A stretch of 64,000 nt of DNA, from NCBI GenBank assembly GCA_965205505.1, contig CBDBHB010000009.1:1632001-1696000 (forward strand), in the 5' to 3' direction. The DNA is from Acidobacteriota bacterium. GTDB lineage: Bacteria; Acidobacteriota; UBA890; WLXD01. The notes under the pieces are model-generated. The model was given only the letters and a program-made list of their open reading frames with translations, was not told where the DNA came from and ran no database searches. The position numbers and the translations under genes were made by a program. Shown here one piece after another: positions 1 through 64,000 of this stretch; position 1 is the stretch's first letter, and each line of letters starts with the position of its first letter.

Positions 1-2
1 TG

Positions 3-446
3 GTGCTGTTCCTGCTCATCGGATCGACGGCGTTTACGCTCGTGTTTCGCGGTGTCTACGGCGATATATGGATCGAGGAGCTGCTGACCAACCTTCCGGG
101 AGGCCCCACGGGGTTTCTCGTCGCCGCCAACCTGACCGTCTTCATCCTCGGTTTCTTTATCGACTTCTTCGAGATCACCTTCATCATCGTGCCGTTGCTG
201 GTACCGGCTGCTGCTCTCCTGGGCTTCGATCTCGTGTGGTTCGCCGTGATGATCGCGGTCAACATGCAGACGTCGTTTCTGACGCCGCCGTTCGGGTTCG
301 CGCTCTTCTATCTGCGCGGTGTTGCTCCGCCAGAGGTGCGGACGACCCAGATCTATCGCGGGGTGGTGCCCTTCATCATCATCCAGCTCATCGGACTGCT
401 GCTGATCATCATCTACCCCGGCATTGTCACCGTGCTGCTGGACTGA
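3..446 (+). CDS. TRAP transporter large permease (DctM-like), C-terminal part, runs off the window edge
   Basis: Hydrophobic protein with 'LGFFIDFFEI' and 'NMQTSFLTPPFGFALFYLRGVAP' typical of DctM; TRAP substrate-binding gene nearby. Confidence 0.9.
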   Translation: MLFLLIGSTAFTLVFRGVYGDIWIEELLTNLPGGPTGFLVAANLTVFILGFFIDFFEITFIIVPLLVPAAALLGFDLVWFAVMIAVNMQTSFLTPPFGFALFYLRGVAPPEVRTTQIYRGVVPFIIIQLIGLLLIIIYPGIVTVLLD

Positions 447-481
447 AGGCGGGGTGCGCGGCGAGAGGTCGAGGATGCGGG

Positions 482-1672
482 TCAGTTCGCCCGAATGACG
501 AAGAGGCCGCGCTGCAAGTCCGACACGATCACGTTGCCGCTCGGGAAGCCTGCGTAGACCCCCCAGGCACCGTTGAACGTGGCGTTGTCGCTCTCCGGAT
601 ACGTATCGAAGTAGCCGCGCGCTTTGAGCTTGCGCGGGTTCTCGACATCGATCACCCGCAAGCCGCCTTCGTAGGCGGAGACGTACATACGGTCGCCCTG
701 AATCATCGAGTTGTGGTCGATAACGGAAGTATCCCAAGCGATGGTGTCGGTAAGTACCGGACGCTCCAGGTTGCCGACGCGCACGACGTAGGTGGTCATG
801 CGATCGACTTCCGGATTGCTGCGCTCGTCGAGCTCATCGTTGACGTATAGAAAGCGGCCGTTGGCGCTGAGCGATCCGCTATGACCGTACGTGGCGTTCT
901 CGTACTTCAGATGGGCGAGCGTGGTGGGGTTGGTCTTATCGGTGACGTCGATGATGTGCAGGCCGAGCCCACCCGTGAAGGCGAAGGCGATCTCGCGACC
1001 CTTGTTCCTACCCTTCTTGTAGGTGGTGACGTGAACGTCGTGGACGTACGCGACCTCCCAGTTGATGGGCTCCAGTCGCGGGTTCGCCGGGTTGCTGAGG
1101 TCAACCGCGAGCAGGCCGCCCCGGGCGATGTTGGAGCCCAAGACGTAGGCGTAACCGCTGTCCTCGTTGACGAAGATGTTGTGGCCGTGCGACAGGCCTG
1201 CGTCGGTCACCGTCCGTAGCAGCGAAACGGTGCCGTCCTCGATCCGCGAGAGGTCGATCACCTGAATGCCGTCGCCGCTCTCGTTGATCGAGTAAGCGTA
1301 ACTCTGGTACACTGCCATATCGCGCCAGGCGGAGTCCGCGCCTCCGATGACGCCCACGGTCCGCGGATTGGTCGGATCTGTAATCTCGACAAAGGCGGTG
1401 CCGATCTGCAGGCCAACGATGGCGAACTCGCGTCCGCTGGGCGACGTATAGCCCCAGATATCGCTGGCGTCTGTCGGCACACCGATCATGTCGGTGCTCG
1501 ACATCCACGACAACCTGACGGTTCTTTGCGAGGGGAACACGGGGTCGACGGATCCCGAGTAGGCGGGCGCCGAGCGGCCGGCGCCGGGGGGCAGCTGCGC
1601 GGCATACGGGGTCGCGACCGACGCTGCGCTGAGCAGCAACGCCGCAGCGGCCAGGAAGCGGGCTCTATACAT
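482..1672 (-). CDS. Secreted LVIVD-repeat / choice-of-anchor B family protein
   Basis: Signal peptide from MYRARFL (start 1672); 'SDIWGY', 'GLHIIDV', 'GGLRVIDV' repeats; C-terminal 'GAWGVY...SD...GLF'. Confidence 0.8.
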   Translation of the reverse strand: MYRARFLAAAALLLSAASVATPYAAQLPPGAGRSAPAYSGSVDPVFPSQRTVRLSWMSSTDMIGVPTDASDIWGYTSPSGREFAIVGLQIGTAFVEITDPTNPRTVGVIGGADSAWRDMAVYQSYAYSINESGDGIQVIDLSRIEDGTVSLLRTVTDAGLSHGHNIFVNEDSGYAYVLGSNIARGGLLAVDLSNPANPRLEPINWEVAYVHDVHVTTYKKGRNKGREIAFAFTGGLGLHIIDVTDKTNPTTLAHLKYENATYGHSGSLSANGRFLYVNDELDERSNPEVDRMTTYVVRVGNLERPVLTDTIAWDTSVIDHNSMIQGDRMYVSAYEGGLRVIDVENPRKLKARGYFDTYPESDNATFNGAWGVYAGFPSGNVIVSDLQRGLFVIRAN

Positions 1673-1805
1673 GAACCGAGTCTCGACTTTCCCAGGGGCT
1701 ACAGCGAGTGTAGCAGGCGCGGGCCGAGGGATTCCTGTGCGCCAGCCGCGCGGGTGCAAGCTCCCCGACAAGACCCGCGAACGTCGAGAACAAGATGAAC
1801 GCTCC

Positions 1806-2930
1806 TCAGTCGCCGTACTCGAAGGCGAAGCTAGTGTACTCGGTCTCGACCGTCTTGAACCAGCGATAGGAGCCAGCGCGGAACTGTTTCCATTGCTCGT
1901 AGAGCTTCCGATACCCCGCGTCGGCGGCGGCCTGTTCCTCGTACAGATCGAACGAGGTTCGATAGGCGGCTTCCATAATGTCGCGCGAGAAAGTGCGGAG
2001 CTCCACACCGGCCGCGATCAATCGCTCGAGTGCCTGTGGATTGAGGCTGTCGTAACGAGCCGTCATTGTCATCGCCGATTCCATCGTGGCGCCGCGGAGT
2101 ATCTCCTGGTACGTGGTCGGCAGCGTTTCCCAAGCATCGCGGTTCACGTAGAACGAGAGGCTCGGCCCGGTTTCCCACCAGCCGGGCGAGTAGTAGAAGT
2201 TCGCGACCTGATGCAGCCCCAACCTCTCGTCATCGTGTGGCCCTACCCACTCGGTGGCATCAATGGCGCCGCGCTCCAGCGCTTGATAAATCTCGCCGCC
2301 GGCGATCACCTGCACGGCCACTCCCAACCGACTCATGACCTCGCCGCCCAGCCCCGGAATGCGCATCTTGAGCCCGCCAAGATCGGACAACTGTGAGATC
2401 TCGCGACGAAACCAGCCCCCCATTTGTGCTCCGGTAGAGCCTGCCGGGAAGTTGATGATGTTGAAGTCGGCGAACAGCTCACGTGTGAGCTCGAGCCCAC
2501 CGCCCTCATACAGCCAGGCAAACTGCTGTCTGGTTGTAAGGCCGAAGGGGACCCCGGTGTCGAACGCCAGCGCCGGGTTCTTGCCCGTGTAGTAGTAGCT
2601 CGAGGTCTCGCCGAACTGCACCGTGCCCTGCTGCACCGCATCGAGCACTTGCAGTGCCGGAACGATTTCGCCAGCGGGGTATGGACGAATCGTGAAGCGG
2701 CCGTCCGACATCTGGCTGACGCGCTCGGCCAGGTAGTCGTTGATTCCGTACAGCGTATCGAGGCTGCGTGGGAAGCTGGATGCGAGACGCCAGCGCACGT
2801 TGGGTTGAGTGTGAACGGCCGGCGCGCCGGCGTCGTCGCTGGCGCAGGCGCCGAGTGCCGCGACACCGGCCACCGCGCCTGTCGTCCGGGTAACGAAGCT
2901 CCGTCGATCGATGCGGTTCTGCTTGCTCAT
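1806..2930 (-). CDS. TRAP transporter substrate-binding protein (DctP/TakP-like), Tat-exported
   Basis: 'DRRSFV' Tat motif; 'WRLASSFP', 'GLKMRIPGLGG', 'LERGAIDATEWVGP', 'YYSPGWWE'. Confidence 0.92.
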   Translation of the reverse strand: MSKQNRIDRRSFVTRTTGAVAGVAALGACASDDAGAPAVHTQPNVRWRLASSFPRSLDTLYGINDYLAERVSQMSDGRFTIRPYPAGEIVPALQVLDAVQQGTVQFGETSSYYYTGKNPALAFDTGVPFGLTTRQQFAWLYEGGGLELTRELFADFNIINFPAGSTGAQMGGWFRREISQLSDLGGLKMRIPGLGGEVMSRLGVAVQVIAGGEIYQALERGAIDATEWVGPHDDERLGLHQVANFYYSPGWWETGPSLSFYVNRDAWETLPTTYQEILRGATMESAMTMTARYDSLNPQALERLIAAGVELRTFSRDIMEAAYRTSFDLYEEQAAADAGYRKLYEQWKQFRAGSYRWFKTVETEYTSFAFEYGD

Positions 2931-2977
2931 GTGGACTCGGTCAGGGGGTTGGGTTGCAAAGAGGGAGGCCCAGGTTA

Positions 2978-3646
2978 TCACCCGCCGAAACGATCGGCCC
3001 CGTCGCGCCAGGGATCCACGGTGACGTCCAAGAGTGTCAACAGCTCCGCCAGAACCATGGCGGTGGCGCCCCAGACTTCGAGGTCGTCAACCGCGAAGAA
3101 TGGAACCTCCGACGGCACGCCGCGGCGCTCTGACCGCTTGTGGCTCCAATTGCTCGGCGAAGCCAAGCTGGCCAGCGAGGGCTCGATCACCCGCGCGACC
3201 TCGTTGTCCGAGGGCGTAAGCGCCGGCCGCTGCACTGCGTGGCCGACGATTGGATGGAGGATGAATCGGCTCACCGGGATATGTAGTGGGGTGAGCTTGC
3301 CGACAACCTCGACATGCTTGCGGCTGATGCCAACCTCCTCCTCGGTTTCCCGTAGGGCCGTCTGAACGCTGGTCTCTTCGGCGTCCATCTGGCCGCCTGG
3401 CAGGGAGACCTGACCACCGTGTTCCGCCAGGTCGTGGCGTCGCTGCGTGAGCAGAAGATGGGAGCGTCCGTCGATCGGGTAGATGAGCACCAGCCCCGCC
3501 GCGTGTCGGCACCCGTCCGGCAATACGCCCGGCTCCCAACCGGTGCGCGGGCGCGGTGACATCGTCACCTGCGCCGGCGGCCCGGGTAGCTGGCCGTCGA
3601 GCCGCTGGCACAGTTGTCTCAGCAACAGGGGGTGATCCGGGAACAT
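2978..3646 (-). CDS. Nudix hydrolase, CoA pyrophosphatase family
   Basis: 'HGGQVSLPGG' followed by Nudix box 'TALRETEEEVG'; 'VWGATA'. Confidence 0.9.
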   Translation of the reverse strand: MFPDHPLLLRQLCQRLDGQLPGPPAQVTMSPRPRTGWEPGVLPDGCRHAAGLVLIYPIDGRSHLLLTQRRHDLAEHGGQVSLPGGQMDAEETSVQTALRETEEEVGISRKHVEVVGKLTPLHIPVSRFILHPIVGHAVQRPALTPSDNEVARVIEPSLASLASPSNWSHKRSERRGVPSEVPFFAVDDLEVWGATAMVLAELLTLLDVTVDPWRDGADRFGG

Positions 3647-3969
3647 GTTTGTGGTCGCCAGCGAGGAACCCCTATGGGAAGCGATCTGTGGGCCACCGAG
3701 CAGGCACGGTCGGTAGGCAGCGGCGCTGCCTCCAGATGTGGCTCCTCAACCGGGACCCTCGGACGCGCTGCAGTCGAATCGCCGCGTTGATCGCATGGAA
3801 CCATCCACCGACCGAGCGCGCAATCCGGCGAGCGTGCCGCGCACGTCCTTGCGTACACGCGGGCCGAATAGAATGGGAAGGTTCCCCTGACGTGCTCCCA
3901 AGACGGCGCTGGCGACGCCCATGCCGCGTTTCGCGTTTCGCCATGGGTCCACGCCCGCGACACGATCCC

Positions 3970-6483
3970 ATGCCCGCTCGCCGCCGTAGCTATCAGGCTG
4001 TCTTCCTCGCAACGATCGCGCTTGCGTTGGCGCCTGCCATTACCGTGCCTCGGGCGCGGCACGCCGAGCCCAGCAGTGCCCTCGACGTACCCTTTGACTC
4101 GCCGTCGGCGGCGCAGCAATACCACACGGCCAAGCGTCTGCCGAGCGGGCCGGCGATCGACCCGCGTGCGGCGTACCGGCAAGCGGCGGCGCATGCTGCC
4201 CGGATGCCGCTCTACTCCAGCGCCCGGGGACGGTACCTGAGTGCCGCCGAGGCACGCCGGTCGCGCTTGCGCGGCGGAGCGGTGAAGGGCAGTTGGAGGC
4301 CCCTGGGGCCGGGAAACGTCGGCGGCCGGACGCGCACGCTGGTGATCGATCGTGACCGCCCCGAGACGATGTATGCGGGCGGTGTTTCCGGGGGCGTGTG
4401 GAAAACGACCGATGGCGGTGCCGAATGGAGTGCGGTGGGCGATGGTCTGGCGAACGTCGCGGTCAACTCCATGGCGATGCATCCCCGCGACTCGCGCCTC
4501 CTGTACGTAGGCACGGGTGAGGGGTACTTCCGCGAGGACGTACGCGGCACCGGGTTGCCGCTACGCGGCGGCGGCGTTTTCCGTACCACCGATGCGGGGA
4601 AGCACTGGTCGATGCTGGCTTCGACCGGCGGCGAGGACTTCTGGTTCGTCAACGACCTGGTGTTCTCGCCCGCCGACGGCAATACCCTGTACGCGGCTAC
4701 GCGCTCCGGCGTCTTCCGCACCTCTGACGGCGGCACCAGCTGGGATCAGATCCTTGACCCGCAAGTCAATGGCGGTTGCCTCGATCTCGAGATTCGCACC
4801 GATCGGCCCACCGATGTGCTGTTCGCCGCTTGCGGTACGTTCGCTCAAGCGACCATCTATCGGTCGAGCCACGCCGCCGCGCGCCGGCCCGATGGCGCTC
4901 TCTTCGAGGTCGTGCTGCGCGACCGCGGCATGGGCCGCACGTCGATCGCGTTGGCCCCGTCGAACCAGGACGTGGTGTACGCGCTGACGGCGAGCAACGA
5001 TCGCGGCGCCTACGAACAGGCGTTGCATGCAGTGTTCCGTTCCGACAACGGCGGCGACGTGGGCACCTGGAAGGCGCGCGTACGCAACACGGATACGGAC
5101 ACTCAAGCCACCCTGTTGCTGCACAACGCGGTGCTGGCCCGGCTGGAGGCCTGCGGCTTCTCGGACTCGAGCGACTTCCTGCCGATGGGCTGGTACGTGA
5201 ACACCATCGCCGTCGACCCGGTGAGCCCCGAGATCGTATGGGCGGCCGGGGTGGATTGGTTTCGGTCCAGCGACGGCGGCCAATCGTGGGGGCCAACGTC
5301 GTTCTGGTGGGCTGGCGATGCCGCACCCGCGTCCAGCTTCCTACATGCCGATCAGCACCGGATGGTCTTCCACCCGACCTACGACGGGGCCGGTAACCAA
5401 ACGCTGTTCGTTGCCAACGACGGCGGCGTTTGGCGAACCGACAACGGGCGCGCGCCGGTATCGATCGCAGCCGAGGCGACGTGCGATCCGGCCAACAGCG
5501 AGGTTGCCTGGCGATCCCTCAACAACGGCTACGAGGTGACGCATTTCTATCATGGCCTGCCGTTCCCTGGCGGCAAGGCGTTTCTCGGCGGGACGCAGGA
5601 CAACGGCACGCGCATGCGGCGGCCGCACAGCGGTCTCAACGGCTGGCAGAGTCTCTTTGGGGGCGACGGCGGCTACGTTGCGGTCGACCCTCGAAACACG
5701 AGCGTGCTCTATGTCGAGTCGCAGAACGGTAACCTGCAGAAGTCGATCGACGGCGGCGCGACGTTCGACGCGGTTACGCTCGGGCTTCCGGCCGGGAACG
5801 GTAACTTCCTGGATCCTGGCGGGGACTTCATCTTCATCACCCCGTTCGTCCTGGATCTCTCGCGACCTGATGTGCTTTGGATCGGCGGCAGGCTCATGTA
5901 CCGCACCATAGACGGCGCGCGCAGCTGGCAGGTCGGCAGCCGAGCCTTGCGCGGAAGGGCCAGCGCAATCGCGGTGGCGCCATCCGATTCGCGGCGTGTC
6001 GCGGTGGCAACGGAGAAGGGCTTCGTCCACGTCACCGATGGCGCGCTTGCGGCTGAAGCCGGCACCATCTGGCCGCGGCGGCGGCCCAGCAAGGCGTGGG
6101 CGACCTGGGTGACGTACGACCCGAGCGACCCCGACCTGATGTACGTTACCTACGGTGGCTTCGGAGGGTCGCACGTGTTTCGTAGCATCGACGGCGGCCG
6201 CCGATGGAGGAGCATCGATGGCGTCGGAGACGCCGCGCTGCCCGACCTCCCGGTGCACGTAATCGTGGTGGACCCTGACGACCGCGACCGCCTGTTCGTC
6301 GGCACCGACCTGGGGGTCTTCGTCACTACCGATGGCGGCGTTGGGTGGGCGCAGGAGAACGCTGGCTTCGGCAATATCGTCACCGAATCGTTGACTCTCC
6401 AACGGGAGGGCTCTCGACTGATGCTCTACGCCTTTACCCATGGCCGCGGCGCCTGGAAGGTGAGCGTGAAGCGGGCCCGCTAG
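3970..6483 (+). CDS. Secreted BNR/Asp-box beta-propeller protein (VPS10 / glycosyl-hydrolase-like)
   Basis: Repeated 'KTTDGG/RTSDGG/RSIDGG..W' Asp-boxes; 'WRPLGPGNVGGR'; C-terminal 'FTHGRGAW'; probable start at 3970. Confidence 0.8.
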   Translation: MPARRRSYQAVFLATIALALAPAITVPRARHAEPSSALDVPFDSPSAAQQYHTAKRLPSGPAIDPRAAYRQAAAHAARMPLYSSARGRYLSAAEARRSRLRGGAVKGSWRPLGPGNVGGRTRTLVIDRDRPETMYAGGVSGGVWKTTDGGAEWSAVGDGLANVAVNSMAMHPRDSRLLYVGTGEGYFREDVRGTGLPLRGGGVFRTTDAGKHWSMLASTGGEDFWFVNDLVFSPADGNTLYAATRSGVFRTSDGGTSWDQILDPQVNGGCLDLEIRTDRPTDVLFAACGTFAQATIYRSSHAAARRPDGALFEVVLRDRGMGRTSIALAPSNQDVVYALTASNDRGAYEQALHAVFRSDNGGDVGTWKARVRNTDTDTQATLLLHNAVLARLEACGFSDSSDFLPMGWYVNTIAVDPVSPEIVWAAGVDWFRSSDGGQSWGPTSFWWAGDAAPASSFLHADQHRMVFHPTYDGAGNQTLFVANDGGVWRTDNGRAPVSIAAEATCDPANSEVAWRSLNNGYEVTHFYHGLPFPGGKAFLGGTQDNGTRMRRPHSGLNGWQSLFGGDGGYVAVDPRNTSVLYVESQNGNLQKSIDGGATFDAVTLGLPAGNGNFLDPGGDFIFITPFVLDLSRPDVLWIGGRLMYRTIDGARSWQVGSRALRGRASAIAVAPSDSRRVAVATEKGFVHVTDGALAAEAGTIWPRRRPSKAWATWVTYDPSDPDLMYVTYGGFGGSHVFRSIDGGRRWRSIDGVGDAALPDLPVHVIVVDPDDRDRLFVGTDLGVFVTTDGGVGWAQENAGFGNIVTESLTLQREGSRLMLYAFTHGRGAWKVSVKRAR

Positions 6484-6624
6484 GCTCTGACGGCCGTCCT
6501 GCCAGTGCGCGCACCGGCAGCAAGGTGGCGCGGAGCCACAGGCCACTAGTACCCACGATGAGCATCGCCGCCGACCAGGCGGAGCGGTGTTCCGTAACTG
6601 CGACCGGGGAATGATATTCCAGCC

Positions 6625-7248
6625 ATGCACCGACAGACGGAATTCGACGCTCGCCATGGCACCGACACCGATGGCGAGATCCCGCTCGAGCTCCTGGACC
6701 ATTCGGTCGAGGTCGCGCGACAGGCAGTCTCGTACGAGGCGACAGAGCCTGCGGCCTTCCGACACATGATGGGCGAGCTGCCGATCCGGCCCGAGGACTA
6801 CACGTTCGTCGACCTCGGTTCCGGCAAGGGTCGCGTGTTATTGCTGGCTGCGCACCACCCGTTTCGCCGGATCATCGGCGTGGAAGCATCGTTGTCGCTG
6901 CATATTATTGCCAGCCGCAACGTGCGCGCCTGGGCGCGCGCCGGCAACGACACCCGCCGCATCGAGCTCGTCCACGCCGACGCGTCGCAGCTGGAGGTTT
7001 CAGGCGAGCCCAGTGTGATCTACCTGTTCAACCCATTCCGCGAGCGCGCCCTGGCGCGTGTGATGCTGAACGTCAAGTGGTCGCTGCAACGCTGCCCGCG
7101 CGACCTTTGGCTGATCTACTACAACCCGCAGTTCGGCTACATGTTGGAGAACGCACCGTACATGGCGCGGGTGCGCGCCGGGCGAGGCTTCCACCAGGGC
7201 GACTACGCCATCTGGCGTTCCCACGGCGAGTACGGCCGGCCGAAATAG
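6625..7248 (+). CDS. Class I SAM-dependent methyltransferase
   Basis: 'FVDLGSGKGR' SAM motif; 'YLFNPF'. Confidence 0.85.
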   Translation: MHRQTEFDARHGTDTDGEIPLELLDHSVEVARQAVSYEATEPAAFRHMMGELPIRPEDYTFVDLGSGKGRVLLLAAHHPFRRIIGVEASLSLHIIASRNVRAWARAGNDTRRIELVHADASQLEVSGEPSVIYLFNPFRERALARVMLNVKWSLQRCPRDLWLIYYNPQFGYMLENAPYMARVRAGRGFHQGDYAIWRSHGEYGRPK

Positions 7249-7260
7249 CGCAGCGAAGGC

Positions 7261-7407
7261 GGCGGTCGGAGCGCGGTGGCATGCACCTCGGCCAGGGTGG
7301 AGCGGTGGAGGTGGCTGAACGGCGCAGTCAACGCGTCATCCGTTGTAATGGATCACCGCCGTGCCGGCGAGCCTGGCTACGGTGCATGCCACCGCGCTTC
7401 GACCTCC
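7261..7407. repeat. Intergenic inverted repeat (about 36-bp arms) between convergent genes
   Basis: GGCGGTCGGAGCGCGGTGGCATGCACC..GGCCAGG pairs with CCTGGCT..GGTGCATGCCACCGCGCTTCGACCTCC. Confidence 0.7.
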
Positions 7408-7521
7408 GGCGAACGCCGTCAATTCCGGGGCTCCCGCCCTTCCCCGGCCAGCAAAAGAAGCCACGCCCCGAACGCTCTCCCTGGTTGGCCGGAACAGCGC
7501 TCCGGAGGGGCCAGCCAACAG

Positions 7522-9519
7522 TCACTCCACGTGAAAAGGGGAACGGTTGTCGCGTGCGAACTGGCTACCGGAGTCCGGCCAGAACACGAAGGCCTCGACC
7601 GAGTAGCGCCCTGCCTCGGCCCTAGAGAAGGTGTACTCGATGCCGAAGCGATTGTTGGCATCGAGGTCGGCCCTGAGCTCGATGTCCTCGGCGCGCCGCT
7701 GCGCGGCGGGCCCATCGGCGTTGCCGACGCTGGCACCGAAGCGGGCGTTGCCCGCCGGGTCATGCTTGCGAATCCGGACTAGCACCCTGGAGAAGTCGTC
7801 GCGGTCGGCCGCCACGACCTGGCCCGAGAAGTTGATCTTCTTGCCGGGCTTGATCTTGGTCGGAAGGCGCTTGTCGAATCTCACCGCACGCCAGTCGTCA
7901 GGCTCGAAATTCGAGTACGCGATCTTCAGCTTACCCTTGGCCTTGGGCCCGCCCTTCGCGTCTACGACGTCGACAAGCTTGGCCTTCCCGCCGCTCGCTT
8001 GGAAGAAGGAAGCATAGCCGTCGAACGACGTGATTCCGTCGTCCCTCTTGGCGTAGGTGTGGCGCTGGGCGATCCAGGTCCAGTAGTCGAACTCGGCCTG
8101 CGTCAATTGCTCCTCGCGCGAGACGACGATGACTGTCCGCTTCAGCTTCCGTGGGATCTTGGGGCCCTTGCGCTTGCCTTGCACGGCGATGATGTCGTCG
8201 ATGCTGATCGTGCTGGTGCCACCGGTCACCGTGGTACCCACGTCGGGCGATATAGAGGTATCAGGGTCGAACTGGCCCTGATACGTGAAAACGGGTAGCG
8301 GCGGCACCTTGTTTGCCGGGAGCAGGCCCATAGCGTACAGAACCCACGGGTGGAAGATGTACGGTGGCTGGGGGAACCCGATGCTGAAGGCGCCGCGGCC
8401 GCCGAAGCGCGCCGAACCGACCACCTCGCGATCGGCCTCGAGGACCGCTCCGACCAGCGTCGGGCCGCCCGTCGCCAGGGGCAGGTGTCCGGCGGGCTGG
8501 TGCCCGGCTCGCACCAGCCCGGCGATGGTCTCCCAGTCGAAGAAGTGCCCCCATTGATGCGCCAGCTCGTGGGTCCAGGTCTCGTTTCGTTCCAGGGCTC
8601 GATTCGGAAAGAACTCCACAGCCAGTAGCGCCTTGGGGTCTCCATATTGGTCGTTGCGGTCCCGCTGCGATGCTCCGATACCCTGGACCGTCTGATTGGT
8701 GGCTCGATGAAATGCGCCGAACTCGGAGGACAGGTGTGGCCGGCGCGGTACGATCGCCAGGATCTGCGTGGTGTCCTTGAAGTTGTCGTAGAACACCTGG
8801 GCCAGTTCACGATCCTGGATCGAGAAACCGTCGTCCGTCACCCGATCGTTGCCATAGCCGGGTAGCACGATGTTGACCACATCGCTGCTGTACGACACCT
8901 GCGAGCTGAGCTTCTTGACGCTCACCTTCTTCATACTGGTCGGAGCGACGCGTAGGCGGATGTTGAAGCGCGTGATTACCCGGCTCCCGTCACGCTCCCT
9001 GATATCGGGCTCGAGCGCGCCGATGAAGAGATCGGGCCGGTCGAAACCTGTCCTCCGGCTGTTGAAGAACAAGTCCATCTCCTCGGCCGTGAAGGTGCGC
9101 TCGAACAGGCTCACCTTGACGCCGTCGATCGTGTCGGTGCCGACGCGCCGCCACTTCTCGTCGGGGTGGTCCTGGTTCGTGTCGGCGATCGACGGGTCGA
9201 ACGTGATCGCCGGGACATTCCCTACCACGGTCACGTCGCTCAGCGTCACGTCGCCACGATAGTCGTAGTTGAAAACAGGTGGGTCCTGCCGAAAGAACAC
9301 CGGCGTGCCCTCCGGCACGGCGCGGACCTCGCGGGAGGTCGGCAGGTCGTCTGGAACCGCACCGCACAATAGAAGCTCGTCCTCGAGCACCTCCTCCAGA
9401 AACTCCTGGTAGGCGCGCTCGCGATCGAACCGAGCCTGCGGAACAGCGGACCCGAGTGCCGCAGAATTGAGGAAAACGACCACCAGCACGACTGAGAACG
9501 GGAGATGACGCAAGCTCAT
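7522..9519 (-). CDS. Secreted hypothetical protein with an HExxH zinc-metallopeptidase motif
   Basis: Signal peptide 'MSLRHLPFSVVLVVVFL'; 'WTHELAHQWGH'. Confidence 0.65.
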   Translation of the reverse strand: MSLRHLPFSVVLVVVFLNSAALGSAVPQARFDRERAYQEFLEEVLEDELLLCGAVPDDLPTSREVRAVPEGTPVFFRQDPPVFNYDYRGDVTLSDVTVVGNVPAITFDPSIADTNQDHPDEKWRRVGTDTIDGVKVSLFERTFTAEEMDLFFNSRRTGFDRPDLFIGALEPDIRERDGSRVITRFNIRLRVAPTSMKKVSVKKLSSQVSYSSDVVNIVLPGYGNDRVTDDGFSIQDRELAQVFYDNFKDTTQILAIVPRRPHLSSEFGAFHRATNQTVQGIGASQRDRNDQYGDPKALLAVEFFPNRALERNETWTHELAHQWGHFFDWETIAGLVRAGHQPAGHLPLATGGPTLVGAVLEADREVVGSARFGGRGAFSIGFPQPPYIFHPWVLYAMGLLPANKVPPLPVFTYQGQFDPDTSISPDVGTTVTGGTSTISIDDIIAVQGKRKGPKIPRKLKRTVIVVSREEQLTQAEFDYWTWIAQRHTYAKRDDGITSFDGYASFFQASGGKAKLVDVVDAKGGPKAKGKLKIAYSNFEPDDWRAVRFDKRLPTKIKPGKKINFSGQVVAADRDDFSRVLVRIRKHDPAGNARFGASVGNADGPAAQRRAEDIELRADLDANNRFGIEYTFSRAEAGRYSVEAFVFWPDSGSQFARDNRSPFHVE

Positions 9520-9763
9520 CAGGCCTCCAGGAGGCAGTACCCATCTAAGCGCACCGTGTAGCCTGGACGCGGCCAGTGTCAAGCCGGGTGTCGGCTTCGC
9601 TGGATGCGGCCGATATCGTCCCGAAACGTCTACTGCCGGCAAACCCGCAGTGCTGGGATGATAGGCTCTGCGGCCGATCGGGTTGTTCGCGATGGAGGCG
9701 GTCGCCGCCGGTGGCCGGGTCGCGTTTGGTTACCCGTGTTCGGGATCACGATCGGAGGTCGGT

Positions 9764-11236
9764 TTGAGCTCTGAAGCTGCCGGAGCAACGTTTTTCGGGC
9801 ATCCCCGAGGATTGTCGACACTCTTCTTCACCGAGATGTGGGAACGGTTCAGCTTCTACGGCATGCGGGGGCTGCTGATCCTGTACTTGACCGACAGTGT
9901 TCGCGGTGGCTTCGGGCTCGACACGCCGACCGCAGCGGCGATCTACGGGCTGTACGTATTCGGTGTGTATGCGCTGGCGCTACCTGGCGGCTGGATCGCC
10001 GACCGGCTGATCGGCCAGCGAGTAGCAGTGTTGTACGGCGGCATCATCATCGCCCTCGGCCACTTTTCGATGGCGATTCCGACCACCTCTACCTTCTATC
10101 TCGGGCTCGGTTTGATCGTCGTCGGCACCGGTCTGCTGAAGCCCAACGTGTCGGCGATCGTCGGCGACCTGTATCCCGAAGGCGGAGCTCGGCGCGACGC
10201 GGGGTTCTCGGTTTTCTACATGGGGATCAACATCGGCGCGGTTCTGGGACCGACGATCTGCTCTTTCCTGGGCGAGGGCTACAACTGGCACCTGGGGTTC
10301 GGCGCTGCCGGCGTCGGTATGACTTTCGGCATCATCCAGTACGTCGTTGGTAGGCAACACCTGTTGGGCTGCGGTGAGCTACCGGAAGCGGCGCGACCGC
10401 AGGAGGTGCACGCTGCCTCGGTGCGACAGTTCTTCGCCGGGTTGGGCCTGGTAGTGGCACTGACCGTGGCCATCTTTCTGTTGAGCGCCGGCGGCTTGAT
10501 AGCGCTGACCTTGGTGGGGTTCGCGCAGGTTACCGGCGTCCTCATCACTGCTGTATCGATTGCCTACTTCGTCGGGATTATCGGGTTCGTGTGTCGCGAT
10601 ACCACCGAGCGCAAGCGAGTCTTCGCAATCTTCCTGCTATTCATCGGCGCGGCGATGTTCTGGTCGGGGTTCGAGCAAGCCGGCTCGTCGCTCAACCTGT
10701 TCGCGCGCGACTTCACCAACCGAGTGATCTTCGGTTGGGAGATGCCCGCTTCGATGCTGCAGAACATCAATCCGACGTTCATCATCCTGCTGGCTCCGGT
10801 AGTCGGGGCGCTCTGGGTGCGCCTGGGCTCGCGCAACCCGTCGATTCCGATCAAGTTCGGCCTCGGCCTCGTGCTGCTCGGCGTGGGCTTTCTGGTGCTG
10901 GCCTGGGGCGCGCAGTTCGTAACCGAGGGTAAAGTAAGCCCGATGTGGTTGGTGGTGACCTACTTCTTTCACACTGTCGGTGAGCTTTGTCTGAGTCCGG
11001 TCGGCCTGAGCTCCACGACCAAGCTCTCGCCGCAACGGTTGCAGGGCCAGATGATGGGTATCTGGTTCATGGGCACAGCTTTGGGCAACCTGATCGCCGG
11101 CCTCGCCGTCGGCTACATCGACACGCTACCGGTGGCGGAGCTGTTCAGCACCGTAGCGATGATCGTCATCGCCACCGGCGCGCTGTTCTTCATGTTCGCG
11201 ATCCCGATCCGCAAGCTCACTGTGGGCGTGAGCTAG
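9764..11236 (+). CDS. Proton-dependent oligopeptide transporter (POT/PTR family, MFS)
   Basis: 'FFTEMWERFSFYGMR' (ExxER motif), 'GTGLLKPN', 'FYMGINIG', 'GELCLSPVGLS'. Confidence 0.95.
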   Translation: MSSEAAGATFFGHPRGLSTLFFTEMWERFSFYGMRGLLILYLTDSVRGGFGLDTPTAAAIYGLYVFGVYALALPGGWIADRLIGQRVAVLYGGIIIALGHFSMAIPTTSTFYLGLGLIVVGTGLLKPNVSAIVGDLYPEGGARRDAGFSVFYMGINIGAVLGPTICSFLGEGYNWHLGFGAAGVGMTFGIIQYVVGRQHLLGCGELPEAARPQEVHAASVRQFFAGLGLVVALTVAIFLLSAGGLIALTLVGFAQVTGVLITAVSIAYFVGIIGFVCRDTTERKRVFAIFLLFIGAAMFWSGFEQAGSSLNLFARDFTNRVIFGWEMPASMLQNINPTFIILLAPVVGALWVRLGSRNPSIPIKFGLGLVLLGVGFLVLAWGAQFVTEGKVSPMWLVVTYFFHTVGELCLSPVGLSSTTKLSPQRLQGQMMGIWFMGTALGNLIAGLAVGYIDTLPVAELFSTVAMIVIATGALFFMFAIPIRKLTVGVS

Positions 11237-11247
11237 TGTCCTTACTG

Positions 11248-11439
11248 CTAGCCCAGTCGCAGGCGCATTAGCGACACGTCGTCGTCGAAGGTGCCGCCAG
11301 CGTACTCACGCAGTCGCCCGATGGCGGTATCGAGATCGTCGCCGTCCGCTGTTGTGATGATCTCGGCGAAGCCGTCGTATCCGAGCATGTGCTCGGCGTC
11401 TTCATCGCCAGGCGGGAAGATCTCGTAAACGCCATCGTC
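11248..11439 (-). pseudogene. C-terminal remnant of a PP2C/SpoIIE (RsbU-like) phosphatase
   Basis: Hand translation 'DDGVYEIF...MLGYDGF...LREYAGGTFDDDVSLMRLRLG*' carries DG and DD motifs; an in-frame TAA lies upstream and there is no start. Confidence 0.55.
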
Positions 11440-11554
11440 TTATTGGGCCTTTCTAACCCCATCCGCGAGCAGGTTATGGTCGACGTTCTTCGAGAGCGTC
11501 GCCGCCGTCGCGGAGTGATCGTCCACCAGTTCACCAGCGACGCGCCGCCGGATT

Positions 11555-13280
11555 CTAGTCAAAACGCAGAGCTAGAACGGGGCGCAACTCGTCGATGCTG
11601 CCGGGGCGTTGGCTGGGATCCTTCTCCAGCATGGCGGTCACGGCGGACTGTAGTTTGTCCGGCACTTCTTCCAATGGCAGCACCAAGGCAGCTGCGGACT
11701 CATTGAGGATCGCGCTAGCCGTGTCCATGAAGGTGGCTCGTTTGAACGGGTGGGCACCTGTCAGCATCTCTTGCAACAGCAACGCCGAAGGAGAAGATGT
11801 CGGATCGGGTGTCGACCTTCGATCCCCGTAGCTGTTCCGGTGACATGTAGGCCGGCGTTCCGATGACTGTTCCCGACTGAGTCAGCTTCGTCATCAAGTT
11901 CTGGGGCTCGCTTGCGTCGACGCGCTTGGCGATCCCGAAGTCCATGACCTTGACGTGGCCGTGGGCCGTGAGCTGGATATTCGCTGGCTTCAGGTCGCGG
12001 TGTACTAGGTCATGCCGGTGCGCTAACTGCAGCGCCTCGGCGATCTCGCCAGCGACCGCGAGCCCGCGTTTCAGCGACAAAGGGCCGTTTGCCAGCTCCG
12101 CCTCGAGCGAGGTTCCCTCGATGTACTCCATGGCGATGAAGGGCCAGTCGCCAGCCTCACCAATCTCGTAGATCTTGCAAATGAACGGATGGTCCAGCGC
12201 CGCCGCTAACCGTGCTTCGCGGAAGAGCCTTTGCTGTGCGATCGGATCTCGTCGGAGGTCGTCGGGCAGGAGCTTGAGGGCGACCTTCCGCTCCAGGGCA
12301 GTGTCGTGCGCCAACAGCACCTGACCCATACCTCCCTCACCGATCTTCTCGAGGACCTCGTACTTGCCAATCGCGCCGCTCGCCATTGGGCGATTGTCTA
12401 GGGCCGTCTGTAGTCGTGCGACGATCGGTGTCTCCTCGGTTGGTATGCCGAGGAACGATCGCATTTCATCGAGGAAGGTCTTCCAGCCGGGCTCGTCTTC
12501 CAGCAGCAGATGGTTCCTGCTGCGGATAGGTACGAAGCGCGCACCCGGCACCCGCGTGGCGATGTTGCGACCCAGTTTGAAGGGCACCACGGCGTCTTCG
12601 TCACAGTGCATCACAAGGGTGGGGACCCGGATTTGCGCCAGGCGGCCGCTGATATCCGCTTGTGCAAAGTTCTCGAGAAAGCGTGCCGCGTTATCGGACG
12701 AGGCTGATAGCCGCTGCAGCTCGTCGAACCAATCCATCTGTGCAGCTGTACCGTCAGGAATGAAGCGTTGGGTCCAAATCTGCCGATAGGCGGGGTTGTC
12801 CCTACCCCAGCCGTGTCTAGTCAGCGTTACCATCGCGTTCCAAGCCTCGATCTGTTCGGCGGAGGCGCCCGATCTGGCGATCCCCTGAGCGTAGGTTCCG
12901 AACACCACGAGGTGCGTCACGCGCTCGGGATAGCGGAAGGCGTACTCGATCGCCAGCTGACCACCCTGGGAGACGCCCAGGATCGAAAATCGATCGAGAC
13001 CCGCGGCGTCGATAATCGTCTCCAGATCCTGGAAACAGGCTTCGAACGAAACGTCGTCAACGTCCCAGTCCGATAGTCCCAGCCCCCGCTGGTCGTAACG
13101 GATCAGCGTGTGGTTGAGCGAGAGCGCCTCTGCCCAATGCCGCCAGATCGGGGTGCTCCACTCGAATTCGAGATGGCTCATCCAGTTGGCGGCCTTGACA
13201 AGCGGTGGGCCGCTCCCGCTAGTGGCATACGCGATCCGGACCCCGTCGGGAGTTTTGCAAAAGCGAGTCTGCTGTTGCAC
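11555..13280 (-). CDS. Alpha/beta hydrolase fused to a C-terminal Ser/Thr protein kinase; single-base frameshift near 11783
   Basis: 'GVSQGG' nucleophile elbow; kinase motifs 'GEGGMG', 'VALK', 'HRDLKPAN', 'DFG', 'YMSPEQ', 'SDIFSFGV', continuing in another frame as 'LLQEMLTG..PF'. Confidence 0.85.
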
Positions 13281-13775
13281 GGGGGTCGCTCCTGGCCGGG
13301 CTGGTGGCTCGCAGTCTGGGGAACGCTAGCAGTGAGGAGGGGCGATCCACCACCGGATATGCTTGAGAAAATCGGTTCTGGGTGAGTTCGTTCAGTGCCT
13401 CGCCAATGTTAGGCACTGGTCGATGCCGGGATCCGGACCGTCGCCGCACCGTCGTAGTGCCTCGGCGGTGCGTTGGCGCGGAGAGCATCTCAGCGATCAA
13501 GGCGCGTCCTACATGAAGCTCACCCCCAGACCCAGAGAGTCCACCTGGACGGCATCTGGCTTGTCGGAAAAGCCAATGTGGGCGTTGTTGAGGAACGCGA
13601 TGCGTGGTCCGATCGCGAACAATGTGCTGATGAGCGCGCGCCCGCTCAGGTTCCTTGACCGAGAAACCGACACTATGGGGTGAGCATGTCTCGAAGAGAC
13701 GAACGAGAACAAGGGAGCATCAGCCGCAGCATTGCGCGGACCGGGATATCTGAGAGCGGCGACGCTGCGGCCCAG

Positions 13776-14573
13776 ATGTCCGAAAGCGACAAGGGGCAAA
13801 TCAGCGCCAGTGCCGCTGAGGTGTACGAGGAGTTCTTCGTTCCGGCGCTCTTTGCCGAGTGGCCACCAATTCTTGCGAGCGCAGTCGGGATCAGGCCGTC
13901 GCACCGCGTTGTCGACGTTGCCTGCGGCACCGGTGTCCTGGCGCGCGCCGTCGCTGAACTTCTGAGCGATGGATCGGTAGTCGGCGTCGACATCAATGAA
14001 GGGATGCTCGATGTAGTGCGACGACGGTCACCGCAGATCGAGTGGCGTTGTGGCCCGGCTGAGGCGCTGCCGCTGGCCGATGAGAGCTTTGACGTCGCTG
14101 TCTGCCAGTTCGGCTTGATGTTCTTCGAGGATCAGCGTGCTGCGATCCAAGAGATGGTCCGGGTACTGCGCTCGGGCGGCAGGCTTGCTGTCGCCGTCTG
14201 GGATTCGCTCGAGAACGTGCCCGGCTATGCCACGATGGTCGAATTGCTCCAGCGGCTGCTTGGTGACCAGGCCGCCAATGCGTTCCGAGCGCCCTTCCTG
14301 CTGGGCGAGGTGGATACTCTCCGCAGCTTGTTCCAAACGGCCGGCATAGCCGATGTCGAGATCAGTACACATGAAGGCACGGCGCGGTTCCCGTCGATCG
14401 AGTCCTGGATCCACACCGACGTCAAGGGGTGGACGCTGGCAGACATGATCGACGACGACCAGTACGACCGACTGCTCGCGGAAGCAAAACCGGTTCTCGA
14501 ACGCTACGTTGTCGCTGATGGCACGATCGCCTTCAAGGCGTCCGGGCACATCGCCAGCGCAACGAAAGCGTGA
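13776..14573 (+). CDS. Class I SAM-dependent methyltransferase (UbiE-like)
   Basis: 'VVDVACGTG', 'FDVAVCQFGLMFF', 'RVLRSGG'. Confidence 0.9.
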   Translation: MSESDKGQISASAAEVYEEFFVPALFAEWPPILASAVGIRPSHRVVDVACGTGVLARAVAELLSDGSVVGVDINEGMLDVVRRRSPQIEWRCGPAEALPLADESFDVAVCQFGLMFFEDQRAAIQEMVRVLRSGGRLAVAVWDSLENVPGYATMVELLQRLLGDQAANAFRAPFLLGEVDTLRSLFQTAGIADVEISTHEGTARFPSIESWIHTDVKGWTLADMIDDDQYDRLLAEAKPVLERYVVADGTIAFKASGHIASATKA

Positions 14574-14765
14574 TCGCGCGAGCTTCGACGACCGACTCCA
14601 TCAATCGAGATCGCCGACGATCAGCCTCAACTCTGCGATACGGCAACATCCGCACGCTGCAGGATCTGACGCTGGTGAACCTGGCCAGGATTCGAGAGTC
14701 GCAGCTAGCGTTGCTCCTGGAGGCTGCAGGCACCGCAAGAGTGCAGGCGCGGGAGGTGCAGGCCA

Positions 14766-15044
14766 CTAGTGCTCCTGATCATAAGTACGGTGACGTTTGC
14801 AGGAGCGAGATGCGGGCGAGATCAAGGAAGGGTGAGGAAGGCGATGCCTTAGCCATCCTCGACGAGCCCTGACGCCGAGATCGCCCGCATCTCGCTCCTG
14901 CCCTCCGGGTGGCCGCGGGACCGGCCACCTTGGGCGTCGCGGTGCCTCGACGATACACCCAGCATCGCCCTCGTCGCCGCTCCTACAATTCGCCCCGGTC
15001 GCGCGCGCCACAAACGTCACCGTACTTATGATCAGGAGCACTAG
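14766..15044. mobile_element. MITE-like element with perfect 35-bp terminal inverted repeats and CTAG at both ends
   Basis: ACTAGTGCTCCTGATCATAAGTACGGTGACGTTTG (14765) and its exact reverse complement (15011-15045); internal hairpins. Confidence 0.85.
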
Positions 15045-15067
15045 TAGCTCGTCTCGTAGCGAATGGA

Positions 15068-15538
15068 CTACGAGGCCGGTCGGGTCAATGCCCAAAGCGG
15101 TAGAAGACCGAGACAGCCGAAGGTTGCAAGCCTCGTCAACGCGATCTTCTGCCAGGTCGTCCCCCGATCCAAGAGCGCCGCGTCGATCGTCTCCGAATAG
15201 GGTGACGATACGAGCGCCGTGTACCCGGGAAAGATGTAGGCGAGCGAGACGATTGAGATCGCGATCGATCCGACTAGGGCGGAGAGCAGAAGCGTGCGCC
15301 GTGTACTGCGCCAATTTGCCGCGAGCGCTGCAACCAGGAACACGATAGCGAGCGTGTTAGTGATCCGCCAGAACGGTGCCGGATTGTAGACGTACTCGCC
15401 CTGGTACATCGCAAGAGAGGCCGGCGGCGCGGACAGAGCGACGGGGGTGATGGACGCCTGGCTGTAGGCATCGGCGCCGACGAGCAGGTAGTGAGTGACA
15501 ATCGCGCCTATCAGCAGAACGTCTCGGACCCTATCCAT
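15068..15538 (-). CDS. Small membrane protein (DUF1772 / anthrone-oxygenase-like)
   Basis: Four hydrophobic segments; 'SAPPASLAMYQGEY..FW'. Confidence 0.6.
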   Translation of the reverse strand: MDRVRDVLLIGAIVTHYLLVGADAYSQASITPVALSAPPASLAMYQGEYVYNPAPFWRITNTLAIVFLVAALAANWRSTRRTLLLSALVGSIAISIVSLAYIFPGYTALVSSPYSETIDAALLDRGTTWQKIALTRLATFGCLGLLPLWALTRPAS

Positions 15539-15899
15539 GCGGGAATCCCTCTTGTTGCCGCCATCGCCTCGACTTGGGGAAGCCTTCTCCTAGAAGTATT
15601 CGGTTGCACTTCCCGTCCGGGCATAGTTCATGAATCTCGCAGCCAATGCAAAGGGCGGCCGTCGGTCTGTCCATGAGCTACCCTCCGGTGCTTGAAGCTC
15701 ACCCCCAGCACCCAGATAGCCCACCTCGACGGCATCTGGATCACGACCTCCTTGGCCCTGCTGCAATGCAACATACGCACGCTGCAGGACCTTTCGCTGG
15801 TGAGCCTGGCAACCACACCGACAGAGATCGACGAGCAGTAGTTGGCGATTCTGCGGAGGCCGGCGAGGTGGCCGGAGTGCAGCATCGGGAGGTGTAGAG

Positions 15900-16331
15900 A
15901 TGACTCAAGTGCATGTGGTTCTACCAGAAGACGACGCAACGACGATCTACGGCGCCGGTGATGAGTATCGGTTCCTGATCACAGGCGACCAGTCGAGCGG
16001 CCGGTACTTCGCCATGGAGGCGTTTGTACCACCGGGAGCTGGACCACCGCCTCACATCCAGAATCGGGAAGAAGAGGCCTTCTACGTGCTATCCGGCGAG
16101 GTGGTTTTCTACGCGAATGGTCAGCGTATCTCCGGAAAAGCAGGGACGTTTCTTCACGTACCGCGCGGAGTACCACACCGTTTCAAGAACGAATCGACTG
16201 CCGATTCGAGGCTCTTGATATGGTTCGGACCAGCGGGGATAGAGGCGATGATGGAGCGCATGGCGGCAGACCCAGACAACTATGTTGCGATTGGCGCCGA
16301 GCATGGGGTTGAGTTCGTCGACGAGGCTTGA
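15900..16331 (+). CDS. Cupin-domain protein (quercetin dioxygenase-like)
   Basis: 'GPPPHIQNREEEAFYVLSGE' and 'GTFLHVPRGVPHRFKN' cupin motifs. Confidence 0.85.
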   Translation: MTQVHVVLPEDDATTIYGAGDEYRFLITGDQSSGRYFAMEAFVPPGAGPPPHIQNREEEAFYVLSGEVVFYANGQRISGKAGTFLHVPRGVPHRFKNESTADSRLLIWFGPAGIEAMMERMAADPDNYVAIGAEHGVEFVDEA

Positions 16332-16428
16332 CGACCTCGCCCCAAACCCCGTCGAAGATCCCAGAGCAGCAGCTGGCGATTCTGCTGGAGGCTGCTGAGG
16401 TGGAGCCGCGGGAGCTGCAGCTCAGGTA

Positions 16429-16626
16429 CTAGTGTCCTGAGTCAGGAATCCGTTGCATATTGCTGCCCCTATATCGTCCCAGCCTTCCGGGTGGCGGCGG
16501 GACCGGCCGCCTCCGGCGTCGGCGCTCCTCGACGATGCTCATTGCATCGCTGTCGTCGCGCCTCCTGGGATCCGGCTTGGTCGCGCTCGCCACAATATGC
16601 AACGGATCCCTGAATCAGGACACTAG
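16429..16626. mobile_element. MITE-like element with 34-bp TIRs (2 mismatches) and CTAG ends
   Basis: CTAGTGTCCTGAGTCAGGAATCCGTTGCATATTG ... CAATATGCAACGGATCCCTGAATCAGGACACTAG; interior 'CCGGGTGGC.GCGGGACCGGCC' shared with the 14766 element. Confidence 0.85.
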
Positions 16627-16700
16627 CCGGCCTTGCGTCGGTCCTCTGGCTCCGCGTCCTCGAAGTCGGTCGCGGTCGTTTGCCGGAGTCTCAGCGGCGA

Positions 16701-17636
16701 TCACCCTGAGGCTCCTGGCGTCTGCGCTGCCAGCTTGCGGAAGTAGAGCGCCAGTCCTCTCCACGAATCGCCGGCCCCGCCTTCGTTCAGATACACGTCG
16801 ACGTCGCCCGCCAGGGTCGCCTCGAGGTCAACTCGCACGCGCCGGCAAAACCGTTCCACGTGCCCCTCGTCGTCATCTGTGTCGCTTTGCAGATCGGCGC
16901 GCACGATCGCCGCCCAGTCGGCCAGCCGCCGCTGGTGTTCGTCAATGTGCGGCGCCACCGGGCGGGCGGGACCGAAATGGGTGAGGCACAGGAGAGTAGG
17001 ATTCCAGGCACGGATCTTGGCAGCGGAGTCCTCCCATCCTGCAAGGTCGACGTCCGCCGGTGGCGTGGCCGGCATGACGTAGGGACGGTTGTCGATACGG
17101 ATGCCGAGCGTGTCGCCAACATAGGCCGCGCCCGTGCTCGGGTCGAAGTAGCCGACGTGATGCTTGGCATGGCCCGGCGTGTGCTCTACGACGATCTCCC
17201 GAGCGCCGATGTGGATGGCTTCGCCACCGTCGAGCGCTTCGACATTGGCCTCTGTAACGCCCACGAACTCGCCCCATAGCTCGTCCATCATGTCTCCGTA
17301 GACGCGCTCGGCGCTGGCCAGCAGCCGTGTAGGGTCGGTCATGTGGGGGGCCCCGCGGCGATGCACGTAGACGCGGATCGACGGGTTGCGAGCCACCAGC
17401 GTGCCGGTGGCTCCGGCATGGTCGAGGTGGATGTGGGTGAGCAGAATGGCGCTGACATTGTCGATCGACAGACCTCCGAGCCGCAGCCCGTCTTCGAGGG
17501 CCGCCAGTGTCGACGTGGGGCCAGGATCCACCAGCGCGACGCCGTCGCCGGTCTCGATGACGTAGCAGCCGAGGTACTCGGGGCTGCCACGAAAGCGCAA
17601 GTCGATCAAATGCGTTCCCGGGGCGATCGGCCTCAC
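16701..17636 (-). CDS. MBL-fold metallo-hydrolase
   Basis: 'THIHLDHAGA' HxHxDH motif, 'TPGHAKHH'; GTG start overlaps the upstream stop. Confidence 0.92.
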   Translation of the reverse strand: MRPIAPGTHLIDLRFRGSPEYLGCYVIETGDGVALVDPGPTSTLAALEDGLRLGGLSIDNVSAILLTHIHLDHAGATGTLVARNPSIRVYVHRRGAPHMTDPTRLLASAERVYGDMMDELWGEFVGVTEANVEALDGGEAIHIGAREIVVEHTPGHAKHHVGYFDPSTGAAYVGDTLGIRIDNRPYVMPATPPADVDLAGWEDSAAKIRAWNPTLLCLTHFGPARPVAPHIDEHQRRLADWAAIVRADLQSDTDDDEGHVERFCRRVRVDLEATLAGDVDVYLNEGGAGDSWRGLALYFRKLAAQTPGASG

Positions 17637-19270
17637 GAGTCGAGCCAGTAGTCTTTGTAGGTCTCGCGCAAGACCAACTTCTTGAACTTGCCGGTGGAGG
17701 TTCGCGGAATGGTGTCGGTGATCTCCATCGCGTCCGGAAGCCACCAGCTGGCGAAGTGCGGGCGCAGGTAGTCGCGCATCTGTTCGAGCGTCATCGTCTG
17801 TCCGTCTACCAGCACCACCACGGCCAACGGACGCTCGCTCCACTTCGGGTGTTCCACCGGGATCACCGCCGCCTCGGCGATGCTCGGGTGGCCCATGAGG
17901 GCATTCTCGAGCGCGATCGAGCTGATCCACTCGCCGCCCGACTTGATGAGGTCCTTCGATCGGTCCTCGATGCGCACGTAGCCTTGCTCATCGATGCTCA
18001 CGATATCGCCGGTCCGAAACCAACCGTCATCGGTAAAGCTCTCGCTGCCCTGATCGCTTTCGTAGTAGGCGCTGGCGACCCACGGGCCGCGGACCTCGAG
18101 CTCTCCCATGGTTGCCCCGTCCCACGGCACCAGTCCGTCGTCGCCACGAGCGCGCAGGTCAACCAGCGGGGACATGCGTCCCTGCTTGGCGCGCAGCGCC
18201 AGGCGCTCATCGCGATCGAGTTCATCGTTGGCGGGCCCGACCCTACAGATCGTTCCCAGGGGAGATGTCTCGGTCATGCCCCAGGCGTGTACCACCTGTA
18301 GGTCGTGGCGCTCTTCGAGCGCCTGGATCATGGCAGGCGGAGCGGCGGCGCCGCCCACGATCATCAGATCCAGAGCGCTGAGGTCATAGCGATCGGGCTC
18401 GGCGTCGAGATGTTCGAGGATCCCCATCCAGATCGTCGGGACACCGGCAGTGATGGTCACCTGCTCGCTGGCGAAGAGCTCGCACAGGCTCTCCGGATCG
18501 AGATGAGGGCCGGGGAACACTTGCTTGGCACCGAGCATCAAGCAGACGTACGGCGTGCCCCACGCGTTGACGTGGAACATCGGAACCACAGGCAGCATCA
18601 CGCTGCGCTCGTTGATGCCGAACATGTCGGCCAGACCTAGCGCCATGGCATGCAGGATCATCGACCGATGGGAATACACCACCCCCTTCGGCAACCCTGT
18701 GGTGCCTGACGTGTAGCACATTGCCGCCGCGTCGTTCTCGTCCAGGTCGACGACGCGATAGTCGTCCGGGTCGGCCTCGGCGATCAGCGCCTCGTAATCG
18801 AGCATGCCGTCCGGTAACTCGGGCGCGGCGACCCCTTCGGGCAGCTGTGACATCACCACGATTCGCTCCGCATCGATCCGGTCTATTACCTTCTCGAGCA
18901 GTGGTAGCAGGGTGGCGTCGGCGAGAATCAGCCGGTCGTCGGCGTGATTGATGATGTAGGCGAGGTCGTCCGGGTGCAGCCGGAGGTTCAACGTGTGGAG
19001 GACAGCGCCCATCGCCGGCACCCCGAGATACGCCTCCAGGTGCTGGTAGTGAGTCCACGCCAGGGTGCCGACACGGTCGCCCTTACCGATCCCCCGCTGG
19101 CGGAGTGCCACGGCGAGTCGGCGCGCCCGTTGCGCGAAGTCGCCGATGGTGTAGCGGTGGATCGACTTGTCCGGCCTGCGCGACACGATTTCGCGATGCG
19201 AATAAAGGCTCTCGGCACGGTCGAGAAGAATCGGCAGCGTTAGCTGATAGTCCATCATCAGACCGCGCAT
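17633..19270 (-). CDS. Long/medium-chain fatty-acid--CoA ligase (AlkK/DmdB-like)
   Basis: '[12 protein letters not shown]', 'WGMTET', 'GWFRTGD', '[13 protein letters not shown]'. Confidence 0.95.
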
Positions 19271-19376
19271 GGTCGGCTCCCAGACGGGTTAATCGGATGG
19301 TGTCGTGGCGCGTCCCGGCCCTGTTGCCCGGCGCGCTGCCGGGGGGGCACGGCGGCCCAAAGCATATACTTCGCTC

Positions 19377-22300
19377 ATGCCGCTGCAGAACTTTCACCCC
19401 GCCGTCGCCGCCTGGTTTCAACGCACCTTCGATACGCCTACCGAGCCGCAGGTGCGGGGCTGGCCAGCAATTCAGTCAGGTCGCCATGCCCTCATCGCAG
19501 CCCCGGCCGGGTCGGGAAAGACGCTGGCCGCGTTTCTCGCCGCGATCGACGATTTGGTGCGGCAAGGCCTCGATGGAAGTCTCGATGATGCCACTCAGGT
19601 GGTCTACGTATCGCCGCTGAAGGCGCTGTCCAACGATGTGCGCAAGAACCTTCGGCTGCCGCTCGAGGGGATCGCCTGCGAGTTGCTGGCGCGCGGTCTG
19701 TCGAGCCCGGAGATCCGCACCGCCGTACGTAGCGGCGATACCCCGTCGTCCGAGCGGCAGCGCATGCTCCGGACCCCGCCGCATATCCTCGTGACCACGC
19801 CGGAGTCTCTCTACCTGCTACTTACCTCAGACGGCGGTCGGGCGATGCTGTCGACGGTGAGGACGGTCATCGTCGACGAGATCCACGCGGTTGCCGACGA
19901 CAAGCGCGGATCGCATCTGGCGTTGACGCTCGAGCGGCTCGAAGCCCTGGTGGCGGGTCCACTGCTCCGCGTCGGCCTGTCGGCTACACAGAAGCCGATC
20001 GATGAGGTCGCCCGGTTCCTCGTGGGGCAACGGCACCTCGACGCGCAGGGTTGCCCCGACTGCGAGATCATCGACGCCGTCGGTCGACGGGACATGGATC
20101 TTGCGGTCGAGATGCCCGGATCGCCTCTCGAGGCGGTCATGGCTGGCGAGGTCTGGGACGAGATTTACGATCGTCTGGCCGCACTTGTCGGAGAGCACCG
20201 CACGACCCTCATTTTTGTCAATACCCGCCGCATGGCCGAACGCATCGCCAAGCAGCTGAGCGAGCGGCTTGGCGAGCGGGCGGTAACGTCGCATCATGGC
20301 TCGCTGTCGGTAGAGCAACGCCTCGACGCCGAGACACGCCTCAAGGAGGGAAGCCTGTCGGCGCTGGTTGCTACGGCATCGCTGGAGCTCGGCATCGACA
20401 TCGGTGCGATCGACCTGGTGGTCCAGATGGGCTCGCCACGGTCAATCAACACGTTGCTACAGCGCGTCGGAAGAGCCAGCCACCATGTGGGCGGAATCCC
20501 CAAGGGCAGATTGTTTCCGCTGTCGCGGGACGAGCTCATCGAGTGCATCACGGCCATCGATGCGGCAAGGAGGGGCGAGCTCGATCGGCTCGTGGTTCCT
20601 CAAAAACCGCTAGACATTCTGGCGCAGCAGATCGTCGCCTGCGCGGCGGCGGAGGAATGGTCCGAGGATGAGCTGTTTGACCTGGTCCGAGCCGCCTACC
20701 CGTTTCGTGACCTGTCGCGTGAGGAGTTCGACAGCACCGTCGACATGCTTGCCGAAGGCTTCAGCACGCGGCGTGGACAGCGCGGGCGGTATCTGCACCT
20801 CGATGCAGTGAACCACCGTATCCGTGGTCGGCGTGGCGCACGGCTGGCCGCGCTCACCTGCGGCGGGGCGATACCGGACGCCTTCGAGTTCAAGGTCGTT
20901 CAGGAGCCACAAGGGATTCAGGTGGGCACGCTCGACGAGGATTTTGCCATCGAGAGCCTCCCGGGAGACATCTTCCAGCTGGGCAACACCTCCTGGCGGA
21001 TTCTACGCATCGAGACCGGTACGGTTCGTGTAGAGGATGCCAGGGGGCAGCCGCCCAGCCTGCCGTTCTGGTTGGGCGAGGCCCCAGGGCGTACCAAGGA
21101 GCTGTCCGAGGCGGTGTCGCGCCTGCGGGCCGAGGTCGACGCCAGACTGGGACCGATTGTACACGCCCCACCTGGCGACGATTCCGTGGCTCTCGAGAAC
21201 GGCGATCTCGGGCCCACCGACAACCCCGGAAGCGCGCTAGATCCCAGTGCCGTGAGGGCGACGATCGAATGGCTTCGCGACGAGGTTGGAATCGGCGAGG
21301 TGGCGGCAGCGGCGGCGACCGAGTACCTGGCCGCATCGCGAGTGGCGTTGGCGTCGATGCCGACGCGCGACAACATCGTCATGGAGCGTTTCTTCGATGA
21401 GGCCGGCGACATGCACCTCGTGGTGCACTCTCCGTTCGGCATGCGGGTCAATCGTGCCTGGGGTCTGGCGTTACGCAAGGTGTTCTGCCGCACCTTCAAC
21501 TTCGAGCTGCAGGCGGCCGCCAGCGACGATGCGTTGATCCTGTCGCTCGGGCCGACGCACAGCTTTCCGCTAGAGGAGGTCTTTCAATACCTGCAGCCGG
21601 GGAGCGTGCGCGACAAGCTCGTGCAGGCCTTTCTCGACGCGCCGATGTTCCCGATTCGATGGCGGTGGAATGCGACCCGCTCGTTGGCGGTCAAGCGCTG
21701 GGTGGGCGGCAAGCGGCTTGCACCGACGCTGCAACGCATGGATGCGGAGGACCTACTGGCTGTTATCTTCCCGGACTCCCTGGCCTGCCTGGAGAACATC
21801 CAGGGCGCACGTGAGATTCCGGACCATCCGCTCATCGACCAGACGATTCGCGATTGCCTGCAGGAGGCCATGGACTTCGACGAGTTCAAGGCTTTGCTCA
21901 CCGAGATCGCCGACGGCAAGAAAACGCTGATAGCGCGCGACGTACGCGAGCCCTCCCCGCTGGCCTACGAGATCATTGCTGCGAAGCCCTACGCCTTCCT
22001 CGACGACGCTCCGCTGGAGGAGCGTCGCACGCTCGCCATTCAGACCCGTCGTCTCGCCGACCCGCAATCCGCTGACGACTTGTCGGCGCTCGATCAGGGG
22101 GCGATCGACCGGGTTCGCAACGAGGCCTGGCCCGGCGCGGAAAGCCCGGACGAGCTACACGATGCGCTCTTGCTGCACGGGTTCGTCAGCGAGACGGAAG
22201 GCGAGTCGTGGTCGGATTACTTCGCGGCCTTGGTGCGCGACCAGCGGGCCACGACAGCGATACTGGGAGAGCTGGATCGCCCCATGCAGGAGCGTTGCAG

Positions 22301-23898
22301 GGTATGGATCGCGGCGGAAAGGCTGCCGCAGTACGACGCCCTGCTCGGGCCACCAGGTGACCGGTGGGAGATGGTGCCGGAGATCGTGGCTCCGGTGCGC
22401 TCGACTCGCCGGGAGTGGTCGGCCGAGCAAGCGTTGATCGAGATCATCAGGGGGCGCCTGCAGGCGTTGGGCCCGGTGACCGTGCCCCAGATTGTCGACT
22501 CGCTGGGTGTCGACACTCGCCGAGTCGACGCGGCGCTCCTGGGTCTCGAGGCCGAGGGATTCGTGTTCCGCAGCCACTTTACCCCCGGCCTCGAGGTTAC
22601 CGAGTGGTGCGAGCGGCGGCTGCTCTCGCGGATCCACCGCTATACCCTCAATCGTCTCCGCGCCGAGATCGAGCCCGTGCGAGCGCGCGACTTCATGCGC
22701 TTCCTGTTCGCCTGGCAGCGCGTCGCGCCCGGCGAGCAGGCCGAGGGGCCCGCGAGCCTCGCCGGGCTCCTGGGGCAACTCGAGGGGTTCGAGGTGCCGG
22801 CGGGGGCCTGGGAGTCGGAAATCTTGCCGGCTCGATTGCTGCAATACGATCCGGTGTGGCTCGATACGCTCTGCCTCTCGGGCCGGGTGGCCTGGGGCCG
22901 TCTCTCACCGCCTGGTGGGGGGCCGCGGGTCAGCCCGCGGTCGGGGCCGATCCGCAGCACACCCATTGCATTGGTGACGCGCCCCAACCTCGATCTGTGG
23001 GAGGCGCTCGCTCCCGGTGCCAACCCGCCGGATCTGGAGCTTTCGTCCGCGGCGCGGCTAACGCATGCTGCTCTGCATCGGGATGGTGCCAGTTTCTTCG
23101 GCGACCTCGCTCGTGCGACCCGACTGCTCGACAGCCAACTCGAGGATGCCCTCGGTGAGCTCGCGGCGTGGGGCCTGGTAACGGCGGACTCCTTTACCGG
23201 CCTCCGAGCCCTGCTGGTGCCATCGAGTCGTCGGCGACCAGGCAAGGGTGCCAAGCGCCGCGGCCGCACGGCAATCTTCGGAATGGAGAACGCCGGTCGC
23301 TGGTCACTGGTGCGGGCCAGCTCCGACGGCCTACTCGAGGGCGATGCCGAGCGGGTTGACGCGCCAGCCAGTGGTGGCCGCGTGCCGGAGAACGGACGCC
23401 AACTCGCCTCGAATGTCGTCGAGGCTGCCGCCGAGATCTATTTGCGGCGCTACGGGTTGGTCTTCCGTCGTCTGCTGACGCGGGAGGCTACGGCGCCACC
23501 GTGGCGCGATCTCGTGCGTGTCTATCGCTGTATGGAAGCGCGCGGGGAGATTCGCGGCGGTCGTTTCGTGGCCGGCTTTCAGGGAGAACAATTCGCGTTG
23601 CCGGAGGCGGTGGGACGCCTGCGAAAAATCCGGCGGCAGAAGGATGAGGCGCTCATCTCGCTGAGTGGTGCCGACCCGCTCAACCTTGTCGGCATCGTCA
23701 CGCCGGGTAGTCGCGTTGCCGCGCTCACCGACAACCGGGTGCTGTACCGGGCGGGAATCCCGGTTGCCGTTCGATTAAGCTGGCGAGGTGCGGTTCCTCG
23801 TCGACGAGGAGCCCGACGTCCGTTGGCAGTTGCAGCGCGCGCTGGTGCGGCGGAGCGTGCCGCCACAGCTGCGGGCCTATCTCGGTCGACCCGCCTGA
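19377..23898 (+). CDS. Lhr-family DEAD/DEAH-box helicase; +1 frameshift near 23778 in the C-terminus
   Basis: 'APAGSGKT', 'VDEIH', 'LSATQ', 'SLELGIDIG', 'QRVGRA', '[10 protein letters not shown]'; corrected tail reads 'AGEVRFL...YLGRPA*'. Confidence 0.92.
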
Positions 23899-23995
23899 TT
23901 CGTCCACGACGGGCACCGTATCGCCGTCCTCATCGCGCTCTGAGCTTGCCCCCATCTCGACCCAGCAATATGCAACGATCATCTGTTGCAGGCCG

Positions 23996-24907
23996 CTAGA
24001 AGTTGGCCTGCAGCAATCGCGCGAGCCGATGGCCCGCCAGCAACGCACGGTGCTCTGCGATAGGCCGGATGGCATCGAGGTAGCCTGACGGAAGCAGGGT
24101 GCCGGAATTCCGCGTGCCACCGCGCAGCTGGCCGCTCAAGTACACGTGCTCTACCGCCATTTGTGCGCCCTCGGCGGCCCACGCCTCGAAGTCGGCGCTG
24201 CCGACGAGTGCCCCTCCGTCGGTCATCGACGCTGCTGCGCGGCCGCGGATCTCGATGGCGCGGTTGCGAACCTCTCGAAAGCGGTCGGTTCCGATTACGA
24301 GTGCATCCCAGAGCTGATGCAAGTTGATCGTGTCCTCGCCCGGTCGCACGCGGATGTAAAAGGAATTGCCGCCTCGATCGCCCTCGGGGTAGCGCTCGGT
24401 GGTCAGGGCAACGCTGTGCAAGGGCTGATGGATGTCGCCAACGAGGTGAAAGAGCCAGGTCAACGCCAGGGCGCGATCGGCGGCGCTGGCGCTCGACGCC
24501 AGCCGGTCCCTGTTATCGCGCAGCGCGTTGAGCAGGTCTCCGTCGCCGCTTGCCTTGGGCGGAGTCAGCTCGGGTGGCGAGTAGTGGTAGTTGACGTAGT
24601 GCCACGTCGGGCGGCTATGGCTCTCGTGCCGTCCAGAGCGGATGTCGTCGGCCCACCGTGCGGCGCGCATGAAGATCGCCTGTCCGCGGTCGTCGTTGTC
24701 CAGGTTCCACTCGCGCGGCGGTGCCAGCCGGTCGGTGAAGTGCGGGTGCTGCTCGAGCAGCTCGATCACCGCGCGCAGCGTGGCTGGATCGGACTGTCGG
24801 AGCTCCTGGTAGGCGATGGCCGCGGTGACCATGTGGCCCTGGGGGCTCCATGCTGCCGCGTTGGGGGAGCTCCCAAGCACGAGAACCACGCATACCGAAA
24901 CCAACAT
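23996..24907 (-). CDS. S1/P1 nuclease, secreted
   Basis: Signal peptide then 'WSPQGH'; 'WADDIR', 'WHYVN', '[11 protein letters not shown]', 'GDRGGN', 'NLHQLWD'. Confidence 0.95.
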
Positions 24908-24965
24908 CAACGGACGTCGCTGCAATGCACCGCTCCTGTGTGCCACTCGAGATCCGCAATGTAGT

Positions 24966-24990
24966 CTAGTGGCCTGTTACAGGCCACTAG
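24966..24990. repeat. Perfect 25-bp palindrome with CTAG ends (collapsed MITE ends), followed by a partial copy
   Basis: CTAGTGGCCTGT-T-ACAGGCCACTAG, then CCTGTTACAGGCCACCAG. Confidence 0.75.
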
Positions 24991-25174
24991 TCCCCTGTTA
25001 CAGGCCACCAGCGCCTGACGTGTGGTTGGCGGCCGCACGACTGCGCCAGTACCTGGGACGAGGCGGGTTCCTGATGATGCAACCATGGTCGGAGAACAGA
25101 GCCGCGCATCCCGCCACCCGTCCACTAACACGTCGGATGGACAGGTTGCTCGATCCACTGCTCAGGCGTTAGCG

Positions 25175-25507
25175 GTGACCGACGAGCGGGATCCGATCGA
25201 GCGCGCCGAGCGCACCACGATGGCTCAGGACGCGCAACTCGATGCCCAGGAAGTGATCGGGCCCTACCGAATCCTCCAGAAGATCGGCGAGGGCGGCATG
25301 GGCGATGTCTACCTGGCCGAGCAGATCGAGCCCGTGCGCCGCCGCGTGGCCCTGAAGACGATCAAGCACGGTATGGACACCAAGCAGGTCGTGGCGCGTT
25401 TCGAGTCCGAGCGCCAAGCCTTGGCTATGATGGATCACCCATGCATCGCCAAGGTGTTCGACGCCGGAGCAACCGAGAGCGGGCGGCCGTACTTCGTCAT
25501 GGAGTGA
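25175..25507 (+). pseudogene. Ser/Thr protein kinase 5' half (subdomains I-V), interrupted by the integrated element
   Basis: '[16 protein letters not shown]', 'VALK', 'HPCIAKVFD', 'GRPYFVME*'; continues at 40050. Confidence 0.93.
25489..25505 (+). repeat. attL core, 17-bp direct repeat
   Basis: GTACTTCGTCATGGAGT, identical to 40033-40049. Confidence 0.93.
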
Positions 25508-25515
25508 TGACACGC

Positions 25516-25629
25516 TTGACGATTCTTTCTATCCCTTGACGTGGCTTGAACTTACGGGCTGGTGGTATTGACGCTAGTTGCGCCTGTTTGACGCTGTTTG
25601 AACCAAAAATGTCATAGAAAACGTCATCG
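25516..25629 (+). promoter_or_regulatory. Putative attL accessory sites: 10-bp-phased TTG(AC) array plus two arm-type repeats
   Basis: TTG at 25516, 25536, 25546 and 25568, 25578, 25588, 25598; AAAATGTCATAG-AAAACGTCATCG (25606-25629) resembles AAAATGTCAAAG x2 at 39921-39944. Confidence 0.7.
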
Positions 25630-25644
25630 TCCTGCTCACCCCGG

Positions 25645-25790
25645 GCGGCGGAGTGCACCAATGCGCCGCCAGCAGTTATGGAAGCAGCGCTGGCTCATGT
25701 AGCGTGCGAGCCGACGGACACTCTTCGTTCAACATCACGATTGACGTCTACGGCCACCTGATCCCTAATGCGAAGCATCTACTCGACGAG
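25645..25790 (+). pseudogene. Two relict tyrosine-integrase C-terminal fragments
   Basis: 'AAECTNAPPAVMEAALAHV' (P4-like) and, in another frame, 'GHSSFNITIDVYGHLIP'. Confidence 0.6.
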
Positions 25791-26099
25791 GTCGAGAGCC
25801 TCCGTAGGGGATGCATCTACGGGACCTCGTAGACGTCGGCCGGGCGATGAGCCGGTCAATAGCACTAGCGCCATGCCTCTCCGCTGTGGATCTCACCGCA
25901 GCGCCTTCGGCGGCGTTGCAGATCGGTGCAGCGATGCCCAGCGAAACGCGTGGCGAAAGGAAAGGTTTGCAGGCATCGAATCCGATTGGCAAGAACTCGA
26001 CTACGTACGCTACACAGCGGAGCGTCGGGCTGATCGATAACTGATGGCGGTAGCGGAGGGGCGCACGGGGACCTTCCCGTCGACGCCAGCCGTCACTCG

Positions 26100-27422
26100 T
26101 CAGTAAGGCAACGCCTGCCCGATGTCACCCGCAACGGCGGCCATGTACCACCTGATGAACCCTGCCGGCATCACTTTCCCGAGCTCGTGCGTGGCGTAGC
26201 GTCCCGACCGGTAGGCGCCGGAGCAGATCCCGGCGTGGTTGTTCTCGCACAACCAGATGTCCTCAAGGAGCGTAACGAGCCACAACTCCTTCAGCCTCTC
26301 CGGGTCGTAATCCACGTCTCGCTTCGCATTCGGGTGCACCAGCCAGAGGCACTCAACATCGGTGAGGTCGATATCACGGGGCGTGAATCGAACCGCGAAG
26401 ACGTAGTCGTCGTAGCCGAGCCAGTAACTGCTCGACCAACCCGTAGCGGTCTCGCTTTGCGTAACCCTGGTGCGCTTGATGGCGGGAAGCAGCGGTGCCG
26501 CCGGCTTGCCGTCCATCGTGCCGCTGACGTAGTCCTGAGCCCACCATTCCCGTTTTCCGGGCACCGTGAGGTCAGAGCCCGGGTGCACGTGGCAAAGGTA
26601 CTCGTGGGACGGCCCACAGTGGTAGCACTCCAGGAAGTTCTCTAGCGCCAGCTTCCAGTTGGCGTGCATCGGAACGTAGACTCGCTCGCCGACCTTCAAT
26701 TGCGCGGTGCCGTGTCTTTGACCCACCTTGCGACGGAAGGGCTCGACTGCTGAGACGAAGTCCGGCGGTTCCAGCTCTCGTGACAGGTTCACGAAGATGA
26801 AGCCGTCTGCGGTGCGGACGTGGCAGGGGATCAGGCCGTTGTCCGCCGGGTCGAAGTCCTCCTGCATGCCGTAGGCGTACACGAGCTTTCCGTCCAGGTC
26901 GTAGGTCCAGGCGTGGTACGGGCACCGGAACACCGGCGTGTTGCCCGTCTGCTCCAGCTGTCGAACCGACAGGCGGGGATCCTCCGGGATGACGTCGCCG
27001 TCGTGGCGACATAGCCGGGATCCTCGATGTCGGCAGACGTTGTAATAGGCGCGCACCGCGCCGGCGTCGTCGCGCAGGATGATGACGCTCTCGCTGCGAC
27101 CGTACTCGAACACGAAGTAGTCGCCCGGCTCGGCGATCCTGCTGTCGTGATCGACCATGAGCCAGAAATGATCGGCCACTAAACGCTCATCGAACAGGTA
27201 GCGCCCCTCGTCCGTGTAGTACTCCGCGGGGGTGGTCCAGTTTCTGCGCCAACCTTTGGGGTATTTCTGCTCCCCCGGCGGAGCTTCTGTGCTCGTATCC
27301 GGAATCGCCCTGGCGAGCAGTTTGGTCGGGAGTCCGGTGGCGGCCGCGGCGTACGCCGCAACGGCGCTGCGCGCAAGATCACGCCGGCTCGACTTATTGC
27401 CTGTGTTGTCTTTCTTGCTCAT
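26100..27422 (-). CDS. Rieske non-heme iron oxygenase alpha subunit (GbcA / choline-monooxygenase-like) with a Tat-like N-terminus
   Basis: 'CRHRG...CPYHAW' Rieske ligands; 'NWKLALENFLECYHC...H'; 'SRRDLARSAVAA'. Confidence 0.9.
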   Translation of the reverse strand: MSKKDNTGNKSSRRDLARSAVAAYAAAATGLPTKLLARAIPDTSTEAPPGEQKYPKGWRRNWTTPAEYYTDEGRYLFDERLVADHFWLMVDHDSRIAEPGDYFVFEYGRSESVIILRDDAGAVRAYYNVCRHRGSRLCRHDGDVIPEDPRLSVRQLEQTGNTPVFRCPYHAWTYDLDGKLVYAYGMQEDFDPADNGLIPCHVRTADGFIFVNLSRELEPPDFVSAVEPFRRKVGQRHGTAQLKVGERVYVPMHANWKLALENFLECYHCGPSHEYLCHVHPGSDLTVPGKREWWAQDYVSGTMDGKPAAPLLPAIKRTRVTQSETATGWSSSYWLGYDDYVFAVRFTPRDIDLTDVECLWLVHPNAKRDVDYDPERLKELWLVTLLEDIWLCENNHAGICSGAYRSGRYATHELGKVMPAGFIRWYMAAVAGDIGQALPY

Positions 27423-27879
27423 GCCGTTTCCCTCTATCCGCGCAGAACTCCGGCCGGGGACATCGTGCCACTCGACCGGGTGCAGCGCATCGACTTCGTG
27501 TTGCAGTAAGAATAGCTGTAATTAGCATGCACCGGAAATGTGGAGCGAATCTACGCTCTCCCAGAGGGGAGAGGGGGGTCCGTTGCGTTGTTGCATTAGG
27601 GGCCCAAGTGGTCCACTGCGTCAGGGGAAACTAACTAGCAATACGCTGCCGCGGTTATCTTGCGGTGTGTTACGTGTTGCTAGGATCACAAGGGGGTAAA
27701 ACCCTTAAATCCGAGCCTTTTGACGCTGGAGAAGGAGGGCTCGGTTAATCGAAGCGCAATCTGCGGAAATCCGTTGCGCTGTTGCCCCTCACTCGACCGC
27801 AGGAGCCGCCGCGGGCATCGGGGTCGTTCCGATCGCAGGATTGCGAGAAGGTGCAAGGTCATAGTTGGCTCTACACAGC

Positions 27880-28068
27880 GAGGTGACTGACGAGATCCTC
27901 CGCGGTGACCGCGAGCTGGTGCAGACCGTGCGCGGCGACATCACCATCGACTGGACGCTGGGGAGAACGTACGCGGGCACCTCCGCATGCTGGTTAAGCG
28001 GATCCTGCGCCGTTACAGCTACCCGCCCGACAAGCAGGAAAAGGCGACGCGGACGGTGCTGGAAGTAA
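27880..28068 (+). pseudogene. C-terminal remnant of a second type I restriction subunit R (DUF3387-like), frameshifted
   Basis: '[17 protein letters not shown]' then '[28 protein letters not shown]'. Confidence 0.7.
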
Positions 28069-28474
28069 CTGTCGAGGCGCCTGCCTGCTAGGCCCCGTAG
28101 CGCAACCGAGCAACCGCACCGCGCGAGGCGAGCTCACCGTGAGCGTAGCGTGCTGGCATGGTCGGTGAGAGCCACCGACCAGCCTGTTGCATCTCGACCA
28201 GGCCAGCACCAGCGCGGCGCATGGCACGATCCGACAGGCGCCCGCGCACCGTGCCACCCCGGTCGATGCGCTGAAACAGGGGCGCATCGGCTTCGTCGGT
28301 ACCCAGATCTATGGTCAGGAAGACTTCGTCGCCGAGCTGCTCCACGGCGTAAACGGCCACGAAGTTGAGGTGGTTGATCGCCGCCATTGCCCCCGATAGC
28401 CGCACGGGATATTTCTCGTCAGAGACGCCCACCAGCGCATCTACGGGTTCCCAGAGCCCGAACTCCCGTACCCC

Positions 28475-31447
28475 CTACGCAGCTTCGTAGGTGATCGAGA
28501 AGACAGTATCCGTCAGCCACCGGCGGAACGACTCGTTGTCACTGAACTGCTTGAACAGCTCCGTGTCGTCTTTCAGCAACGCCGTCATCACCCGCCGGAG
28601 CGCCTTGTCGTGCTCAATCCGCGCGTTCTGCTTGTCGGAGTTCTGCTTGGCGTTCTGGTAAGCACTGTCGGCCGCCACGCGGTTCGGGATGTCCTCCGTG
28701 ATAAGTCGGTGGACGCGGTCGCCATCGGTCCATGGGATGTTCCCGAACTGGTCGTTGAAGGTCTTGAGGATGTTCGAGAGGCGGTCGAGCTCGGGTTCCG
28801 GCCTGTGGCCAGCGCCGGTACCCGGGACCGGCTCGATCTCGGCCTCCTCGTCCGCCAGTTGGACCTGTCTCGCTGCCTTCTTCTCGACCCGGTAGCTGTC
28901 CATGTCGATGAGCTCAAGAATGCCTTGGGACAGATCCTCTTGCACCGGTGCGGGGAGCTTCGGCACCAGGAAGTTCAGGAAGATAGAGAGCTTCTCCCAC
29001 TCGGCGTTCGTGTAAGGCAGGATCGAGGCCAGAAAGCCGTATACGCGCCCGAACGCCTTGGCCTTGCCCTTGAAGTCCACCTGCCCGTCCTCGTCCAACT
29101 GCTCCTTGTAGACCGCTACGCAGGCGTCGAGGATGGGGTCGAGACGGTCACGGTCAGCCCCTTCCAGGTAGAGCGTCACGAGCTGGTCGATCTGCGCGTC
29201 GGCATACACCTGATAACCGTCGAGCGCCGCCTTGAGGTCGTGCAGCTTGTTGGGGTCCGTCTCCTCGCTGAGGATCGTCGTGCGGTAGTAATCGGCAAAC
29301 GCCTCTTGGATGGCGTCGGCATCGTTCATGAAGTCGAGAACGAACACGTCGTGTTTCTTCGGATGCGCCCTGTTGAGACGCGACAGCGTCTGCACCGCCT
29401 TGATCCCGGACAAGATCTTATCCACGTACATCGTGTGCAACAGCGGCTCGTCGTACCCGGTCTGGAACTTGTCGGCACAAATGAGGAACCGATACGGGTC
29501 GTGCTGGATCTCGTCGGCGATCCGCCCGGAGGGGAAGCCATTCAGGGACGCTTCACTGACCTGCGCCCCGCCATACTCGTGCTCGCCTGAGAACGCGACG
29601 ATGGCCTGATACGGACTCTTGCGCTCCACGAGGTACTGCCGGATCGCGTGGTAGTACTGGATTGCGCGCTGGATGCCGCTTGTCACCACCATCGCGCGTG
29701 CGTTGCCACCGATCTTGTTGAGCGCCAGCACCTGTTCGTGAAAGTGGTCCACCATGATCTCGGCCTTGAGCTGGATGGCATGCTCATGGCTCTCGACATA
29801 GCGGCGCAGCTTCTTCCGGGCGCGCTTGGTGTCGAATTCGGGATCACCCTCGATCTTCTTGATGAGCTTGTAGTAGCTCTCGACCGGCGTGTAGTGCTGC
29901 AGCACGTCCAGGATGAAGCCCTCCTGGATCGCCTGCTTCATGGTGTAGCTGTGGAAGGAGCGGTGCTTGCTCTGCCCGCCCGCGCCGTACGCCTCGCCGA
30001 AGATCTCCAGCGTCTTGTTCTTGGGCGTGGCAGTGAAGGCAAAGTAGCTCGCGTTCGGCAGGAGCTTCCGCGCCGCCATGATGCGGTTGATCCTGTCCTC
30101 GGTGGTCTCCTCCTCCTGCTCGGCGCCCGCCTCCGAGAGCGCCATATGGACCGCCGCTGCGGTCTTGCCGCCCTGGCTCGAATGCGCCTCGTCGATAAGG
30201 ATGGCGAAGCGCCGGCCCCGCTGCTCGTTGCCGATCTCATCGAGGATGAACGGGAACTTCTGCACCGTCGAGATGATGATCTTCTTGCCGCTCTCGATAA
30301 ACGCGCGGAGATTTGCCGAGCGTTCGGCATGCCCGACGGTGGCCCCAACTTGGGCGAACTGCTTGATCGTGTCGCGGATCTGCTGGTCGAGGATGCGTCG
30401 GTCCGTGACCACGATGATGGAGTCGAACACCTCCGCGTCGTCTTTCCGTAGCCCGATCAACTGGTGCGCAAGCCAGGCGATGGAGTTGGACTTGCCGCTA
30501 CCGGCCGAATGCTGAATGAGATACTGCTTCCCTGCGCCGTGCTGGCAAGTATCGGCCAAGAGCCGACGCACCACGTCGAGCTGGTGGTAGCGGGGCCAGA
30601 TCTGCACCCTCCTCTTCTTGCCTGTCTTGTCGTCCTTGGTCTGGACGATCTGGGCGTAGTTCTCCAGGATGTTGGTCAGGCTGTCGCGGGTGAGCAGGCG
30701 CTTCCAGAGGTAGTCGGTCTTGAGGCCATCCGGATTCGGCGGGTTGCCGGCACCGTCGTTGTAGCCCTGGTTGAAGGGCAGGAACCACGAGCCCTTGCCC
30801 TTGAGGTGCGTGCAGAACCGCACCTCGTTGTCATCCGCGGCGAAGTGCGCCACGCAGCGGCCGAACTCGAACAGCTTCTCGCGCGGGTCGCGGTCACGCT
30901 TGTACTGCTGCACGGCATCCTGGACTGTCTGCTTCGTCAGGCTATTCTTCAGCTCGAACGTGGCGACCGGCAGGCCGTTGATGAACAGGCCGAGGTCGAG
31001 CGCGAGCTGGGTTTCGTCACGGCTGTAGCGGAGCTGGCGCGTGACCGAGAAGCGGTTCTGGGCGTAGCGTTCAGTGGCGAGAGGGTTATCGGGAGACGGC
31101 GTGCCGTAGAACAGTTCGACGTGATGCGGCCCGTCTTTGACCCCCTTGCGGAGCACGTCGATGACGCCGCGCTTGCTGACCTCACCTTGGAGGCGCGCCA
31201 GGAACTTCCGGCGCGCTGGCCCGTCGTCTTCCAGGTGCAACCCCTCGAACCCATCCGGTTGCGTTTCGACGAGGAATGCCCGCAGCTGCGCCAGATCGAC
31301 CGTGTATTCCCGGTCGTACTCGTTGGGGTGGCCGCAGATCCATCCGGCTCCGCATGAAGGAGTGGCAGCTTCGCCATCGCAGGCACTGCCGGTCAAGGCT
31401 GTGCAGATCAGCCGTTCGAGTCCGCGTTCGCTCGTGTCGGTTGTCAC
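28475..31447 (-). CDS. hsdR: Type I restriction endonuclease subunit R
   Basis: 'LFINGLPVATFELKN' nuclease motif; 'QHSAGSGKS', 'DEAH', 'FTATPK', 'KFQTGYDEP', 'AVQTLSRLNR'. Confidence 0.95.
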   Translation of the reverse strand: MTTDTSERGLERLICTALTGSACDGEAATPSCGAGWICGHPNEYDREYTVDLAQLRAFLVETQPDGFEGLHLEDDGPARRKFLARLQGEVSKRGVIDVLRKGVKDGPHHVELFYGTPSPDNPLATERYAQNRFSVTRQLRYSRDETQLALDLGLFINGLPVATFELKNSLTKQTVQDAVQQYKRDRDPREKLFEFGRCVAHFAADDNEVRFCTHLKGKGSWFLPFNQGYNDGAGNPPNPDGLKTDYLWKRLLTRDSLTNILENYAQIVQTKDDKTGKKRRVQIWPRYHQLDVVRRLLADTCQHGAGKQYLIQHSAGSGKSNSIAWLAHQLIGLRKDDAEVFDSIIVVTDRRILDQQIRDTIKQFAQVGATVGHAERSANLRAFIESGKKIIISTVQKFPFILDEIGNEQRGRRFAILIDEAHSSQGGKTAAAVHMALSEAGAEQEEETTEDRINRIMAARKLLPNASYFAFTATPKNKTLEIFGEAYGAGGQSKHRSFHSYTMKQAIQEGFILDVLQHYTPVESYYKLIKKIEGDPEFDTKRARKKLRRYVESHEHAIQLKAEIMVDHFHEQVLALNKIGGNARAMVVTSGIQRAIQYYHAIRQYLVERKSPYQAIVAFSGEHEYGGAQVSEASLNGFPSGRIADEIQHDPYRFLICADKFQTGYDEPLLHTMYVDKILSGIKAVQTLSRLNRAHPKKHDVFVLDFMNDADAIQEAFADYYRTTILSEETDPNKLHDLKAALDGYQVYADAQIDQLVTLYLEGADRDRLDPILDACVAVYKEQLDEDGQVDFKGKAKAFGRVYGFLASILPYTNAEWEKLSIFLNFLVPKLPAPVQEDLSQGILELIDMDSYRVEKKAARQVQLADEEAEIEPVPGTGAGHRPEPELDRLSNILKTFNDQFGNIPWTDGDRVHRLITEDIPNRVAADSAYQNAKQNSDKQNARIEHDKALRRVMTALLKDDTELFKQFSDNESFRRWLTDTVFSITYEAA

Positions 31448-31689
31448 ACCGCGGCCTTCTCGGGGGTGGCAAGCTCGTCGCTGTGTTCTTCCTCGCTGTT
31501 GATGAGAACCTCAGCCTCGTCTAGATGCTCGGGCCCCTCGGCCTCATCCGGTAGCCGGGACGCCGCCTCCCGCACGTCGAGCTTGCCGGTGACGACGTCG
31601 GCGATTAGGCGAGTGCGATACTGAGTCAGGTGTTGAATCTGACGTTCAACTGCGTCAGAGGCAGCTGCCAATTTGCTGGCCTTGGAGGT
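31444..31689 (-). pseudogene. hsdS: Type I specificity subunit S, C-terminal remnant truncated by IS3
   Basis: 'QIQHLTQYRTRLIADVVTGKLDVREAA' typical HsdS C-terminus; stop overlaps the hsdR start. Confidence 0.85.
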
Positions 31690-31766
31690 TGACCCAAACC
31701 CCGAAAACGGTGCCAGGTTGATGTTTAGGAAATCGGTGTACCGTCGTCCTCCAAGCAGGAGGACAG

Positions 31767-32033
31767 ATGAAGCGGAAGAGGTACACGGACGAGCAGATCG
31801 CCTACGCGCTGCGGCAGGCTGAGGCGGGCACGCCGATCAAGGAGGTGTGTCGCAAGCTGGGCGTCAGCGAGCAGACGTTGTACACGTGGCGCCGCAAGTT
31901 CGCCGGGATGGGCGTGGCCGAACTTCGGGAGCTACGACAACTCCGCCATGAGAACCGGAAGTTGAAGCAGCTGGTGGCAGATCTGAGCTTGGACAAGCAC
32001 ATGCTCCAGGAGGTGCTGTCAAAAAAGGTGTGA
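31767..32033 (+). CDS. IS3 transposase OrfA
   Basis: '[40 protein letters not shown]' HTH. Confidence 0.95.
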
Positions 32034-32884
32034 AGCCGGCGCGCAAGCGCGAGGTGGTGCGGTACCTGCAGGACGGGTTCCGTGTCAGTGAGCGTCGAGC
32101 GTGTCGGCTGATCGAGTTGTCGCGCACCAGCCATCGGTATCAGAGCACAAGGACGGACGACCCCGTGCTGCGGCGTCGTCTTGGCGAGCTCGCCGCGGCG
32201 CGTCCGCGGTTCGGGTATCGGAGGTTGTGCGTGTTGCTACGCCGCGAGGGATGGGTAGTGAACCAGAAGCGCGTGTATCGGATCTATCGAGAGGAGGGGC
32301 TGGAGGTACGGACCAAAAAGCGACGGCGCAAGCGGGCGAGTCACATACGGCTTGTGCTGCCGCCCGCAGAGCGGCCCAACGAGCGCTGGAGCATGGACTT
32401 CGTGACCGATCGGCTCGAGAGTGGCCGGCCGTTTCGGGTGCTGACGGTGGTCGATCAGTTTAGCCGTGAATGTCCGTTACTTGAGCCGGGCGTGTCGATG
32501 ACCGGCAAGGCGGTGGCTGGAGCACTCGAGCGGCTGTCGTTTGCCGGGCCGTTGCCACGGGTCATCACCGTCGACAATGGCTCAGAATTCTACTCCCAGG
32601 CGATGGACTCCTGGGCGTACCGAAGAGGCGTGCAGTTGGAGTTCATTCGGCCGGGAAAGCCCGTGGAGAATGCGTTCATCGAGAGTTTCAACGGACGGCT
32701 TCGCGACGAATGCCTCAACGCCAACCTGTTCTTCTCGATCGATGACGCGCGCCGAAAACTGGAGGCTTGGAGGCTTGATTACAATACCCACAGACCACAC
32801 AGCTCACTGAACGATCGAACTCCTACGGAGTTCGCCAGGGGCTGGCAACCGGAGGCTTCGGAACACCGAATCCTAAACCTCTGA
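32030..32884 (+). CDS. IS3 transposase OrfB (DDE)
   Basis: 'WSMDFV', 'TVDNGSEF', '[23 protein letters not shown]'. Confidence 0.95.
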
Positions 32885-32957
32885 CTGGTACTGATTTCGG
32901 GGTGGGGTCAAGCACCGAGTTACTGAGATAAGACGTGGTACTAACCGTGGGGTCAGG

Positions 32958-34472
32958 TCAGCTGTACTCGACGTTGTAGCCGGTGAGCGTGAGGTTGCCT
33001 AGGGTGTGCAACCAGGTCTCCTGCAACCGCTGCCACTCCGGGCCGAGTGCCTCACGCCACGTTGCCGAGAGGTTCTGGTTCTGCGGCAGGATGTGCTCGA
33101 TGGTGTACTCGTGCACCGGCACGCGCTCCTTGCGGCCGTAGTTCTCCAGACGGCGCAGCCAGTAGCTCCGACTCCGGAAGTTGTAGAGGTCGCGCTTGGA
33201 CAGCTCGCGCTTGAACTCCTCGTCGAGCGGAAAGCGTCGGTAGGACGGCAGAGCGAGGAAGTGCGCCTGGATGCTCTCGATGTAGCGGTCCTTCTGGAGC
33301 ACACGTCCGAAGGTGGCGAAGGTCTTGTTGAGCGAGTTGGTGAGAATGGCACACACTGCCCGGCGGAACACGTAGGCTTCGACCAGCCGCACGGCCCGGA
33401 CGAAGTCTTCTTTCCGGAGCCGGCCCTGCGCGTAGTCGTCGTATAGCTCCAGGAGGAATGGAAAGGCCACCTCCACCTTCAGCTCGCGGAGATCCTGGAA
33501 CGCTGGCGCGAGGTCCTTGTCAGGCTCCTTGCCGAGCGCCATCGCGCAGTAATAATCAGCGTAGGCGTGGATGTCGGCGACGAGGGCATCCACGCCGGCT
33601 GCTGCTATCTCGGGCGAGTGTGCGTGGCCCTTGAAGGCTTCGTAGACGGCCTTGATGTTCGGGATCTCGCCGGTCTTGAGCGTCAAGTAGTGACGCATGA
33701 AGCGGTCGAAGTGCTTGCCGTAGTGCTCCTGCCCAAAGGCGACCTCCATCGGCCGCCAGTGCTCCTCGTAGAGGCTCGTCTGCTGGGCGGTGTCCAGACC
33801 CATCAGGATGAAGTTGCGGATCAGGTCAGCCTGACTCAGCGCGCGGCCAGTCGAGTTCATGCTCTCGAAGATGAGCTGCGGGTTGTCCTGATCGTGGCTG
33901 AGGGCGATGTCCACGATCATGAGCTTTGCGAGCCCCTTGCACAGCGGCGCAAAGTCGGCCCCGACCGCCTGCACCCGCTTCTCGAAGAAGTCGAAGTTCG
34001 CCATGATGCGGAGCGAGGGCTCGGCCGGCTGCGGTTTCTGCTGCATCAGGGCGAGCAGGCTCTGCTTGTCCGTCTGGGTGAGGAGGAGCTTGAAGCCGCG
34101 CTCGCCCTCTTCCAGCGGGTTGAGCAGATAGTAGCTGCGTAGCTTCTTCGCCGAGAAACCGTCCACCGGCTCCCCGTTACCCACGCGCTTCGCCAGGGCT
34201 TCGAGAATGAGCATCACGGTCGTCAGGCGCTGCTGACCGTCGATGACGAGCAAAACTGACTGGCTAGAGACCTGATAGAGCCCCTCTTCGATGTAGACAA
34301 TGGAGCCGACGAAGTGGGCCGCGATGTCCTCGTTGCTGCCCGTCCGTAGGATGTCGTCCCAGAGTTGACGGCACTCGCTCTCCGTCCAGCTATAGGTGCG
34401 CTGGTAGATGGGGATGACGAACTGTGGTGACTTCTTGAGGAAGTCGAGGAACTTGACTTCGGTGGCCTTCAT
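32958..34472 (-). pseudogene. DUF262/DUF1524 (GmrSD-like) protein, C-terminally truncated by IS3
   Basis: 'IPIYQRTYSW', 'IDGQQRLTT', 'IFESMN', 'IEHILPQ', 'LGNLTL'; the IS end supplies the stop. Confidence 0.88.
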
Positions 34473-35320
34473 CGGGCATTTCCCCCAATGATTTCCTCCA
34501 ACAGTCCGTCCGTTGCCTGCTCCAGCGCCAGGATGTCGGCGCGAATCTCCTTGAGCGAACGCATCGGCGTCGGCTTGTAGAAGTAACGGGTAAAGCTGAT
34601 CTCGTAGCCGATCTTCACGCTGCCCGGGACGTACCAGGCGTCGGCCGCGTAAGGGAGTACCTCGCGGCGCAGGAACGTCTCGACGCCGCCCTGCTCCAAT
34701 AGCGGCACCTGCTCGGTGTCCCGCAGATCGGTGTCCGGCTCGTACTCGACCACGCACTGCTTCTTGCTGATGGTCACCTCGAACAGGCCGACCAGTGGGT
34801 TGGGTTCAACGCCTCGCTTGTGGATCTTCTTGATGACGGGCGGTGCACTCTCGTCCCGCTCGGCGGTCTCCTTGAGGGCCTTGATCTCCTTTGCCGCGTA
34901 GGCTCGGTCGGGGTCGGTCCCCGTGAGCCGGAGGGGTCGCTCGACCTTCACCTTCCGGTACCCGAAGGCGGCGTTCGGGAAAATCTTGGACTGCTCGGTC
35001 TCCTCGAAGGCCAGGAACGCGTCGCAGATGCGGGTGATGTCCTCTTCGGACAGCTCGCAGTTCTTCTTGCCCAGGTTCTTGCGCAGCGGCTTGAACCACT
35101 GCGTGGCGTCGATGAGCTGGACCTTCCCCCGTCGATGGGCAGGTTTTCGGTTCGTCAGCACCCAGATGTAGGTGGCGATGCCGGTGTTGTAGAACATGTT
35201 CAGCGGCAACGCGACGATCGCCTCCAGCCAGTCCTTCTCGATGATCCAGCGGCGGATGTTGCTCTCTCCCTGCCCGGCGTTGCCCGTGAACAGGGAGCTG
35301 CCGTTGTGGACCTCGGCAAC
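34469..35320 (-). pseudogene. hsdM: Type I methyltransferase subunit M, C-terminal half only
   Basis: 'AEVHNGSSLFTG', 'LPLNMFYNTGIATYIW', 'KIGYEISFTRYFYK'; the NPPY-containing N-half is absent. Confidence 0.9.
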
Positions 35321-36053
35321 GGGAGTCTCACTACTGGTATGCAGCCACACCTGTGCCGCAGTCCAAGAAGTATGTGGGCGTGGACGGCCAATGCCTGGTA
35401 GAGCTTCGCAGCGACCGGCAGCAGACGATGGTCCCACCGTCGATTCATCCGGGCGGGGAACAATTGGAGTGGGACGCGTCCGACGCGCCTGCAAAGGTGG
35501 ATGGCCAAAGTCTATGCGACAGTGTCGCTGCTTTGGCGGCCGCCACTGTGTTGACCCGTAGTTGGCCCCGAGAAGCCGGCAGCAGACAGGAGTTGGCGCT
35601 CGCCGTCGCTGGTCTTCTCGGGTACGGCGGTGTGCCGATCGAGCTCGCTCAGCAGATCATCGGCTGTGCAGCACGATTTGCTGGAGACGAGGAGTGGCAG
35701 AAGCGACAGGACGCCGTTCAGCCTACCTACGAGAAGCTTGCACTCGATGACCCCGTGACGGGGGGACCAACCGTCGAGACACTGCTGCCGTGTGGCGATG
35801 AGATCGTGCCGAGGCTGCGCGGCTGGCTCGGACTACGAGCAGGCGAGTCTGCTGAGTCACGTGTTGACAGCTGGCTCGAGGCCCACGCCAACAAGGACAA
35901 CGCCGACGTGCAGGAAATTCTCCAGCCTCTATCCGAGCTGCAGCCGTTAGCGTACGAGCAGGTTCGGGAGCAGGTCAGCAAGGTGGCGAGTGTCCGTATC
36001 GGTGTGCTTGATGAAGAAGTCAAGAAGCTTCGGGTCACGCCCGCAGCTACCAA
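35320..36053 (+). pseudogene. Bifunctional primase/polymerase-like protein, 5' part (N-truncated, interrupted by IS3)
   Basis: 'SHYWY...VELRSDRQQTMVPPSIHP'; joins 37319 in frame once the IS and one CCAA copy are removed. Confidence 0.75.
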
Positions 36054-37314
36054 TGACCTGACCCCACGGTTAGTACCACGTCTTATCTCAGTAACTCGGT
36101 GCTTGACCCCACCCCGAAATCAGTACCAGTCAGAGGTTTAGGATTCGGTGTTCCGAAGCCTCCGGTTGCCAGCCCCTGGCGAACTCCGTAGGAGTTCGAT
36201 CGTTCAGTGAGCTGTGTGGTCTGTGGGTATTGTAATCAAGCCTCCAAGCCTCCAGTTTTCGGCGCGCGTCATCGATCGAGAAGAACAGGTTGGCGTTGAG
36301 GCATTCGTCGCGAAGCCGTCCGTTGAAACTCTCGATGAACGCATTCTCCACGGGCTTTCCCGGCCGAATGAACTCCAACTGCACGCCTCTTCGGTACGCC
36401 CAGGAGTCCATCGCCTGGGAGTAGAATTCTGAGCCATTGTCGACGGTGATGACCCGTGGCAACGGCCCGGCAAACGACAGCCGCTCGAGTGCTCCAGCCA
36501 CCGCCTTGCCGGTCATCGACACGCCCGGCTCAAGTAACGGACATTCACGGCTAAACTGATCGACCACCGTCAGCACCCGAAACGGCCGGCCACTCTCGAG
36601 CCGATCGGTCACGAAGTCCATGCTCCAGCGCTCGTTGGGCCGCTCTGCGGGCGGCAGCACAAACTCGCCCGCTTGCGCCGTCGCTTCTTGGTCCGTACCT
36701 CCAGCCCCTCCTCTCGATAGATCCGATACACGCGCTTCTGGTTCACTACCCATCCCTCGCGGCGTAGCAACACGCACAACCTCCGATACCCGAACCGCGG
36801 ACGCGCCGCGGCGAGCTCGCCAAGACGACGCCGCAGCACGGGGTCGTCCGTCCTTGTGCTCTGATACCGATGGCTGGTGCGCGACAACTCGATCAGCCGA
36901 CACGCTCGACGCTCACTGACACGGAACCCGTCCTGCAGGTACCGCACCACCTCGCGCTTGCGCGCCGGCTTTACACCTTTTTTGACAGCACCTCCTGGAG
37001 CATGTGCTTGTCCAAGCTCAGATCTGCCACCAGCTGCTTCAACTTCCGGTTCTTATGGCGGAGTTGTCGTAGCTCCCGAAGTTCGGCCACGCCCATCCCG
37101 GCGAACTTGCGGCGCCACGTGTACAACGTCTGCTCGCTGACGCCCAGCTTGCGACACACCTCCTTGATCGGCGTGCCCGCCTCAGCCTGCCGCAGCGCGT
37201 AGGCAATCTGCTCGTCCGTGTACCTCTTGCGCTTCATTCGTCCTCCTGCTTGGAGGACTACGGTACCCCGATTTCCTAAACATCAACCTGGCACCGTTTT
37301 CGGGGTTTGGGTCA
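36054..37314 (-). mobile_element. IS3-family element, copy 2 (inverted), 4-bp CCAA target duplication, orfB frameshifted by a 10-bp deletion
   Basis: Near-identical to 31690-32960; CCAA at 36050-36053 and 37315-37318; lacks CACATACGGC. Confidence 0.95.
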
Positions 37315-37318
37315 CCAA

Positions 37319-38690
37319 CACCATCGGAACCGCTGTTACCTGGCAACAGATCGAGCCGTGGCCGCATCCCGTTTCGGCAGGTGAGTTGGCGGACGATCTG
37401 GTCAAGATATTCGACACCTATCTGGTGATGCCGAAAGGAGCGGCAGAGGCAGTCGCGCTTTGGGTGCTGCATGCTCACGCTCATGATGCATCAGAGGTAT
37501 CGCCCATTCTCGCGATCACGTCGCCGGAGAAAAGGTCGGGAAAGACCACGTTGCTGGAGCTGATTCAGGAAATTGTCCCCCGCCCCTTTCCGGCGAGCAA
37601 CGTCAGTACCGCTGCAGTGTTCCGTTCTGTCGAGAAGTGGAGGCCGACCCTGCTGATCGACGAAGCCGATACATTCCTTAATGATCGCGAGGATCTGCGC
37701 GGTGTTCTCAACAGCGGTCATCGTCACTCGATGGCGTTCGTCATCCGGACTGTCGGGGAGGATCATGAGCCTAGGAGCTTTGAGACGTGGGCTCCAAAGG
37801 CGATCGCGAAGATCGGATCATTACCCGACACTCTGCATGATCGGTCGATCGTGATTCCGATGCGTCGGAAGAGAACGGACGAATCGAAACGACGATTGCG
37901 AAGAGACCGCCTTGCCTCAGAGTGCAGCGGGCCCCTTAGACAAGCAGCGACGTGGGCCGAACAACAACAGGAGGATCTGCGGCAGCGCGACCCGATGCTT
38001 CCCGAGCAGTTGCATGACCGTGCTCGCGACAACTGGCGCCCGTTGATTGCGATCGCGGACTCCCTGGGCGGTGATTGGCCGCAACGGGCACGCACAGCAG
38101 CGCTGGGTTTGTCTGGAATCGTGGCTCCCGAGGAAGAATCGATCAGGGTACAGCTCCTCGAGGCTCTCAGGAGGGTCTTCACGGACTCTGACGCAGACAA
38201 GCTCCCGAGCCGGGATATTGTTGAGCAGCTCGTACTCATGGAAGACGGACCGTGGGCTGAATACCGAAGGGGCAAACCGATCACTCCGGCTCAAGTAGCG
38301 AGGTTGCTTCGCCCTCATGGGGTTCGTCCCAAGGACATCTGGATTGCGGATGGCCACGGGGGTGGGCGGACACTCAAAGGCTACGAGCTAGCTGCCCTTC
38401 AAGATGCCTTCGGCCGGTACCTACCACCCGCCGATGCGCAAGAGCCGCAAGAGTCAGTAGCCGGCGGTGCTTATGGGGATGAGACACACCGCGAGGATGA
38501 GTCGTTCATCGCGGGCAACGGACAGGGTGAATTCCCCGACCTGGAGGGGGGTCTTGCGGCTCTCGCGGCTAGAGAGGCCGCCGAGGACAAAACAGAAACC
38601 TCTGAACAAGACAAGTGTGAGAGGTTTACAGATCAGCCTCCCATCCCTCCCAAGTCTCCGGACCATCCTTATCCAGGAGGTTTGGCATGA
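37319..38690 (+). pseudogene. DUF3631-type primase-associated NTPase, 3' part of the IS-split gene
   Basis: 'EPWPHPV', 'SPEKRSGKTTLL', 'PTLLIDEADTF', 'LPDTLHDRSI', 'DRARDNWRPL'. Confidence 0.8.
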
Positions 38691-38878
38691 GTACAACCTC
38701 CGAATATCTCTCAGTCGATCAGGTGGCCGAAGTGCTGCATCTCAGCCCCGGCACTATCTATCAGTACACATCGAAGCGTCGAATCCCGTTCATCAAGTTC
38801 GGTGGAAAGCTCCTTTTTGAGTGGGAAGAGATCAAGGAGTGGCTCCACGAGCACCGGCAGGAGGTTCGAGATGCCTAA
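38687..38878 (+). CDS. Excisionase / HTH_17 DNA-binding protein
   Basis: 63 aa 'YLSVDQVAEVLHLSPGTIYQY....IPFIKFG..LLF...I.EW'; overlaps the integrase start. Confidence 0.85.
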   Translation: MSTTSEYLSVDQVAEVLHLSPGTIYQYTSKRRIPFIKFGGKLLFEWEEIKEWLHEHRQEVRDA

Positions 38879-40313
38879 GAAGCTTCCGAAGAACATCCGC
38901 CGTGTTGGGCGTCGTTTCATGGTCGACAAACAGATCGACGGCACACGCTACCGGGAGACGTTCCGCACACTGCCGGCGGCGGTGGTGTGGCTCAACGACC
39001 TGAATCTCCGCGCTCTCACGGGGCACAAGGAACGGACCACGGGTCGAGTTGCGATCCGAGCGTGGATCGAGCGCTCGATGCGATGGACGCGCGCTGAAAA
39101 GGCCTCGAGCACGGCCGACAACTACAAAAACGCCCTGAGGAAACTGGAGGAGTTCCTGCGGACAACGGCAACGGAGGTCACCCACCTGGACGAGCTGACA
39201 CCGGCCGTACTGGAGGAGTTCAAGCTGCACCGGTTGGGCAGCCCGAGCGGTCGAGGCGGAACCCTTAAACCGACGACAGTGAATCTGGATCTCAGGTTGA
39301 TCGGCACCGCCCTGAAGCGATCCGTTCGGCTGGGTGAGATTGACGACAACCCTATGGCGAACGTCGAGCGCCTTGCCGTGAGGTCAAGACCCCCGAGGTA
39401 TCTGTCCGAGCGCGAGGTGGCCCTGTTGCTTGATGCGGCGCCGGACAAGGACCGACCGCTGTATGCGCTGCTGTACTACACGGGGTTGCGCATTGGAGAA
39501 GCCTTGCACCTGCAGTGGAAGGACATTGCCTGGCCTTCCCGTTGCATCATCGTGCGGGGCAAGAAGGGCTGGGATCCGAAGACCGGCGGCTCGCGAGCCG
39601 TTCCACTGCACCCGGATCTGGAGGTCCACTTGCAGGACGTGCCGGTGCTGGGTGAGTGGATATTCGCCCATGCCGACGGCCAAAGGCGAGCCTACGATGG
39701 AGTCGACGCTGCCTTCAGACGCCTGACCCGGAAGTTGGGGATCAAGGGGGCGAGCCTGCATACCCTGCGGCATACGTTCGCGAGCCACCTGGTGCAGCAG
39801 ACCGGGGATATCCGGGCAGTACAGGAGCTACTGGGCCACAGCGACCTGCACCAAACGATGGTCTACGCGCACACCTCAAGCGAGCAACTGCATAAGCAGG
39901 TGGCGAAGCTGCCGACGCCGAAAATGTCAAAGAAAATGTCAAAGGACTCGGAGCTGGAATCAGGATCCGTCGAGAAGTCCTTTAACTACAGCGAGTTGGA
40001 AAGAGTGGGCGCACCGGGATTCGAGCCTGTGAGTACTTCGTCATGGAGTATGTACAAGGGATTCCGATCACCGAGCACTGCGACCGCAACCGTCTCAGCG
40101 TACGACAGCGCCTGGAGTTGTTTCAGCGAGTGTGCGCGGGCGTTCAGCATGCCCAACAGAAAGCGATCATCCACCGGGACATCAAGCCGTCGAACGTGCT
40201 CGTGGCGATTCACGACGACGAAGCGGTTCCGAAGATCATCGATTTCGGCGTCGCCAAGGCGACAGCCCAGCGGCTCACTGAAAACACCGTGTTCACCGAG
40301 CTCGGACAGCTGA
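38871..40313 (+). CDS. Tyrosine recombinase/integrase; the ORF reads through attR
   Basis: 'YTGLRIGE', 'PKT', 'HTLRHTFASHL', 'LLGHSDLHQTMVYAH'; the catalytic set appears intact. Confidence 0.95.
   Translation: MPKKLPKNIRRVGRRFMVDKQIDGTRYRETFRTLPAAVVWLNDLNLRALTGHKERTTGRVAIRAWIERSMRWTRAEKASSTADNYKNALRKLEEFLRTTATEVTHLDELTPAVLEEFKLHRLGSPSGRGGTLKPTTVNLDLRLIGTALKRSVRLGEIDDNPMANVERLAVRSRPPRYLSEREVALLLDAAPDKDRPLYALLYYTGLRIGEALHLQWKDIAWPSRCIIVRGKKGWDPKTGGSRAVPLHPDLEVHLQDVPVLGEWIFAHADGQRRAYDGVDAAFRRLTRKLGIKGASLHTLRHTFASHLVQQTGDIRAVQELLGHSDLHQTMVYAHTSSEQLHKQVAKLPTPKMSKKMSKDSELESGSVEKSFNYSELERVGAPGFEPVSTSSWSMYKGFRSPSTATATVSAYDSAWSCFSECARAFSMPNRKRSSTGTSSRRTCSWRFTTTKRFRRSSISASPRRQPSGSLKTPCSPSSDS
39921..39944 (+). 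repeat. Tandem 12-bp repeat, putative integrase arm-type sites
   Basis: AAAATGTCAAAG x2, with a matching pair at 25606-25629. Confidence 0.75.
40033..40049 (+). repeat. attR core, 17-bp direct repeat
   Basis: GTACTTCGTCATGGAGT, identical to 25489-25505. Confidence 0.93.
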
Positions 40314-42238
40314 TCGGCACGCCAGAGTACATGAGTCCCGAGCAAGCGGAGATGAGCCAGCAGGATGTCGACACCCGGACGGATGTTTACGCGCTCGGCG
40401 TGGTGCTGTACGAGTTGCTCGTCGGGGCGCTGCCCTTTGACGCGCGGGAGCTGCGCCAGGCGGGGCTGATCGAGATTCACCGCAGGATCCGCGAAGACGA
40501 GCCATCCAAGCCCAGCACGCGGGTAAGTGGTCTCGGGGATGCGTCGATCGCGGCCGCGGCGCGACGACAGACCGACCCTCTGGCGCTAGTGGGCGAGCTG
40601 CGTGGTGATCTTGACTGGATCACCATGAAGTCGCTAGAGAAAGACCGCACGCGCAGGTACGGCTCACCGGCGGAGTTGGCGGCAGATCTCAGAAGGTACC
40701 TGGCGGACGAACCGGTGGAAGCGACGCCGCCCAGTGCCACCTACCGGATGCGCAAGTTCGTGCGCCGCCACCGCATTGGGGTGACAGCCGCAGCGACCCT
40801 GGTCGTTCTGTTGATCGCGTTCGGGGCGTCAATAAGCTTGCAGGCGGCGCGCATCGCCCGCGAGCGCGACCGAGCCAACCGCGAGGCCGAGACGGCGCAG
40901 CGGGTGTCTCAGTTCATGAGCGGGCTCTTCCAGGTCTCGAATCCGAGCGAAGCTCAAGGTAATGCGGTCACCGCCAGAGAGATTCTCGATCAGGGCGTTG
41001 CCAGCATTCGCGGGGACCTGGACGATCAGCCGCTGATCCAAGCGCAGCTTCTCGACACCATGGGCAACGTGTACTCGAACCTAGGGCTCTACGAGGCGGC
41101 GCTGCCGCTTCTCGAGCGTGCGCTGTCGTCGCGCGCCGAGCTGCTCGGGGACGATGATCCGCAGACGCTGACATCGAAGGCGCACTTGGTTGCACTGCAC
41201 AATGAGCGCGGGCGGTTCGAGACCGCCGAGCAGCTCGGCGAGAAGGTGCTCGCGAGCCGGCAGCGTGTCCTGGGAGAGCAGCACCCGGACACCATCGAGT
41301 CGATGCGCGAGTTGGCGCTTGCCTACAACGGTCAAGCTCGGTATGGCGAGGCGGAGGATCTCCTGCGGTCGACGGCGGCGGCAAGCGCGCGGGTTCTGGG
41401 CGAAGGTCACCCGGATACGCTTCGTTCGATCCTCAGCCTCGGGGCGCTGTTCCAGAACCAAGGGAGGTTTGACGAGGCCGAGGTGCTCACCCGTGATGCC
41501 CTCGAGGTAGCACGGCGCACCGACGGTGGGGACCATCCGATGACCCTCACTCTGGCCCACAACCTCGCCTCGATCTCGATTAGTCAGGGACGCTACGGCG
41601 AGGCCGAGACACTGGTGGCCCAGGTGCTCGCCGATCGGCGCCGAGTGCTGGGTGAGGAGCACCGATACACGCTTACCTCTGAGTACGTGCTGGCGCTGTC
41701 GCACTTCTACCGCGGCCAGTACGACGACGTCGTGGCGATCCTGGAGCCGAGCGTCGAGAGGGCTCGCCGCTCACTCGGCGAGGATCACCCCGACACGCTG
41801 GAGTCGATGAGCCTGCTGGGAGAGGCCTATCGGGAGATCGGACAATACCGCGCCGCCGAGCCTCTGCTCCGTACCGCGTTGGATCTACGTCGCCGCGCGC
41901 TAGGCGAGGACCACCTTCGTACCCAGTGGTCTATATACAACCTGGCTTCTTTGTACCGGGACGAGGGGCGCAACGACGAGGCCGAGAGCCTCTACCGGCA
42001 GACCCTCGAGATCGAGCTCCGCGTGCTCGGCGAGGACCACCCGGAGACAGCAGACACTGCCTATCAACTGGCCCGCCTCGACGCTCGCCGCGGCAATGTG
42101 CTCGCCGCCCTCGAATGGCTCCGACGGGCGCGGCGCTATGGGTTCCCCGTTATCGAGACCTTGATGGACGAGCCGGACTTCGAGTCGCTTCGCGACGATC
42201 CGCGGTTCGCGCAGATCGCCACCCAGCTCCGGCAGTAG
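40043..42238 (+). pseudogene. Ser/Thr kinase-TM-TPR protein, 3' half of the split gene
   Basis: 'MEYVQG', 'HRDIKPSN', 'DFG', 'GTPEYMSPEQ', 'DVYALG', TM helix, repeated 'LG..HP.TL' TPR units. Confidence 0.93.
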
Positions 42239-42268
42239 AGCCTCGAGATCCTCGGGGCGGGACCCAGC

Positions 42269-43297
42269 TCAGCGCTTGATGTGCTTCCTCAGCGCCTGCG
42301 GCCCGACCTCGGCACCGTAGACGTTCCCCATGGAGTCGACGGCGACCCCCTCGGCGGCGCTGGTTCCCAGGTTGTCCTGATCGGGTTCCGGATCGGGGAT
42401 AAATGCGGTCACGAAGCCGTCGGTGACGCTGCCGATGCGGATGCCGCGCTTCCAACCGGGGTTGGTGCTCGAGTTGGATTCGGAATCGGCGGAATACATC
42501 ATGTCGTTGGCATCGATATACAGTCCGCTGGGTCCACCGAACTGCGTCCAGGTCGCGAGGTGTGTTCCATCCTGGTCGAAGACCTGGATACGGCGGTTTC
42601 TACGGTCGCCGACGAACAGGCGCCCCTGAGAGTCCATCGCCAGGGCATGCGGGTCTCTGAACTCACCCGGGCCATGCCCGGTCTGTCCCCATGCCTTGAT
42701 GAAGGTTCCGTCGCTCGACAGCTTGACGATCCGGTTGTTGCCATCAGCCCCATGGCCGTCGGCGACGAAGATATCGCCGTTGGGGGCCACCAGCACGTCC
42801 GACGGCTGGCGGAAGGTATCCTCGCCGTCGCCGGCGATGCCCTTCTTGCCCAGCGTCATCAGCAGGTCGCCGTCGGCACTGAACTTGTAGACGACATGCC
42901 CCAAGCCCTCCGGCGGCTCGCCGAAGCCGACCGCGTCGGTGACCCAGACGTTGCCCTCGGAGTCGACGTGCATGCCGTGCGGCCAGGCGAAGAGACCGTC
43001 GCCGCCGAAGCTCTTGAGCACCGCTCCCTCGGGCGAGTACAGGAAGATCGTCGACATGTCCGTGCCGACGCACGTGTTGGCACCTCAGCGCTCGGCCACC
43101 CATATGTTCACACCATCGAGGGCAGGGTAGACGGCGCTGGTGGCGCCCCACTGCCTGCCGTCGGGGAGCTGGGCCCAGACGCCCTCGACGGTACGGTAGG
43201 GGTTGGGAGAGCTGTTCTGAGCCCCAGCGTTTGCTAGGGCGCCCGAAACCACCAGGATCGCCAGTAATCCGAGACCGATGCGGGGTAGACGGGTCAT
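42269..43297 (-). CDS. Secreted NHL-repeat beta-propeller (PAL-like) with an in-frame TGA at 43085-43087; candidate selenoprotein
   Basis: The two listed ORFs are in one frame and read 'IWVAER*GANTC'; NHL repeats 'PHGMHVD..GNVWVTD', 'PSDVLVAPNGDIFVADG'. Confidence 0.85.
43049..43070 (-). promoter_or_regulatory. Putative bacterial SECIS hairpin
   Basis: CGUCGGCA-CGGACA-UGUCGACG starts 14 nt after the UGA; G at loop position 2. Confidence 0.55.
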
Positions 43298-43527
43298 CGC
43301 AGATCCTCCAGGCAAAGGTGGCACCGAACGATGCGCCATCCTAACCGGTCAGGGCTCCGTCGTCGCCTTCGTCGGGATGACCGTGGGATGTTCCTGCCCC
43401 AGCCGCGGGTGTGCGCCGAACAGAATCGACAGGAGCCAAGTCCGCGGTGGCAAGGATGGCGGCGAGCGTTGCCCAGCGCGGTACCTCGGCCCCTAGCGAC
43501 AGACGGTCGGTTGCCGGTGAGAGCGCA

Positions 43528-44004
43528 TCAACGTTGATCGGCGCGCTCCTCGAAAGGGCCCTCGATGAGGATCTGATCGAGCTGCGCTGCGTCGTTGCCC
43601 ATGTCTTGTTCACCGACTGGTGAGCCGTTGACACGAAGCAGGTAGGCAACGATGTCGGAGTACTGCTGCCGGCTCAGATCGCCGGGATTATCCTCCGGCA
43701 TGGTCGCGCTGATAAAGTCGAAGAGGGCCCCGATCGGCTGACCTTCCCACCCGCTCATGTATTCGGCGCCGAACTCCGTCATGTCGTGGCAGTAGGTGCA
43801 GACGCGCTCGTAGAGAGCCTGGCCCCGGCCAGCTTCGTGGCTCGAGTACACACCGTCGCGCGTAGATCGGTTGCCCGCGCTCGCCGGGATCTGCGGTGCT
43901 TCTGCGGCCAGGCCGACCGACACTGGCACTACGGCGAGCGCAGCCAAAGCCGCTACCGCAAGTGTCGCGGCGGGCCAGCAGGGTCGAAGGGCAGCATCAG
44001 ACAT
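43528..44004 (-). CDS. c-type cytochrome
   Basis: Signal peptide, 'CTYCH', 'MPEDNPGDL...Y.DIVAYLL'. Confidence 0.9.
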   Translation of the reverse strand: MSDAALRPCWPAATLAVAALAALAVVPVSVGLAAEAPQIPASAGNRSTRDGVYSSHEAGRGQALYERVCTYCHDMTEFGAEYMSGWEGQPIGALFDFISATMPEDNPGDLSRQQYSDIVAYLLRVNGSPVGEQDMGNDAAQLDQILIEGPFEERADQR

Positions 44005-44019
44005 CCGGCTCGATCGCCA

Positions 44020-44177
44020 GCAACCCCCACGCGCCCAACGGGTTACGGCGTCGTGGAGCCATCTGCAGCGTTGACCCTCCTGGACGATACGACAAGCATC
44101 GCCTGCGTCGCGCCGCCTTGCATCTGGCCCCACGACGCCGTAACCAGACCCACCAGAGTTCTTCAGCACCCTGCTAG
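44020..44177. mobile_element. One-ended copy of the 59105 MITE-like element
   Basis: Reverse complement CTAGCAGGGTGCTGAAGAA..GGTGGGTCTGGTTACGGCG..GATGCAAGGCGG..CAACGCTGCAGATGG aligns with 59105-59265. Confidence 0.8.
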
Positions 44178-45331
44178 GCTACGGCCACCTTCTTGAGTTC
44201 TAGCACGTGCTCGAAGACCTCTGTGGCGCGTTGCATCTCCTCCATCGTACCCAGGGAGATCCGCGCCCAGGCATCTTGGAACGGCGCGAAAGTTCGCCCC
44301 ACGATGATCCCGTACTCGGCGCAGCCGCTGCGGAAGTCCGCTGCCGGCACGCCCGTGCGCACGAATAGGAAGTTGGTCTGCGTGTCGGTGCCGTGAATGC
44401 CGCGCGACTTGAACCAGTCGACGGTGAAGCGGCGCACCTCGGTGTTGCGTGCTTGCTCAGCAGCGGTGTGCTCCGTGTCCCGCAGGGAAGCCGCCGCCCC
44501 GGCTATGGCCGCCACATTGAGACCGCTGCCGTAGTGCCATTCGTTCATGGCGGCCAGCGTGTCGGTGTGCGCGACACCGTAGCCGATGCGCATCCCGGCC
44601 ATACCGTGCGCCTTGGAGAACGTACGGGCCACCAGGATCCGCTTGTTCCTCACAGCGCGGGCGATCTCCGACCGATACGCCGGATCCATCACGTAGTCGT
44701 GATACGCCTCGTCGATGAGGATCACGGCCTCGGACTCGGTCATGACCCGATCGATGAAGGCGCCTATGGCGTCGGCGTCGTGTAGCGTCGCGGTCGGGTT
44801 GTTGGGGTTGTCGACAAATATCAGGCCGGCGCCCTTGGCGGCATCGGCCATAGCATCGAGGTCGAGCCGCATGGAAGTGCTCACCGGGACGAACTCGACT
44901 GGCGTGCCGATGACCTCGGCGTAGCCCGAGCACTCACCATAGGAGGGAGCGCCGGTGACCAGGTGCCTGGAAGGCGACGTGAAAACGTGCGTCGCCGTGC
45001 GCAGTATCTGTGTGGAACCGTTGCCGATGACGATATTGGCCTGCGGCACCCCTTGCGTTGCGCTGATCGCGTCTACCAGGGCGGTCCTACTGAGACCGTA
45101 GCGCGCGGTGGGGTGATTGCCGGCCGTGATGCCGGTTTCCATGGCATCCAGGGCCCGGGCACCGGGGCCGAGCGGGTTCTCGTTGTATTGCAGAAATACC
45201 GGGCGCTCTTCCTCCGGCAGCGATAGCGACCAGGCTCGCGCCACGGATCGCGGCCCATCGTAGGCCATCATCGCTGCGGCGGCGGAGCCGATACCCACTT
45301 TCTTGACGAACGAGCGTCGTGAAACGGACAT
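44174..45331 (-). CDS. PLP-dependent aminotransferase, HisC-like, Tat-like N-terminus (type B, copy 1)
   Basis: 'SRRSFVK', 'NENPLG', 'NPNNPT', 'DEAY', 'RTFSKAHGMAGMRIGY'. Confidence 0.9.
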   Translation of the reverse strand: MSVSRRSFVKKVGIGSAAAAMMAYDGPRSVARAWSLSLPEEERPVFLQYNENPLGPGARALDAMETGITAGNHPTARYGLSRTALVDAISATQGVPQANIVIGNGSTQILRTATHVFTSPSRHLVTGAPSYGECSGYAEVIGTPVEFVPVSTSMRLDLDAMADAAKGAGLIFVDNPNNPTATLHDADAIGAFIDRVMTESEAVILIDEAYHDYVMDPAYRSEIARAVRNKRILVARTFSKAHGMAGMRIGYGVAHTDTLAAMNEWHYGSGLNVAAIAGAAASLRDTEHTAAEQARNTEVRRFTVDWFKSRGIHGTDTQTNFLFVRTGVPAADFRSGCAEYGIIVGRTFAPFQDAWARISLGTMEEMQRATEVFEHVLELKKVAVA

Positions 45332-45357
45332 CCCTGTCTTCTCCCTCGTAGCCGGGC

Positions 45358-46524
45358 TCATGCCAGCACCTTCGCGAATACCTCGGTGGCCTGCTGCATC
45401 TGTTCCATGGTTCCGATCGAGATCCGCGCGTGGGTTCTTTCCATCGGCGGGAAGTCGCGACCGATGCGGATGCCGCGCTCTTGGCAAGCCGCGCGCATCT
45501 CCGCAGCCGGGCGGCCGACGTTCACGAAGATGAAGTTCGTATTGGATTCGAAGACCTCGTGACCCGCCTTCCTGAAGAAGTCGATGGTGAACCGCCGTGC
45601 CTCGGCGTTGCGCTGTTTCTCGCGACGCATACGTATCGAGTCGTGGAAAGTAGCGTAAGCGGCGGCGACGCCGACGTTGTTGGTGTTGATCGGCAGCCCG
45701 TAGCGTCCCAGCTGTGCGATCGTGTCCTTGTGGCCCACGGCGTAGCCGATGCGTAGCCCCGCCAAGCCGTATGCCTTCGAGAAGGTGCGGCTGATGAAGA
45801 CGTTGGGCGTCCACAGCGCCAGCGACAGCGCCGATCGGTAACCGGGATCGCTGACGTACTCGTGGTACGCCTCGTCGAAATGGATGACGGTCTCCGGCGA
45901 GACGTGCTGCACTCGCTCGACAAACTCGGCGATCGCCTTTGCCTGATGTACCGTCGCGGTCGGGTTGTTCGGATTGCACACGAAGACCAAACCGGCGCCC
46001 CTGGAAGCCTCCGCCATCGCTCCCAAGTTCAGCTTGCCGTCGCTGTCGACGGGGATGGCTTTCACCTCAGTCCCCAGATACTCGGCGACGCGCGCTGAAG
46101 CCACATAGGTAGGAGTCGCGGTAACCAGGTGCCTGGACTTCGAGGTGAATGCCTGTACGGCGTCTTTGAGAAGCTCCTCAGATCCCGCACCGAGCAGCAC
46201 GTGCTCTGGGCGGGCGTCGTTGGCCGCGGCCAGGGCTGCCTGCAGGTCGCCCATGCTCGGGCTGGTATTGTCGGGATAACGGCTGGCGTCATGGAACGCC
46301 TCGCGAACAGCGTCCAGTGCCCGCTCCCCGGGCCCCAGCGGGTTCTCGTTGAACATCAAACGGATCTCACCGCTGGCTGGCGGCGCGACAGCCGCAGCTT
46401 CGTCGATGTTGGACCAGGGCTCATCGACCAGCGCTTCGCGGCCGTGGGCCGCGATCAACGCTCCCGGCCGCTCGCTCCCATTTGGTGTGTGAGCCCCGAA
46501 GAGCGCGCGACGCGAGAGCGACAT
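45358..46524 (-). CDS. PLP-dependent aminotransferase, HisC-like (type A, copy 1)
   Basis: 'SRRALF', 'NENPLG', 'CNPNNPT', 'DEAY', 'RTFSKAYGLAGLRIGY'. Confidence 0.9.
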   Translation of the reverse strand: MSLSRRALFGAHTPNGSERPGALIAAHGREALVDEPWSNIDEAAAVAPPASGEIRLMFNENPLGPGERALDAVREAFHDASRYPDNTSPSMGDLQAALAAANDARPEHVLLGAGSEELLKDAVQAFTSKSRHLVTATPTYVASARVAEYLGTEVKAIPVDSDGKLNLGAMAEASRGAGLVFVCNPNNPTATVHQAKAIAEFVERVQHVSPETVIHFDEAYHEYVSDPGYRSALSLALWTPNVFISRTFSKAYGLAGLRIGYAVGHKDTIAQLGRYGLPINTNNVGVAAAYATFHDSIRMRREKQRNAEARRFTIDFFRKAGHEVFESNTNFIFVNVGRPAAEMRAACQERGIRIGRDFPPMERTHARISIGTMEQMQQATEVFAKVLA

Positions 46525-46562
46525 GAGTGGGTACCTCCTCCTTCGAGACAAGACGTTGACGC

Positions 46563-46684
46563 TACGTAGCCTAGGCTACCTCGATTCGTCAAGGAATTGT
46601 TCCCGCGCGAAGGAGCGACGGTGTTGTTTGAGCTGCTGTGCTCGGAGGAAGGCGTTGTTGGCGGCGCGACGACGACGAGCGCGG
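46563..46684. repeat. 122-bp block identical to 49106-49227, containing the palindrome GTAGCCTAGGCTAC and a minus-strand TTGACG
   Basis: Direct base-by-base comparison. Confidence 0.9.
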
Positions 46685-46732
46685 CGCGGCAACTCTCCTG
46701 CCAGACGAGCCATGACCGGCGGCGCGTGACGC

Positions 46733-47890
46733 CTATGCCGCCGCCACCTTCTTGACTTGCAGCACGCGCCCGAAAACCTCGGTGGCGCGCTGCATCTCTG
46801 CCATCGTACCGAGCGAGATCCGCGCCCAGTCGTCGTGGAATGGCCTGAAGTCGCGACCCACGAGAATCGCGTGCTTGGCGCACCCGCTGCGAAAGTCCGC
46901 TGCCGGCACGCCCGTACGCATGAAGACGAAGTTGGTCTGCGTGTCGGTGCCCTGGATCCCGTGCAACTTGAACCAGTTGACCGTGAAGTGGCGTACCTCG
47001 GTGTTGCGTGCGCGCTCCGCCGCGATGTGATCCGTATCCCGCAGCGATCCCGCCGCACCGGCGATCGCCGCCACATTGAGGCTCAAACCATAATGCCACT
47101 GCCGCATGGCGGCCAGCGTGTCGGCATGCGCCACGCCGTAGCCGATGCGCATCCCAGCCATGCCATGGGCCTTGGAGAACGTACGCGCCACCAGGACTCG
47201 TTTGTTCCTCACCGCGCGTGTCACCTCCGACCGGTACGCCGGATCGGTGACGTAGTCGTGGTAAGCCTCGTCGACGAGGATCACGGCCTCCGACTCGGTC
47301 ATCACCCGATCGATGAAGGCGCCCATTTCGTCGGCGCTATGCAGCGTCGCCATCGGGTTGTTGGGGTTATCGAGAAACACCATACCGGCGCCCTTAGCGG
47401 CGTCGGCCATGGCGTTGAGGTCGAGGCGCAGCGAAGCGTCCACCGGCACGAACTCTACCGGTGTGCCAATCAGCTCCGCGTAACCCGAGCACTCACCATA
47501 GGAGGGAGCGCCGGTGACCAGGTGCTTGGAAGGCGACGTGAAAACGTGCGTCGCCGTGCGCAGCACCTGCGTGGAGCCGTTGCCGACGATGATGTTGGCC
47601 TGGGGCACGCCCTGCGTGCTTGCGATCGCGTCCACCAGGTCCGCGGTGCTGATGCTGTAGCGTGCGGTCGGGTGGCTGCCCGCTGTGATGCCGGTCTCCA
47701 CGGCCTCCAGTGCCCGGTCGCCCGGGCCCAGCGGGTTCTCGTTGTACTGCAGGAACAGCGGGCGCTCTTCCTCCGGCAGTGATAGCGACCAGGCCCGCGC
47801 CATCGATCGCGGCCCCTCGTATGCCATAATCGCTGCGGCGGCGGAACCGACACCCACCCTCTTGACGAACGAGCGTCGTGAAACGGACAT
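46733..47890 (-). CDS. PLP-dependent aminotransferase, HisC-like (type B, copy 2)
   Basis: Close paralog of 44174-45331 with the same motifs. Confidence 0.9.
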   Translation of the reverse strand: MSVSRRSFVKRVGVGSAAAAIMAYEGPRSMARAWSLSLPEEERPLFLQYNENPLGPGDRALEAVETGITAGSHPTARYSISTADLVDAIASTQGVPQANIIVGNGSTQVLRTATHVFTSPSKHLVTGAPSYGECSGYAELIGTPVEFVPVDASLRLDLNAMADAAKGAGMVFLDNPNNPMATLHSADEMGAFIDRVMTESEAVILVDEAYHDYVTDPAYRSEVTRAVRNKRVLVARTFSKAHGMAGMRIGYGVAHADTLAAMRQWHYGLSLNVAAIAGAAGSLRDTDHIAAERARNTEVRHFTVNWFKLHGIQGTDTQTNFVFMRTGVPAADFRSGCAKHAILVGRDFRPFHDDWARISLGTMAEMQRATEVFGRVLQVKKVAAA

Positions 47891-47916
47891 CCCTGTCTTC
47901 TCCCTCGTAGACGCGC

Positions 47917-49068
47917 TCATGCCAGCACCTCCCCAAATACCTCGGTCGCTCGCTGCATTTCTTCCATAGTCCCGATCGAGATCCGGGCGTGGGTCTTCTC
48001 CATCGGCGGGAAGTCACGCCCGATACGGATGCCTTGCTTGGCGCACGCAGACCGCAGATCGGCCGCTGGACGGCCGATGTTGACGAAGATGAAGTTCGCG
48101 TTGGACTCGAACACTCCGTATCCCGCGTTTTCGAAGAAGTCGACGGTGAACTGCCGCGTCTCGGCGTTGCGCTTTCCCTCACGGTGCATGCGCGCCGTAT
48201 CCTGGAAAGTTGCGTAGGCAGCGGCGACGCCGACGTTGTTGGTGTTGTCCGGTAGCCCGTAGCGGCTTAGCTGCGCGATCGTGTCTCGGTGCCCCACCGC
48301 GTAGCCGATCCGTAGCCCCGCCATACCGTAGACCTTCGAGAAGGTGCGGCTGACGAAGACGTTCGGTGTCCATAACGCCAACGACAGCGCCGATCGGTAG
48401 CCGGGATCGGTAACGTACTCGTGGTAGGCCTCGTCGAAGTGAATGACCGCCTCTGGAGATATGTGTTGCAACTGGTCGACGAACTCGGCGATCGCTTCCG
48501 CCTGATGCAGCGTGCCGGTCGGGTTGTTGGGATTGCACACGAAGACCAGGCCGGCTCCCTTGGCCGCCTCCGCCATCGCGCCCAGGTTCAGCTTGCCGTC
48601 GGCGTCGACGGGAATGGCTCTCACCTCGGCCCCCAAGTACTCCGCGACGCGGCCTGACCTCAGATAGGTGGGGGTCGCGGTAACCAGGTGCTTGGACTTC
48701 GAGGTGAACGCCTGTACCGCGTCCTTGAGGATCTCGCCCGACCCCGCACCGAGCAGCACGTGTTCCGGGCGAGCGTCGTTGGCTGCCGCCAGGGCAGCTT
48801 GCAGGCTGGTGTTGTCAGGATACCGGCTGGCGTCGTTGAACGCTTCTCGAACGGCGTCCAGGGCTCGCTCGCCAGGACCCAGCGGGTTCTCATTGCTGCT
48901 CAAACGGATCTCACCATTAGCCGGCGGTGGCACAACCGCCACATCTTCAGTGTTGGGCCAGAGCTCATCGACCAGCGCTTCACGGCCCCGGGCAGCGATG
49001 AGCGCGCCAGACCATCCCTTTCCCGCTGTTGCGTGGACGCCAAAGAGTGCGCGACGTGAGAGCGACAT
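47917..49068 (-). CDS. PLP-dependent aminotransferase, HisC-like (type A, copy 2)
   Basis: Close paralog of 45358-46524; 5-aa deletion (PSMGD). Confidence 0.9.
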   Translation of the reverse strand: MSLSRRALFGVHATAGKGWSGALIAARGREALVDELWPNTEDVAVVPPPANGEIRLSSNENPLGPGERALDAVREAFNDASRYPDNTSLQAALAAANDARPEHVLLGAGSGEILKDAVQAFTSKSKHLVTATPTYLRSGRVAEYLGAEVRAIPVDADGKLNLGAMAEAAKGAGLVFVCNPNNPTGTLHQAEAIAEFVDQLQHISPEAVIHFDEAYHEYVTDPGYRSALSLALWTPNVFVSRTFSKVYGMAGLRIGYAVGHRDTIAQLSRYGLPDNTNNVGVAAAYATFQDTARMHREGKRNAETRQFTVDFFENAGYGVFESNANFIFVNIGRPAADLRSACAKQGIRIGRDFPPMEKTHARISIGTMEEMQRATEVFGEVLA

Positions 49069-49287
49069 GAGTGGTGCCTCCTCCTTCGGGGCAAGACGTC
49101 AACGTTACGTAGCCTAGGCTACCTCGATTCGTCAAGGAATTGTTCCCGCGCGAAGGAGCGACGGTGTTGTTTGAGCTGCTGTGCTCGGAGGAAGGCGTTG
49201 TTGGCGGCGCGACGACGACGAGCGCGGTGCGGTAGCTGTCCTGCAAGACGAGCCATGACCGGCGGCGCCACCCTGTAGCATCAGCGG

Positions 49288-50935
49288 ATGATTCCGATAC
49301 CCGATCTGCTGCACGGCCGCGAGCACGCGTACCCGGACAACGAGCTTCTCGAAGACCTCCTCAAGCTCGCCTTCCTCGGGGCCAACGAGACGGCGCACAT
49401 CCATGAGCGTATGGGCGAGTCGCCGCTGGAGGCATCGCCGTGGGATCCGAAGCTGTTCGACAAGGACGTGTTCCTCACCGAGTTCGTCGAGGACTCGTCG
49501 CACATCGAGATCGGTGGTAGCGACTACCTTGCCCACCCGGAGTTCCTGCACCGCGTCCTGTCCCGTCCACCCGTCGATCTCGAGACGGTGCGTTTTCGCC
49601 AGGCGATACTGCGTGAGCTCGAGACCGATGCCGATGTCCGGGATCGTACCGAGCGCCTCTATGTCGAGCTCATCGCGTTGCTCGATTCGATCAAGTCGGC
49701 GCACACCGTTCGGACCGTCGACAACACGTTTCACCGGCTTGGCGTGCTGGGGCAGGCTCGCGCCGTGATCGAACTCATGGTGAGCGACTTCGCCTCCAGC
49801 TCGTCTGGCCTGTGCCGGATTCACGAAGCAGGTCTCGGCATCAAGGCGACGCGCGACTACAGGATCCTCACGGACTTGCTCGCCTACGAGGAGAACATCG
49901 CCTCGGTCAGCGTGTCTTTGCAGCTTGGAGCCGACGGCCGCATCAAGAAGTTGCAGATCGAGGACTTCGAGGAGGCGCGCGACAACCGTTTCTACAAATC
50001 GGCGTGGCGCCGCTGGGGCGATCTATTCAGCACCTACTGGCGCGGCTACAACCTCAGCTCTCGCGAGATGGTCAACCGGGTGATCATCGACGTGTACCAG
50101 CGCATCGCCCCGTCGCTGGCGCGCGTGTTGATGCTCGTCGGACACCTCGAGTTCTACCTCACGAGCCGGGCGTTCGCGGACACCTGCCGGAAGCAAGGTC
50201 TCGATGTGTGCCTGCCGACGGTGGTCGACAACGGCCCGTTGAAACTGCGTAGGGTCTTTAATCCGCTGCTGCTCAGACAGGATGCGCCGCCTATACCGTG
50301 CGATGTCAGCGAGGATCGCGACGAGTCGATTACCGTAATTACCGGACCGAACTCGGGCGGCAAGACCAGATTGCTGCAGGGCCTCGGGCTGCTGCAGCTT
50401 CATGGCGCAGTCGGGTCTCTACGTGGCCGCCGCGGAGGCACATGTGCCGATGTGCAGCGGCTTGTTCGCTTCCGTGGTTCAGACCGATTCAGCCGACCAG
50501 CTCGAAGGACGGCTCGGTCAGGAGCTCGTACGCATCCGCACGCTCTTTCAGTACATTCGACCGCGATCGATGGTCTTGCTCGATGAGCTCTGCTCCGGGA
50601 CCAACCCGTCGGAAGCTGCCGAGATCGTTCTGATGGTGCTGCAACTGTTGAGCGAGCTGTCGCCGCGGGCGTTCGTTACAACTCATTTTCTCGACCTGGC
50701 ACGTGAGCTTGATGCCAAGCGCACGCTGCATCATCTCGATTTTCTGCAGGTCGACATAGATGGCGGCGAGTCGACGTACCAATTCGTAGCCAGCGTGGCG
50801 GGTACGTCGATGGCGACGGAGACCGCGCGGAGGTTGGGGGTCGACTTCGAGGTCCTGTCGGAGGAGATCCGTGCGCGGCTCGAGCGCGACGGCACTACGA
50901 CGTGCCGCGTTGCCGACGGGGAGCCAACACAGTAG
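49288..50935 (+). CDS. MutS domain-V ATPase (MutS-related); frameshift near 50400
   Basis: 'VITGPNSGGKT'; second frame 'EGRLGQEL', 'LLDELCSGTN', 'TTHF'. Confidence 0.85.
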
Positions 50936-50977
50936 GCGCGGTTGCCGGATGAGCAACCTTTGGAGGGCGTACGGCCT

Positions 50978-51730
50978 CTAGGCGGTCGGGCAGCGCACGA
51001 CGACCGCCGTGATGTTGTCGCTGCCGTCTTCTTCGCAAGCGACGTCCACGATCGAGCGCGCGGTCTGATCGGCACGAATGCAGCCCGTGGTGAACTCGGT
51101 AATGCGCTCGGTGTCCATCACCTGGGTCATGCCATCCGTTCCGAGTACCCAAATATCCCCGGGTAAGGATTCGCCTTCGAGCACGTCTACTTCGACGTCC
51201 GGCGTGTTTCCGATGCTGCGCGTAAGCACGTTGCGCATCGGGTGGTTGGCGGCATCCTCTGCACTGATCACGCCGAGCCGTACCTGCTCGGCGAGCACCG
51301 AATGGTCGTCGGTGATCTGGCAGCCGACGCCATCGCGTACGAGCCATGCGCGGGAGTCTCCGACGTGCGCCACCCGGTAGCTGGTGCCGTTGACGAGCAA
51401 GGCCGTCAGCGTCGTCCCCATACCGCTGCACTCGCTGTGTTGGAGCGATTCCTCATAGATCACGGTATTGACCTGTACGAAGGCTCGAGTCAGCTCTGCC
51501 GCACCAATCGGCCCGGCTATGTGGTCGGTGACGAAGTCGTGCAGCACCTCAACGGCCAACTGGCTAGCGCGTTCCCCGGCGTTGTGCCCGCCCATCCCAT
51601 CGGCGACGATGAATAGTCCGAGGTCCCGGTCTACCTTGAGCGAGTCCTCGTTGTGGTCGCGGACCCTTCCGACCACGGTGTGATAGCCCACGTCGACGGG
51701 TTCGGTCGGCGGGCCAGCAGGGTCGCTCAT
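50978..51730 (-). CDS. PP2C-family Ser/Thr phosphatase (Stp1/PrpC-like)
   Basis: 'RDHNED', 'VADGMGGH', 'GMGTT', 'HVGDSR', 'TDG', 'GSDNIT'. Confidence 0.95.
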
Positions 51731-52150
51731 GGTGCTCGTAGGTTGCCAGGGTGGCCAGGACCGCTGGATTGTAGCCGATGCGGCTGACCGTTGGCTGCGC
51801 AGGCGGTGGGCGGACGACAATGAGCGACGCTCGTCGAGGCCGAGTAAGGCCGCCCGGACGTTTCAAAGTAGCGGGGTGAGCGCACCATCGACTGCTTGCT
51901 CGTGCGGCACCCACCCGAGCGCCAGCATCTTGACCTCGATGTCGGCCTTGCGCGGCTTCTCCGCGATCCTGTGGCCGCTCGACACAGCTGTTGGCATACA
52001 GGTTTCTGTGGATGCCTCAAGGATATCGCTCGGTTGCGGTGCGGCGACTACCCTTGCACAGGATATTGTCGGCTCGTGCCCGTCTCACCCACCGAGGCAG
52101 CAGTTGGCTCGGTAGGCAATCTCAGCGCGACTTAGCGGGGAGGAGCCAGC

Positions 52151-52576
52151 TTGAGCGCCGGATATTCGGGAACACCGCTGGTGAAGAAGCTCGGGATCAA
52201 GGCCGGGATGAAGGTCGCCTTCGTCGCCGCCCCGAGCCACTATCCGGAGCTCCTCGGATCGCTACCGAATGATCTGTGCGTGCTGCAACGCCTGGGGCGG
52301 GGGATGGACTTCGTGCACTTCTTTACCGCCAGCTACGCAGAGCTCCAGCGACGCTTCCCGACTCTGAAGCGAGCACTGGCGAGCGACGGCACACTTTGGA
52401 TCTCTTGGCCGAAGAAGGCGTCGAAGCTACCGAAAGACCTGGTCGAGGCGGACGTCCGCAGCACCGGTCTCGACGGCGGGCTGGTCGATGTGAAGGTCTG
52501 CGCAGTCGATGCAGATTGGTCCGGCCTGAAGTTCGTCTATCGGTTGAAGGATCGGCCAGCGGTGGAGCGGCGCTGA
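52151..52576 (+). CDS. DUF3052-like protein
   Basis: 'AGYSGTPLVKKLGIK', 'WISWPKK', 'GLVDVKVCAVD..WSGLK'. Confidence 0.8.
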   Translation: MSAGYSGTPLVKKLGIKAGMKVAFVAAPSHYPELLGSLPNDLCVLQRLGRGMDFVHFFTASYAELQRRFPTLKRALASDGTLWISWPKKASKLPKDLVEADVRSTGLDGGLVDVKVCAVDADWSGLKFVYRLKDRPAVERR

Positions 52577-54099
52577 TGTCCGGACCGGCGGTCCGAATGG
52601 CGATCGGCGCGCTGCTGCTGGCAGCGTCCACCGTGCTGCTTGTCAACGCCAGCTCGGGCCTCATTACCCGTGAGTCCACCCGTGCCGGTCATCCGATGCG
52701 CTACATGGTCACCGACCCGCTGTATCGGCTGGAGCGCCATCGCCTCAGCCACGCCGGAGAGGCGATAGACCACGAGGAGGAGCTGTCAGCGGCGCGCGTT
52801 CCAGGCGTCATTATTGCGCATGGCTTCGCAGCGTCAGAGCGCTTGATGCTCGCTCATGCTCATGTGCTTGCGCTCGCCGGTTACGCCGTCGTGCTGACGG
52901 ATTTCGTTGGCCACGGACGCAATGCGTTGCCCTTCGATCGCGAGGTGCTCCAGGACGGCATCGATCATGCGTACGAGGTGCTCATCGCCCAACCGGAAGT
53001 GGATGCGCAGCGCGTCGCATTGGTGGGGCATTCGATGGGCAGTGCCGCGGTCATGGCCGCCGCCCGCCGGAATCCGGAGCGCTATCGAGCCACGGTAGCC
53101 GTATCGCCGGCGCCGGCCGAAGTCACCAGCTCGACGCCGCGTAACTTGCTGCTTCAAGCGGGTACTTGGGAGGCGCGCTCCCTCCGCGGCGCGGAGTTCT
53201 TACTGCAGCGCGCCGGCGGCCCTAGCGACGACTTCAGCAGCGGTCGGGCACGCGCCCTGATGCCGATCGCTGGTGCTGAGCACCTCTCGATTCTCTTCCG
53301 GCGCAGCAGTCACCAGGGGGTGGTAGAATGGCTCGATCGGGCGCTCGAATTCGCTCCGACGGAACGCATCGAGTACAGCGACCGCCGTATCGTCTGGTGG
53401 CTAGCTCACGTGGTGGGCTGGATGTTCATCGTTGCGTCGCTGGCGCGCGTGTGTCCGCGCGACGCGGACCGCGAACAGCGCCTCGTACGCCGGCCCATGC
53501 AGTGGGTGGGGCTCGCCGCCGCGCCCGTGCTCGCCAGCCTGCTCGTCGCCGGGCTGGGGCGTTTGATCGACGTCGGCAATCTTGGCGGGGTGATGGTTGG
53601 CGGTGGCGTTGCATTCTGGCTCCTGATCGCCGGCACGCTGGCGCTGGTGGTGGGGTTCCGTGTCGGCCCGCCAGCTGGTAGCGACGTCCTGTGGGGCGTC
53701 GGCCTGTTCGTCTTTCTCTGGTTTGCCGTTGGGCTGACCTCTGACTACGTCTGGCTCAACTGGCGGATGGTGCCGCCGCGGCTCGTGCGATTTCCCCTCT
53801 TCGCGCTGGCGTGCATTCCGTGGTTCACCGCCACCGAGCTCGTGCAAGGTGATCCGCGCAACCGCAGCCGCTGGCCCGCATACCTGGTGCAGATCGCTGC
53901 GTTGATCGTCGGGCTGTTGCTGGTTGCCGCCTGGGTGCCGACCATGCGGGTGGTAACCGTGATGTTGCCGGTCCTGCCGCTCTATATTGGCTGCCTCGTT
54001 TTCGTCGGCAGTCGCATCAACCGGCCCTGGGGCTATGGCATCGGTGCCGGGATGTTCTTTGGCTGGTTGCTGGCCTCGGCGTTCCCGCTGGTTGCCTAG
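52576..54099 (+). CDS. Alpha/beta hydrolase with a C-terminal multi-pass membrane domain
   Basis: 'AHGF', 'GHSMG'; hydrophobic C-half. Confidence 0.8.
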   Translation: MSGPAVRMAIGALLLAASTVLLVNASSGLITRESTRAGHPMRYMVTDPLYRLERHRLSHAGEAIDHEEELSAARVPGVIIAHGFAASERLMLAHAHVLALAGYAVVLTDFVGHGRNALPFDREVLQDGIDHAYEVLIAQPEVDAQRVALVGHSMGSAAVMAAARRNPERYRATVAVSPAPAEVTSSTPRNLLLQAGTWEARSLRGAEFLLQRAGGPSDDFSSGRARALMPIAGAEHLSILFRRSSHQGVVEWLDRALEFAPTERIEYSDRRIVWWLAHVVGWMFIVASLARVCPRDADREQRLVRRPMQWVGLAAAPVLASLLVAGLGRLIDVGNLGGVMVGGGVAFWLLIAGTLALVVGFRVGPPAGSDVLWGVGLFVFLWFAVGLTSDYVWLNWRMVPPRLVRFPLFALACIPWFTATELVQGDPRNRSRWPAYLVQIAALIVGLLLVAAWVPTMRVVTVMLPVLPLYIGCLVFVGSRINRPWGYGIGAGMFFGWLLASAFPLVA

Positions 54100-54161
54100 T
54101 GTCCTGCAACAGAGGTTCGTCGTGTGGCGGCGCGGCCTGCTAGCTCCTTGGCGGACCGGCC

Positions 54162-54824
54162 TCAGGCAGGCTCTGGACTCGGCAGTGTCGGGGCGAGACC
54201 GCGGCCGAGGACCTGCTGCAGGTGGCGGACGTACTCGCGAACCTCCGCCACGCTAACCGGAAGTCGACCCTGTTCGAGCCGAGCTCGGATGGGCATGAAG
54301 GCGAAGAAAAACACCAGGCTGCCCAGCAAGCTGATGTGCGTCAGGTAGGGGTTGACGGCTGAGAATGTGCCCTCTGCGATGCCCTGATCGATGATGTCCT
54401 GGACCAGGCTGAAAATGGCGAGGAGCTTGGGCAGCAGATCCTTCTCAATGTGCAAGCCACCAGACATCACCTCGCGCAGGACCATCGCCGGCAGCGCCGG
54501 ACGCAGCAATGACAGATCGGCGAATGTCTGGATGAAGGCGCGCAACCGTTCGTCGGCTGGGGCGTCGGACTCGCGAATCGCTGCGAAGCGTCGATGCGCA
54601 TCGGCGAAGGTCTCGCGCAGGATCTCGTTGTACAGCGCACCCTTGCCGCCAAAGTGGTAGCTGATCATTGCCTTGTTAACGCCGGCAGTCTCGGCGATTT
54701 GGTCGACGCGCGCACCCTCGAAACCGCGCTGAGCAAACAGGTCGGTGGCCGCGTTCATCAGCGCTTCGCGCGTCGCATCGGTGTTGCGTGCGCCCTTTCG
54801 ACGCAGGATCGGATCGTCAGCCAT
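54162..54824 (-). CDS. TetR/AcrR family regulator
   Basis: 'FAQRGFEGARVDQIAETAGVNKAMISYHFGGK' HTH. Confidence 0.95.
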   Translation of the reverse strand: MADDPILRRKGARNTDATREALMNAATDLFAQRGFEGARVDQIAETAGVNKAMISYHFGGKGALYNEILRETFADAHRRFAAIRESDAPADERLRAFIQTFADLSLLRPALPAMVLREVMSGGLHIEKDLLPKLLAIFSLVQDIIDQGIAEGTFSAVNPYLTHISLLGSLVFFFAFMPIRARLEQGRLPVSVAEVREYVRHLQQVLGRGLAPTLPSPEPA

Positions 54825-54859
54825 GGGGTGAAGGTACCACCATCGGTTCGGTCGTTGAG

Positions 54860-54900
54860 CTAACTAAACATTTATTTAATAATTAACCCAGGTGGAATGA
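54860..54900. promoter_or_regulatory. AT-rich divergent promoter / putative TetR operator
   Basis: TAACTAAACATTTATTTAATAATTAACC in a GC-rich background between the divergent tetR and HMG-CoA lyase genes. Confidence 0.5.
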
Positions 54901-54954
54901 AATCGGACGGCTCGCTCCGGGGCCGTCGCTACGAGGACAGTCACAGGCAGAACG

Positions 54955-55878
54955 ATGAGCATGCCGCGAAGCGTGACGGTGTACGAGGTGGGGCCGCGTG
55001 ACGGCTTCCAGAACGTTGCCCGCTTCATTCCCACTCGTACCAAGGTCGAGTTCATCGACGCCCTATCGGCCACCGGGCTGCCGGCCGTCGAGGCAACGAG
55101 CTTCGTGTCTCCGAAGTGGGTACCACAATTGGCTGACGCCGGCGAGGTGATGGCGCGGATCAAGCGGACTCGAGGTGTTCGCTTTCCGGTGTTGGTGCCG
55201 AACGCGTTCGGCCTCGAGCGTGCGCTGGCGGCGGGCGTTGAAGAGGTGGCGGTATTCACCGCCGCGTCGGAGACTTTTAATCGCCGCAACATCAACGCAT
55301 CCATCGCCGAATCCATCGAGCGCTTTCGCCCCATCGCAGAGCGTGTGCGCGAGCATGACGTTCGCTTGCGCGGCTATGTCTCGACGGCTTTCGGCTGCCC
55401 CTACCAGGGGGAGGTCGAGGCAGAGGCAGTCGTGCGACTGACCGCCGACCTCTTCCAGCTAGGATGCGCCGAGGTCTCGATCGGCGACACCATTGGCATC
55501 GCCGACCCCGGACAGGTTGGGCGTATGGTCGAGCTACTGGGGGCAGAGTTCGATCTGTCGACGATCGCGTTGCACTTGCACGACACCTACGGTCGTGGCC
55601 TGGCCAACGTCTTGACCGGGCTCGAGGCCGGAATAGCCGTCTTCGATGCCGCCGCCGGCGGTCTGGGCGGGTGCCCGTTCGCTGCGGGCGCCTCCGGGAA
55701 CCTCGCCACCGAGGACTTGGTGGCGATGCTGCATCGCCTTGGGATCGATACCGGTGTCGACCTTCAAGCGCTGGTGGAGGCTAGCTCTAGCCTGGCGGAA
55801 TCCACCGGGTTGGAGCTTCCATCCCGGGCGCTGGCTGCACTGCGTTCGCCGCGCCTACGGGTGCCCGTGCCGGCTTAG
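54955..55878 (+). CDS. liuE: Hydroxymethylglutaryl-CoA lyase
   Basis: 'EVGPRDGFQN', 'SFVSPKWVPQLAD', 'LHLHDT', 'GLGGCPFA.GASGNLATED'. Confidence 0.93.
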   Translation: MSMPRSVTVYEVGPRDGFQNVARFIPTRTKVEFIDALSATGLPAVEATSFVSPKWVPQLADAGEVMARIKRTRGVRFPVLVPNAFGLERALAAGVEEVAVFTAASETFNRRNINASIAESIERFRPIAERVREHDVRLRGYVSTAFGCPYQGEVEAEAVVRLTADLFQLGCAEVSIGDTIGIADPGQVGRMVELLGAEFDLSTIALHLHDTYGRGLANVLTGLEAGIAVFDAAAGGLGGCPFAAGASGNLATEDLVAMLHRLGIDTGVDLQALVEASSSLAESTGLELPSRALAALRSPRLRVPVPA

Positions 55879-55927
55879 CCGTAACCCGCCATGCCCGCCA
55901 CACTTCCACCACGGCCCGCTAGGAGCA

Positions 55928-56725
55928 CTAGTGCTCCCGGCTCCAGGGTGGCTTCTCCTTGGCCAGGAACGCGGTCATGCCTTGCTTGCCGTCGTCGCTG
56001 GCGCGTGCCGCGCTGATCGCCTCGACGGTGAGGTCGGCGGCGGCCTCGACGTCGAGATGGGCGATGGCGGGTACCAGCCGCTTGATCCTCGCCTGTGCTT
56101 GCGGGCTACAGGCGAGCAGGTCGTCGATCACTCGATCGATCGCCACGTCGAGCTGCCCCGGCTCGACCACCTCATGAACCAGGCCCATCTCTAGCGCTCG
56201 CAGTGCGTTGAAGCGAGCACCCGTGAGGAACAGCGCCTGCGCTTGGCCCGCGGGGACCTTGCGCATCACGTACGCCGAGATCACGCCGGGGACGATGCCC
56301 AGGCGGGCCTCGGTGAATCCGAATTGCGCGGCGGTCGATGCGATCGCGATGTCGGCTGTCGCGACGAGGCCTGCTCCGCCGCCGAGCGCCGCCCCCTGTA
56401 CGCGTGCCACAACTGGCTTCGGGCAGGTGGCGATGACGCGGAACATGTTCTCCATGCGGCGGGCATCGGCGGTGCTTTCGGACTCCGAGTAGTCGGCTAT
56501 GCGGCGCATCATGTTGAGGTCGGCGCCGGCCGAGAAGTGCTTCCCGGTCGACCGGAGCACCACGACGCGCACAGCGTCGTCGTCGGCGACGGCGACGAAA
56601 ACTGCCGTAAGCTCGGCGATCAGCACCTCGTCGAAGGCGTCGTGGACCTGCGGTCGGTTGAGCACTACGGACAGCACCGCACCGGCGCGCTCCAGCCGCA
56701 GTGTAGTGGGCGATTCGTGGGTCAT
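55928..56725 (-). CDS. liuC: Enoyl-CoA hydratase (methylglutaconyl-CoA hydratase-like)
   Basis: 'FSAGADL', 'GGGAGL', 'EARLGIVP'; leucine-catabolism context. Confidence 0.85.
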   Translation of the reverse strand: MTHESPTTLRLERAGAVLSVVLNRPQVHDAFDEVLIAELTAVFVAVADDDAVRVVVLRSTGKHFSAGADLNMMRRIADYSESESTADARRMENMFRVIATCPKPVVARVQGAALGGGAGLVATADIAIASTAAQFGFTEARLGIVPGVISAYVMRKVPAGQAQALFLTGARFNALRALEMGLVHEVVEPGQLDVAIDRVIDDLLACSPQAQARIKRLVPAIAHLDVEAAADLTVEAISAARASDDGKQGMTAFLAKEKPPWSREH

Positions 56726-56754
56726 GACCTCGAGTCCACGGCCTGCTAGGGCCG

Positions 56755-58362
56755 CTACATTCGGAAGACGCCCATGCGCGGCTCCCGCATGGGCGCGTTG
56801 TAGGTGGCCGACAACGCCAGGCCCAGCACGTCACGGGTTTGAGCCGGGTCGATGATGCCGTCGTCCCACAAGCGCGCGGTGGCGTAGTAGGGGCTGCTCT
56901 CCTGTTCGTAGGTGTCCAGGATGGGCTGCTTGAACGCCCCTTCCTCAGCGTCCGACCAGTCGATCCCTTGGCGCGTCAGCTGGTCACGCTTGACCTGCGC
57001 GAGCACCATGGCGGCCAGCTCGCCGCCCATCACCGAGATCCTGGCGTTGGGCCAAGTGAACAGGAATCGCGGATCATAGGCGCGCCCGCACATGCCATAG
57101 TTTCCCGCGCCGAACGATCCGCCCACGATCACGGTCAGCTTTGGCACCGTGGCATTGGCCACCGCGTGCACCATCTTGGCGCCATCCTTGGCGATTCCCC
57201 CGGCCTCGTACCGGCCGCCGACCATGAAACCGGTGACGTTCTGCAAGAACACCAAAGGCACGCGGCGCAGGTCACACAACTCGATAAAGTGCGTCGCCTT
57301 CAAGGCGCTTTCGGAAAAGAGCACGCCGTTGTTCGCGATGATGCCTACCGGCAACCCGTGTAGTCGTGCGAACCCCGTGATCAGGGTAGTTCCGTACGCT
57401 GCCTTGAACTCGTGGAATCGGCTGCCGTCGGTGATTCGCGCGATGATCTCGCGAATGTCGTAAGGCTTGCGCAAGTCCGTTGGCACGACCGCGTAGAGCT
57501 CCTCCGGAGGGTAGAGCGGCTCCTCCGACTCCGTCCTCTCGGCGTCGATGTGCTTCACTAGGTTCAGGTTCTCGACGATGTTGCGCGCGATCCTCAACGC
57601 GTCCTCATCGTCATCGGCAAGATAGTCTGCGACGCCGCTTTGACGAGCATGGACATCGCCGCCCCCGAGGTCCTCGGCGCTTATCTCCTCGCCGGTCGCG
57701 GCCTTCACCAGCGGTGGGCCACCAAGGAAGATCGTGCCCTGTTTGCGGACGATCACGACCTCGTCGCTCATCGCCGGCACGTAGGCGCCACCGGCCGTAC
57801 AGCTACCCATCACGACAGCGATCTGCGGGATGCGCTCGGCGCTCATTCGCGCCTGGTTGTAGAAGATGCGACCGAAGTGCTCGCGATCCGGGAATATCTC
57901 GTCCTGCATTGGCAAGAAGGCGCCTCCGGAGTCGACGAGGTGAATGCAGGGGAGCCGGTTCTCGAGCGCGATTTGCTGGGCGCGCAGGTGCTTCTTCACG
58001 GTGAGCGGGAAGTAGGTGCCTCCCTTCACGGTGGCATCGTTGGCGATGATCATCACCTCGTGGCCGCAAACTCGCCCCACGGCGGTGACGATCCCGGCGC
58101 TCGGAGCTCGGCCGTCGTACATTCCGTCAGCCGCCAGCGGCGACAGCTCGAGCAGTGGGCTGGAGTCGTCGATGAGCCTGTCGATACGGTCGCGGACGAA
58201 GAGCTTCCCCTGGGCGGTCTGTCGCTCGCGGTACTTGCCGCCGCCACCCTCGCGCGCCGCGGCGGCCCGCTCTCTCAGCCCCTCGGCGAGCGCGCGATGG
58301 TGGGCCGCGTTGTGGCGCGCTGCGGTGCTTTCGGTTTCCAGGCTGGAGACAATTGTGTCCAT
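56755..58362 (-). CDS. liuB: Methylcrotonoyl-CoA carboxylase beta subunit
   Basis: '[13 protein letters not shown]', 'VDSGGAFLP', '[12 protein letters not shown]', '[12 protein letters not shown]', 'ARLWDDG'. Confidence 0.95.
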
Positions 58363-58439
58363 TGCCAGCGTTCCGGAGGTGGAGCTGAGACTTCCGGCGC
58401 ATCGAAGCGGTGTCGAGCGAATCCTACCGCAGTGCTCCG

Positions 58440-59089
58440 CTAGCTCAAGCGAACGTCGACCTCGCCGATGCCCAGGTCGATGCGGATCCGCGCCTCGCCA
58501 TGGCCCTTGTCCCACAGCAGCTCACGCGTGAACAGCCCGGCACTCTCGGATCGTCCCTCCGGCGTTACCAGCGACGACTCGCCGATTCCTGTGTCCATGC
58601 TCAGGAGACCAACATCCGCCTCGCGCATACGCAACGAAACCTCGCCGATGCTCATGTCGACGACGACGTTGCCCGCTAGAGCCCGTAGCCGAAGCTCGCC
58701 GATGCTCATGTCCACCGCGAGTCGAGGGGCGCCGGCAGCCGCACCTTCATGTTGATGTGCATCCCACGGTTGCGCCATTTGCTGAAGCCAGCGAACGACA
58801 GCTCCAGGCGGTCGCCGTCGCGGTTGGGTTCGAGCTCCACGTGTTGGGCACTCTCGCGGCACGACCGCGCTCGCCAGCCGTCGCACCCGATGTGCACCTC
58901 GACCTCGATGCGGTCGGTGTTCGTTCCCTCGATCTCGAGCTCGCCAATGGGAAAGTCGATGTACAGCTCGTCGAGGTTGGCGGCGCTGAAATTGCGCGCA
59001 TATTCTCGCGCCTGGCCGGAGGGTGTCGGCGCGGCCGTCGGTGTCGCGACAGCGGCGATCAAGAACAGCGATAGCAGGCTGGCCTGCAT
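58440..59089 (-). CDS. Secreted adhesin / toast-rack-like repeat protein; frameshift near 58720
   Basis: Signal peptide; repeated 'D(F/M/T/L)xIGE' units across two frames. Confidence 0.6.
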
Positions 59090-59104
59090 GGCAACTCCTG
59101 GGTC

Positions 59105-59383
59105 CTAGCAGACCGTGGTGAAAGAGTGGTGGGTCTGGTTACGGCGAGTTGGAGCCAGATGCAAGGCGGCCTGACACAGGCGATGCCCTAGCCATCGTCG
59201 TGGAAGGGCAACGCCGCAGATGGCCCCAACTCGCCGTAACCCTTCGGGCGACAGGGGGTTGCGCGCGTATGCTGCGTCGTTCCTCGTCAACGATGGGGTA
59301 ACCATCGCCTTCTCCTCTCTCCTTGCCTCCACTTCGCAAGACCCTGTCGCCAGACCCACCACACTTTCACCACGGCCTGCTAG
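59105..59383. mobile_element. MITE-like element with 34-bp TIRs (2 mismatches), CTAG ends and a structured interior
   Basis: CTAGCAGACCGTGGTGAAAGAGTGGTGGGTCTGG ... CCAGACCCACCACACTTTCACCACGGCCTGCTAG. Confidence 0.85.
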
Positions 59384-59482
59384 AGCTCGGGCGTGCGTTC
59401 CTACTACAGAGTTACGCGCTGAGGCCCGAGGGGTTTCACCGCCGCTGGCGCTTCTGGCGGCTTTGTGACGCGATCTTGTCTG

Positions 59483-62176
59483 TCAGAAGCTCACCGAGTA
59501 CGCCATGCTCAGATTGATACCCATCGCATCGAATCCGGAGCCGTGCATGCGGTAGTTGGTATCGGTAAGGTTGCTGAGCGCGAACACCAGGGTCTGCCGA
59601 TCTGCCAGGGCGTACGTGCCCCGGACTCCGAGCGTCGCCCATCCAGGTGTAGAAGTGAAGAGCGGGCCACCGGCTCGGCTGGCGCCGAGGACGCGGTCGA
59701 TAACCTGATCGAGTGTCTCACCAGTGGCCAAGAGGACCCCGTCCGCCACAAGTCCAAGCCGCGGCCCCTGGTTGTTGAAGAAGTCGGCAATGTCGTCAGC
59801 ATCGCGAAACGCACCAATGCGCGAGTCTTCCAGGTCTCCGGGGTTCAGCCGCGTCTGCGGACGTGCCCCCCTCACCACGGCCTCGATCGACAAGCGTCCG
59901 GATGACGAGTGCCAACGCGCGACCCCGGTGACGTTGTCGGGTGCGATCCTACGCGCGAAAAAGCCCGTATCGAGCTCAGTCCCGCGCTGCAACGAGGCTT
60001 TTAACGTTGTAAGCCAGTGCAGGCCCCACGATTTCTGCGCCAGTAGCTCCAACCCCCATACTCGCAGACGCCCGATGTTGGCCCGAGAGACCACCGGATC
60101 CGGATCGGCGCCGACGAAGATCCGCCCTTCGGTGCCCTGCGCGACGATTGCTTCGCCGCCGATCGTTTGTCCGACCACCGGTTCATCGATGATCACGGTC
60201 CGGCGGGAGATGGCTTCAGAGAACTCGCTGCTGAAGCCGGTGAGCTCGATGCGAACATCGTTGTCGAACCACCGCAGGCCCGCCTCGTAGCTCCATAGCA
60301 CCTCGGGCATCAAGGGGTGCCACGAGCTCCCGGTACGCCTCGCGTCGCGGCCAGCCGAGTCACCGACCACGGCACCGAAGTCGACGGCTTCGGTGGGCGA
60401 GATCTCGAACCCCCCGCCGGTAAGACCGATCTCACCGAGGTCGAACACGGAAGGCGCGCGGAAGCCGCGCGCCACTCGGCCCCAAGCGCTCAGAGTGTCG
60501 CTGGCAGCGTAGTTGGCGCCCAGGTTGAAGGTAAGGTCATCGAACGTGGCCTGCGTGTCGGGCACCAGCGCTTCGCCGCCGATGATGTTGTCGACAGACC
60601 GCGCGCGGTAGCGAAATGCCGAGTATCGGGCGCCGCCCGAGAACAGCAGGCGGCCGCCGACAGCGGTCCACTCATCGAGAACGAAGAAGCCAAGCGAGCG
60701 GTAGGTGGCGCCGTTCGGGACTCGCGGGCGAACGGCGACGGAGATCCCATTGCTCGTTTGCGCTCTGGCGGCGTCGACGTCCTCATCATAGACCTCGACT
60801 CCGCCGCTAAGCAGATGGCTCGCGAACGTCTTGGAGCCGATGACCTCGATGCCGAGCGCGGTGTCCTGGTTGCGCTCGGTGCGCAAGCTGTCGGTCGGAC
60901 GGCGCTGGTCGCGTCGACCGTCGGTCTGCCGGTTGAGCGATAGCGTCACCTCCAGAAACTCGTTGGTGAAGAATCGCGAGTAGCGTAGGTAGCCGAAAGT
61001 GAGCTGTTGAGGATCGAATTCGGCGACCAGACGACCGTCGCCTCCCAGGAGTCGGTCGTAGCGACGTATGTCGTATTGCTCGGATCGCACCAGATAGCCG
61101 GAAAGGGTCCCGGTGGAGCTGGCTTGCAGGTTCACCTTGGCGGTGAGGCCGGCAGCCGAGTACCCCGTGTCACGATAGCGGCCACCAAAGACGTCGCGCA
61201 CCTGCTGGGGAGTGAAGCCGACGAACCGAGTGCTGGAGTGATGCGAATCGATGCCGCCGCCGCCGCGCACGTCGTTGTGCCGACTGGCGTTGGCTGTGAC
61301 GTAGGCTGCCCAATTGCGACTCGATGCACCCAGCGTTGCGCTAGCGCCCCCCCCGTTCGAGGCTGACTCTCCGAAAACGCGGAGGCTACCCGACCACCGC
61401 GTGTGCTCGGGCGTGAATCCGGCCACCGGCTTGCTGATGACATTGACCGCGCCACCCAGCGCGTCACTGCCGTAGTTGACGCCTGCCGGGCCGAGTAGAA
61501 CTTCCACCGAATCGACTGCGGCGTCGGGAATCCAGGCAAGATACTGGGTGTTTCCGGCGCGATAGGTGGCGTTATTGTAGCGCACGCCGTCGAGCAAGTA
61601 GAGAACCGCCTGGGCGCTCTGCCCGCGGAGGATCGGCGAACCCTGCCCCGGCGTGGTCTGCTGCGTCAGGATGCCGGGCTCCTCATCGAGCATCCGTGGC
61701 AGGAGGTCGACCGCCCGTGCCTTGAGGCGAGCTTCGTCGAGTGAGCGAACGGTGGCCGGAATCTTGGTTTCTTCCTGCAGCGTTCCTCGTGCTGCGGTGA
61801 CCGTAACCCGCTCCTCCACACCCGACGGCAGCATGGTCACCTCGACGACGAGCTCCGCCTGCCGCAAGTCGAGCACACGGTACACATCAGTGTAAGAGGT
61901 GCTGATGATCCGAAGCTCGTACGAGCCGCGACGAAGCCCGGCGAGTAACGCCGTCCCAGTCGCGTCCGATGGTGCCTCGCGTACGACCTGGCGCGCTGGT
62001 CCGAGGACCTGCACGAGCAACCCCTCGATCGGCGCTCCCTCGGTATCAAGGGTGAGCACGCGGATCAGCGACGACGGGGTCTGGGCCTCCTGCGCGAGAG
62101 CGAGGAGTGGCGCCGAGACGAGCAACAGCGTCGCCAAGGCCACAGTTCCCAGGGGCACGTTACGGGCTTGAGGCAT
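59483..62176 (-). CDS. TonB-dependent receptor
   Basis: Signal peptide, 'ERVTVTA', plug 'SPILRG..YLLDGVR', 'YGSDALGG', 'GFRAPS', 'NLTD..Y', terminal Phe. Confidence 0.92.
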   Translation of the reverse strand: MPQARNVPLGTVALATLLLVSAPLLALAQEAQTPSSLIRVLTLDTEGAPIEGLLVQVLGPARQVVREAPSDATGTALLAGLRRGSYELRIISTSYTDVYRVLDLRQAELVVEVTMLPSGVEERVTVTAARGTLQEETKIPATVRSLDEARLKARAVDLLPRMLDEEPGILTQQTTPGQGSPILRGQSAQAVLYLLDGVRYNNATYRAGNTQYLAWIPDAAVDSVEVLLGPAGVNYGSDALGGAVNVISKPVAGFTPEHTRWSGSLRVFGESASNGGGASATLGASSRNWAAYVTANASRHNDVRGGGGIDSHHSSTRFVGFTPQQVRDVFGGRYRDTGYSAAGLTAKVNLQASSTGTLSGYLVRSEQYDIRRYDRLLGGDGRLVAEFDPQQLTFGYLRYSRFFTNEFLEVTLSLNRQTDGRRDQRRPTDSLRTERNQDTALGIEVIGSKTFASHLLSGGVEVYDEDVDAARAQTSNGISVAVRPRVPNGATYRSLGFFVLDEWTAVGGRLLFSGGARYSAFRYRARSVDNIIGGEALVPDTQATFDDLTFNLGANYAASDTLSAWGRVARGFRAPSVFDLGEIGLTGGGFEISPTEAVDFGAVVGDSAGRDARRTGSSWHPLMPEVLWSYEAGLRWFDNDVRIELTGFSSEFSEAISRRTVIIDEPVVGQTIGGEAIVAQGTEGRIFVGADPDPVVSRANIGRLRVWGLELLAQKSWGLHWLTTLKASLQRGTELDTGFFARRIAPDNVTGVARWHSSSGRLSIEAVVRGARPQTRLNPGDLEDSRIGAFRDADDIADFFNNQGPRLGLVADGVLLATGETLDQVIDRVLGASRAGGPLFTSTPGWATLGVRGTYALADRQTLVFALSNLTDTNYRMHGSGFDAMGINLSMAYSVSF

Positions 62177-62358
62177 GGTCTATTTCGAGTCTTTGTCGCG
62201 CCGCGGTGGGGGCGCGGAGCATGGATCAAGCACAGAATCACCGTAGCAAACTGAAGTGGACGCTGCGAGGCTGACGGCTCCCCGCTATGCTGGCGCAGCC
62301 CGAAAAACTAACCCCGCACTTCCACCACGGCCTGCAAGCCTGTGTCCGAGGAGTCGCA

Positions 62359-62748
62359 ATGGATCGCCAAAAGGTATCGACCGGCACGCCGTGGGAGCCG
62401 ATCGTCGGGTACTTACGTGCTGTACGCGCTGGCAACAGTGTGTATGTCTCGGGAACCACGGCCACCAATGCTAGCGGAGAGCTTGTGGGCATCGACGACG
62501 TCTACGCGCAAGCCGTGCAAACACTACGCAACGTGCAGGCGGCTTTGGAGGCCGCGGGTGCGACGTTGGCAGACGCGGTGCGCACGCGGATGTACGTTAC
62601 CGACATCGCGTATTGGCAGGAGGTGGGGCGAGCACACGGCGAGTTCTTCGGAGACGTCTTGCCGGCTACGAGCATGGTCGAGATCAGCGGGCTGATTGAC
62701 CCGCGCATGTTGGTGGAGATCGAAGCCGACGCGATCGTTGCTACTTGA
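62359..62748 (+). CDS. RidA/YjgF family protein
   Basis: '[13 protein letters not shown]', 'VSGTTA', 'RTRMYV', 'LVEIEADA'. Confidence 0.92.
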
Positions 62749-62758
62749 GGAGGTGCAT

Positions 62759-63691
62759 TTGTTCGAGAGACGACGGTTCGTTGTTGCTGGAGCGGTATCG
62801 GTGTTGCTGTCGCTGCTTCCCCGGGTGGCACACCCGGCGAGTCCAGTTGCCAAGTCGCAGGGCGCGAAGATCTATATCTCAGCCGATCTCGAAGGAGTGA
62901 CGGGGGCGGTCAGCGAGCAGCAACTCGGTACGGGAGGCTTCGAGTACGAGCGCTTCCGCCGTTTCATGACTGACGAGGTGCTGGCGGCAATAGACGGCGC
63001 CCGCGCCGCCGGTGCGGTCGAAATCCTGGTGAGCGACTCGCACGGCAACGGTCAGAACCTGTTGATCGACGAGTTGCCCGATGACGTCATGATCGTCCGC
63101 TCGTGGCCACGCCGGCTGGGCATGATGCACGGGCTCGACAGCACGTTCGATGGTGCGATCTTCATCGGCTATCACGCCGGTACGACCAATTCCGACGGGG
63201 TCCGCGCGCACACCATGTCGAGCGCCACGCTCGCCGACGTACGTATCAACGGCCACTCGGCCAACGAGACCGTCTGGAACGCCGCTATTGCGGGTCATCT
63301 CGGCGTGCCGATTATCGCTATCTCGGGCGACGACGCCACCATCGCCGAGGCTCGGGCAACGCTTGGGGATGGGTTTGAGCCGGCGGTCGTGAAGTGGGCA
63401 CACTCGTTCCACTCGGCCACGATCCTCACGCCCTCGGCCGGGCAGGCGGTTATCCGTGCCGCAGTCGAGCGCGCCGTGCGTCGCATCGATGAGATGGAGC
63501 CGTATCACGTCGACACGCCGGTCACGGTTACGGTGCGGTTCAAGAACTACCGGCCGAGCCAGCTACTGGCGTTCTTGCCGATGTTCGAACGCGTCGATGC
63601 TCACGCGGTACGCTTTGAGGCTTCAGACATGACTGCGGCAGCCCCGATCCTAGGATTCGTTACGGGCTATCGCCCCGACATCACGCCCTGA
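62759..63691 (+). CDS. M55 family D-aminopeptidase
   Basis: 'IYISADLEG', 'DSHG', 'GYHA', 'AHT', 'SGDD'. Confidence 0.92.
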   Translation: MFERRRFVVAGAVSVLLSLLPRVAHPASPVAKSQGAKIYISADLEGVTGAVSEQQLGTGGFEYERFRRFMTDEVLAAIDGARAAGAVEILVSDSHGNGQNLLIDELPDDVMIVRSWPRRLGMMHGLDSTFDGAIFIGYHAGTTNSDGVRAHTMSSATLADVRINGHSANETVWNAAIAGHLGVPIIAISGDDATIAEARATLGDGFEPAVVKWAHSFHSATILTPSAGQAVIRAAVERAVRRIDEMEPYHVDTPVTVTVRFKNYRPSQLLAFLPMFERVDAHAVRFEASDMTAAAPILGFVTGYRPDITP

Positions 63692-63716
63692 GTTCTGGGC
63701 GAGCCGGAGACGCAGT

Positions 63717-64000
63717 GTGCGAATTCGCCGAACGACTCCCATTCTCTGTGCGGTAGGACTCGCGGCTTTTCTCGTAGCTGGTGGGGCCCACGGCCAGGAC
63801 GATACGGCGGCTGAGCTGGCAACCCGTTTGCGCGATCGCATTGATACCGCCGGGCTGCGCGCCCAGGTCAACGCCATCGTCGTACACCCGCGACCTTCGG
63901 GCAGTCTCGGCGAGAGCGCCGCCATCGATCACATCGTCGAAACGCTGCACGGCGCGGGAGTTCCGACCGAGGTTCACGCGTTCTGGGCCTACCTCAGCGA
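63717..64000 (+). CDS. Probable M28-family peptidase, N-terminal part, runs off the window
   Basis: Hand translation: signal peptide then 'HPRPSGSLGESAAIDHIVETL...EVHAFWAYLS'. Confidence 0.55.
   Translation, partial: MRIRRTTPILCAVGLAAFLVAGGAHGQDDTAAELATRLRDRIDTAGLRAQVNAIVVHPRPSGSLGESAAIDHIVETLHGAGVPTEVHAFWAYLS

Follow-up and report, generated by a model that had tools for sequence, protein, structure and literature searches.

The analyzed window, a 64,000-nt stretch of an Acidobacteriota genome, contains a Hanks-type serine/threonine kinase gene interrupted by a 14,544-bp island that brings no replacement sequence for the gene. The N half of the kinase (25175..25507, + strand; N-lobe, 110 codons) ends ...GRPYFVME at a stop made by the junction, the TGA at 25505-25507 being composed of the last core base and two island bases. 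The C half (40043..42238, +; C-lobe, TM segment and TPR repeats, 731 codons) opens with MEYVQG. Pfam coverage of the two halves is complementary, with Pkinase profile positions 1-78 in the former and 77-212, together with TPR_12/TPR_10, in the latter, and the kinase motifs VALK, HRD, DFG and TPEY are readable in the sequence. Both halves are still open, without stops or frameshifts, and the junctions share the repeat GTACTTCGTCATGGAGT in two exact copies, at 25489-25505 (attL) and 40033-40049 (attR); on both points the preliminary description of this DNA was correct. It was also correct that removal of 25506-40049 yields an in-frame kinase-TM-TPR protein: the deletion in silico leaves 2520 nt with one terminal stop, encoding 839 aa. 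Because the repeats are perfect, excision would restore the kinase frame exactly. A whole-genome search placed the 17-mer at these two sites only in 5.98 Mb. A separate search that allowed up to two mismatches gave 3 matches, where shuffled sequence led to an expectation of 0; the additional match, at 16004, lies inside a cupin-like ORF and is irrelevant here.

The recombination module of the island

A tyrosine integrase (38871..40313, +; Phage_integrase, E 2e-31, and SAM_5) lies at the right end of the island, and its alignment with 8 relatives shows a complete catalytic set, with the invariant R, K, HxxR, H and Y present. Where the family normally has its stop the frame stays open as far as 40313, reading across the P arm and the core and 264 nt into the kinase region; seven of the eight aligned relatives end about 15 aa past the Tyr, and P0002, the remaining one, has a similar extension. 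Just upstream is an excisionase-type HTH_17 protein of 63 aa (38687..38878, +; PF12728, E 7e-13), while a 90-aa ORF near the left end of the island had no family match in Pfam. The earlier statement that int and xis look intact stands for the catalytic residues and the HTH_17 ORF; the integrase stop is missing, and xis is the 63-aa ORF rather than the 90-aa ORF. Two arm-type repeats of the form AAAAYGTCAW (25606-25615 and 25618-25627) occur in the P' arm (25506..25640) and a motif search located two more in the P arm (39921..39942), these four being the only matches in 64 kb, where 0.06 are expected. The first bases of the P' arm complete a dyad, GTCAT-N6-ATGAC. The attP layout is therefore classical, with a 5-bp dyad around a 6-nt core spacer and paired arm-type repeats ~100 nt off on each side, and the arm repeats and HTH_17 protein are putative Int/Xis binding sites and a putative directionality factor, respectively. 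Judged from its predicted genes and sites, the insert is a tyrosine-recombinase integrative island with lambda-type att sites, in agreement with the earlier description of a Ser/Thr kinase-TPR gene split by an element whose integrase, excisionase and att sites look intact. Open kinase halves and usable-looking Int, Xis, core and arm sites are equally expected of an active, excisable element.

The cargo is largely decayed. At its left end are the alpha subunit of a Rieske/ring-hydroxylating oxygenase (26100..27422, -; PF00848 and PF00355), which has many paralogues (up to 79% identity within the genome and up to 86% in sister genomes), and the type I restriction subunit HsdR (28475..31447, -; HSDR_N, SWI2_SNF2/ResIII and T1R_D3), open over 990 aa. 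The next translated frame (31448..31689, -) is a C-terminal remnant which, from a conserved C-terminal motif, we take to be HsdS; it is cut by the first copy of an IS3-type insertion sequence (31690..32960, +; rve, rve_3 and HTH_21), which forms an inverted repeat with the second. The absence of a target duplication around copy 1, together with its unlike flanking genes, suggests an IS-mediated deletion. On the other side of copy 1 a GmrSD (DUF262/DUF1524) gene (32958..34757, -) is truncated C-terminally, with GmrSD_N complete and GmrSD_C covered at profile positions 2-92 of 138 only, and is followed by an hsdM fragment (34472..35656, -) covering only positions 176-279 of 311 of the N6_Mtase profile. 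The Prim-Pol part of a 5'-truncated primase gene (35290..36053, +), a weak match under the curated cut-off (profile positions 94-153 of 158, E 7e-4), is broken by IS copy 2 (36054..37314, -), a simple insertion with a CCAA duplication on both sides. Beyond this copy the primase frame resumes, and the DUF3631 part of a primase/helicase-like gene occupies 37315..38690 (+; PF12307, E 1.4e-43). These truncations and the two IS copies, seen in Pfam coverage and flanks, confirm that the primase, hsdM, hsdS and DUF262 genes are broken, as had been proposed. The IS3-type element is present in about 20 copies in the genome.

Ancestry of the attachment site

The attB of the island consists of kinase hinge codons (PYFVME) and is not a tRNA or tmRNA gene. 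The P arm nevertheless contains, at 39943..40032 (-), a decayed 3' part of tRNA-Val(CAC) with its trailing sequence, which matches the resident tRNA-Val locus at 78% identity across 90 nt and its counterpart in genome G004 at 79%. The reconstructed attP scores 112 against tRNA-Val(CAC), compared with 38 for the next best among 55 tRNAs, and the first ~16 nt of the P' arm align with the D/anticodon-stem part of the same tRNA. From these alignments we conclude that a tRNA-Val(CAC) gene was the ancestor of attP, an origin overlooked in the preliminary description. Neither ARAGORN nor Rfam makes a tRNA call for this stretch, the window has no tRNA gene, and a T-loop base has changed; at only 78% identity and with tRNA features lost, the arm could not rebuild a working tRNA.

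Such an origin raises the alternative that a tRNA-Val-targeting island landed once, by accident, in a core-like secondary site, the kinase not being its normal target. The tRNA-like arms favor this reading, as do the surroundings of other integrases: the frame of P0002, the closest integrase relative, likewise continues across an antisense stretch resembling a tRNA, and among distant relatives 17 of 32 loci had a tRNA gene in the retrieved flanks. Sharing of a 17-mer with the island-less genome by chance is not negligible either, occurring in 1.1% of shuffled attP 41-mers and in 5.8% of Markov-generated 41-mers. Against it stand the decay of the arm and the fact that, in 26 genomes of the order, no tRNA-Val locus has the core. 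The identity shared with the kinase gene also extends over 17 bp, although about 7 bp is reported to be what tyrosine integrases require (PMC10111431). We therefore regard an off-target capture as unlikely, if the most credible of the alternatives. All four sister species have the identical 17-mer in their orthologues, and it turns up again in paralogues within the kinase family. Since the attP core matches kinase codons, the kinase site is rather likely to be the matched attachment site of the island in the source species.

Filled and empty alleles among relatives

In all four same-genus sister genomes the kinase halves are contiguous in the same neighborhood, overlap by exactly the 17-mer and lack the island. 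Public assemblies contain an intact 839-aa allele, P0241, on 4 contigs, which is 4 residues apart from the halves in the window and identical to the N half at 109/109 compared residues; the kinase junction of P0121 is contiguous too. On the attR side, contigs from runs X1, X18 and X20 agree with the C half as far as 40033 exactly, from where they continue for 729, 1540 and 1540 nt, respectively, with sequence that fits nothing in 37320-40032, and their SNPs are those of P0241. Filled sites also recur, as a 3616-nt contig of run X15 bridges attR with 0 differences and a second assembly, P0127 (an 18.5-kb public contig), has int fused to the kinase C half. The share of attL-region words in X1, X18 and X20 is 0.82-0.89, compared with a maximum of 0.60 in an island-free strain, and this excess suggests that both alleles may coexist in those samples; as the runs may be mixed natural populations, coexistence is not proof of excision. 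Filled and empty strains are about 99.6% identical, so the insertion is probably recent and polymorphic among them. Retention of the island at the kinase site is not lineage-wide, and with the gene whole in near-identical strains and in all four sister species, the locus has the look of a recent insertion and not of a built-in switch.

Constraint on the split gene was compared with that on intact copies, as the preliminary description had proposed. Set against G004, the split gene has a dN/dS of 0.18, similar to the 0.13-0.21 of intact pairs; too little time has passed since the insertion for such values to discriminate, and their closeness gives no indication of general relaxation. A derived His146Gln substitution (40156) in the C half points the other way, the split copy being the sole exception to a His kept in 119/120 homologues. 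On this single substitution, the split kinase may have begun to decay. The genome has 34 Pkinase matches, at least 4 others of which are truncated or frameshifted, and kinases in the source genome are thus redundant and eroding.

Origin and consequences of the insertion

We favor, with a probability of roughly 0.55, a recent and strain-polymorphic insertion that knocks out the kinase gene and has no regulatory role. The tyrosine integrase would have recombined the island into the PYFVME codons of one among some 34 Hanks-type kinase genes, the exchange taking place inside the 17-bp identity between attP and the gene. Parting the N-lobe from the C-lobe and creating a stop codon would abolish kinase function, after which IS elements and deletions would have eroded the island while the split kinase started to decay. 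The recombination mechanism, the loss of function and the lack of a regulatory role are all proposed from sequence. This explanation corresponds to the alternative given in the preliminary description, a recent and roughly neutral insertion into a redundant paralog, which fits the strain, sister-species, integrase and Gln data. Ordinary gene loss is what the data suggest, in a genome that has about 20 copies of a single IS and numerous decaying paralogues of the kinase.

The preliminary description itself preferred a domesticated element that may switch the kinase on by excision. In a reversible form of this idea, Int and Xis would continue to remove and reinsert the island, with cells or sub-populations toggling the kinase much as with phage phi10403S in Listeria comK, Sa3int phages in hlb or the mobile element in Vibrio mutS. 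The perfect repeats with their exact frame, the intact catalytic residues, HTH_17 protein and arm repeats, the open kinase halves, the very few substitutions between filled and empty alleles, and the word shares in X1, X18 and X20, which suggest island DNA amid a mainly empty haplotype, are all as such a switch would have them. The island is not conserved, however, and its replication and defense genes have decayed, its integrase frame lacks a normal stop, and the coexisting alleles can be explained by mixed populations. Selection for a usable kinase should also have purged the Gln at position 146. The proposed search for integrase homologs at split kinase genes returned none with a kinase piece beside the integrase (0/32 loci of distant relatives), the best identity anywhere in the genomes and public assemblies searched being 49%. 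Reversible excision of the island is possible, and its use as a regulatory switch is improbable. Slightly more doubtful still is a joint reading in which a tRNA-Val-derived integrase lineage was retargeted to PYFVME-coding DNA, which may be held constant by protein constraint and codon bias, and in which competent Int/Xis let the island turn a membrane TPR kinase reversibly on and off within natural populations. A misjoin of the island into the kinase gene during assembly, for which no support was found, is highly improbable given that the window lies inside a 3.17-Mb contig, that the independent X15 and P0127 contigs carry the filled junction, and that the junctions have the exact duplication expected of site-specific integration.

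Recombinase excision restores an interrupted gene in the skin element of sigK and in the heterocyst nifD/fdxN elements. Such elements have become fixed in the lineages that carry them and leave the chromosome in cells at terminal differentiation, whereas the kinase island is polymorphic and absent from sister species. Tyrosine-integrase islands targeting tRNA genes were reportedly treated by Williams in 2002. The prophages phi10403S in comK (Listeria), Sa3int in hlb (S. aureus) and SPbeta in spsM (B. subtilis) are likewise described as site-specific recombinase elements that interrupt a gene without replacing it and restore it by precise excision, but their excision is demonstrated and condition-dependent, while the kinase island is small, phage-less, decayed in its cargo and known from sequence. 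Islands that target tRNA genes (see also PMC10111431) share with the kinase island a terminal int gene whose 3' end points towards att, an attP with what looks like a copy of the tRNA 3' part, and a core at the anticodon stem-loop position, and distant relatives of the kinase island adjoin tRNA genes; the kinase island differs in that its attB is not a tRNA gene, its tRNA copy is decayed and non-functional, and its core is made of kinase codons. The mutS mobile element of Vibrio splendidus 12B01 and other Beta- and Gammaproteobacteria, as described in PMC5296598, is similarly non-phage, lies at conserved-motif codons of a protein gene and rejoins the gene on excision. Elements of that kind are reported to occupy this one motif across hundreds of bacteria, with measured excision, and to supply a promoter and start with which MutS still works (PMC5296598), whereas the kinase island is known from one lineage, has no relatives at kinases and would knock its gene out.

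At present the kinase island adds no new kind of gene regulation. It provides a clean natural example of a protein-coding motif serving as the attachment site of an integrative island, and with filled and empty alleles both known at such close identity, the system is ready for a direct test of excision and integration. An attP with visible tRNA-gene ancestry bears on how integrases change their targets.

An integrative island and the kinase gene that it splits

A well-bounded integrative island appears to have knocked out one of many kinase paralogues in this genome. The 17-bp sequence GTACTTCGTCATGGAGT, hereafter the core, is found both at 25489-25505 (attL) and at 40033-40049 (attR), at the two junctions of a 14,544-bp insert (25506-40049) which separates the N half (25175-25507) from the C half (40043-42238) of the gene. 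The upstream reading frame ends in ...GRPYFVME, with a TGA stop formed by the final base of the core and two island bases, and the downstream frame starts with MEYVQG. Scripted deletion of 25506-40049 yields 2520 nt with one stop codon, which is terminal, and the Pfam Pkinase profile is divided between the halves, with positions 1-78 in the N half and 77-212 in the C half, followed there by TPR_12/TPR_10 repeats. Sequence search, rejoining and Pfam halves together confirm the preliminary description of a kinase split at exact 17-bp repeats, with the frame restored by removal of the insert. The exact 17-mer has only two sites in the whole 5.98-Mb genome (in which the window is C9:1632001-1696000), both of them island ends. 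With up to two mismatches allowed, three matches are found in the window vs 0 expected from shuffles, the third being a core-like match at 16004 inside a cupin-like ORF. Upstream of the kinase start by ~170 nt, a 21-nt unit with the palindrome GGCCTGTTACAGGCC is present in two tandem copies (24966-25007) and may be an operator or terminator.

The genome contains 34 Pkinase matches at E <= 1e-10, and the nearest paralogue of the split kinase shares just 54% identity with its N half and 38% with its C half. At least four further kinase genes are truncated or frameshifted on inspection. Among them are four Hanks-kinase genes (C9:1791217-1791762, C9:1417642-1417893, C8:566719-566991 and C9:755436-755903) that are frameshifted, or cut after the hinge or DFG motif, which suggests that the kinase family is eroding in general in this genome. 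Two of the truncated ones continue into beta-propeller-like sequence. The one-base deletion in the hinge codons of C9:1791217-1791762 resembles an excision scar, but this reading was rejected, as a second frameshift marks the gene as an ordinary pseudogene.

Filled and empty alleles, and selection on the kinase

The island is probably recent and polymorphic among strains, with eroding cargo. In the public protein collection, the kinase falls in one 90% cluster of three members: P0241, a kinase that is intact at 839 aa and occurs on 4 contigs; P0121, of 767 aa with an internal start called and a contiguous junction, on 2 contigs; and P0242, the window's own C half of 731 aa. Over its 839 residues, P0241 differs from the window halves at 4, all in the C half. 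We compared assembled contigs of four sequencing runs (X15, X1, X18 and X20) over 37320-46000. X15 has a 3616-nt contig across attR, shows no differences from the window and is probably the run from which the window's assembly derives. Contigs of X1, X18 and X20 (1703, 1712 and 5632 nt) agree with the C half as far as exactly 40033; the 729, 1540 and 1540 nt beyond that point have no counterpart in 37320-40032. Since the X18 and X20 differences at 40156, 41352, 41372 and 41865 are exactly the four residues distinguishing P0241, these contigs are best read as the intact allele. Depth on the int/DUF3631 side is ~0 in X18 and X20 and 2-3.5 in X1 vs 7-9 for the chromosome, although such holes prove no absence; word shares for the attL region are 0.82-0.89 in the same three runs. 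The protein P0127, from a public 18.5-kb contig, is an integrase tail whose frame continues into the kinase C half, and this fusion identifies its contig as a second assembly with the island. It has at least three single-base indels in ~2 kb, two of them traced to base runs, and its frameshifts are probable assembly errors.

Downstream of the kinase, the X1, X18 and X20 contigs skip 1166 nt (44786-45951), the two ends of which share 18 nt. A copy with 84% identity is found at 47345-48507, and strains appear to differ here by an indel between paralogous repeats. Summed contig depth over 43990-44279 is 5- to 10-fold that of the adjoining sequence in each of the four runs; with a contig joint skipping 44048-44152, this stretch is probably a multi-copy or variable repeat.

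The kinase orthologue is present in all four same-genus genomes, with C-half identities of 90, 83, 69 and 68%, in each case with contiguous halves that overlap by exactly the 17-mer and with the same neighbors. The island is not conserved at this site. Across 26 genomes of the order, the 17-mer is found at 11 places in 7 genomes, including the window's own pair, and a pair spaced by 14.5 kb exists in the window's genome alone; the nine other sites comprise four orthologues, four paralogous kinase genes and one further place in the genome G008. The orthologue in the sister species G003 (locus L016, G003:C2:135606-140780) has a one-base frameshift in the N-lobe; this and the internal start of P0121 may reflect repeated loss of this kinase, or assembly errors. 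A scan of metagenomes with 31 nt of N half plus core had a single match, the metagenome contig L023, which was set aside as an unrelated intact kinase (69-77% identical). Because this kinase of another organism carries the same 31-nt stretch ending in the core (L023 positions 1653-1683), the attachment sequence is available in kinases well outside the genus.

The dN/dS of the rejoined gene is 0.18 against the sister species G004 and 0.13-0.21 for other pairs. With G001 as outgroup, the ratio is 0.28 on the window branch (dN 0.026, dS 0.092) and 0.12 on the G004 branch (dN 0.020, dS 0.164), values that say little on the effect of the insertion because most of the window's branch predates it. 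The other strains differ at nine positions in the C half; when these are polarised by sister species, one synonymous and one non-synonymous change are clearly derived in the window lineage. The non-synonymous one, CAC to CAA at 40156, replaces His146 by Gln 8 residues before the catalytic Asp, at a position which we take to be the conserved helix E His of PKA. His is found there in 119 of the 120 homologues with a detected HRD motif (out of 122 retrieved), the sole exception being the window's split copy. The substitution postdates the insertion, as P0127, with the island, lacks the Gln and retains the ancestral His146. Though a single substitution, it is of the kind expected in a gene released from selection. 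The island had been proposed to be a domesticated excision switch for the kinase; nothing shows domestication, and the empty site in four of four sister species, together with the intact allele in near-identical strains, speaks against it.

Integrase and cargo of the island

The integrase had been described as looking intact, which holds for its catalytic residues and not for its usual stop. Every residue invariant in an alignment with eight relatives is present, including the box I Arg, Lys, HxxR, the LLGH His and the Tyr. Seven of the eight relatives terminate ~15 residues past the Tyr, where the window frame has no stop and continues across arm repeats, tRNA-like stretch and core up to 40313 in the kinase region. 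Since the closest relative, P0002 (49% identity), has a comparable tail reading through an antisense tRNA-like stretch, the tail may be a trait of a small integrase clade. No close relative was found in a collection of 5.8 billion proteins (best match 49% over 47% of the query, next 38%), in 41 related genomes (40%), in 401 genomes sampled across the phylum (36%) or in a genome-contig scan (21 loci, 24-41% identity). The search for integrase homologues beside kinases split at PYFVME was therefore confined to distant relatives, and none of their 32 loci holds a kinase piece; 17 of the 32 have a tRNA gene in their flanks. A narrow literature search found no kinase as an element-split gene. Reversible excision of the island would be mechanically plausible.

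The P' arm, the leftmost part of the island, is followed by two genes on the minus strand, one for a Rieske oxygenase (26100-27422) and hsdR (28475-31447), which is open over 990 aa. Next come what is left of the hsdS C-terminus, between hsdR and a first IS copy (31690-32960), and a GmrSD gene with its C-terminus cut by that copy. Of hsdM there remains a fragment covering profile positions 176-279 of 311, and a Prim-Pol/DUF3631 gene is truncated at its 5' end and interrupted by a second IS copy (36054-37314). Then follow a 63-aa HTH_17 protein (38687-38878) and the tyrosine integrase, which begins at 38871. The primase, hsdM, hsdS and DUF262 (GmrSD) genes are thus all truncated or split, as the preliminary description had it. 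The second IS copy is a simple insertion, as CCAA flanks it on either side and the primase frame resumes beyond it. No such duplication flanks the first, and the genes to its left and right are unrelated to each other, which suggests an IS-mediated deletion. This IS3-type element of 1271 bp has ~20 genomic copies, and their identity, mostly 98-99.9%, suggests recent expansion in the genome. G+C is ~0.60-0.63 within the insert vs ~0.65-0.66 outside, and the left 580 nt of the island match nothing in the 26 genomes of the order or elsewhere in its own genome. The Rieske oxygenase family has at least 25 partial or complete DNA matches in the same genome and is far more numerous in sister genomes, with identity up to 86%.

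Ancestry of the attachment site

The layout of attP is lambda-type. Within the 64 kb of the window there are four instances of the motif AAAAYGTCAW vs 0.06 expected, as two tandem copies at 25606-25627 and two at 39921-39942, each pair ~100 nt from the core on its arm and all four in the same orientation; these repeats may be Int or Xis binding sites. In the reconstructed attP, the last bases of the core and the first bases of the island form a perfect dyad, GTCAT-6 nt-ATGAC. At 10 copies vs 6.1 expected, TTGACGNT repeats show no enrichment in the P' arm. On the integrase side, the 90 nt at 39943-40032 (minus strand) are 78% identical to the genome's own tRNA-Val(CAC) gene (C8:930852-930925) plus the sequence behind it, and 79% identical to the same locus of G004. 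The reconstructed attP aligns with the tRNA-Val(CAC) locus from the D arm to ~60 nt beyond the 3' end with a score of 112, the next best of 55 tRNA genes scoring 38, and in this alignment the core replaces the anticodon loop and variable region. The core is absent from every tRNA-Val locus found. ARAGORN and Rfam detected no tRNA in the P arm, Rfam giving a chance match only, and the tRNA-like copy has a changed T-loop base and a would-be anticodon loop of 6 nt. Islands that target tRNA genes carry tRNA replacement sequences, as described in part of one account (PMC10111431). The attP of the present island appears to descend from such a sequence, here of tRNA-Val, but would no longer be able to rebuild the tRNA.

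The kinase core may alternatively be an accidental secondary site of the island, and chance sharing of a 17-mer with the island-less genome does occur, in 224 of 20,000 shuffles of the 41-nt attP segment and in 1168 of 20,000 first-order Markov 41-mers. However, the decay of the tRNA-like arm and a core that differs from tRNA-Val make this the less likely reading. What is new here is the apparent tRNA-Val ancestry of an attP whose core now matches the hinge codons of a kinase.
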